A stretch of 37,260 bases of DNA. Source: an uncultured Oscillospiraceae bacterium (GTDB lineage Bacteria; Bacillota; Clostridia; Oscillospirales; Oscillospiraceae). Location of the stretch: assembly GCA_959022875.1 (NCBI GenBank), contig CAUFAM010000001.1, positions 1-37,260 of the forward strand, given 5' to 3'. Of the stretch, positions 1-37,260 are shown one piece after another; position 1 is the stretch's first letter; every line of letters starts with the position of its first letter. Under the pieces are notes generated by a model. That model made no database searches. It was not told the DNA's origin and saw only the letters and a program-made list of their open reading frames with translations. A program made the position numbers and the translations under genes.

Positions 1-132
1 TCTGTGTGGGGGATATCCAAGTACAATCACTGGCGTGAAATGATCGTCTGTGGACGTTCGTCGAAGCTCTGAATTCCATAAACTTCTGGATTATCTCTCC
101 TTTGTCACGTTCAGCGTTTGATTTTGTGTTAA

Positions 133-159
133 AAAAGTCCCCTAATTTAGGGGACTTTT
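133..159. terminator. Perfect inverted repeat, probable bidirectional intrinsic terminator
   Basis: AAAAGTCCCCTA (133-144), 3-nt loop, TAGGGGACTTTT (148-159); A/T runs on both sides. Confidence 0.65.
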
Positions 160-212
160 CAGCACTAGAAATAAAAATTCAGGGGTAGTATAGCGAGGCA
201 TAGAATAACATT

Positions 213-254
213 GGCCGCCATCTCAATACCTATGTGCAGAGATGACGGCCTTTT
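213..254 (+). terminator. Stem-loop followed by T-run, possible intrinsic terminator
   Basis: GGCCGCCATCTC...GAGATGACGGCC (11/12 match) then TTTT. Confidence 0.45.
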
Positions 255-363
255 ATGCGCCGGAAGATTTTATGGTTACTAATTCTAAACGAAAATACTA
301 GTATAGATCGATTAAAACCACCTTCATCTTGTCCACATCAAGAATACTTTTGTAGTCTTTACA

Positions 364-651
364 TTAAAGACATCCGGAAATTAAAGTAACTGGATAGTAA
401 TCATATTCTACATTATTCCAATATTCAGATTCTATTTCTACGTGCACCCCTACTATACGCTCTGCAATAATACTTTCTGAATCGTCGGCAAATATAGTGT
501 CTTCAGTAACAACAAATCGTTCTGTTTTATCGGGCCTATTGGCCAATGCGATAACAATATGTGTGTATGGGGAGTCACTTTCATCACAATAGAAGGAAAT
601 AGTCCCTTCAAAAGACTTGTGTATTAGAGTAGGTGTTTCTATTATAAAAAC
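364..651 (-). pseudogene. AT-rich gene remnant (open frame with no good start)
   Basis: The listed 60-aa ORF frame stays open upstream to 651 (VFIIETPTLIHKSFEGTISFYCDESDSPYTHIVIAL...) with no ATG or RBS. TGA at 652-654 interrupts a hydrophobic stretch IAGF*VFII. Much lower GC than the phage genes. Confidence 0.35.
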
Positions 652-685
652 TCAAAATCCAGCAATATCAGGGCTCGAACGGCAA

Positions 686-733
686 AGGTGTAGGAGTAGT
701 CAAGTAATAACCGACTCTCCTACACCTCTTTTT
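686..733. terminator. Stem-loop ending the late operon
   Basis: AGGTGTAGGAG (686-696) pairs with CTCCTACACCT (717-727), with an inner AGTC/GACT pair; T-run after it on the + strand; lies just downstream of the last minus-strand gene (stop at 775). Confidence 0.55.
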
Positions 734-774
734 ACACCGTTCTGCCGCTTTAAGCACAGAAGCAAATAATAACT

Positions 775-1392
775 TTACTCGCCGCCATACCCGCGCACGT
801 CCTCGACAAATGACCTGTTTCTCAAGTTATTCTCATACGCTTCCCGGATGATACGGATGGCGATGTCCACTTCTCCATTTTGAAGACCATTATCTTTGAT
901 GATCTCCTCATATTCGGCATAGATCCGAAAGACTCGCTTAAACTGTTCTCTGGTTACAGGATTGTCGGGGCAGACACAATATGAGGCAAAGCTTATGATA
1001 GAACTACGCTTACTCTCAATGTAAAGGGACATGGTGATCTCATTGTTTTTATCCAGTCCTTCTTTCAGAGCTTCAATGGATTTGGCATACACCTCTGCCC
1101 GCTCATTAACCCATTTCATCCAAGAATCACGCTTTGCGATGTTGTCCGAACTGTAGTGAGACTCCACACTGCTTAGCATAGTTTTCACATCATGAATGGT
1201 TGTGGACATTTCCTGCATGGTCTGGCGCTCTTGCTTTTTACGAGCAAAATACTTTCGGATTTTGACGAATTCAGGAACGACTTTCCCTTTAAATTCCAAA
1301 ACTTCTCCGATGATCTGCATAACCAGAAATACACCGATGATAGTGAGTCCTAACACGACAGGCACATTCAGATACTCGATATAGCCTATCAT
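775..1392 (-). CDS. Phage membrane-anchored protein (N-terminal TM helix plus coiled coil; holin-like or lysis-associated hypothetical)
   Basis: ATG at 1392 with AGGATGGTG upstream; hydrophobic VPVVLGLTIIGVFLVMQII followed by a charged helical region; lower GC than the structural genes. Confidence 0.6.
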   Translation of the reverse strand: MIGYIEYLNVPVVLGLTIIGVFLVMQIIGEVLEFKGKVVPEFVKIRKYFARKKQERQTMQEMSTTIHDVKTMLSSVESHYSSDNIAKRDSWMKWVNERAEVYAKSIEALKEGLDKNNEITMSLYIESKRSSIISFASYCVCPDNPVTREQFKRVFRIYAEYEEIIKDNGLQNGEVDIAIRIIREAYENNLRNRSFVEDVRGYGGE

Positions 1393-1511
1393 TGTGATCA
1401 ATCACCATCCTTTGCCAAGGCAGTGTTTCCGCACTTCGAGCCATGAACGCTGAGGGTCAAAACTAAATTTTCTTCGACCATTACTCAACCTCCTATGGGA
1501 AAACACAGATT

Positions 1512-1997
1512 TTAATTGTCCATCACTTCTTCGATTGAGCCCAAATCGGTCCACTTCACATTGACCGTCCCCGGCTCCCACACATTGTTGTCCTGCCCGG
1601 ATTGCCACACATGGCCGTTGTGGGTGCAACAATTTCCCGTCATGTACGGGCTCGTGGACATGGCGACGAAGGGGAGGGGCTTCTTAGGATCGTCCGACCA
1701 GTAGAACCCCCACTGGGCGGGCAGTTCCTCCGGCTCCTGGGGGTAGATGTCGCTGTTGTAGTTTTGGATAAGGCGCACAATACGCCCCGCAGAAGACCGG
1801 CACAGGAACCCGTCCGTCTTGCCGGCTTTGCGCTCCAGCATGTTCTTCTTGGCGATCGCGGCAGAGAAGTCGGGAATATAATCCTCTTTCTCGTACAGTT
1901 CGGTGCCCGTCATGCCCTCGGAGGTCTCCTGCAAATCCTGGGCCCGACGCATGCCGTATTTCCGCATAGTGGTCAGCACAAAATCCTTGTCAGTCAA
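1512..1997 (-). CDS. Tail-associated protein with C-terminal CBM5/12-like (chitin-binding type 3) module
   Basis: C-terminal YMTGNCCTHNGHVWQSGQDNNVWEPGTVNVKW matches the Y..G..V.H.G..W.S....N.WEPG....W pattern; overlaps the stop of the upstream gene. Confidence 0.6.
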   Translation of the reverse strand: MTDKDFVLTTMRKYGMRRAQDLQETSEGMTGTELYEKEDYIPDFSAAIAKKNMLERKAGKTDGFLCRSSAGRIVRLIQNYNSDIYPQEPEELPAQWGFYWSDDPKKPLPFVAMSTSPYMTGNCCTHNGHVWQSGQDNNVWEPGTVNVKWTDLGSIEEVMDN

Positions 1998-2319
1998 CTC
2001 CGTTCACTCCTTCCCGAATCGCATTGGCCAGTTCCACATAGGACGCCAGCTCTTTCTGAGCACGATACAGAGCCTCGTTGCTGAGGTCGATCTCATTGTC
2101 CATGCCTTTCTTCAGGAACTCCTCATAGTTGTCCTGGACGTTCTGGACAATCCCGTCCCAGGTTTCCACCTCCACGTGGTACTCGTCGTACTCATATCCG
2201 GTGAACTCCTCGGTTTCTGCCGGTTTTACATTTTGAAACAGCCGCACAAGGCTTCGGTTGGTTCCCGGGATCTGCTCCACGGCGAACTTCCCCGGATCGA
2301 CCATTCCCTGTACCTTCAT
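1990..2319 (-). CDS. Small acidic phage protein (109 aa) directly downstream of the DGR RT
   Basis: ATG at 2319 with AAAGGAG RBS (2328-2334). The longer 155-aa call overlaps the RT and is unlikely. Confidence 0.65.
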   Translation of the reverse strand: MKVQGMVDPGKFAVEQIPGTNRSLVRLFQNVKPAETEEFTGYEYDEYHVEVETWDGIVQNVQDNYEEFLKKGMDNEIDLSNEALYRAQKELASYVELANAIREGVNGVD

Positions 2320-2333
2320 AGGTGCCACTCCTT

Positions 2334-3509
2334 TCAGGCCGCCCGATAAGGCGGATATAATCGTTGTAGCCGCCGACATTCCCTTCGGACGACTTTCTTG
2401 AGATTGAACATGGTATTCGGCTGATAATACCGCTCCAATATTCGCTGACTGTTGCAATTACGGAGCTGCCCCAGTCTTGAGATCAGTCCGGACGCCCTTT
2501 TGAACGAGATGACCCGGTTCCGGTCTCTCCGGTGGTAGTAGGTGTGCAGCGCCCGCTTGAGCCGGAACAGGTTGTGCTTTCGGAGGATCGTGTACCCATG
2601 CCCGAAACGATAGCCCAACGCAGACGGGATTCTTGGCCGGCGGTGCCGCTGTTTCTTCTCGTGCAGGGTGTCGTGGGCTTTCGCCACCCTCGGCGTAAAG
2701 CCTACTCGGAAGATCTGCCAATTTCCCTTCAACCGCAAGCCCACCTCGGCCAGCCATGCCCGGATGTCATCCAGCAGCCGCCTCAGCTTCCGCTTATTGG
2801 AGCCGAAGATGGTGAAGTTGTCCATCTGCCGCAGATAGTGGCTCACACCATATTGCTTTTGGTGGATCATCAGATCCAGCGGCTGGAGCAGCAGATGCAG
2901 GAACCATGCGGAGAAGAACGCGCCGATCAGGACTCCGTACTCCATCAGCGCGTCGCACAGCCAGAGCGTTTCCCGGTCCTTGAACAGACGTTTCAGCGCA
3001 TGGATGACATACGGCGGGTCCACCTCCACAAAGCAGTGGTGAATGTCGCACTCCGCGCAGTATTGGGTGCCCACTGGGTCATTCTTCATCCATTTCTTCA
3101 AAACCTTTACGCCATAGGAGTTGCCGCGCCCCGGCACGCTTGCGATGCAATACTTGTCCATGCTCCGCTTGATGTGCGGAATCATGGGCTGCACTACCGC
3201 GTGGTGGACATACTGGTCCGGCCACAAAAGCGGCTCATTGATATCCCGCCATTTCCCTTTGCCGCTGTCCGCGTTCCGGTCCCATTTCCGCCGTTGCAGG
3301 GGTTTATGCATATGCTCGTCTCCGGTCACCAGGTCTTCGATGAACTTGCGGAGTTTTACCACATATTCATCGATATGCTCCTCGATTTCCATGACCTTCT
3401 TATTTAAGCTGTAGTCGCCGTTGCGCCGGTGTCCCCGGTTGACATCCTGAATAGCCAGACGCAGGTTTTCATCGGAAATGATTTGTTGGTAAATTCTAAC
3501 TCGTTTCAT
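2334..3509 (-). CDS. DGR reverse transcriptase with non-canonical motifs (QMDN)
   Basis: RT-like blocks in order: KWRDINEP..PDQYVHHA, ASVPGRG, ECDIHHCF (motif A Asp), GVLIGAFFSA, HYLRQMDNFTIFG, GLRLK, ALGY. Basic protein adjacent to a TR/VR pair. ATG at 3509 with AAGGAGG upstream. Confidence 0.9.
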   Translation of the reverse strand: MKRVRIYQQIISDENLRLAIQDVNRGHRRNGDYSLNKKVMEIEEHIDEYVVKLRKFIEDLVTGDEHMHKPLQRRKWDRNADSGKGKWRDINEPLLWPDQYVHHAVVQPMIPHIKRSMDKYCIASVPGRGNSYGVKVLKKWMKNDPVGTQYCAECDIHHCFVEVDPPYVIHALKRLFKDRETLWLCDALMEYGVLIGAFFSAWFLHLLLQPLDLMIHQKQYGVSHYLRQMDNFTIFGSNKRKLRRLLDDIRAWLAEVGLRLKGNWQIFRVGFTPRVAKAHDTLHEKKQRHRRPRIPSALGYRFGHGYTILRKHNLFRLKRALHTYYHRRDRNRVISFKRASGLISRLGQLRNCNSQRILERYYQPNTMFNLKKVVRRECRRLQRLYPPYRAA

Positions 3510-3700
3510 CAGGGATAGTGTTCCTCCTTGTAGCCTCACAACTGTTCCATCGCCGCGGGTGGTTCCGGGGCGGGACCCGGCCCGAAGTGTACTAAGCTGT
3601 GTCCTGACGGCTCATCTTCAGCAAGTGCTGCGCGGTCAACGATGCGTAATAGAAAGGGTGAGGAACCCTGACTACCAAAAGGAGGTTTAGCCATACCCGA

Positions 3701-3716
3701 CAGGTCCTTCGACCTG
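3701..3716 (-). other. Hairpin just 3' of TR, in the TR-RNA spacer
   Basis: CAGGTC-GAAG-GACCTG on the coding strand; perfect 6-bp stem. Confidence 0.55.
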
Positions 3717-3730
3717 CGTCTGCTTCAAGA

Positions 3731-3871
3731 AGGCGACAGCCGATGTTGGAGTTGGAGTTCGACGCGTTGTTGTAGTTCACGTAGAAAGGCCCGTGATTCT
3801 GGTTCTGGTTATAGTTACCGCCATGGTGCAGGCACGGGTTACTACCGTTGAAATTCCAGTTATCCGGGACA
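3731..3871 (-). ncRNA. DGR template repeat (TR)
   Basis: 141-nt ungapped match to 4057-4197; 39 adenines on the coding strand, 14 AAY codons (reads DNWNFNGSNPCLHHGGNYNQNQNHGPFYVNYNNASNSNSNIGCR). Confidence 0.95.
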
Positions 3872-3965
3872 TCGTCTGCTGCAAAGTTGACCCCGCGCTT
3901 TCCCCTTACCAAAGGAAAAGCGGTTTATTAGAGCAAAATCGCTCCATTTTGAATTTTTATAAGGC

Positions 3966-4015
3966 GGAGGTTGGGGGAAGGGACTGCGGTCCCCTCACCC
4001 CAAACCCCCTCCTCC
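3966..4015 (-). other. GC-rich imperfect hairpin downstream of the target gene (candidate retrohoming element or terminator)
   Basis: Core GGGAC-TGCG-GTCCC (3980-3993), extended by TTGGGG/CCCCAA and GGAGG/CCTCC. Confidence 0.55.
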
Positions 4016-4028
4016 ACAGGGGAATAAG

Positions 4029-6767
4029 TCACGCCGCCTTCGGCGGGCGCTCCTGGAGGCGACAGCCGATGACGGAGTAGGAGTACGACGCGTCGCTGCA
4101 GCTCACGTAGAAAGGCCCGCGATCCCGGTTCCGGCTATAGCTACCGCCATGGTACAGGCACGGGCTACCACCGTTGAAACCCCAGCTATCCGGGACACAA
4201 GTTGTAGTACTGCCAGAGGATTCGGAGGGGTAAAGCGCCCACTCTAGACCGCTTTGAGTCGGGATGGCGAAATCGCTGGGGTAGCCGCTGGTTGGCTTGC
4301 CCACCAGAACCCCGTTGGCATTGTCACTGAACTGATTGGGATTCTTGATGACATTCAGGCCATTGGCATTGTAGTAGCACCCGTCCATCCAGTCGTACAC
4401 GTTGTCCCACCAGCCCTCGATATTCCGGTACTGGCAGAACCCATAGGAATTCCGGTTGACCGCCGTGGTTCCCGTGTGGTATTTCATGGCGTCCGTCTTT
4501 CCGTTGTTTTCCCTGGAGCCGCTGGCCGAACAGCCCAGGCCGATGCGCTCACCGTTCCAGTCCGCGAATTCCACCAGGAACAGCATATTCACATACCAGA
4601 ACTGGGCAAAGTCCATCTGCCAGATGTTCGTCCCCAGATTGTGGATATTGGTGCGGGCAATGGAACGGGTGATGTTGACCATCTGCGCCTGATTGGTCTC
4701 CGATTTCCAGTTGGAGCCGCAGTGGTACCGGCCGATGTAGGAGTGATCCAGCTCGCCCAAGCCATCGCCCCGATCCATATTCACAGGGTCCACATGGAAC
4801 CCCTCAACAGGGCCGTCCGCGATTTGCAGCTTCAACTTCTTCCCCGTCTTGGTCCACTTGAACCAATACTTGGGCTCTTTCACCATCACACCACCGGTCC
4901 GGGTAACCTTGGTCATGTCCCTCCACGGGTACAGGTTGTCAAATGGGGAGGAGCCGGAGCCATTATTCACTGCCGGATTGGGGTCGCCGAACCCGGCCGC
5001 CCCGTCTGTGCGCTTGCCCTTGGTGGAGCCGCTGCTGGTCCAATCCCACTCCACGCCGTAGATGGTGACGAACTGAGCCTTGACCTGTATCTGCTTGTCC
5101 GCGCCGGCCAGATAGTTGTCCCCCTCTGCCACCTTGACGGTAATTGTGGTGGTGCCTGTGGTGTCCTTTACACTGTTCACCGTCACCTCCCCCGTGATCT
5201 GATTGACGCTGCTCACGGTAGCCACACTCTGACTGTTGGAGATGGCGGAGATCACGCCGTCCCCCTTCCGGGTCACCGTGAATTTGGCGCTTCGGGCACT
5301 GGTGTTCAGGGTCACAGCTGCGGGGCTTACCGTCACTACCTGGTCGCCCTTGGCGATGGACCAAGTCGCGGTCTTGCCGCCCACTTCGCCGTCCCACCAC
5401 TGGTGGTTGGAGTCCGGTGTAAAGGTGGCGGTGTATCCCGTCCCGGCGTTGATTTGGGGCTCCACCGAAACGGTCATCTTATTGCTGTCATAATTGCTGT
5501 CCCAGGACGGGGTCTTGGGGTTGCCGTCGTACTTCGGCACCTCGCTCTGCTTGGGCACCGCCGCCAGGCTGGCCCGGCCAATGGTCCAGTTTACCGTCTT
5601 CTTCCCGGTGGTGCCGTCCGACCACATGCCTTTCAGCAGGGTAAAGGTGGCGGTATGGGTGCCCGCGTTGGTCTGGGGCGTCACCGACACCGAGGAATTC
5701 TCCTGGTCAAAGTTGTTCCACTCCGGCGTCTGCGGCGCGCCCGTATAGACGGGAGAGCCCTTCTGTACCGGGATGGGTACGATAACGCTGGTGATGGTCC
5801 AGATGACCTCCTTGGCCCCGGTGGAGCCGTCCCACCACTTGTAGTTGGGCGTGGGGGTGAAGGTGGCGGTATAGTCCTTGGCATCTGTGCCGAACCGCTC
5901 CCCGCCGATGATCAGCTTGCTGGTGTCGTAGTTGTCCCAGGTGGGCGTCTGGGGCTTTCCGTTGGCCGCCAGCACATTGCTCTGCTTCGGCGGCGAAGCG
6001 ATGACCGCCCGGTCGATGACCCAGCTTACGGTCGCCTCATTCTGCCCTCCGGGGAATACATAGCCATAGTCCAGAACAAACTTGGCGGAATAGGTGCCTG
6101 CATTGACGCCATTGGTTTCTCCGGAAATGGTCATCTTTCCGGTGCCATATCCGGTCCACGCCGGCGTCTTGGTCTCTCCGTCATAGGTCAGAACTCCATT
6201 TTGAACCGGGACGGCCACCTCGATGGGGTTCACCGTCACCGTCAGGCTTGCGGTCTTGGTCACGCCCTCGTAGGCGTACTGGATCTGCACTGCCTGCTGC
6301 CCCAGTGCGGAGAACGCGTCCGGGGAGTGGGTGTATCCGGAGACTTCCTCCGAGGATTCGTCCGAATAAGTGGCTGTGACCACCATTCCGGCCGGATCAA
6401 AGGTCTCCAGATACTGGTATGTCATCTTTGTCGGGTTTGCCGTGATGGCGATGGACACCAGCACCTTCTTCACCGTCACGGGTACGCTGGCCGTCTTGGT
6501 GATCCGCCCCTCCGTGTAAGTAATGGTCACCTCCGTGACCCCATCCGTCAGAACCTGAGGCGAAACGGTGTAGCCGGTCACGTCTGAAGTAAGACCATAC
6601 CCATAGCCCGCCGTGACCACCATGCCGGTCGGGTCAAAGGACTCCCCGGACTTATAGACCGTCTTGTTGGGCTGCTTGGTAATTGCCAGGGTCTCCAGCT
6701 TCAGAGTGCCGCCGCCACCGTTGCCGCCGGTCATGTTGAAAACCTTGCCGACGTTAGCGTTACTCAT
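4029..6767 (-). CDS. DGR target: tail fibre/receptor-binding protein with Ig-like repeats and C-terminal CLec-like variable domain
   Basis: Two Big_3-like repeats (ITKQPNKTVYKSGESFDPTGMVVTA / ITANPTKMTYQYLETFDPAGMVVTA); four ~72-aa repeats (P.Q....Y.G....P.W...NAGT.TATF); C-terminal YRNIEGWWDNVYDWMDG...GCRL typical of CLec/FGE-type DGR targets; VR at the 3' end. Confidence 0.88.
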   Translation of the reverse strand: MSNANVGKVFNMTGGNGGGGTLKLETLAITKQPNKTVYKSGESFDPTGMVVTAGYGYGLTSDVTGYTVSPQVLTDGVTEVTITYTEGRITKTASVPVTVKKVLVSIAITANPTKMTYQYLETFDPAGMVVTATYSDESSEEVSGYTHSPDAFSALGQQAVQIQYAYEGVTKTASLTVTVNPIEVAVPVQNGVLTYDGETKTPAWTGYGTGKMTISGETNGVNAGTYSAKFVLDYGYVFPGGQNEATVSWVIDRAVIASPPKQSNVLAANGKPQTPTWDNYDTSKLIIGGERFGTDAKDYTATFTPTPNYKWWDGSTGAKEVIWTITSVIVPIPVQKGSPVYTGAPQTPEWNNFDQENSSVSVTPQTNAGTHTATFTLLKGMWSDGTTGKKTVNWTIGRASLAAVPKQSEVPKYDGNPKTPSWDSNYDSNKMTVSVEPQINAGTGYTATFTPDSNHQWWDGEVGGKTATWSIAKGDQVVTVSPAAVTLNTSARSAKFTVTRKGDGVISAISNSQSVATVSSVNQITGEVTVNSVKDTTGTTTITVKVAEGDNYLAGADKQIQVKAQFVTIYGVEWDWTSSGSTKGKRTDGAAGFGDPNPAVNNGSGSSPFDNLYPWRDMTKVTRTGGVMVKEPKYWFKWTKTGKKLKLQIADGPVEGFHVDPVNMDRGDGLGELDHSYIGRYHCGSNWKSETNQAQMVNITRSIARTNIHNLGTNIWQMDFAQFWYVNMLFLVEFADWNGERIGLGCSASGSRENNGKTDAMKYHTGTTAVNRNSYGFCQYRNIEGWWDNVYDWMDGCYYNANGLNVIKNPNQFSDNANGVLVGKPTSGYPSDFAIPTQSGLEWALYPSESSGSTTTCVPDSWGFNGGSPCLYHGGSYSRNRDRGPFYVSCSDASYSYSVIGCRLQERPPKAA
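4034..4046 (-). other. GAA-triloop hairpin 3' of VR (IMH-associated candidate)
   Basis: CCGCC-GAA-GGCGG on the coding strand, 10 nt past the end of TR/VR homology; absent after TR. Confidence 0.6.
4057..4197 (-). repeat. DGR variable repeat (VR)
   Basis: 20 mismatches to TR: 16 A->G, 3 A->T, 1 C->T (coding strand). Confidence 0.95.
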
Positions 6768-7149
6768 TGCTCTGCTCGACCTCCAGTCGCAAAATAGAAA
6801 TCGTCAGGTTCTCCGTGGGGGTGACCTCGCACCGGAACGTGACCTGACCGTCCGTTGTAATGTTATCGGCTTTTACGCCGGTCTCGCTTGCCGCCATAAA
6901 GCAGTCCGCGTCGGCACACACAATATACCAGTATTTTCCGTCAGCCAGGAGGAACTCGTCCTGCACAGTCTGAGCTCTGCCGCTCCAGTTCTCGGTCGGC
7001 AGAGTGACGGTGATACCGGTGTGCTGCGCGCTCTCCAGCAGAGGGATCATCGAGTCCAATAGTTCGTTGATGCGGATCAGGGTGTCCTGTTTCCCTCGCT
7101 CTGCCAGTGCCCGTAACTGCTCTATGGTGGTGAGTTGTTTCTCTGCCAT
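6760..7149 (-). CDS. Tail fibre accessory/adaptor protein
   Basis: AAAGGAG RBS; overlaps the target gene start; C-terminal domain resembles the C-terminus of 8790-10097. Confidence 0.7.
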   Translation of the reverse strand: MAEKQLTTIEQLRALAERGKQDTLIRINELLDSMIPLLESAQHTGITVTLPTENWSGRAQTVQDEFLLADGKYWYIVCADADCFMAASETGVKADNITTDGQVTFRCEVTPTENLTISILRLEVEQSNE

Positions 7150-7173
7150 ATGAGAGCTCCTTTCGGGAAATAT

Positions 7174-7210
7174 AAAAAAAGGGGACGGGAATCTGCGCCC
7201 CCATCCCCCT
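7174..7210 (-). terminator. Intrinsic terminator after the 330-aa tail protein gene
   Basis: Coding strand GGGGATGGG...CCCGTCCCC followed by TTTTTTT. Confidence 0.7.
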
Positions 7211-7222
7211 TAACGGAGCCGT

Positions 7223-8215
7223 TTAAGGCTCCTCTTCAGTGGCGCCGAAGATCTCATCCAGCATGGACTGCACCTCGGTGTCCTCAGCCACAGCCATGCC
7301 GTCCAGCTTTGCCTTGTCCTCCTTGGACATCAGGCCGTCGGCCTCAGAAGTGGCCTTCTCATAGGTGGTGTCCTGACCGGGGATGCCCAGCTTGGTGATA
7401 TCCTCCTTGGTCACGTCGTCGCCCAGCACCACATGGCCACTGGCGTCGCTGCCCACTTTCTTGAATCCGGCCTCTACGGCGGAGCCGGCGGGGTGGGTGT
7501 AGACCACGGTCTCCTGGCCGTTGATCTTGATGTTGCCATTGATCTCGGACTTCTCCACCTTGGTCGCGCCCTGGGCGATGCCGGCCATGGCGGCGGTGAT
7601 CTTGCCCTCGATGGCGGCCATCACGGTGGCGTAGTCGTCCTCCTCACCGCCGATACCGGCCGCGATCTCATTGAGCTTGGCGATGGCGGCGTTCATAGCG
7701 GAAGCGTCGTCCGGGTGTTCCTGAATCCAGGCGGCAATCTCAGTCAGGGTGTTCAGGGACTCCTGGGCGTCCTCGGGAATCAGCTGCTTGGTCAGCTCCT
7801 CGTTGGCGATGGTGCGGGCACTCTTGCCGGCGTCGCTGCCGATCAGGGTGTCCACATCCGCCTTGGCGGCCTTGGCGGCCAGAACGGCAGTCAGGGCGGA
7901 GTCCAGGTCGGCCTCAGACACCTGAGCCTTGTAGGCCAGGGCAGCCAGACCCTTAATAGCCACATCCTTGCCGTTGACGGAGAGTGTGCCGTTGGCGGTG
8001 CCGGTTGCGATCAGAATGTCCACCATCTTTTCCGCGATGGACAGGGCGGTGCCGTTGACCTTGACGCCCTCCAGGACGTTGGCCTGGCCGCCCGCGCTCT
8101 CCAGCGTGTCCACTCGGTCGGACAGGGCTGTCATCTTGGAGTCGACCTTACCGATCTCGCCCTTGGTGCGCTGGGCCAGCATCTTCAGCTGGTCAAGAGT
8201 AGTGTGCTTAGACAT
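7223..8215 (-). CDS. Fibre-like structural protein (330 aa)
   Basis: AAGGAGG RBS; NVLEGVKVNG, SLNTLTEIAAWI, YTHP and ADGLMSKEDKAKLDG segments typical of phage head/tail fibre proteins. Confidence 0.7.
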   Translation of the reverse strand: MSKHTTLDQLKMLAQRTKGEIGKVDSKMTALSDRVDTLESAGGQANVLEGVKVNGTALSIAEKMVDILIATGTANGTLSVNGKDVAIKGLAALAYKAQVSEADLDSALTAVLAAKAAKADVDTLIGSDAGKSARTIANEELTKQLIPEDAQESLNTLTEIAAWIQEHPDDASAMNAAIAKLNEIAAGIGGEEDDYATVMAAIEGKITAAMAGIAQGATKVEKSEINGNIKINGQETVVYTHPAGSAVEAGFKKVGSDASGHVVLGDDVTKEDITKLGIPGQDTTYEKATSEADGLMSKEDKAKLDGMAVAEDTEVQSMLDEIFGATEEEP

Positions 8216-8242
8216 AGATATGTCCTCCTTAAATATATTTGT

Positions 8243-8776
8243 TTACGGCTCGTCGCCGAAAACATCGTCAAGAACGTCCTCCACCTCTTCGTCGGTGGCC
8301 GTATTCCCCGGGTGCTCCGGGTCGTCCGGGGGCGTCCAGTCGGATGCGAACGCGTCGTCCAGGGCTGCGTCCACTTCCTCGTCCGTAGCCGTGTTCTCTC
8401 GGATGACTTCCAGAATCTGAGCCCGTATGTCTCCTCCGGAATGAGAGGGCGGAACCAGCTGGGCTGCATCGACAGCATACATGATGCGGCTGGTCAGGCA
8501 CCATACGGTATCTTTTTGCTCCGCGCCCTTGACGCCGGACACGCCGATGTGAAGACTGACCCCCGCCTGCTTCAAACACTCGGCGGGGATGATACAACGG
8601 TCGTCCGTCAGCTTCACGGACAGCTCCACGCTGCCGGCCTTGAAAATGGCCGTTTTTGTGTAGCCATCCCAGCTTTTATCAAAGAGGAACTCCACGATGT
8701 AGAGGGTTTCGGCGTTCTGCACCAGGCTCTCATCCTTGAGCATATGGGCATAGGTTTCTTTGACTGCGATTTCCAC
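8243..8776 (-). CDS. Baseplate upper protein-like (BppU N-terminal-like) adaptor
   Basis: GTG at 8776 with AGGAGG RBS; F.FDKSWDGYTKTAIF...C.IP.E.L...G...IGV.G pattern; two acidic C-terminal repeats. Confidence 0.55.
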   Translation of the reverse strand: MEIAVKETYAHMLKDESLVQNAETLYIVEFLFDKSWDGYTKTAIFKAGSVELSVKLTDDRCIIPAECLKQAGVSLHIGVSGVKGAEQKDTVWCLTSRIMYAVDAAQLVPPSHSGGDIRAQILEVIRENTATDEEVDAALDDAFASDWTPPDDPEHPGNTATDEEVEDVLDDVFGDEP

Positions 8777-8789
8777 GGGCCGCACCTCC

Positions 8790-10097
8790 TTACTGAATAG
8801 CCCCGTTGCCGGACAGCTCGAACCGGATGAGATGAACCGTCAGATCCATCGCCGGGTCGGTGTCGCAGGTAAACATGAGAAAGCCGGAGGCGGTGATGTC
8901 CTTTGGCTGCACGTTGCAGTCGATGAACTCCTCCTTGCAGGCCTCCTCCGCAGTGAGAAAATATTTGTGCGTGCCAAGCGCCAAAAGCCGGCTGTCGGCA
9001 ACGGTGACGCCCCCGTCCTTCCACCCGTTCTTGGGGATGACCAGGTCAAAGGAGATGCCCAGCACGTCCCCCGCGCCCGTTCCGTTCCGGCCGTTGTAGA
9101 CCGAGATGTTGTACGAGGACCCGTCTGTCAGATGCACGGTGTAAACGTCTGTGCTGCCGGGGGAGTGGTCGCCCTCGGTCAGCTGGATGTCCTCGATGCC
9201 CACGCCAATGGGGCCCTGCAGCTCGCAGCTGATTTTTGTGTCGTAGTATGCGCCCGTCTCCGCGTCCCAGATCCACCAGGTTCCATTTTGAGGCTTGGGC
9301 GGTTTCCCACTGTACTGTTCTGCCCTGGAAGCGCTCTCCGCGGCGTTTCCGGCGCTCTCTTCCGCGGCAGTCTTGGCCTGTTCCGCAGCCAGTTTGGCAT
9401 TCTCGGCGTCCTCTTTGGCCTGCGCGGCGGAGAGGGCGTCGTCTTTGGCGCTCTCTTTGGCGGCCAGAGCCTCGCCACTTGCGGCCTCGGCGTCCTCCTT
9501 AGCCCCCAGCGCGGCGGTTTCCGACTCCTTGGCGTTGGTCTCGCTGAGCTTGGCTGCCGCCTTTGCCTCCTCGGCGGCCTCTTTGGCGGCTTGAGCAGCC
9601 TTCGCATTTGCCGCTGTCTGGCCGCCCAGAGTTTCTACCTCGTTCTTGACATTCTTGATCCGCTCCTCGGCGGCTTTTGCCTCGGCCGCGCTGAACGCGG
9701 CGGCATTCCTGAATTCTTCCGCCTCCCGGGCCTTCTGGATCGCCGCCTCCGCCGAATCAGCCGCATTGGTCTCCGACTCCTTAGCACGGCTTGCCGCATC
9801 GATGGCGTTGTCAGAATACTGTCCCGCCTGGGTCTCAGAGGCCTTGGCCCGTTCCTCGGATGTTTGGGCGTCTTTGGCGGAATCCAGGGCTTCCTCCGCC
9901 TTTTGAGTGGCGGTGGCCGCCTCAGTCTTGGCCTTCTCGGCGGAGGCGGTGGCAGAGTCCTTGGCCGTGGCCGCAAACTCCATCGCGCTGGAGGACTCCT
10001 TGTTCATAGCGGCCAGGGCGTCGTGGATGGACCCGCGCACCTCCTCGCCATATATAGCCTCCAGTATTTTCTTTAGATAACTGCTGATGTCGGCCAA
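8790..10097 (-). CDS. Tail fibre protein with long Ala/Glu-rich coiled coil
   Basis: N-terminal AIYGEEVRGSIHDAL; about 230 aa of AxxSExNA-type heptads; NGTWWIWD and short collagen-like GPIG; C-terminal beta domain. Confidence 0.7.
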   Translation of the reverse strand: MADISSYLKKILEAIYGEEVRGSIHDALAAMNKESSSAMEFAATAKDSATASAEKAKTEAATATQKAEEALDSAKDAQTSEERAKASETQAGQYSDNAIDAASRAKESETNAADSAEAAIQKAREAEEFRNAAAFSAAEAKAAEERIKNVKNEVETLGGQTAANAKAAQAAKEAAEEAKAAAKLSETNAKESETAALGAKEDAEAASGEALAAKESAKDDALSAAQAKEDAENAKLAAEQAKTAAEESAGNAAESASRAEQYSGKPPKPQNGTWWIWDAETGAYYDTKISCELQGPIGVGIEDIQLTEGDHSPGSTDVYTVHLTDGSSYNISVYNGRNGTGAGDVLGISFDLVIPKNGWKDGGVTVADSRLLALGTHKYFLTAEEACKEEFIDCNVQPKDITASGFLMFTCDTDPAMDLTVHLIRFELSGNGAIQ

Positions 10098-10113
10098 ATC
10101 AACTCACCCCTTC

Positions 10114-10485
10114 CTAATCCACCAGCATCCAGTCAATCGCCAGAATCTCTTCCCCCGACAAATTTCCAACGGCGTCGTCATACTTCGCCATCATCAGCTC
10201 CACCTCATGCTCCATTTCATTGAACGGGGCCAGCTCGTCGCAGAACTGCTGAAAGTTGGGGGAATCCATCTTGAGCATATAGGTCGGCGCGCCCCTCTCA
10301 TCCTTTCCCGCCTCGCCATACTTCTCAATGAGGCTTAGCCGAATCGTGTCAAATTCCACGATGGAATTGGAGAGAAAGCGGTAATTCCGAGCGGCCACAT
10401 ATCCGATCTTGTCCCGCCGGGCAAGCAGGGGCTTGAGCGACTTCAGATATACGAGCACTTCGGAATTTTTCAATTTTTTCTTCAT
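10114..10485 (-). CDS. Phage hypothetical protein (DUF1617-like tail-region protein)
   Basis: ATG at 10485 directly after the Tal stop; R..LIEKYG...E.G pattern. Confidence 0.55.
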   Translation of the reverse strand: MKKKLKNSEVLVYLKSLKPLLARRDKIGYVAARNYRFLSNSIVEFDTIRLSLIEKYGEAGKDERGAPTYMLKMDSPNFQQFCDELAPFNEMEHEVELMMAKYDDAVGNLSGEEILAIDWMLVD

Positions 10486-10492
10486 AACGGCA

Positions 10493-12760
10493 TTATTCTC
10501 CTGTTCCAAAATCCAGACCTCGGACGGTCGCACCGCTGAAATCCACATGTCCCTCAAAGTAAACGACACCGCCGCTGCCTCGGCTGCCGATCGTGATATA
10601 GCCTCCGCAGGGGCTGTAAATGTTAATGTAGGGGGCATCCCCCTCGTAATACTCGATGGTCAGCATGTGGAACCGGCTGTTTCCATAGGGACCGTAGAGG
10701 TTGAAGCTCCCAAAGTCGCTCCCGGCGATAATGTTGAACTCCTCGCCGTAGAACTCTCCGCCTTCGATGACCGGGGAACGGATCGTGGTCTGGTCGATGT
10801 AGGTGCTCTTAATGTAGCCGGGCATCTCGATGGAGTCTGCCAGCTTGTACGCCCGGTCGGCCCGGGAGTACGCGTCGTCGGCGTAGTCATAGGCCTCGTC
10901 CGCCAGATTGTAGGCGTCGTTGGCCATGGAATAGGCCGGATTGGAATTGATGTTCTGGTTGCTTACCTGGGCCCAGTTGATGCTACTCCCGGCGCCCATG
11001 GTCACGCTGCCGTTGATGGTGACAAGGCCGTTGGGGTTCACGGCGAACGTCACCACCCCCGTGCTCTTGTTGGTCACCCTCAGGCCGTAGAGGTCCAGAT
11101 AGTCCGCCTTGAACTTGTCGCCCGTCAGCATGCTGTTCCCATAGGGGTCCAGAAAATCCTCCGCCTGCACCACGCCCCCGAAGGAGCCCTTGGCGGCCAG
11201 CAACGTTCCGGCAAAGGTGCCCCGCCGTGCGGTCAGATTTCCCTGCTCATCCACGATAAAATTCCCGCCGATGTTGATGGAGCCTTTCTTCATGGTCAGC
11301 GTGCCCGTTTTCATATCCAGGGAAAAGTTCCCGCCGACGTCCTTGAGCACGCCTGCCCGGATCACATCGGCATTGAGCACGCCCGTATTGATGTAGTCGG
11401 CCACGATGGACCCGTCCATGGTCATGGCCAGCCCAAAAGTCTTGCCTCCATCATTGGAGTACCCAAGGCCGTTCATGTTCCACTTCCACAGCTTGTCCGC
11501 CTTGGTGTAGTCCCGCACGTTGGAGATGTAGAGCGTGTCCGAGCCGTACTCATCCCGGGTGATGGTGATATAGCCCGTAGTAGCCATATTCATGATGTGC
11601 GTAGCGTTTTCCTGGGCCTCCTTTAGGATGGAGTGGGCCTTGGGCAAGTTTTCGATCTTCTCCAGCACTGCGGCATTGGTCTGATTGTTCACGCTGGTCA
11701 GGCTGAGCTGTACCGAATCCCCCATTTTGAACCGGGTGTTCTCCGGGCGATCCAATGGAATCTCCAGTTTGGTCACCGGGAACATCCGGTCCAGGCCGTG
11801 GGGGCGGGAGATGACCCGGATCTCGTCTAACAGCTTGACCGCCTCTGTGTTTACGTCCAGATAGTGCAGATCCAGCGCGCTCAGCTCCAGCTCCAGGTTG
11901 TCGAACTGGAGGTCTGCCAGATACTCCTTGGCCTTTTCCAGAAGCGCCTCCGGGTCGCTCACATCGTCCCAGCTGACTGTCTTGGCGATCCAGCCGTAGT
12001 GCTTCACCGCCTCGTCCGACTGGACATAGAGGCTGCCGCCGTTCACACTCTCTACCGTCAGGTAGGCGTCCAGCGCCTCGATGGGGCTGTCGTCCAGCCG
12101 GCTGCCCAGCGGAATAATCACGGTGGCATACTCCGTGGAATCCCAGTTGCGGGTGAAGTCGATGAGATTGGACCCGAACTGGATGACCTGACTGCAAGTG
12201 TCAGGGTACTCCTTCAGGTAATCCAGATACCGCACCCCATCCGCCTTCCGGACCCGGAGATGGCCTCCGTAGGTTTCCACCAGAGCGTTGAGCAGCTCCA
12301 TCGTCTTCGCGTAATTGGTGTAGTAGGTGGGGAAGTTCTCGTCCACCACCGTCACCGCGCCGATGGCAAATTGCCGGTTGGCGCCGACTTTGGAGTTGTG
12401 AACGGCAATCAGCTGCTCCAGATACTCCCGAATCGATTTTCCGGCATACTCCGCCGGAGGCTGAACGGAGTCGTTGAAAAACGCCAGTTCCCCCTCACAG
12501 TAGAGCACCCGGTTGTTCCAGAAGTCCTTGCTCTCCGAAAGCGCCCGCCCCGCCCAAATCTCCTCTCCGTTTTTCTTCACGGAAATATCCGTGACCATGC
12601 GGACAATGCTGTCGTAGGCCTTGTTGGTGTGGGGAAGGGCCATCTCCAGCGACCCGGCCGCGCTGTCCTCCAGCGTCAGCTTGGGGTTGACCACCTTCAT
12701 GTCATCCAACGAGAACACATCATTGTAGATGCACACGCCGTCCGCGTAAATGCTATACAT
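10493..12760 (-). CDS. Tail-associated baseplate hub/Tal-like protein (prophage tail endopeptidase-like N-terminus)
   Basis: Position after Dit; AGSL.M.LP, I.FG.NL.D, T.IIPLG motifs; KLWKWNMNGLGYS...A.TMDG.IVAD segment. Confidence 0.75.
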   Translation of the reverse strand: MYSIYADGVCIYNDVFSLDDMKVVNPKLTLEDSAAGSLEMALPHTNKAYDSIVRMVTDISVKKNGEEIWAGRALSESKDFWNNRVLYCEGELAFFNDSVQPPAEYAGKSIREYLEQLIAVHNSKVGANRQFAIGAVTVVDENFPTYYTNYAKTMELLNALVETYGGHLRVRKADGVRYLDYLKEYPDTCSQVIQFGSNLIDFTRNWDSTEYATVIIPLGSRLDDSPIEALDAYLTVESVNGGSLYVQSDEAVKHYGWIAKTVSWDDVSDPEALLEKAKEYLADLQFDNLELELSALDLHYLDVNTEAVKLLDEIRVISRPHGLDRMFPVTKLEIPLDRPENTRFKMGDSVQLSLTSVNNQTNAAVLEKIENLPKAHSILKEAQENATHIMNMATTGYITITRDEYGSDTLYISNVRDYTKADKLWKWNMNGLGYSNDGGKTFGLAMTMDGSIVADYINTGVLNADVIRAGVLKDVGGNFSLDMKTGTLTMKKGSINIGGNFIVDEQGNLTARRGTFAGTLLAAKGSFGGVVQAEDFLDPYGNSMLTGDKFKADYLDLYGLRVTNKSTGVVTFAVNPNGLVTINGSVTMGAGSSINWAQVSNQNINSNPAYSMANDAYNLADEAYDYADDAYSRADRAYKLADSIEMPGYIKSTYIDQTTIRSPVIEGGEFYGEEFNIIAGSDFGSFNLYGPYGNSRFHMLTIEYYEGDAPYINIYSPCGGYITIGSRGSGGVVYFEGHVDFSGATVRGLDFGTGE

Positions 12761-12763
12761 CCC

Positions 12764-13525
12764 TCACAGCCTCCCCACTCTGAAATCCACCGAGACCGTG
12801 CCCGTGCCGGTGTCGCACCACAGCTCCAACGTGGCTCCCTGGCCGCCGAAGAACACAAACTCCGGGAACTGGATGGTGCCGTCGGTGAGCAGCTTCGTCT
12901 CATCCAGCCCCAGCGTTGGGTTGACAAACCGGATGTGTACGCCCCTCTGGTCTGAGCTGGTCACAAAGAACTGCGGACACACCGGAGCCCGCCCAAAGAG
13001 CGTGGCCTCCAGCCGGATGGTCCTCTTTTCAGCAGTCACGGCGATGTCCTTGAACAGAGCCGGCCGGATCACGCCATTTTGAAAGTTGAAGGGGTCCCAC
13101 AGCCAGTCGTCCGTAGAGGACAGAACCGACCACTTGTAGGGCCCCACATCATAGTCGATGGTGATGCGCGACCAGTCCTTTTCCGACTTCCAGACGTTGA
13201 CCACAAACCGCCCCTCGTAAAAATACTCCGGGTCATCCTCCAAAATCGCCCGCAGCTTCTGGCCGTGCAGATAGTCCATGATATCGGAATAGGCCATGTG
13301 CCAGGGCTTAAAGTCGTTCATCACGATAAACTCAATGGAGCCCGTCCGGTTCTGATACACCGGATACCCGGTGAGAGACTGGGATAAATCGATCACCCCG
13401 TCCCCACCGGGTATTTCCAGCGTCTTTACCTTCTGGGCCGGAGGATTGAACACGGGGCGGGAGGCGGGAACCAGCCGCCAGTCGTCCCAGGTGTTTTTAT
13501 CCCCAAAGGTAACCGAATGGTACAA
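12764..13525 (-). CDS. Distal tail protein (Dit)
   Basis: Directly after the tape measure; IPGGDGVIDLS...Y.NR.G..EF...HG......EDDP.YFY.GR pattern. Confidence 0.75.
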   Translation of the reverse strand: MYHSVTFGDKNTWDDWRLVPASRPVFNPPAQKVKTLEIPGGDGVIDLSQSLTGYPVYQNRTGSIEFIVMNDFKPWHMAYSDIMDYLHGQKLRAILEDDPEYFYEGRFVVNVWKSEKDWSRITIDYDVGPYKWSVLSSTDDWLWDPFNFQNGVIRPALFKDIAVTAEKRTIRLEATLFGRAPVCPQFFVTSSDQRGVHIRFVNPTLGLDETKLLTDGTIQFPEFVFFGGQGATLELWCDTGTGTVSVDFRVGRL

Positions 13526-13527
13526 GC

Positions 13528-16500
13528 TTAGTTCCCCCTTCCTCTGCGCGTGACCCTCTGCCCAAGGGCGTTGTCCATGGGTCCTGCCATCTCGCCCACC
13601 AGCGTGCCGGTGTCCAGAACCACACGCATCCGTTCCATTCGCTCCGTCATCTCCGCCATTTCGCTGCGAAGGGCACGGAGCTCCTCCACAATGTCGCCGT
13701 TATCCACGTTGACCACCGTTCCGCCGCTTCGGCCGGACTCAGCAAAGGCCAGGCTGGCCTGCCCGGCAAGGCCGATGGTCCGCTGGGGATAGAACAGGCT
13801 GTTCAGCTCGTCCGCCCCGCGCATTACATCGGAGAGGTCAAGCACCGGCCGGATCGTGGGCTGAGCATCCATATCCCCGCTGAGCAGCTCGGCCGCGATG
13901 GACATGGCGTTGGAAAGGCCGTCTGCGGCGTACTCCGCCACATTCGCCCCCGCGGCGTAGGACTTCTTCGCGTAGTCTGCCAGTCCCGTCACAAAGCCAA
14001 GCCCCGTAAAGTTGCGCAGCTCCCGGAAGACCCGAGAAGGAGAATTGATCTTCAGCGTGCTCTTGACCGCCTCTACGCCGGCCAGCGCCATGCTGGTCAG
14101 TTCGTCGAGGAAGGCGGATTTCGACAGGGAGACGCCCTCCGCAAGACCGGCGGGGATCTGCTGTCCCGTCTCAGTCCATCCGGCTTCCTTCAGGATCTTC
14201 GTGGCCGCCTCGGTCATTTCCCGCATCTCGGCCTCGGTGTCCTTCTTGATCAAGCCCACGTTTTCCGCGAACTCCTGCCGGAGCGACGCCAGTTGATTGG
14301 CTGTGTCCTCTTCCAACTGGGACAATTCCTCCTGCCAGGTAATGCGGTACTCCTCCAGCTCCGCTTCCGCGTCGGCCCGCAGCTGAGCGATCTGCTCCTG
14401 GGTTTCCACGCGGAGGCCTTCCAGCTCTGAGGTGGCCTGTTCCCGGGCCTGAGCGTGCTTAACGGACCAGAGGGAGACGTACTTCTCCAGCTCGTCGTCG
14501 CTCATGGAATTCAGCGCCCGGATCTCTTCGATGGCGGACGGCCCCATCTCCTGGAGTTCGGAAATCAGGTCCGCATCAACCCCCCTGGCGGAGAGCTGGC
14601 CCAGAATATCCTGCCATTCGCCGAACTCCTGCACCTGCCCCTCCAGGTTCTTCATCAGCGTATCGCTGCTGACGGTCTCCTTCTTTGTAACTTCATCGAA
14701 AAGGCCGTAGGACTGGTAGAGACTGTTGGTACGGGATTCCACCGCGTTCTGATACTGGTCATTCAGCGACTGAATATCCCGTTCCAGCTGCTCATTGACA
14801 GAGCGAACCTTGTTGGCATACTCCTGCTCCAGCTGGATGCGCTTCTGGTTGGCGGACTCCTGAACGCTCTGGACGTCGGCGATATACTGCTTCTGGGCCT
14901 CATAGATCTTCTGCTCCAGCTGATAGACCTTCAGGTCCATCTCCTCGCGCTCTTTGCTGCCCGCCGCATACCGGCTCTGAACACGCTTATAGGCGGCCAG
15001 CTCGTCCGCCAGGCTCATTCGGCCGTAGTTCTTCTCCTTCTCGATCCAGTCCATAGAATTCTGATAGGACTCGTCCACAAGCTGGTTGCGAAGGGTGTAG
15101 ACCTCCCGGTCGATCTTCTTGCGTTCCTCGCTGCCCTCCATATACCGGGACTGCATCCGCTCATAGGCGGCCAGTTCCTCCTCGGTGCTCAGCCGGTTGT
15201 AGTATTTCTCCTCCTCGATCCAGTCGAGGGAAGCCTGATAGGTGGACGCCACCAGTTCATTTTGAAGCTGATAGACCTCCCGGTCGATTTGCTTCCGCTC
15301 CTCGGAACCGGCTTTGTACTGCTTCTGAAGGTTTTCCCATCCGGCCAGCTGGTCTTTCAAACTCAGCTCGTCGTAATAGGTCTTCTCATCCACCCAGTCC
15401 TTCCAGGCGTCGATGCCTTTGTTGCTGACGGCGATAACCTCGCCGATCATGTCGGAAGTGGCCTGGGCGGCCGGGACGATGCTGTTGTCGACGCCGATGG
15501 CCAGGCCCTCACCGATGTTCTCGCCCAGATAAATGAACTCCCGGGAGGGAGAATGGCTGTCCAGGGCCTTTTTCGCCGCGTTCAGCGCGGCAAGGCCCAG
15601 ACTGCGGCCCGCGGAACTGGAGGCGCTGAACTTAGAGCGGATGCCTTTGACAAAGCCCTGTCCGGCATTTTCACCGGCAGTCTCAAACTCGGGCTTCATG
15701 CTGTTGATTTGGGATACGGCCGCAGACGCCACCGTCCCCGCTGCCGTTTTTACGGCGCCGGAAGACGATAGGATCGAAACGGCGAGATTCCGCATCATGC
15801 CCTCAACTGCGGACTCGATCACAACGACCTTTTTGTCTACAATATCCGCCATTGACTCCACAAGCGTCTCCATGACGGAGCTTGCCACCGGGATATTCGA
15901 CGTGATGGAACCACGGACGGAGGTCAGCATACTGACCACGGCGCTGTTTACGGTGCCGCCGCAGTTGTAGAAGGCGTCGGTGAATCCGGAAATCCCGGCG
16001 TCGCCCATCTTCTTCATACTGTCGGCGAATTTGGTCAGGCCGCTGGTATTGACGCCGTTTACCCCTTCCGCCAGCTCGATCAGATCCCAGACCTGGGTGA
16101 TAACGTCGGACAACTTGCCGAGGTCAATACCGGAAATCTCATTGTAGTAATCCTTCATGGAGGCGCCGAATTTGGAAATATCCGCGCCAAAGGACGCCAG
16201 CGTCTGATCCCCGCCGAACCACTGGTCGAACAGACTGCTGTCCGGAAGGCCGGTCGCCAGATTGGAAAGCGCGCTCGCAGCGTTGGCCGAGGCCGTTACC
16301 GCTTCCGGCTTCACATCCTTGATGGCCTCCGCATAGGCGGCCAGATCTGCGCCGAAGGCCGTGAGGTCGTCTCCAAAGGCAGTCAGATCGGTTCCTCCCG
16401 TAAAGAAGGAGAGCAGCCCGCCCGTATTGGGTAAGGTATTCGCCAGTTCCACCAGCGCCTGACCGGCGGAGGCGGAACTTTCCACGGCAGTGGGATTGAT

Positions 16501-19500
16501 GTCGGCCACAGCGTCGCTGTAAGACTTCATGGCCGCGCCGAAGGGGATGATCCCGGCGGCAAAGGCGGCCAGATCATGGCTTCCATTGAAAAACTCCATG
16601 ACTCCGCCCGCCAGGGGAAGGGATTCTTGCAGCCTTGCCAGGGACTGGGCCGCCACTGCCGAGGCGGTGATAGCCCCGGTGTTGATGTCCGCCACGGCGT
16701 CTCCGTAGGACTTCATAGCCGCGCCGAAGGGGACAATACCCGTGGCAAAGGTGCCAAGGTCGTTGCCGCCATCAAAGAAGGTCATCACACCGCCCACATT
16801 GGGCAGATTGGTCTGAAGCTGGGCCAGGGACTGGGCGGCAACCGCAGAAGCCGTGATCGCCTCGGCGTTGATACCGGCCACGGCTTCCCCATAGGATTTC
16901 ATGGCCGCTCCAAAGGGCACAATGCCCTCCGAGAATTTACCGAGATCGTTTCCTCCCGTGAAGAACTCCATGACCCCGCCAACCTGCGGCAAAGCAGCCT
17001 GAAGTTTTGCCAACGACTGGGCGGCGACTCCAGATGCCTCCACGGCATCGGCGTTGATACCGGCCACGGCTTCCCCATAGGACTTCATGGCCGCGCCAAA
17101 GGAGATGACGCCCTCGGAGAATGTTTCAAGGTCGTTCCCGCCGGTGAAAAACTCCATGATGCCGCCCACGTTGGGCAGAGATGCTTGCAGCTCCGCCAGG
17201 GCCTGAGCCGCCACAGCCGAGGCGGAGACCGCGCCGGCGTCAATGCCGGAAACAGCGCCGCCATAGGCTTTCATGGCCAAGCCAAAGGAAAGAACTCCAT
17301 CCGCAAAAGCCCCAAGATCGTTTCCGCCGGTGAAGAATTCCAGCACCCCGCCCACATGGGGAAGAGACGCCTGAAGCGCGGAGAGGGCCTGGGCCGCGGT
17401 AATGGAGGCGGAAACAGCGCCCGCATCCAACCCGGTCACGGAATCGGCATAGGCTTTCATCCCTTCTCCGAAGGGGAGCAGACCGTTTGCGAAGGTCTCC
17501 AAGTCGTTGCCTCCGGTGAAGAAGTCTACCACTCCGCCGATATTGGGAAGGGAGGCTTGCAGCTCTGCCAGCGCCTTTGCCGCAGTGGCGGAAGCGGTCA
17601 CCGCTTCGCCATCCATGCCGGTCACGCTGTCGGAATAAGCCTTCATCGCCTCTCCAAAGGGAACCAACTGATCGCCAAAGGTCTCCAAATCGTTGTCGCC
17701 CGTGAAGAATGCGACCAGACCTCCGGTATTCGGAATGGTATTTGCCAGCTCCACCAGAGTTTTTCCGGCAATGGCCGAATTCGCAACCGCGTCGCTATCC
17801 AAACCGCTGACCGATTTTGAATAATTCTTCATGGAGACGCCAAAGGAGGCAAGCTGCGCTCCGAAGGTCGCCATATCGTTGTCGCCGGCAAAGAATGCGA
17901 CAGCGCCCCCCGTGTTCGGGAGCGTGGCCGCCAGTTCCGCCATGGCCTGCCCGGCGATGGCTGAGTTCTTAACCGCGTCCACATCCAGTCCGGTCACCGC
18001 GTCAGAGTAGGCTTTGATGGCCTCCCCAAAGGGGGCCAGCTGGTCGCCGAACGCGCTCATATCGTTGTCACCGGCAAAGAAAGCCACGGCTCCGCCTGTA
18101 TTGGGCAGGGTAGCCGCCATTTCCGCCATGGCCTTCCCCGCGATGGCGGCATTGTTTACCGCGTCGGCGTCCAGCCCTTTGATGCTTGCGGCAAACCGCA
18201 TCATGGACCCGCCGAAACCAACCAGCTGGTTTCCAAACTCGTCCATGTCATTTTCGCCGGTGAAGAACCCCGCGATGCCGCCGCAGTTCGGCAGGGTCGC
18301 CGCCATTTCGGCCAGTGTCTTTCCGGCAATCGCGGCCGTGCTGACCAAATTGCCGTCAAGGCCGGCAATGCTGTTGGAAAATTTCATCATCGCCTCACCG
18401 AAGGGGACAAGCTCCCCGGCAAAGGCGGACAGGGAAGAACCGCCCGTCAGCCAGGAGGTCAACCCTTCCAGCAGATCAGCGGCAGTAATCAGCAAAATCG
18501 CCTCGGTAAGCGCCTTTACACCATCCAGCATGGCGGCGTCAATGCCACGGGCTCCATCGATAAACGGCTGTACGTTGGTCATGAACGCCGCGAGATCGGC
18601 GCCGATCTGCGGGAACGAGGCGGATATGCCGCCCATAAACCCGCCGACAATACCGCCGATAAATCCGCCAATGGCGTTTCCGATGGTTTGCAGCAGCTTG
18701 CCGCCTTCCCCAATCAGCCAGTCGAGGCCGGGAATCTGCGCCAGGCCTCCAATGGCCGCCAGAACAACGGCAAGCTCCGCCATAACAACGCCCAGGCCAA
18801 GCACGCCCACCATTGCGGAGGGGATCAGCCCGGCCAATGCGCCGAGGGCCACCATAATGCCGCTGAGAAGCCCGATCCCAGCGGCGCCTTTCAGAAGGGC
18901 GTCAGTGTCGATGCTCCCCAGGGCGGATACGATTCCGGAGAAGAAGGACATCAGCAAATTGACCACCGACTGGATCAGTGTCGGCAGATTGCGCGCCAAG
19001 CCGTCGATGACTTCGATCAGGAACTGCATGATAGAATCCACGATCTGCGGCGTATAGGCCGCCAGCGCCGCAAGGACTCCGGCAATCAGCTCCAGAGCCC
19101 CGTTGGCAATCGCGGGCACACACTCCACCAGGACGTCCACCAGGGTGAGCACCAGCGCTTTGACCGCGTTTCCAATCGCCGGGGCGCCATTGGTGATGAC
19201 TCCGGCAAAGGCGATGACCGCCTCGCCCAGCTGTTGGGCAATCGCAGGGATTAGCGCGGCAATACCCGTGATAATGGACGTCAACCCGGCCACAATGATG
19301 GTCACGCCTGCCCCCAGGGAGGTAGCCAGGCCCGTGATGCCGACCGCGATGGCGGTGAGCCCAGTCCCAACCAGAAGAAGCCCCGCCCCAAGGCCGGCAA
19401 TGCCGACGCCAATCAAAGCAAACGCGCCGCCCAGCCCGAGAATGGTGGGGAGCAGCGGCGTGAGAAGCGCGCCGGCCGTCCCAATCACCGTAAAGGCTCC

Positions 19501-22500
19501 GGCAACGGTAATCAGCCCCTTGGCGATGGCCTCCCAGCTCATGCTTCCCAGGGTAAAGAGCACCGGGGTCAAAACCGCCAAAGCGCTTGCGGCTACCAGC
19601 ATAGCGGCGGAACCGGCCAGTGTTCCGTTCATAAAATTCAAACCGACCGCCAGCTCGGCCAGAGCGCCGCCCATGGCAACCAGGCTTTTCGCAATGGCCT
19701 CCCAGCTCATGCCCCCCATTTTTCCGAGGGCCTCCGCCAAGACATTCAGCGCCGCTCCAACTGTGACAAGCCCCGCGCCCGTGGTAATCAAGTTCTTCGG
19801 CATGGCTTTCATGGCGATCGCCACTTCCGCCAAGGCCCCGCCCATGGCCAGCAAGCCCTTCCCGATCTCCGCCAAAAACATGCCGCCGAAGTCCGCCATC
19901 GCAGAAGCAAATATCTTCATGGCCGCGCCGATCTCAATCATGGCAAGACCAGTGGAGATAAGCCCCTGTGCATTTCCAGTCAGTTTTGTGAATGCGGTAA
20001 TCTCCAAAAGGACAGCTCCAACAGAGCTCAGCCCCTTCACCAGCTCGCCCGCATTCATCTGCCCAAAATCCTTGCAGGCGGAGGCAAAGACCTTCATAGC
20101 GCTGGCCAGAACCAGAATCCCGGCCGCAGTAGCCATGGCGCCCTTGTTGACCTTAACCGTGTTCGTGAATAGAGAAACCTCCGCCATCAGAACGCCGACT
20201 CCGGTCAAGCCCTTTGCCACCCCGGCAAAGTCCAGCTGGGCCAGGTCGATACAGGCGGAGGCAAGCATTTTGATTGCGCCGGCAAACACCACCATCTGGG
20301 CGGACCCCTTGATGACGGAGCTGGAACCGCTCCCCAAAACTTTGGCCGCAGCCACCAGCGCGGTCATCAGCCCGGCGATCCCGGCAAGGGCCACGACCAT
20401 CTGCTCCGGCTCGATATCGGAGATTTTCTTCAGGGCGGAGGCCAGCAGAAGAACTGAGGTGGAAACGCCAATCATAGCCGCAGTGCCTTTAACGACACCC
20501 TTGACTTCTCCACTAATACGACTAAAGATGGCCATGGAAGCCATCAATTCCGCAAACAGTACGGTAATGGCGCCCAGAGAAGCGGTCAGCTTGCCGCTGT
20601 CAATCAGAGAAATGGTTACGATCGCGGCCGCCAGCACGGCAATAGCGGAGGCGATTTTCAGAAGGGTTCCAGCCTTCAGCTGGGTCTGATAGGCTTCAAA
20701 GCAGCCCCGCACCCCGTCCAAAATACCCTTTACATTGTCAAGAAGGCCGCCGACATCGTCGAAAGACTTTGTCAGGCTGTTCATGAACTTGGTGATGCCT
20801 ACCGCGATTCCGCCCAGAGAAATGCCGTTGAGTAAATCAATCACTCCGCTGAAATCAGCGTTGCCAATGGCGTCTATCAGCGTGGCGGACAAGCCGCCGA
20901 GCACGCCGATGATTCCGCTGGCAATGGTTTTCACGCCGTTGAACAGGCTCTGAAGCATTTGCAGGAATTTGCTGTTTCCAACGGCGGAATCCATGGTATT
21001 TACCGCATCGTCCACCCCAAATCCCAGGCCGCCGACTGCGTCGATCACCTGGCCGATTCGGGTCTGGATGCGGCCGAGAAGCGCCTGGAACGCCTCGAAG
21101 CCGGGGATGGCAAAGACGTCGCCGAGAAACCCGATAAAGGTTTGGATTCCTGATACAACGAAACCCAGAGCATCCGCGATACCCTGGGCCACTTTACTGA
21201 AGACTTTACCTTTCTTTGCCGCGTCGTTGATGCCGGTCAGAAAATCGCCAATCGCGGCGGTCACCGTAAGAAGACCATCTGCTAGGGACCCTATGCCTCC
21301 AGCCATAGGCATGACCGCGTTGACCACCGCCATAATTGCCTGACGGCCCAAATCCAGCATGGAAAAGAGCCCTTTGAAGGTCCGCTGCAATTTATCCGCT
21401 GTTTCATCCGAAATCGTCAACCGCTCGGAAAAGCTCCGCAGCGTCTCCGTCAGCGCGTAGAGCTGGTCGGAAGTGGCGGGCGGAAAAATATCGCGGAACG
21501 CATCCTTGATCGGGGCGATAACGCTTACCAATCCCTTGGCCGCGTTCCAGACCGACTGGATCAGGTTCTCCCGGCCGGAGGGGCGCAGAATCTTCTCCGT
21601 AAACTCATCCATGGAGACGGAGCCATCCCGAAGACTGTCGGCCAGCGTTTCGATCTGCTCCACCATCTCCGAGGTGTATCCGGCGGCCTTGCGCTCCTCC
21701 TGGGACATGCCGGACATCTTTCCCTGGAGATGATAGACCGCCTCGGACAAGGTTTCAGAGGAGATTACTCCATCCTTCAACCCCTGCTTCAGCGCGTCAG
21801 TAAAGCTGTCCGAATCCGCTACCAGCTGGTCAAAGGCGTCGCCGCTCTCTCTGGCGACTGCTTGGATCGACTCTATAAAACCCGCTTCATCGGCAATTCC
21901 CTGATCCAGCAGCTGTTTCCAGCCGGAACTCAAGCCGCCGCTGAGCAGTTCGTTTCTCGCCTGGGCGGACTCGCCGATGATGCCGCCGATGGTGTTGAAT
22001 ACTTCCGTCAACAGCGCTTTTGCCTCGTCAAAGTCGCCAACCAGAATCTCCCACGTCTCGGTCCATCCCGACTGGGCGCTCTCCTTCAAGGTGTCCCATA
22101 GCTGGGTAAAGGTTTTCACCTTCGTAGCGGCGTCCTCTGCCGTCTGTGCCATCTGGGCAATTTCCTTTGCCTGGGCCTCCGTAAAGCCCTGCTGCATCAG
22201 ATCCGCCTCGGTATATGCGCCGGCAAACTGCTTCAGGGTCTCCGTGAGGACTTCCGTGGTGAGCCACTCGCCCCTGGTAAGGGATTCCCGGAAGGAACCA
22301 TACATATTGATGGCATTCTGGGCTCCGGTGCCCAGCAGCTCGGATGTGCGGACCAGGGCGTCCTGGAACACCTTGCCGCCCATGCCCGCGTTGACCACCG
22401 AGTTCCAGTCCATCAGGGACACTCTGCCTGCGGCCAGCGCCTGGGAGAGCTGATACATGGCTGTGGACGCCTGCTGGGAGGTGGAGCCGGAAATGGCGGC

Positions 22501-23055
22501 CAGGTTCGCGATACCCTTGATGGAGTCAACGGATGTCTGAAGTTTTACACCAGCCGCGGTAAACGTGCCGATGTTCCGGGTCATTTCCGTGAAGTTGTAG
22601 ATCGTCTTGTCCGCGTAGGTGTTCAGCTCATCCAGCGCCCGGTTCACCTGCTGAAGATTGGCCCCTTCGTGCTGGGTGTTCGCCAGCATGGTCTGCACCG
22701 CTCCGATCTGGGTCTCATACTCCTGAAAACCGGTTTTGATGGGGTCGATTGTAAGGGCGGACACAAGCCGTTTTTCCGTGTTCAGGGCTGAATTTGTAAT
22801 GTTGGAAAGGGTCGTCATGGCAACGACTTCAAGCGCCGAGAATTTCGCCCGAACCGTCTCGACGGAGCTGCTAAGGGCGGACATATTGCACTTCTTAGCA
22901 GCGTCGCCCAGGTTTTCAAGTCCCTTGGCAGCACCGTCCAGATCCAAACCCTGCTTGAGTTTGTCGAGTGTCGACAGACTGGTCTGCACATTCCGCTCAA
23001 ACTGTCTGTTGTCAAATCGCATCTCGACGATTCTCTCGTCGATGGTCCTGCTCAT
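13528..23055 (-). CDS. Tail tape measure protein (3175 aa)
   Basis: ATG at 23055 with GGAGG RBS; N-terminal tape-measure domain (LNTYADKTIYNF, MYQLSQALAAG...DWNSVVNAGMGG); Ala/Gly-rich amphipathic repeats; SPSR motifs near the C-terminus. Confidence 0.92.
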   Translation of the reverse strand: MSRTIDERIVEMRFDNRQFERNVQTSLSTLDKLKQGLDLDGAAKGLENLGDAAKKCNMSALSSSVETVRAKFSALEVVAMTTLSNITNSALNTEKRLVSALTIDPIKTGFQEYETQIGAVQTMLANTQHEGANLQQVNRALDELNTYADKTIYNFTEMTRNIGTFTAAGVKLQTSVDSIKGIANLAAISGSTSQQASTAMYQLSQALAAGRVSLMDWNSVVNAGMGGKVFQDALVRTSELLGTGAQNAINMYGSFRESLTRGEWLTTEVLTETLKQFAGAYTEADLMQQGFTEAQAKEIAQMAQTAEDAATKVKTFTQLWDTLKESAQSGWTETWEILVGDFDEAKALLTEVFNTIGGIIGESAQARNELLSGGLSSGWKQLLDQGIADEAGFIESIQAVARESGDAFDQLVADSDSFTDALKQGLKDGVISSETLSEAVYHLQGKMSGMSQEERKAAGYTSEMVEQIETLADSLRDGSVSMDEFTEKILRPSGRENLIQSVWNAAKGLVSVIAPIKDAFRDIFPPATSDQLYALTETLRSFSERLTISDETADKLQRTFKGLFSMLDLGRQAIMAVVNAVMPMAGGIGSLADGLLTVTAAIGDFLTGINDAAKKGKVFSKVAQGIADALGFVVSGIQTFIGFLGDVFAIPGFEAFQALLGRIQTRIGQVIDAVGGLGFGVDDAVNTMDSAVGNSKFLQMLQSLFNGVKTIASGIIGVLGGLSATLIDAIGNADFSGVIDLLNGISLGGIAVGITKFMNSLTKSFDDVGGLLDNVKGILDGVRGCFEAYQTQLKAGTLLKIASAIAVLAAAIVTISLIDSGKLTASLGAITVLFAELMASMAIFSRISGEVKGVVKGTAAMIGVSTSVLLLASALKKISDIEPEQMVVALAGIAGLMTALVAAAKVLGSGSSSVIKGSAQMVVFAGAIKMLASACIDLAQLDFAGVAKGLTGVGVLMAEVSLFTNTVKVNKGAMATAAGILVLASAMKVFASACKDFGQMNAGELVKGLSSVGAVLLEITAFTKLTGNAQGLISTGLAMIEIGAAMKIFASAMADFGGMFLAEIGKGLLAMGGALAEVAIAMKAMPKNLITTGAGLVTVGAALNVLAEALGKMGGMSWEAIAKSLVAMGGALAELAVGLNFMNGTLAGSAAMLVAASALAVLTPVLFTLGSMSWEAIAKGLITVAGAFTVIGTAGALLTPLLPTILGLGGAFALIGVGIAGLGAGLLLVGTGLTAIAVGITGLATSLGAGVTIIVAGLTSIITGIAALIPAIAQQLGEAVIAFAGVITNGAPAIGNAVKALVLTLVDVLVECVPAIANGALELIAGVLAALAAYTPQIVDSIMQFLIEVIDGLARNLPTLIQSVVNLLMSFFSGIVSALGSIDTDALLKGAAGIGLLSGIMVALGALAGLIPSAMVGVLGLGVVMAELAVVLAAIGGLAQIPGLDWLIGEGGKLLQTIGNAIGGFIGGIVGGFMGGISASFPQIGADLAAFMTNVQPFIDGARGIDAAMLDGVKALTEAILLITAADLLEGLTSWLTGGSSLSAFAGELVPFGEAMMKFSNSIAGLDGNLVSTAAIAGKTLAEMAATLPNCGGIAGFFTGENDMDEFGNQLVGFGGSMMRFAASIKGLDADAVNNAAIAGKAMAEMAATLPNTGGAVAFFAGDNDMSAFGDQLAPFGEAIKAYSDAVTGLDVDAVKNSAIAGQAMAELAATLPNTGGAVAFFAGDNDMATFGAQLASFGVSMKNYSKSVSGLDSDAVANSAIAGKTLVELANTIPNTGGLVAFFTGDNDLETFGDQLVPFGEAMKAYSDSVTGMDGEAVTASATAAKALAELQASLPNIGGVVDFFTGGNDLETFANGLLPFGEGMKAYADSVTGLDAGAVSASITAAQALSALQASLPHVGGVLEFFTGGNDLGAFADGVLSFGLAMKAYGGAVSGIDAGAVSASAVAAQALAELQASLPNVGGIMEFFTGGNDLETFSEGVISFGAAMKSYGEAVAGINADAVEASGVAAQSLAKLQAALPQVGGVMEFFTGGNDLGKFSEGIVPFGAAMKSYGEAVAGINAEAITASAVAAQSLAQLQTNLPNVGGVMTFFDGGNDLGTFATGIVPFGAAMKSYGDAVADINTGAITASAVAAQSLARLQESLPLAGGVMEFFNGSHDLAAFAAGIIPFGAAMKSYSDAVADINPTAVESSASAGQALVELANTLPNTGGLLSFFTGGTDLTAFGDDLTAFGADLAAYAEAIKDVKPEAVTASANAASALSNLATGLPDSSLFDQWFGGDQTLASFGADISKFGASMKDYYNEISGIDLGKLSDVITQVWDLIELAEGVNGVNTSGLTKFADSMKKMGDAGISGFTDAFYNCGGTVNSAVVSMLTSVRGSITSNIPVASSVMETLVESMADIVDKKVVVIESAVEGMMRNLAVSILSSSGAVKTAAGTVASAAVSQINSMKPEFETAGENAGQGFVKGIRSKFSASSSAGRSLGLAALNAAKKALDSHSPSREFIYLGENIGEGLAIGVDNSIVPAAQATSDMIGEVIAVSNKGIDAWKDWVDEKTYYDELSLKDQLAGWENLQKQYKAGSEERKQIDREVYQLQNELVASTYQASLDWIEEEKYYNRLSTEEELAAYERMQSRYMEGSEERKKIDREVYTLRNQLVDESYQNSMDWIEKEKNYGRMSLADELAAYKRVQSRYAAGSKEREEMDLKVYQLEQKIYEAQKQYIADVQSVQESANQKRIQLEQEYANKVRSVNEQLERDIQSLNDQYQNAVESRTNSLYQSYGLFDEVTKKETVSSDTLMKNLEGQVQEFGEWQDILGQLSARGVDADLISELQEMGPSAIEEIRALNSMSDDELEKYVSLWSVKHAQAREQATSELEGLRVETQEQIAQLRADAEAELEEYRITWQEELSQLEEDTANQLASLRQEFAENVGLIKKDTEAEMREMTEAATKILKEAGWTETGQQIPAGLAEGVSLSKSAFLDELTSMALAGVEAVKSTLKINSPSRVFRELRNFTGLGFVTGLADYAKKSYAAGANVAEYAADGLSNAMSIAAELLSGDMDAQPTIRPVLDLSDVMRGADELNSLFYPQRTIGLAGQASLAFAESGRSGGTVVNVDNGDIVEELRALRSEMAEMTERMERMRVVLDTGTLVGEMAGPMDNALGQRVTRRGRGN
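14900..15410 (-). repeat. Three tandem 174-nt (58-aa) charged helical repeats in the TMP C-terminal region
   Basis: TAGACCT anchor recurs at 14924, 15098 and 15272; DW...K.Y...S....LA.......Y..GS.ER...D..VY.L. Confidence 0.8.
16100..18480 (-). repeat. About 12 tandem 186-nt (62-aa) repeats in TMP
   Basis: LP(N/H/Q)xGG..FF.G.ND...F......FG..MK.Y...V motif recurs 12 times; first (~18294) and last (~16248) copies are 11 x 186 nt apart. Confidence 0.85.
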
Positions 23056-23429
23056 GACCGTGTGACCTCCTTCCATGCGTAATCTGCGATCTGGTCAAAA
23101 ATAGGCTGGATAGCAGGGTTGATGTAATCTCTTCCCTGTACCCAGCCTCCGGTCCCAGTGCCATGTCCGTATTGCAGGATAATGGCAATGGGAACTCCAT
23201 TTTGAACATTTGAATTGTGAAACGAGATGGTGACGGTGTTGTCCCTGTTGGTAATTTTGTAATACCAGGACGCGGCCGTCTCTCCGGAGTCAACAGGCGT
23301 TGCAGACGCAAGGGCGGCCACGCCTTCCCGGCCAAACTTGTCCAGATCGCCGAGATGAACCGTCTCCTTTGCTCTTTCCAGAAATCGGGTCAGCTTGGAA
23401 AAATCGCCCTTGTGTCTGAAACGAATCAC
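23052..23429 (-). CDS. HK97 gp10-like tail completion protein
   Basis: TPVDSGETAASW...YGHGT..GG.V.G..YI.PA pattern. Confidence 0.65.
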   Translation of the reverse strand: MIRFRHKGDFSKLTRFLERAKETVHLGDLDKFGREGVAALASATPVDSGETAASWYYKITNRDNTVTISFHNSNVQNGVPIAIILQYGHGTGTGGWVQGRDYINPAIQPIFDQIADYAWKEVTRS

Positions 23430-23444
23430 TGCCGTCTCCTCCCA

Positions 23445-23753
23445 TCATTCCGTTTTCTTCGGCCAGTTCTTGAATGCCTCAATCAATTTGTCGTAGCCCA
23501 CCATGGCCGCGTAGGCGGACAGAAGCCCGACCACGACAGCCGCAAATACCAGATACCAGGTAATTGCAATCCCTTTGATTTGTGCATAGGCGGCGCCGGC
23601 GGCCAGTGTCAGCGCCTCCGACACCATAAGCGCAAGGAAATTTGTGGGAATCTTGTCCCAGGTCACAGTCTTAACCACCTGGACAATGATGTTGGTCAGG
23701 ATCGTAACCCCGCCAATAATCATCAGCAGCGTCGAAATGATTTCCGCGTTCAT
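23445..23753 (-). CDS. Putative holin (three TM segments)
   Basis: 102 aa, three hydrophobic segments, basic C-terminus, next to the endolysin; AAGGAGG RBS. Confidence 0.65.
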   Translation of the reverse strand: MNAEIISTLLMIIGGVTILTNIIVQVVKTVTWDKIPTNFLALMVSEALTLAAGAAYAQIKGIAITWYLVFAAVVVGLLSAYAAMVGYDKLIEAFKNWPKKTE

Positions 23754-23764
23754 ACGCTTCCTCC

Positions 23765-24118
23765 TTAAATTGCCGGGCTCTCCACAGAGCCAACCGGTGT
23801 CTGCGAAACATTTACATTGAAATTGGACGCCTTCGCCGTTTCAAAAGTGATTCCGCCCTCCCGGTGGTCGGACTTGCACAGGTTCAGATAGAAACTGCAC
23901 ACCACGCCATGGGCCGTCCAGGGCAGACCGACCATAGCGCCGATCCAGGGCAACGCTCCCATATACCCCTTATAGACACAGTAGAAGGCCAATAAAAAAC
24001 CGCCGATGGTCACGATCCACAACAGCGGACGGATATCGGCGATCATCCATTTTGAAAACTGCGAAAGGTCAGGTTTTCTTCCAGATTTGCCTCTGGTCCG
24101 GCTTCGCCTGCTTTTCAT
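23765..24118 (-). CDS. Membrane protein (holin/antiholin-like)
   Basis: ATG overlaps the endolysin stop (TGATG); strongly basic N-terminus followed by two hydrophobic segments. Confidence 0.55.
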   Translation of the reverse strand: MKSRRSRTRGKSGRKPDLSQFSKWMIADIRPLLWIVTIGGFLLAFYCVYKGYMGALPWIGAMVGLPWTAHGVVCSFYLNLCKSDHREGGITFETAKASNFNVNVSQTPVGSVESPAI

Positions 24119-25473
24119 CACGCAAGCCCCGCCATCTGCGCAAAGCGGTAGAAGAGCTGGGCCGCCTGCTCTCTTGTCAGACCGGACGGCCACATCATGT
24201 TCGGCTTGCCGTCAACCGCGGTGCCGTTCCCGGCAAAGAGCCCCACACTTTCAGCCCAAACCCGGGCCTCTTCCGACCAATCGCCGCAGTTGTTGTTCTG
24301 AAGACCCTTAAGGTAATTCGTCATGGCCGCGCCGAACATCTCATTGAATTTCGCCTGATCCATATCGTCGTCCTCCTCCGGTACGATAGAATAGTCGGGG
24401 CGGCCGTAGCCGCCGATCTTGTTGTATCCCAGGGGGTAGCTCTTATCCCGGACACAGCCGCCGTTTTCCACGACGCCGGCCGCGGAGCTGGTGTTCCCCT
24501 CGATGGTGTAGACCCGCCCGCCAGACACCTTCTCCACGATACCAGTGTGGTAGAACGACTTGCCGCCGTCCTTCGTAAAGAAGATCTGGTCGCCAGGCTG
24601 GGGACCTCCGGTGTAAAACCGTCCCTTCTGCTTATAGTAGTTGGCGGAACCGGTGCACCCTGCCCCCACGCCGTTCTTTGCCTGGCAGAGCAGCTTCAAC
24701 GCCAGCTCCAGACCAAACGTGTGGATGTGGCACCAGTCCACAAAGATGTCGCACCAGGAATAGCCGTTCTTCCTTCCGTTATAAACGACCCCCAGCGCAT
24801 CCAGATCCCTGGCATACTTGTTCCAGTTTTTATCTCCGGCATTGGCCGTCTTATGATCGAGCTGGGCATTGGTTTCTTTCTCGATATAGCCGATCTCGGC
24901 TCTGGCCGTGGCTAGCACGCGCTCCACAGCCGGCAGCATCGTTGTAGAAGACATCGTTTCACCTCTTTCTGCAAATTGGTCGTAATACTTCTGCCCGTAA
25001 GCGGCCCGTCTGGCCTTGGCCGTCTCGCTCTGGTCTGCGGGGCGCTCAAACTGTACCAGCGCGGCGTCGGAGGCCGCCCGGACAGATGCGGCGGTCTTCA
25101 AGATGTTGACCAGAGATGGATAGCTCTCGGTCAGTTCCTTCCAGAGAAAATCCAGCTGCATCTCCAAATCCCCGATGCTCTTGCCGCGGCTCAGGGCAAA
25201 GACGAGCAGCTTTTGCTTCCGGCTCCAGAATGTCCACTGGGCAAGGCCATATCCGGCGCTGTCGTGGACAAAATCCTGATAGATTCTGGCGTCCACCTGG
25301 GCGGTATAGTCCGCGTCGGACAATCCCAGCTTCTTTTCACAGGTGTTCTGGAGATTGTCCGGCTTCAGGCCGCTCTCGGCATAGAGATTCCCCATCAGTC
25401 CAGCCGCTCCGCAATCCGAGAGGCCTTTCTTCTTGAAGAAACTCCAAATCACTGCTTCGGACATGTGCATCAT
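24118..25473 (-). CDS. Endolysin: phage tail lysozyme-like domain + CHAP domain + SLH-like C-terminal domain
   Basis: AAGLMGNLYAESG, GYGLAQWT, FERPA (lysozyme); WCDIFVDWC, PGDQIFF, HTGIV, TIEGN (CHAP Cys/His); W...A..WA...GL..G......LTREQ.A...YR (SLH-like). Confidence 0.85.
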   Translation of the reverse strand: MMHMSEAVIWSFFKKKGLSDCGAAGLMGNLYAESGLKPDNLQNTCEKKLGLSDADYTAQVDARIYQDFVHDSAGYGLAQWTFWSRKQKLLVFALSRGKSIGDLEMQLDFLWKELTESYPSLVNILKTAASVRAASDAALVQFERPADQSETAKARRAAYGQKYYDQFAERGETMSSTTMLPAVERVLATARAEIGYIEKETNAQLDHKTANAGDKNWNKYARDLDALGVVYNGRKNGYSWCDIFVDWCHIHTFGLELALKLLCQAKNGVGAGCTGSANYYKQKGRFYTGGPQPGDQIFFTKDGGKSFYHTGIVEKVSGGRVYTIEGNTSSAAGVVENGGCVRDKSYPLGYNKIGGYGRPDYSIVPEEDDDMDQAKFNEMFGAAMTNYLKGLQNNNCGDWSEEARVWAESVGLFAGNGTAVDGKPNMMWPSGLTREQAAQLFYRFAQMAGLA

Positions 25474-26012
25474 CCTCTCGAATTGGCTCTCTTTCTGCGT
25501 GCCGCGTTCAGCGCACGGTTCTGTGCAAAGATTTCCTTCTGGCTCATTTTCTTTTGAGGGCCGTTCTTTGCGTTGCAGACGTTAATCAGCGTCATAAGCC
25601 GGTTCAAATGCCACTTCTGGCACTCAAAGGGGATCTGGTGGGAGAGCATCCAGTAGTAGATGATCTCCGCCGTGACGACCTCATTGGCCGACCGGCCCTT
25701 CCGGCCTTTGACAAAGGTGGTCGCCGTCATGGAATCGTCGATGTAAGCGTCGACCATTTTCAGCATCTGGGGCGTAATGGCGGTGTAGACATCGGGGTCC
25801 ACGTTCTGGGTCAATGTCATGCACCGGACATAGTCGATCCGCTCCTCCCGCGTCTTCGGCTTTCGGGAAAGGTAAGGCTTATGCCATTTTGATTCCCATT
25901 TTGAAAGGGAGACCAGAGAGTGTTCCAGCCGAAGCACCTGCTTCTTGGTCGTGATAAAACGGTCGTTCGCCTCGTCATACTGCTCGGTCTCCGGTATCAC
26001 AAGTTCCAGCAT
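25470..26012 (-). CDS. Tail assembly protein (second chaperone-like gene)
   Basis: LEHSLVSLSKWESKW.KP and TAE.IYYWM....IP.EC..WHLNRL motifs; follows the tail chaperone. Confidence 0.6.
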   Translation of the reverse strand: MLELVIPETEQYDEANDRFITTKKQVLRLEHSLVSLSKWESKWHKPYLSRKPKTREERIDYVRCMTLTQNVDPDVYTAITPQMLKMVDAYIDDSMTATTFVKGRKGRSANEVVTAEIIYYWMLSHQIPFECQKWHLNRLMTLINVCNAKNGPQKKMSQKEIFAQNRALNAARRKRANSRG

Positions 26013-26033
26013 CTCTGATCTCCCCAGTCAGCC

Positions 26034-26417
26034 TTATGCCCGAGGAGCCGGAGCCTTCTTGCCCTGGGGGACGATGCCGTTGATGAACCGGGCCGCCGCT
26101 TCCGCATCGGTGGCCAGCTCCATGAACAGATCGCTGTACGCCTCCGTCTGGGCGAACGCGTCCCGCAGCTCCTGGTTCTTGATAAAGCGCTTCCCGTCAG
26201 GGGACTTCTCACCATAGGCCCGCAGAATGATGTCCTTGAAGATGGCGATGATCTGCTTCCCATCCTGGGCCGCGACAATGCGGTTGATCATCTCCACCAG
26301 ACCGCCGTCCACGGAGAGCTCCAGCTCGGTCACCTCGGCCTGGGTCAGATTGAAGTAGAAATCCTCCGTGCGGGAAACGCCGTTATAGTCGTTGTAAGTC
26401 CTTGTCAGCTTCAGCAT
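26034..26417 (-). CDS. Tail assembly chaperone
   Basis: Follows the major tail gene; YNDYNG..R.EDFYFNL, AYGEKS.DG.RF.K motifs; AAAGGAG RBS. Confidence 0.7.
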   Translation of the reverse strand: MLKLTRTYNDYNGVSRTEDFYFNLTQAEVTELELSVDGGLVEMINRIVAAQDGKQIIAIFKDIILRAYGEKSPDGKRFIKNQELRDAFAQTEAYSDLFMELATDAEAAARFINGIVPQGKKAPAPRA

Positions 26418-26434
26418 TGCAGTTTTCTCCTTTC

Positions 26435-26476
26435 AAAAATAAAAGAAAGCGGAGCCCTCGGTGAAGAGAGCTCCGC
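26435..26476 (-). terminator. Intrinsic terminator after the major tail protein gene
   Basis: GCGGAGC...GCTCCGC stem followed on the coding strand by TTTCTTTTATTTTT. Confidence 0.75.
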
Positions 26477-26513
26477 CTTGCGGATTCGTTGTCTGGATTT
26501 CAGTCCCCGTTTC

Positions 26514-27548
26514 TCAGGACTCCAGAGTCAGGCCGGTCAGAGTATAGATCTTGGTGACAGAGGAGCTGTCCTTGGTGGAGATTACCTTGACGCTCTGGGA
26601 ATTGTTCTTGATGGGCAGAACAATGTTCTTGTCCTCATCCAGAGCCACAGCCCCCTTGGTGCCGCCCACCAGCTCCACGGTGGTGGTGGCGTCGGCCGGA
26701 GCGACGTCAAATTTCAGCGCCAGATAGTGCCCCTTCTGCTCAGAGGGATCGCTGCTGAACCCGGTATAGCCGGTCACATTCTTCAGGCTGCCGGTGATGG
26801 CGCTCTCGCCCACTACGACGTTGCTCTGAAGTTCGGAGACCTTCTTGCCCAGCAGGGTGGCGGAGGGGCTCTCCGGGGCGACGGTCACTGTAACATCGTT
26901 CGCCAACAGCTTGATGACTTCCTCGGGCAGAGGCAGCCGGGGCTCCGTTTCCTCGGTGCCGTAGAGGATGTCCTCCAGCGCCTTCAGCTTGGCAGGGTCG
27001 GCCTTGGTGGAGGTGATGATCAGACGGGCAGTGGGCTTGAAGCCGGGTACGTCCACGGGAGTGGTCGTGACCTCCCAGCTGGGGTTGATGGGTTCAGGAG
27101 AGTCGTTGACAGTCTGATAGCCCCGCTCAGAGGGAGAGGCCAGACCGCCGTAGACCAGGTGCAGCTTATAGCCGTGATCCTGACCGTCCACATCGTTGCC
27201 CAGCTTGGTGCGGTAGCTCAGGCCAAAGACCTTGCGGGTCTGCTGGCCGGCCATCACGCCGGGGGCGATCTCCGCGGAGCCGTCGCACTCCTCCCACTCG
27301 TCGGGGTAGGTGTAGCACTCAATGGTCAAACCGAAGTCCTCGGCGCCCACCAGCACCAGGTACTTGATGTTGTCGGCGTACATGTTGTTGGGCTCGGCGC
27401 CGGAGGGGCTCTCGTTAATGGCGGTGATGCCGCTCCAGGCTACACCCCTGTCGTAGACGCCGGTGGCGCTGATGGGGTAGAGGACGGCGTGATCGATGCC
27501 GGTTTCGTAGAAACGTTCCCCGATCTTGTCCCATACGAGTTTACTCAT
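26514..27548 (-). CDS. Major tail protein with C-terminal accessory beta domain
   Basis: L.WD..GER.YETG, ESPSGAE....YADNIKYL, YTYP.E, GYKLHLVY motifs; core ends near LPLPEEVI, followed by about 125 extra aa. Confidence 0.85.
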   Translation of the reverse strand: MSKLVWDKIGERFYETGIDHAVLYPISATGVYDRGVAWSGITAINESPSGAEPNNMYADNIKYLVLVGAEDFGLTIECYTYPDEWEECDGSAEIAPGVMAGQQTRKVFGLSYRTKLGNDVDGQDHGYKLHLVYGGLASPSERGYQTVNDSPEPINPSWEVTTTPVDVPGFKPTARLIITSTKADPAKLKALEDILYGTEETEPRLPLPEEVIKLLANDVTVTVAPESPSATLLGKKVSELQSNVVVGESAITGSLKNVTGYTGFSSDPSEQKGHYLALKFDVAPADATTTVELVGGTKGAVALDEDKNIVLPIKNNSQSVKVISTKDSSSVTKIYTLTGLTLES

Positions 27549-27564
27549 TTCGGATTTCCTCCTT

Positions 27565-27888
27565 TTAATAGTACAGGTTGAAGATGTCGTGGTTCAGATT
27601 GTCGGCCGTGAAATGACGGTCGTGGGCGCACATGGGCAGCATGGCAAGGCGGTGGGGCAGATCGCTGTCCGGGTTCTTGTAGATGGCCGTCACCTGATAC
27701 CGGTCCAGCAGCCGGTAGGGGGCGTTGTCAGCGTGGATGGCGCTGATTTCGCTTCGCTCGTAGACGATGCAGGGGTACTGGATTTCCTTGCTGGCCGGAG
27801 GCTGAAAATAAGCCCGGCACGCATCGCCGCGTTCCGGACAGCCAAGAATCCCGCACAGAAGGGTATGAAGTTGAATCCTGTCACCCAT
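27565..27888 (-). CDS. Tail terminator-like protein
   Basis: YFQPP.....YPCIVY...Y.VT.I...PD...DNL.H.....YY; precedes the major tail gene. Confidence 0.65.
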   Translation of the reverse strand: MGDRIQLHTLLCGILGCPERGDACRAYFQPPASKEIQYPCIVYERSEISAIHADNAPYRLLDRYQVTAIYKNPDSDLPHRLAMLPMCAHDRHFTADNLNHDIFNLYY

Positions 27889-28195
27889 TGTAGAGCCCCC
27901 CAATCGTCAGGATCAGGCGGGGATATCCCACTTCGACCTTGGAAATCTTCCATTTCGCGCCCATGTACGCCACATACCGCATCTTGTGGAAGTTCTTCCT
28001 GGCGAACGGATCGGCGACTATGCTGATCTCATTCGCGATATTGATGTCGTCGTTCAGGGTCTCCCCATACTGAATCTGGCGTGTATTCTGAGTCAAATCG
28101 CCATAGTACGGATACTCAACGATCTTCTCTTCATACACGCCAGGGGCAGTCTCAACGGTATCAGCATAGCCTACCGATCCATAAAATTTCGCCAT
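27881..28195 (-). CDS. Head-tail adaptor/head closure protein
   Basis: Follows the capsid gene; AKFYG.VGY...E..PG...ISIVADP...RY....G.KW.....V.YPRL. Confidence 0.65.
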   Translation of the reverse strand: MAKFYGSVGYADTVETAPGVYEEKIVEYPYYGDLTQNTRQIQYGETLNDDINIANEISIVADPFARKNFHKMRYVAYMGAKWKISKVEVGYPRLILTIGGLYNG

Positions 28196-28209
28196 TTTGA
28201 AGCTTCTCC

Positions 28210-30114
28210 TCAGGGAGTGCCGGCGGTGGTTCCAGCGCCGGAGCTGGCGGCCACAGGCTCCTCCAGCGCGATGGCGGAGTAGACGCGGGTCAGCGCGCCG
28301 GACAGGCGGGTCTCGATCAGGTACTTCTGCTGGTTGAAGTCGATGTCAAACTGGTCAAACCGGGTGATCTCGCCGCCCTTGGTGGAGCCCACGGTATAGT
28401 CGGCCAGGTTGACAAAGAGGCCCAGCAGCTTGTGCTTGGCGCCCTCGTCGTCCATACGGACCAAGCCCTCGAACTGCTCGGCAGTATAGAGCTCGCCGAT
28501 GTTCAGGGCGGCGGCCAGGTCGGCCTTGGAGTTGTAGATGCGGCGGCCGTTCATGTCCCGGGCCAGCAGCATCACGTTCACCAGATGAGGCGTGCAGAAG
28601 AAATCAGGGGTGCCGGTGCCCTTGTACTTCTCCCGGGCATAGAGAGCGGCGGTGATGATGGCCTCGGAGTAGATGTAATTCTCGCCGAAGCTCATATCGG
28701 TCTTGCTACCGTTGAGCTCGGCGCGGGCGGCCTCAATATCCACGTCGTAGTGGATGGTGTAGAGGTCGTTGTCGTTCCAGATGGAACGGATGTGGTCCTC
28801 GGAGATCTTCATCTCGTCGTCCGCTTCGCGGCCGTCGCCCACCATGATGGCGGTAGCCACCTCTTCGTTGAGGTTCTCCCGCATCACGGCATACTGGTAC
28901 TCCACTACATCGAAATCAGTGATGTCGACAATGTCGTCCCGGTGCAGGGCGTCGGTGCGGTACACCGTCTGAGGGTCAGTGGTCCGGGTGATGACGTTCA
29001 TGTTGCCGGACAGAGTCTTGCGCTTGCCCTTCTGATAGCCGTGGGCCCGGATGGAGTCCTTGCGGGTGTCCATCTGGCGGGTACGAATACGGCTGATGGG
29101 GCTCTTGTGGACCTTCTGCATGACGGCAGTCACCCAGCCCTGGTCGCGGGTAACGCGCTCAGGCGCGCCGGGGCGCAGGTCCTTGAAGTCCGGGAACAGG
29201 CTCTCGATATTGTCGATGCCGTGCTTGAGCTCGTTCTGCTCAGCGTAGATCTTCAGAGCGGTCTGAAGGCTGCCCACGCTGTTGCTCTTGGCCAGAGCAA
29301 GAATGTCAGCGCGGTCGGAGTGGCTCAGAACGGTGTCCTGAGTGTCTTCGTTCTCGAAAACATTGTGCTTCATGGTCTTGTTTCCTCCCTTGGTTTTGTC
29401 AGATTTCTTGTCGGGGTCGTCGTCATCGTCGTCGCCCCCGTCCCCCTTGCCCTTCTGGGAATCCAATTCCTCCATGGCCGCGCCGATCAGGGCATACATG
29501 ACCGTTCTCTGCTCCTCGGTCATGCTGTCCACCACGTCCTGGACGGTCTTCTCATTCTCAGGCTTCTCCTCTTTTCCGTCGTCCTTAGGCTTGTCCTCTT
29601 TCTTGCCATCCCCAGAGCCGGCCTTATGAACAAGAGGGGGCTTCTCGTCGGGGCGGAACAGGGAAATGGGCTCGTAGGCGGACAGGATCATCTCCTGCTC
29701 GCCGCCTTCGCCGTGGGCCATATCCACAAAGTCAATAAAGGCGCCGGGATTTGCCCCGGCGACCACCAGGCTGACCTCCCGGATGACGCCATGCGTCACA
29801 TCCTTGCTGGGGGTCTGCTTCAGCCCATTGGCGTAAATGGACAGGGACGCGATGTCCCCATGCTGGACCAGCATCTTAGCCGCCTTGCCGGCGTCGGTCT
29901 CGTTGAATGTGCAGTAGGCGTAAACGCCGTCCTTCCGGTTCTCCAAAAGGGCGTGGCCCAGGATGTTGCCAGGTTCGTCGTGCTGGTGGTTCCAAACCAG
30001 GGGAACCGTCTTCCCGTCGCAATCCTCGAATGCGTTATGGCGGATGGTTCGTCCGTCCGCGCAGACAAGGTCGTTCCGGGTCGCCCAGCCACTAAAGTCA
30101 TACTTCAGGTTCAT
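28210..30114 (-). CDS. Fused prohead protease/scaffold - major capsid protein
   Basis: N-terminal HK97-type protease (FSGWAT, DGR.I...AF, PLVWNH.H, LSI, EVSLV..GANP.A); charged linker; capsid domain with F..FDIDFNQQKYL.ETR.SGAL. Confidence 0.85.
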   Translation of the reverse strand: MNLKYDFSGWATRNDLVCADGRTIRHNAFEDCDGKTVPLVWNHQHDEPGNILGHALLENRKDGVYAYCTFNETDAGKAAKMLVQHGDIASLSIYANGLKQTPSKDVTHGVIREVSLVVAGANPGAFIDFVDMAHGEGGEQEMILSAYEPISLFRPDEKPPLVHKAGSGDGKKEDKPKDDGKEEKPENEKTVQDVVDSMTEEQRTVMYALIGAAMEELDSQKGKGDGGDDDDDDPDKKSDKTKGGNKTMKHNVFENEDTQDTVLSHSDRADILALAKSNSVGSLQTALKIYAEQNELKHGIDNIESLFPDFKDLRPGAPERVTRDQGWVTAVMQKVHKSPISRIRTRQMDTRKDSIRAHGYQKGKRKTLSGNMNVITRTTDPQTVYRTDALHRDDIVDITDFDVVEYQYAVMRENLNEEVATAIMVGDGREADDEMKISEDHIRSIWNDNDLYTIHYDVDIEAARAELNGSKTDMSFGENYIYSEAIITAALYAREKYKGTGTPDFFCTPHLVNVMLLARDMNGRRIYNSKADLAAALNIGELYTAEQFEGLVRMDDEGAKHKLLGLFVNLADYTVGSTKGGEITRFDQFDIDFNQQKYLIETRLSGALTRVYSAIALEEPVAASSGAGTTAGTP

Positions 30115-31345
30115 TTTGAACGTTTCCTCCTTCAGATGTTGATGGTGGCTGATTGCCCTCCTCTTTCGGGGCGCTTAAGTTGCTGTTTCGGAGCTCGTCC
30201 GCCTTGGGGTCCTTCGACGGCTTCATGCCGATCTTCTGCCGGATCTCATTGGAGGTCATGATCTCGTTGCGGGTCATCTTGTCGGCAATTTCGGCAATAT
30301 CGTTGATGGGCACCAGCCGGAACGGGTCTCTGAAGAAGAGGATCGACTGCTTCTGTGACCGAGCAGTTTTGGTGAGGAATTTCCTCTTCATTTCGTCAAC
30401 AATGGCTGATAGGATCGGTTCAATCGTCCGGTTGTCGTAATTCAGCTTCGTCCGGTCATCGGCAGTCCCGTCCAAAATCCCCTGCGTGATCCCCAACTGG
30501 CTGTAAAGCATGCTCGTCAGGTATTCAATCTGGGACATCAGATTGTTGTCGATGGGCCGGTTCAGCTGGACCACGTGTTCCGTGCCGTCGGTGTAAGCGA
30601 CGCCATACTTGGAGCCGGACAACTGTTCCTCGATATCTTTACGGCGTTTTTCCGCCTGTTGACGCCTCGCTTCCGTCTTGATGACGTAGGGCAGCTGAAT
30701 AATCAGGTTGAGTTTTCCGGAACCGCTCTGCTCGTCGATTGCGTCCAAAATATTGAGTTTTCGGATCAACCGCTGCATGGTGGAGTTGGGCTCATTCATC
30801 ACCGCGAAAAACGGGTTCTCAATGATGGCGACCCCACTCTTCGGCAGGATGACATCCTGCTTCTCGCCCCGGTTCTCGTTGTAGACCCGGACCTTGACGT
30901 GCTTGGGATACCACTCCACGATTTTCCCGGTACGCATCGTTTCGATCTTGAACGAGCCGGTCTCCGGGTCGAGGTCGGTATCCGTGGGCACGATGGCCAC
31001 GCATCCCTCGTCCAGCATGGACATGACCACGTCCTGGATAAAGGCCCGCCCGGTCTGGTCCAGATTTGCCTCCAAAGTCAAACAGCCGTTCAAACTTGAA
31101 TTGATCACCTCTGTAAACCGGCCGTCGTCATCCAGGCGGACATGCTGAATCCCAATCGACGCCGCGTCCAGCGCGATCCGGTTGTAGACGGAGGTAATGA
31201 TGGAGCGCTCGTTTCCCCGGCTGAAAATGGGCCGGTCCGGGCGGTAGGAGTAGCTGGGGCCAAGGGAATGGCTGTACTTGAAAAACTCATTGCCTAAAAA
31301 AGCGTTCCAGGCGTGTTTCAGCCTGGAACCAACTGACATTTCCAC
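30098..31345 (-). CDS. Portal protein
   Basis: Between terminase and capsid; IYNRIA.D-like segment, EAN.DQ..R.F, ENP...VMNEPNS, TSNEIR..IG..P; GTG at 31345 with GGAGG RBS. Confidence 0.85.
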   Translation of the reverse strand: MEMSVGSRLKHAWNAFLGNEFFKYSHSLGPSYSYRPDRPIFSRGNERSIITSVYNRIALDAASIGIQHVRLDDDGRFTEVINSSLNGCLTLEANLDQTGRAFIQDVVMSMLDEGCVAIVPTDTDLDPETGSFKIETMRTGKIVEWYPKHVKVRVYNENRGEKQDVILPKSGVAIIENPFFAVMNEPNSTMQRLIRKLNILDAIDEQSGSGKLNLIIQLPYVIKTEARRQQAEKRRKDIEEQLSGSKYGVAYTDGTEHVVQLNRPIDNNLMSQIEYLTSMLYSQLGITQGILDGTADDRTKLNYDNRTIEPILSAIVDEMKRKFLTKTARSQKQSILFFRDPFRLVPINDIAEIADKMTRNEIMTSNEIRQKIGMKPSKDPKADELRNSNLSAPKEEGNQPPSTSEGGNVQNEPEV

Positions 31346-31357
31346 TTTTCTCACCTC

Positions 31358-31852
31358 CTACGACAGCAGATCGGCGTACATCTTCTTGAGCAGCTCGTCG
31401 TTCTGCTTCATCAAGGCCGCGAAGTCGTAAGCCGGAGGAGGCTTTGCCGCGGATGCCTGCTTTGTGGCCGAGGCAACGGTTTTTACCGCCTGCTGAACGC
31501 CGCCGCCCGGAGACGGCCCGGGAGTCCGAAGCTGGCTGACCGGCGTTGAGAAGACGGAGGCGCTCTTTTGAAGCTGCTCCACGGCCCGCTTTCCCTGCTC
31601 TGCCTTTGCGGCAAGCTCCGCCGCCTTTTTCGCCCCGTGCCGTTTTACCAGATAAGCGGTAAGAACGATTCCTGCGGCTGCCGCCGCTCCCACGGCCGCT
31701 TTTCCGGCTGCGGGCAGCTTCTTCCGCTCGGGTCCATCCTCACCGCCGTACCGTTTCCGGCCCTGGGACGTCAAGCTTCCATCCTTCTGCTGAAATCTCC
31801 GCACGCCCCATTTCATCCCACGGATGCCGTAGTGCTGCAAAACATCTGACAA
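31358..31852 (-). CDS. HxGIxGMKWG-tag protein D (164 aa, hydrophobic segment)
   Basis: N-terminal LQHYGIRGMKWGVRRFQ; AAVGAAAAAGIVLTAYLV; TTG start with AGGAGGTG RBS. Confidence 0.75.
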   Translation of the reverse strand: MSDVLQHYGIRGMKWGVRRFQQKDGSLTSQGRKRYGGEDGPERKKLPAAGKAAVGAAAAAGIVLTAYLVKRHGAKKAAELAAKAEQGKRAVEQLQKSASVFSTPVSQLRTPGPSPGGGVQQAVKTVASATKQASAAKPPPAYDFAALMKQNDELLKKMYADLLS

Positions 31853-31917
31853 TCGCGGTCACCTCCTATCTGTGATAAAATTTGTAACAACCGTCCCGTG
31901 TGTATCTAATTTAGGTC

Positions 31918-31954
31918 AAAAAAAAAACCACAGACCCGGTTAAGAGTCTGTGGT
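31918..31954 (-). terminator. Intrinsic terminator
   Basis: ACCACAGAC...GTCTGTGGT 9-bp stem followed by a T-run of about 10 on the coding strand. Confidence 0.75.
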
Positions 31955-32032
31955 GAGGCGTTTCGCCGCTTTGACAGGGCGAATGCCATTGTGCAAAAGA
32001 ATGTCGAGAAAAATAGGAGTCAACGCCATCAT
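31940..32032 (-). pseudogene. 30-aa relic carrying a degenerate HxGI tag
   Basis: MMALTPIFLDILLHNGIRPVKAAKRLTTDS*, with GAGAGGG upstream; DILLHNGIRPVK aligns with DVLQHYGIRGMK of the neighbouring gene. Confidence 0.4.
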
Positions 32033-32045
32033 TGTCCCTCTCTTC

Positions 32046-32600
32046 TCAATGGGCATAGTAGGCCCGCAGCTTTCTGTTCTCGCTGATGGCCTTTCCAGCG
32101 AGCAAAGCGTTCACGATTGTTCCGCCCACTGCGATAGCTGAGCCCGCAAGTTGTGCCGTCCGCTGGTCTTCCATCCCTTTGGATAAGAGTGAACTTACCG
32201 CATAGGAACCAACTACTATGGCCGTTTCCGCTAAATAAGCAGTTCGGGTATTCCCGGTAATGGTCTTGCCGCGCTGATAAAGTTTCTTGCCTTCATCCGC
32301 TAACTTGTCGGTCTTCAGTTTACCATAGGCGTCTTCCATCCGACGTTTTTCGGTTTTGACGGCCCGATTAGCGTCCTTGACCTGCTGCCGGGTAGCCTGT
32401 CCGGATTTATGGGCGGCTTTCGTTTCTGCCGCTTTTGATTTGGCACGTTCATAGTCCGATTCGGCTTTGCGATAGCGCTCCAGTCCTTTTCGGGTATAGG
32501 AACCGTCATAGTTCTGATAACGCCTGACGCCCCATTTCATGCCCTTGACTCCATAATGGGCAAGGCAATCCTGGGGAGAAGGTTTATAATAGGGCTTCAT
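32046..32600 (-). CDS. HxGIxGMKWG-tag protein C (184 aa, basic coiled coil, two hydrophobic segments)
   Basis: LAHYGVKGMKWGVRRYQN; ATG at 32600 preceded by a G9 run. Confidence 0.75.
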   Translation of the reverse strand: MKPYYKPSPQDCLAHYGVKGMKWGVRRYQNYDGSYTRKGLERYRKAESDYERAKSKAAETKAAHKSGQATRQQVKDANRAVKTEKRRMEDAYGKLKTDKLADEGKKLYQRGKTITGNTRTAYLAETAIVVGSYAVSSLLSKGMEDQRTAQLAGSAIAVGGTIVNALLAGKAISENRKLRAYYAH

Positions 32601-32622
32601 AAGTACCCCCCCCCTTTTTTTT

Positions 32623-34371
32623 TTACTCAAATGCTTCTGGGTTGTGTTTATAGGCGACGTAGGCGTCCATCATGGCCGCCACCGCGTCGATCTTCTGGTC
32701 AGACCGCTTTTTCAGCAGCTTACGGTTGCCGTTGGTGTCCTCCATCGTGATGCAGTTGCCCATAGAGAAGGTGATTAAGTCCTCGTCAAAGAGCAGCATC
32801 CGCTCTCCGGCCAGCTTCTTCAGCTCGCCCAGGGGGACGGATTCCGTTCTCGCCCCCTGCCGGACCACCTCGACCCCAAACGGGCCGTTCTCATTGACCC
32901 ACCGCTCCACAAATTCCTTGGCGTTGTAGGGGTCATATCCAAAGCAGCGCACATCGTAGCCGCAGTTGATGACATGGTCGTCCAGATCCTCATAGACCTG
33001 CATCATGTCGAGAACTGTCCCCTCCATGACGATCAGGCTGCCCTCTGCCATAAAGTCCTCGTACTTAACCCGCATGGCGGCGGGGAGCTTATGGAGTGTC
33101 ACCGATGTGATGTAGTTGCGCGACTTAACGCCAAAGGAACCATCCCGAAGAGGGAACAGGAACGTAAAGGAGCAGAAGTCATCGCCCTGGGAGAGATCGG
33201 CGCCCATGGAGCAGGGCATCTGCCAAAACCGCTGCCGGCGGTGGGGCAAAGTCTCCTCGTAGGTGAAGTAGTAGGTGTACCCCTCCATAGGAAGGCCGAA
33301 CCGCTTGGCCAGCATATCATTCCGTGTGGCGGGGGCGGTTTCCGCCCGGTCCACATCCTTCTGATAGGTCTCATAGGTGACGGTCTTTCCCAGATTCGGG
33401 TTGGCCTTAGGCCACATATCGGGGTAGGCCACCTCCTCAACAGAGTCCAGCTTGTACCACCAGATGGAAACATGCTCCTGCGGAGGGCCAATGCCTTGGA
33501 GAATGTTCATCAGCTCCATTTTGATGGTATCGCCGGCGCCGTTACGAACCGTGCCCTCGGAACTGGTCGCTATAATAAGGTAGTCGTCCAGCTTGGAGGC
33601 GCCCTGCTCCACCGCGCCGATGACATCCTCCCGGGCGTCGGCGGAGGACAGCCACTCGTCCACGGTGGCCACTTTGCAGCGCAGGCCCTGGAGCTTGTCC
33701 ACCGACATGGGGCGGATCTCAATCAGGGAGCCCGAGATAAAATTCTCAATACCCTTCTTGGTAGAGGCCAGCTTCACCCGATTGGCCCGGGACCCGGTGG
33801 TGTTCTGCAAAGACCCCTCAGTCATGAACTGGAAGACGGGGCCTCTGGCCCGGGTGATGGCGGTCTTGATGGGGTTGATGATCTCCTCGGCCTGCTTCAT
33901 GGTGGGGGCCGTGGTGATCTGATGGGTGGTGGAGCCGTCCACAACACAGAAGTATGCCTGAATGCAGGAATCGTAAAGCGACTTCGCCGCGCCTCTCCCC
34001 ACGATCAGGTACTGCTTTTTGGTCAGCCGCTGCTTGATCCGCTTGGTCACATAGCGTCCGCCTCTGCCGTCCGGATTGGGTACATAGACAGAGCGGTCGT
34101 CGAAATAGTACCAGCCGAACACCTGTTCCCCCCAAAGCTTGAAGGTATCCAGGAGATGCAGGTCGGAACCGTCGGTCAGGGTCAGCTCGTTCTCGCAGAA
34201 CTCGATCCAGCCCTCCACCGCCCTGTCATCATAGTAGTAACTGGGCGACTCGATCAGCCGGTCAATCCGGTACATCTCCATGGCAACTTCCTTGCAGACC
34301 GGAATATCGCCGCGGATGACCGCATCGCGGAATGCGCCGTAGTAACGGGGGACGGCGGTGTTGGATAACAT
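32623..34371 (-). CDS. terL: Terminase large subunit
   Basis: Walker A-like VGRGAAKS, Walker B TVDEW, TSSEG coupling motif, KANPNLG, nuclease GADLS..DD, YDPYN, KIDAVAA. Confidence 0.9.
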   Translation of the reverse strand: MLSNTAVPRYYGAFRDAVIRGDIPVCKEVAMEMYRIDRLIESPSYYYDDRAVEGWIEFCENELTLTDGSDLHLLDTFKLWGEQVFGWYYFDDRSVYVPNPDGRGGRYVTKRIKQRLTKKQYLIVGRGAAKSLYDSCIQAYFCVVDGSTTHQITTAPTMKQAEEIINPIKTAITRARGPVFQFMTEGSLQNTTGSRANRVKLASTKKGIENFISGSLIEIRPMSVDKLQGLRCKVATVDEWLSSADAREDVIGAVEQGASKLDDYLIIATSSEGTVRNGAGDTIKMELMNILQGIGPPQEHVSIWWYKLDSVEEVAYPDMWPKANPNLGKTVTYETYQKDVDRAETAPATRNDMLAKRFGLPMEGYTYYFTYEETLPHRRQRFWQMPCSMGADLSQGDDFCSFTFLFPLRDGSFGVKSRNYITSVTLHKLPAAMRVKYEDFMAEGSLIVMEGTVLDMMQVYEDLDDHVINCGYDVRCFGYDPYNAKEFVERWVNENGPFGVEVVRQGARTESVPLGELKKLAGERMLLFDEDLITFSMGNCITMEDTNGNRKLLKKRSDQKIDAVAAMMDAYVAYKHNPEAFE

Positions 34372-34389
34372 CGGTTCACCAGCCTCCCG

Positions 34390-35274
34390 TTACAGCCCCA
34401 GCGCTTTTCTGCCAAGGAGAACCAGGGTGGAGAACTTCTGCTCGCTCAGCTTTGTCCGGTAGGTATCTTTTGGAATAACCTGCTCCATGTCGAACACGAT
34501 GATGGGCGATTTGGCCTTGAAACCGCCGTAAATGGCGTCGTTCGTGTCAAGGAACGCGCCATAGCCCGCCTTCTTGCATTCGTTAAAAAACTTGGTGCGC
34601 TGGACATAGACGTCATGCCCCTTCCATCGGTCGCCCTGTCCGTCATATGGAATCACATAATTGAACATCCGATAGACTGTCTGGAGATCTTTGGCCGAGG
34701 GCGTATAGTCCGGGTCCTTCATCCTTTCCAACACTGCGGCAGCTTCCCGATACCCCTTGAATTTGTACTTGTCTTTCACGAAATAGCTCTGCATCCGGTC
34801 CTTATCCGTTACAAAGTTATAAAAATCCCGATCTTTTCGATAGAGATTCATGAAGACCTCTGCGCCGGAGTCCTCGCTCGCCACCTTCAAGTCGGTTTTA
34901 AGCGAGTTGTCGATCCGGTACTTCATAAACGCGCCGGTTCCGATTTGCTTCCCATTCTCGTCATATACCGGCTGCGGGATCGGCCGGTTGAACAGTGCGT
35001 TATACTGGTGCGTGTCCAGGGAATTGTGGGTTGCGTAGAACATATCGGTGTTCTTGGTCCGGTCCTTGTCATAGGACAACGTGCTCAGGGTCGTCTTATC
35101 GGCGTTCAGCACTTCGTCAAAGTGCTTCTTGTTGTAGATGCTGTTGCCGCTCTTCCGCTTATTGCGGATGGCTTTTTTCTGGGCCGGAGTGTAGTCGCCG
35201 CCCCGCAGGGGATAGGGAGGACCGTTCCGAACGCCCCACTTCTGTTTCAGAATTCCATGGTGATGCAGTTCCAT
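34390..35274 (-). CDS. HxGIxxxKWG-tag protein B (294 aa, globular C-terminal domain)
   Basis: LHHHGILKQKWGVRNGPPYPL; C-terminal GYGAFLDTND...SPIIVFD. Confidence 0.75.
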   Translation of the reverse strand: MELHHHGILKQKWGVRNGPPYPLRGGDYTPAQKKAIRNKRKSGNSIYNKKHFDEVLNADKTTLSTLSYDKDRTKNTDMFYATHNSLDTHQYNALFNRPIPQPVYDENGKQIGTGAFMKYRIDNSLKTDLKVASEDSGAEVFMNLYRKDRDFYNFVTDKDRMQSYFVKDKYKFKGYREAAAVLERMKDPDYTPSAKDLQTVYRMFNYVIPYDGQGDRWKGHDVYVQRTKFFNECKKAGYGAFLDTNDAIYGGFKAKSPIIVFDMEQVIPKDTYRTKLSEQKFSTLVLLGRKALGL

Positions 35275-35280
35275 AAACAA

Positions 35281-35796
35281 CTACCCCCGCAATTCCTTGA
35301 TTGCAAGGGCAATGCTCAGGGAAGACCCTGCGATCGCCAGAACGCTTCCCGCCACTTCCAGCGTATCCCGCAATGCCTGCCGCCCTTTAGAAACCTGAGC
35401 TGGGGAGGTATCCGCGAACAGCTGATTGTATTGCCGCTCCAGAAGCTCCCGGTTGATCTTATCCCGCATCTCCTTGTCGGTCATCTTGCTCAGATCCATC
35501 CGTTTCGGAGCTGGCTTGGACGTGCTGGTCTGCTCCAGCTTTTTCATCTCCTTCACCAGATCCGAGCTGGAGTCGACGGTTTTCTTGGTCCGCTCCAGGT
35601 CCTCCTTAGCCCAGCGCTTCGGGTCCGGGTTGGACAGGTCGATGCGGTTCTCCTTCTTCTTGGCCGCGTTTTCCCGTTTATCCCGGTCATAGCGTTTTTC
35701 ACCGGCGGCGGTCAGGGTGCCGTCTTTGTTCTGGTAGCGGCGGACGCCCCACTTCATGCCTTTGATGCCGTAGTGCAGGAGCATGCTATTCTCCAT
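35281..35796 (-). CDS. HxGIxGMKWG-tag protein A (171 aa, C-terminal hydrophobic helix)
   Basis: LLHYGIKGMKWGVRRYQNKDGTLT; MTDKEMRDKINRELLERQY; AAGGAGG RBS. Confidence 0.8.
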   Translation of the reverse strand: MENSMLLHYGIKGMKWGVRRYQNKDGTLTAAGEKRYDRDKRENAAKKKENRIDLSNPDPKRWAKEDLERTKKTVDSSSDLVKEMKKLEQTSTSKPAPKRMDLSKMTDKEMRDKINRELLERQYNQLFADTSPAQVSKGRQALRDTLEVAGSVLAIAGSSLSIALAIKELRG

Positions 35797-36172
35797 TTTG
35801 ACTTTCCTCCTTCCCGCTAGTGTTCTTCACGGGGTCCGCTGCAACAAAAAGCCGCCACTCAAACTCACTGATCTGCCGGTTGATGGACTCAATGGCAGCG
35901 GAGCTGAGAGGCGGGTCAAATAACAACCGAACCTTCATGTAAACGTAGGATTTGACTAAGGAAAAGATGTTCGGCTTATCCTGAATAAATCCGGACCAGA
36001 CTTCATCTTTTCCTGAGATTGAGAAACCGTTGGCAGGTCCAACGCCCATTTGCGTCAGGATGGAAAACACACTGTTGATGTGGATGATGATGTCCGGGTC
36101 AAAGTGCGTGTAACTCTCGTCGATGCCCAACAGTTTCTTGATTGATATCAGGATGCTTTCGGAAATCTCCAT
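35786..36172 (-). CDS. Head-tail connector-like protein
   Basis: SIL.SIKK.LG......FD.DII.HINS....L.Q.GVG...VK.YV..KVRL.FDPP.S pattern. Confidence 0.6.
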   Translation of the reverse strand: MEISESILISIKKLLGIDESYTHFDPDIIIHINSVFSILTQMGVGPANGFSISGKDEVWSGFIQDKPNIFSLVKSYVYMKVRLLFDPPLSSAAIESINRQISEFEWRLFVAADPVKNTSGKEESQNGE

Positions 36173-36182
36173 AACAGCCTCC

Positions 36183-36395
36183 TCACCGGCGGACTGCGAT
36201 GAACTTCTTCATGCAGTACCCCTGGGTGCCGTTGGAGGTCGATACTTTATAGAAAGCATCTGTTGGCTCGTCCATATTAACGGAAACTCTGGTCAGAGCC
36301 GTAATGACTGTAAGGACTTTGGAATTTGCTCTCGGCTCTTGATAAAGCGCCGCTCTCAGACAATTCGCCACAACACCGGCAGCATGATTCTCCAT
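36183..36395 (-). CDS. Stand-alone SH3b-like domain protein (70 aa)
   Basis: ATG at 36395 with AGGAGG RBS; GVV.NC.......P...S.V...I.....V.V.......FYKV....G..GYCM..FI. Confidence 0.55.
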   Translation of the reverse strand: MENHAAGVVANCLRAALYQEPRANSKVLTVITALTRVSVNMDEPTDAFYKVSTSNGTQGYCMKKFIAVRR

Positions 36396-36408
36396 TTCGA
36401 GTCCTCCT

Positions 36409-36825
36409 CTACTTTTTCCAAGGACAGGTATCATTGGGTCTGCGTGTAATCGGCTCCTTGAACAACCGGTTCTCGTCGCCATAATGGATGGCCAGATGCG
36501 TCTCATGAATTGTGGTGATCAGAAACTCGGGATCGAGGATGATCCCTCTTCGCTCCCGGATGTCCTCCGGGCGGATCGGGTTCATGTGGTGGATAAGTGG
36601 ACGGCGGTAAATCTCCCGTCCGGCAATTCCCAAATCACACCCCATGTCCCGGGCAATCACAACATCCCGGATCTGCTTCCACTCCGGGGAGCGATAAAAG
36701 ACCTGATTCATGTACCGGTCAAAGCCGAAGGTCTCCTCTCCGACAACACCGTTCAAACGAAGATAGCGGTAGCGCTCCTCGAAGGTGGGGAGAAGGATCA
36801 ATTCCGAGTAACATCTAATACTCAT
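36409..36825 (-). CDS. HNH endonuclease (packaging-associated)
   Basis: FY.S.EWK..R..VI.RD.GCD...IHHMNP...L.T....TH.AIHYG; ATG at 36825. Confidence 0.8.
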   Translation of the reverse strand: MSIRCYSELILLPTFEERYRYLRLNGVVGEETFGFDRYMNQVFYRSPEWKQIRDVVIARDMGCDLGIAGREIYRRPLIHHMNPIRPEDIRERRGIILDPEFLITTIHETHLAIHYGDENRLFKEPITRRPNDTCPWKK

Positions 36826-37156
36826 CCCCGTCCTCCTCGTCCTGCCCGCTGTACCGCTTAAAGGCGGCCATGGCCTTTTCGTAGAGCTCATCCATCCGGA
36901 CTCCGGATTTGTACGCCTCGGTCTTGGCCTGGACCAGCTCCACCTCTTTGGCAAGCCGCTCATTTTCCAGACGCGCCCTGGTGGTTCCGAGCTTCAGGAT
37001 GGTGGTGACCTCCTGGGAAGAAGCCGTCCCCTCCAGCAGACGCTTTTCAATCAGGTTGACGGCCAAATCGATCAGCTGGTTCTCTCTGGCCTCCGGTGTC
37101 AAGGCGGCCCGGCGCTTCCTCGGTTGAATGCCAGAAGGTTTCGTTGCTTTTGCCAC
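36815..37156 (-). CDS. Helical phage protein, possible terminase small subunit
   Basis: GTG at 37156 with AGGAGG RBS; first gene of the packaging cluster; function inferred from position only. Confidence 0.5.
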   Translation of the reverse strand: MAKATKPSGIQPRKRRAALTPEARENQLIDLAVNLIEKRLLEGTASSQEVTTILKLGTTRARLENERLAKEVELVQAKTEAYKSGVRMDELYEKAMAAFKRYSGQDEEDGDEY

Positions 37157-37260
37157 ACTTGACACCTCCTCTCACTTAGAGTTGTGGCAGTTTCTGTGAT
37201 GTTTGGACCGGTTTTCAGCGGTGCTTGAAGAAGCCCGCATAAGCAGCTTACCGACAAGTG

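Follow-up and report, generated by a model that had tools for sequence, protein, structure and literature searches.

Three aspartates are taken as the hallmark of a functional reverse transcriptase (RT), and enzymes of the xxDN form are usually annotated as inactive. In the DGR of Bordetella phage BPP-1 (mtd-VR, avd, TR-Sp, brt; structure 8ub7) the catalytic aspartates of the RT, bRT, are D138/D215/D216 (bioRxiv 2023.10.23.563531), and in the DGR survey DiGReF both aspartates of YxDD were 100% conserved in 155 RTs, the last two residues of (I/L/V)GxxxSQ varying in 15/155 (PMC3521204). The change of the second Asp of YXDD to Asn has been engineered in Ty1 RT, where the D211N enzyme still polymerises, 223-fold slower and with a preference for Mn2+, and transposition is lost without suppressors (PMC2148107). 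Absence of the avd gene is described for Lineage 3 of Wu et al. 2018 (PMC5758913) and for the RT-coding F. prausnitzii phage types except Mushu and Lagaffe (PMC5883640), and CLec and Ig domains are united in the phage DGR targets called tentaclins (PMC10743442).

The DGR described here lies in a stretch of 37,260 nucleotides from an uncultured Oscillospiraceae bacterium (GCA_959022875.1, contig CAUFAM010000001.1), referred to as the window; all features given below are on its minus strand. With BPP-1 it shares A-specific TR/VR differences, AAY codons, a 3' invariant segment, GC hairpins after the VR, an RT gene downstream of the TR and a CLec target; unlike BPP-1, it has no avd and its target carries an Ig-like stalk. 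An initial annotation of this DNA had called the element a complete DGR like that of BPP-1. The DGR is real, but completeness in that sense does not hold, as avd is absent and the RT lacks one catalytic Asp. In other respects the DGR and its CLec target are what is usual in gut phages, and the most unusual feature, unremarked in that annotation, is an Asn in RT motif C at the position of bRT D216. It is proposed here, with a probability of roughly 0.8, that the lectin tip of what is likely a tail adhesin is rewritten by this prophage DGR's own Asn-bearing RT, with an active site remodelled around N231.

The cassette and its target

The template repeat (TR, 3731..3871) and the variable repeat (VR, 4057..4197, target codons 858-903) align without gaps over 141 nt with 20 mismatches, 19 of them at TR adenines (p = 7e-12 for at least 19 of 20 landing by chance on 39 adenines). 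Among the 39 TR adenines, 19 are changed in the VR (16 to G, 3 to T, 0 to C), and none of the possible adenine substitutions, in a TR that holds 14 AAY codons, creates a stop codon; the counts reported by the initial annotation were thereby reproduced in full. The 15 nt at the 3' end of the VR (4057-4071) are identical to the TR and are likely the start of the IMH. Directly after the VR, two GC-rich DNA hairpins are predicted (3966..4050; about 4050-4032 and 4009-3966), in a region with a DNA fold z of -2.6 for which 2/200 shuffles were equally good. The invariant 3' end and the hairpins would represent the IMH and GC-rich inverted repeat that count as a DGR hallmark, and by parallel with BPP-1 (PMC5758913) the hairpins are likely target-recognition stem-loops. 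The spacer between TR and RT (3510..3730), with 87% mean column identity across 12 QMDN loci, is likely a structured RNA that primes reverse transcription; RNAalifold found compensatory change in only 2/55 of its pairs, too little covariation to establish a structure. A sigma-70 promoter scan gave no match. Contigs of the RNA run X18 span the cassette, and as DNA content is possible in that run they are not counted as expression evidence.

No avd is present within the cassette, whose target-RT interval is too short for one. In the complete genome G094, which carries the same prophage, no match to bAvd or PF22296 was obtained, and the window's own genome, which is 53% complete, gave no PF22296 match, a divergent accessory protein being possible in either case. 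The A-biased TR/VR pair, the DGR-clade RT beside the TR and the in-frame VR at the target's 3' end are hallmarks of the class, and by this sequence anatomy the element belongs with the DGRs that share the BPP-1 mechanism, in agreement with the mutagenic retrohoming signature recognised initially.

The target gene (4029..6767, 912 aa) occupies the tail module's distal end, past tape measure, Dit and Tal-like genes, and encodes an Ig-like stalk followed by a C-terminal CLec domain. Two Big_3 Ig-like domains (approximately residues 24-180; 6228..6698) were located by Pfam (two stretches, E 8e-9, best 111-177) and by motifs repeated at residues 33 and 112. Next come four repeats in tandem, each about 73 aa long (beginning near 187, 260, 333 and 405; 5343..6227) and recognised from their spacing and from the DNA repeats D12/D17. 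Judging from their sequence they are likely Ig-like beta-sandwiches; their look-alikes in the Atlas are Big_2/MBG, all under 0.9 and taken as leads only. The C-terminal 342 residues (571-912; 4032..5057), which contain the VR, were modelled by AF2 from a 50-row alignment with a pLDDT of 95.2 and a pTM of 0.94 (a pLDDT of only 30 was reached from the single sequence). The model has the fold of an FGE-type C-type lectin domain, with Z scores of 23.4 for TaqVP of Thermus aquaticus (5vf4), 12.5 for TvpA and 12.2 for Mtd. TaqVP is thus the closest solved fold (rmsd 3.0, 252 residues; Foldseek E 6e-8), but its identity to the tip is 14%, and the tip described here sits on an Ig-like stalk of 570 residues whose gene belongs to a phage tail module. 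Searches of the tip sequence against PDB and Pfam returned nothing credible. The initial annotation had placed a CLec-like domain on an Ig-repeat stalk and suggested a structure prediction as a check, and both the model and the Big_3 stretches bear it out. In tentaclins, on the other hand, CLec and VR are N-terminal and followed by Ig, whereas here they are C-terminal; the domain order is reversed, and the target is therefore not a tentaclin.

The VR-bearing protein is likely a tail adhesin whose tip may bind a host receptor or a mucosal glycan, although its place on the virion is no more than suggested by where its gene stands in the tail module. It may instead be an accessory adhesin, borne by tail or capsid and directed at mucus or cell-surface glycans, and not the primary receptor-binding protein. 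The long stalk is consistent with this role, and the Ig-rich DGR targets of the Faecalibacterium phages Mushu and Brigit have been interpreted as Hoc-like (PMC5883640; PMC11792537). The same stalk also occurs in Faecalibacterium phage proteins (43% identity, residues 156-568) and in the DD-type loci L207/L208 (77%), whose tips are only distantly related to that of the target or unmatched. However, the gene stands behind those for tape measure, Dit and Tal-like proteins, phrog_5302, annotated as a tail protein, matches residues 624-911, BFVD models annotated by name as 'tail collar fiber' resemble the tip, and the fold of the tip is that of Mtd and TaqVP, so that an accessory role appears rather unlikely.

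A reverse transcriptase with asparagine in motif C

The gene following the TR (2334..3509, 391 aa), already taken for an RT in the initial annotation, matches RVT_1 (E 3.6e-7) and phrog_1423 (E 6e-51), and its sole PDB sequence match is bRT 8ub7; to the RT of FP_Epona it is only 25% identical. Its start is likely ATG 3509 rather than GTG 3539, with GGAGG upstream and top homologues that are also 391 aa long. In the alignment with bRT, motif C reads QMDN (residues 228-231; 2817..2828) for Y213-M214-D215-D216, and motif A reads E153-C154-D155 (3045..3053) for K136-S137-D138, the catalytic Asp being retained and the Lys replaced by Glu; motif 7 is ALGY for FLGY, its first residue A297 (2619..2621) corresponding to F260. 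Residues matching bRT D138, D215, I181 and M214 are thus present, whereas D216 is changed to Asn, Y213 to Gln, K136 to Glu, F260 to Ala and Q187 to Ala. From the RT fold, K136, D216 and F260 of bRT are presumably in contact in three dimensions. Where DiGReF takes [YF]xDD with both aspartates as canonical, the window RT has QMDN, and where it has (I/L/V)GxxxSQ the window RT has IGAFFSA, a minor departure (SA for SQ); SQ is retained in 37/44 of the clusters of RTs with the Asn motif (DN, as opposed to DD).

Viral loci bearing a related RT have xMDN in all 79 cases (74 QMDN, 5 YMDN), with an A-specific TR/VR pair in 52, and the Gln-Met-Asp-Asn codons are preserved in all 72 full-length QMDN genes. 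Against the window RT, dN/dS has a median of 0.078 and a range of 0.06-0.19 (69 genes with dS>0.05; median dS 1.18). By these codon comparisons the RT is under strong purifying selection, and the Asn is not a lesion, because xMDN is found in every one of these loci, dN/dS is about 0.08 and VRs differ where RT and TR are identical (see below).

RTs were sampled for a tree as 130 clusters at <70% identity, 44 DN and 86 DD. The DN clusters occupy seven places on the tree, and their monophyly is rejected (p-AU 3e-62); three of these places (P0212, P0195, P0263) are known from proteins alone, without loci, and are putative DGR RTs. The window RT nests among YMDD RTs from loci with TR/VR pairs. For P0138, the sole DD sequence within the main DN clade, the search found no locus and returned only relatives at 45-54%. 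Lys153 of motif A is present in 0/44 DN vs 65/86 DD clusters, and an aromatic residue at 297 in 0/44 vs 76/86; Phe is retained at 297 in the DD neighbours of DN placements (L417, P0223, P0222 and the L343/L302/L330 group). As neither the Lys of motif A nor the aromatic residue of motif 7 occurs in any of the 44 DN clusters, the sequences suggest an active site that has been repeatedly remodelled. Residue 153 of the DN enzymes is E, Q, S, C, A, T or V, with Glu in only 27/44 clusters, and a replacement carboxylate is therefore not required. In an independent-pair test (8 pairs), the changes went the same way 4.9 times and the opposite way 0 times at position 297 (p 0.06), and 2.8 and 0 times at position 153 (p 0.25), neither being significant.

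A literature search on xxDN DGR RTs found no paper, most supplements and most subscription papers lying outside its scope, and the parts of PMC5758913, PMC8144416 and PMC11661182 reached by term look-up hold no statement about the catalytic motif. Large DGR catalogues probably contain such RTs uncommented.

Divergence of the variable repeat and activity of the enzyme

The evidence for activity comes from assemblies throughout. In 34 locus pairs with RTs (1173 nt) at most 12 nt apart, a mean of 1.3 sites differ in the TR vs 22.3 in the VR, and 714 of the 759 VR differences are at TR adenines, the pairs sharing loci and hence being non-independent. In four pairs RT and TR are the same to the last nucleotide, yet 15-22 VR sites differ, nearly all of them at TR adenines, and the VRs are distinct in 56/56 QMDN loci having a TR/VR pair. 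A contig of run X1 spanning 2300-4700 has 23 differences from the window, all within the VR and 22 at TR adenines, and run X10 carries a different in-gene VR, with 16/17 of the sites shown at TR adenines. In G094, where the prophage has 82-87% DNA identity, the TR/VR mismatches are at A in 23/23 cases. The check put forward in the initial annotation, a VR that varies with an invariant TR, is thus answered positively across assemblies, and at this level the hallmark of a varying VR with constant TR and RT is found.

Some close relatives have an orphan second VR (3/54 loci with at least 2.5 kb downstream of the RT). The X1 VR shares 21/23 changes with the orphan VR of locus L002, and inter-copy recombination therefore accounts for part of the allele differences. 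Two VR alleles of run X2, considered as a polymorphism of one locus, were rejected as such, one of them being the L002 orphan VR at 22/22 sites, and the pair formed by L001 and the window was removed from the activity count, the L001 VR being an orphan copy joined to the TR.

Such orphan copies, able to donate alleles, are also a point in favour of a QMDN RT that is dead or nearly so, the VR differences being old, shuffled by recombination or made in trans by the canonical RT of another DGR. The invariance of both aspartates in the surveyed RTs (PMC3521204), the lost transposition of Ty1 D211N (PMC2148107) and the incompleteness of the window's own genome point the same way. Nevertheless, purifying selection is strong across saturating dS, VRs differ at TR adenines between loci identical in RT and TR, no two QMDN loci with a pair have the same VR, the orphan is found in just three loci, and the complete G094 has no other DGR RT, its one further RT being a group II intron maturase. 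A dead enzyme is consequently considered very improbable.

The preferred reading remains an active Asn-bearing RT, which likely works without the third Asp because the Asn recurs across phage lineages whose targets still show DGR-type differences. By analogy with BPP-1, RNA covering TR and spacer would be copied by reverse transcription, errors arising opposite A, and the resulting cDNA would replace the VR, guided by IMH and hairpins and without Avd. The metals would be held by D155 and D230, and the neutral N231 may be tolerated as its surroundings changed alongside, with loss of the motif-7 aromatic and of the motif-A Lys, the would-be partner of the third Asp, often with Glu in its place. 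This remodelling would have been gained, or reversed, several times. Unlike the engineered Ty1 enzyme, the Asn is here the conserved wild-type residue of several lineages.

As a tentative extension, gut Bacillota-phage DGRs may repeatedly have evolved a two-aspartate, Avd-free RT via a three-residue switch (replacement of the motif-A Lys by Glu or by a small residue, of the motif-C Asp by Asn and of the motif-7 Phe by Ala) that alters the rate or the metal usage, giving for instance an enzyme that is slower or tuned to Mn2+ like Ty1 D211N, and sets the speed of adhesin diversification. It is also conceivable, short of being probable, that the RT is active and DGR RTs can simply do without the third Asp, the replacement of Lys and Phe being a matter of packing with no effect on rate, metal or fidelity. 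The fraction of mutated AAY adenines at positions 1/2 is similar in DN (0.57/0.40) and DD (0.68/0.45), residue 153 is variable among DN enzymes and the A-to-C deficit is independent of the Asn, all of which agree with dispensability. Against it, the seven DN placements are all without Lys153 and aromatic 297 while DD neighbours keep Phe; partner changes that recur make a neutral loss of the Asp less expected, since a neutral change should need no partners.

Unlike in BPP-1, A-to-C here accounts for 9/709 changes at AAY sites, whereas in vitro it makes up about 22% of the errors of bRT (PMC7826257); for the BPP-1 system in E. coli, raised G misincorporation in an NAC context is described (PMC12875486). 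A first comparison gave a median A-to-C share of 0.056 in 22 DN clusters vs 0.22 in 11 DD clusters (p 3e-4), but the idea that the Asn causes the deficit collapsed once independent lineages were included. At AAY sites, A-to-C was 41/1474 in the main DN clade, 18/414 in the second DN lineage and 34/133 in the DN lineage L355, vs 10/137 in the DD sisters of the two DN lineages and 156/590 in outside DD. The near absence of A-to-C is real but unlinked to the Asn, and tracks the wider clade and target family; either the enzyme or selection may be responsible.

Taken together, the gut-phage DGR RTs with Asn form a large and conserved group that shows every genomic sign of activity, and motif-based calls of a dead RT would therefore be wrong for them. 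The compact Avd-free cassette, with its nearly A-to-G/T-only output, is of interest to DGR-based directed evolution. The recurring partner changes provide natural mutants for probing the role of the third carboxylate in catalysis by RTs, for which BPP-1 reconstitutions are available, and if the three-residue switch is true, the RTs concerned would be naturally occurring wild-type exceptions to the three-aspartate rule that function without Avd.

Cassette, prophage setting and target protein

The cassette lies on the minus strand in the order target gene (4029-6767), two GC-rich hairpins, TR (3731-3871), a 221-nt spacer and RT gene (2334-3509), VR (4057-4197) encoding target residues 858-903. 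The counts of the initial annotation were all reproduced: TR and VR align without gaps over 141 nt with 20 mismatches, 19 of which face TR adenines (19 of 39 adenines altered), TR holds 14 AAY codons and no stop codon is reachable by adenine change. The chance probability of this concentration on adenines is 7e-12.

Outside the cassette, the window holds head and tail genes arranged as a siphovirus-like operon (terminase, portal, protease-capsid, major tail, 3182-aa tape measure, Dit and Tal-like protein). The same region, at 82-87% identity, adjoins chromosomal genes in the complete genome G094, from a bacterium of the same family, and in close viral relatives a tyrosine integrase is encoded just past the position equivalent to the window's left end; the element is therefore a temperate phage. 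Among named relatives carrying this type of RT, Oscillospiraceae and other Clostridia predominate. The tape measure gene (13528-23076) contains long 186-nt (62-aa) tandem repeats, a lysozyme-plus-CHAP endolysin-like gene (24118-25473) separates the tail chaperone from the tape measure gene rather than following the tail module, and three small genes near terminase and portal (31358-31852, 32046-32630 and 35281-35796) share a DUF7211 N-terminal motif. The early region of the G094 prophage (L428:3625-7339) encodes a Tad3-like anti-Thoeris match, RtcB and a DUF5662/Ntox50/DUF7211 protein.

In the target, Pfam recognises two Big_3 stretches, followed by four more repeats of about 73 residues whose Ig-like look-alikes are all sub-threshold. 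The last 342 residues have no credible sequence match in Pfam or PDB; a model of this tip built from 50 homologues (pLDDT 95.2) best matches TaqVP (Z 23.4, rmsd 3.0 over 252 residues), in agreement with Foldseek, and also TvpA (Z 12.5) and Mtd (Z 12.2). The CLec domain on an Ig-like stalk proposed initially is thus supported as a predicted fold. Its C-terminal position distinguishes the target from tentaclins, described with an N-terminal CLec in the available passages of PMC10743442. Its place in the tail module favours a role as tail adhesin, as do hits to entries named 'tail protein' and 'tail collar fiber'. In two loci with DD-type DGRs (L207 and L208), the target stalk is 77% identical to residues 1-566 of the window target and the tips are about 25% identical or without match; a tip-plus-DGR module appears to have been swapped onto a common Ig stalk.

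An asparagine at the third catalytic position of an apparently active RT

Alignment of the window RT with bRT, whose catalytic residues are given as D138, D215 and D216 (bioRxiv 2023.10.23.563531, in part), shows the first two aspartates kept (D155, D230) and Asn at the third, in a QMDN motif. Both YxDD aspartates are reported as 100% conserved in 155 surveyed DGR RTs (PMC3521204), and the passages available from a bacterial RT survey give three aspartates in every group except G2L5 (PMC2602772). All 79 viral loci retrieved for the window RT nevertheless carry xMDN (74 QMDN, 5 YMDN), and 52 of them have an A-specific TR/VR pair, many of the others apparently beginning close to the RT. The motif is intact in 72/72 full-length QMDN genes and RT dN/dS is about 0.08 (69 genes, median dS 1.18). 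With L001 left out, 34 pairs of loci whose RT genes differ by no more than 12 nt (pairs share loci) show a mean of 1.3 TR and 22.3 VR differences, 714 of 759 at TR adenines; in four pairs that share RT and TR exactly, 15-22 VR sites differ. Because the motif is kept throughout, dN/dS is low and VR changes beside a constant RT and TR, QMDN is, as judged from these sequences, not a lesion.

Assembled contigs, rather than reads, of two sequencing runs point the same way: in X1 one contig covers 2300-4700 with 23 differences from the window, all inside VR, and X10 carries a different in-gene VR allele. Comparison of the sites listed for X1 and X10 gives 19 differences, each at a TR adenine, and at the window's single non-A mismatch the two runs carry the TR base. 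Variable TR-adenine positions beside a constant TR, suggested initially as a mark of current activity, are therefore seen in these contigs and in the locus pairs. Help in trans is argued against by G094, in which 23/23 TR/VR mismatches are at A, a group II intron maturase is the sole RT besides the DGR's own, and no bAvd match was found. DGRs lacking Avd have already been described (PMC5758913, PMC5883640). The window RT is considered very probably active (about 0.9).

As in BPP-1 (PMC5758913, in part), TR-spacer RNA would be reverse-transcribed with misincorporation at template adenines, and the resulting cDNA would replace VR through its 3' invariant segment and the hairpins, D155 and D230 presumably binding the metals. 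A precedent for polymerisation with Asp-to-Asn at this site is Ty1 D211N, reported to polymerise 223-fold more slowly with a preference for Mn2+ and not to transpose unless suppressors are present (PMC2148107).

Recurrence, partner changes and error spectrum

From 470 distinct RT sequences of at least 300 residues, 446 with all motifs aligned formed 130 clusters at <70% identity (44 xxDN, 86 xxDD), a sample built outward from DN enzymes and their near relatives rather than a census. The DN state takes seven tree placements requiring 8 changes, and DN monophyly is rejected (p-AU 3e-62, LG+G4) on a 28-row tree with four trait columns removed and rows picked after earlier trees had been seen; the tree being unrooted, gains are indistinguishable from reversals. 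TR/VR pairs accompany four of the seven placements (main clade, 122 VRs; second lineage, 39; L355, 18; L261, 1).

Two positions change with the motif. Lys at residue 153 (bRT K136) occurs in 65/86 DD clusters and 0/44 DN clusters (1/292 DN sequences), and residue 297 (bRT F260) is Phe/Tyr in 76/86 DD clusters and Ala, Thr, Gly or Val in 44/44 DN clusters. Sign tests on 8 independent pairs gave p 0.06 (residue 297) and 0.25 (residue 153), with no pair in the opposite direction. We take residues 153, 231 and 297 to lie close together in the RT palm fold and propose that Asn at 231 is accommodated by the absence of both the Lys and the motif-7 aromatic. Glu at 153 might restore charge; found in just 27 of the 44 DN clusters, it cannot be essential. 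Functional compensation by these changes is slightly favoured. P0138, a YMDD protein that groups within the main xxDN clade and has Tyr153 and Ala297, may be a reversion; a search for its locus found none. Negative-strand RNA virus polymerases carry GDN at motif C, and the literature search found no paper tying this to DGR RTs.

A-to-C changes are nearly absent at AAY sites of QMDN loci (9/709), in contrast to about 22% of bRT errors in vitro (PMC7826257, in part); in E. coli, bRT reportedly misincorporates G more often in the NAC context (PMC12875486). Of the 54 A-to-C changes in QMDN loci, 42 fall at a single template site. Loss of A-to-C reduces the residues accessible to an AAY codon from 15 to 9. 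Asn as the cause is ruled out, since DD sister lineages share the deficit (10/137) and the DN lineage L355 does not (34/133); it is therefore a trait of the wider clade or target family.

Orphan VRs and significance

In seven of the eight runs examined (X2, X3, X7, X10, X13, X18 and X19, not X1), loose contig ends were present at 4024, 4234 or both; they led to a second copy of the target 3' end. This 211-nt orphan VR comprises 37 nt, VR with its invariant end, the first hairpin and the stop, and is located close to the integrase end, about 1.9 kb beyond the RT, in L002 (3099-3309) and L004 (3317-3527), with a shorter match in L040 (2221-2411). It was found in 3/54 QMDN loci with enough DNA downstream of the RT and not in the window's own assembly. 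In L002 and L004 its reading frame lacks an ATG start, and its differences from TR are at adenines in 20/20 and 17/18 cases respectively. It may still be diversified as a second target, serve as a store of alleles or be a duplicate that no longer changes. Among relatives, the content of the interval from the last tail-side gene to the integrase end differs: AT-rich DNA without assignment in the window (1-634), a DRT2-like defence RT in L005 (3355-4614; PADLOC E 1e-126), the orphan VR in others and, in L001 (923-4971), Gabija GajA/GajB joined via an orphan VR, possibly by misassembly.

No published description of an xxDN-type DGR RT was found in a literature search covering mainly the main text of openly available papers, and term look-up in the available text of PMC8144416 and PMC11661182 returned no statement on the catalytic motif. 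As new examples, the DGR and its target belong to known types; the RT variant appears to be unreported. The complete genome G008 carries a YMDD (L432) and a YMDN (L433) DGR together, each with its own TR/VR pair (13/14 and 14/14 mismatches at A), offering a natural side-by-side comparison. New in this analysis are the repeated origin of xxDN, the two residues (153 and 297) that change with it, the search of a complete genome for another DGR RT, the finding that the A-to-C deficit does not follow the Asn, and the orphan VR.
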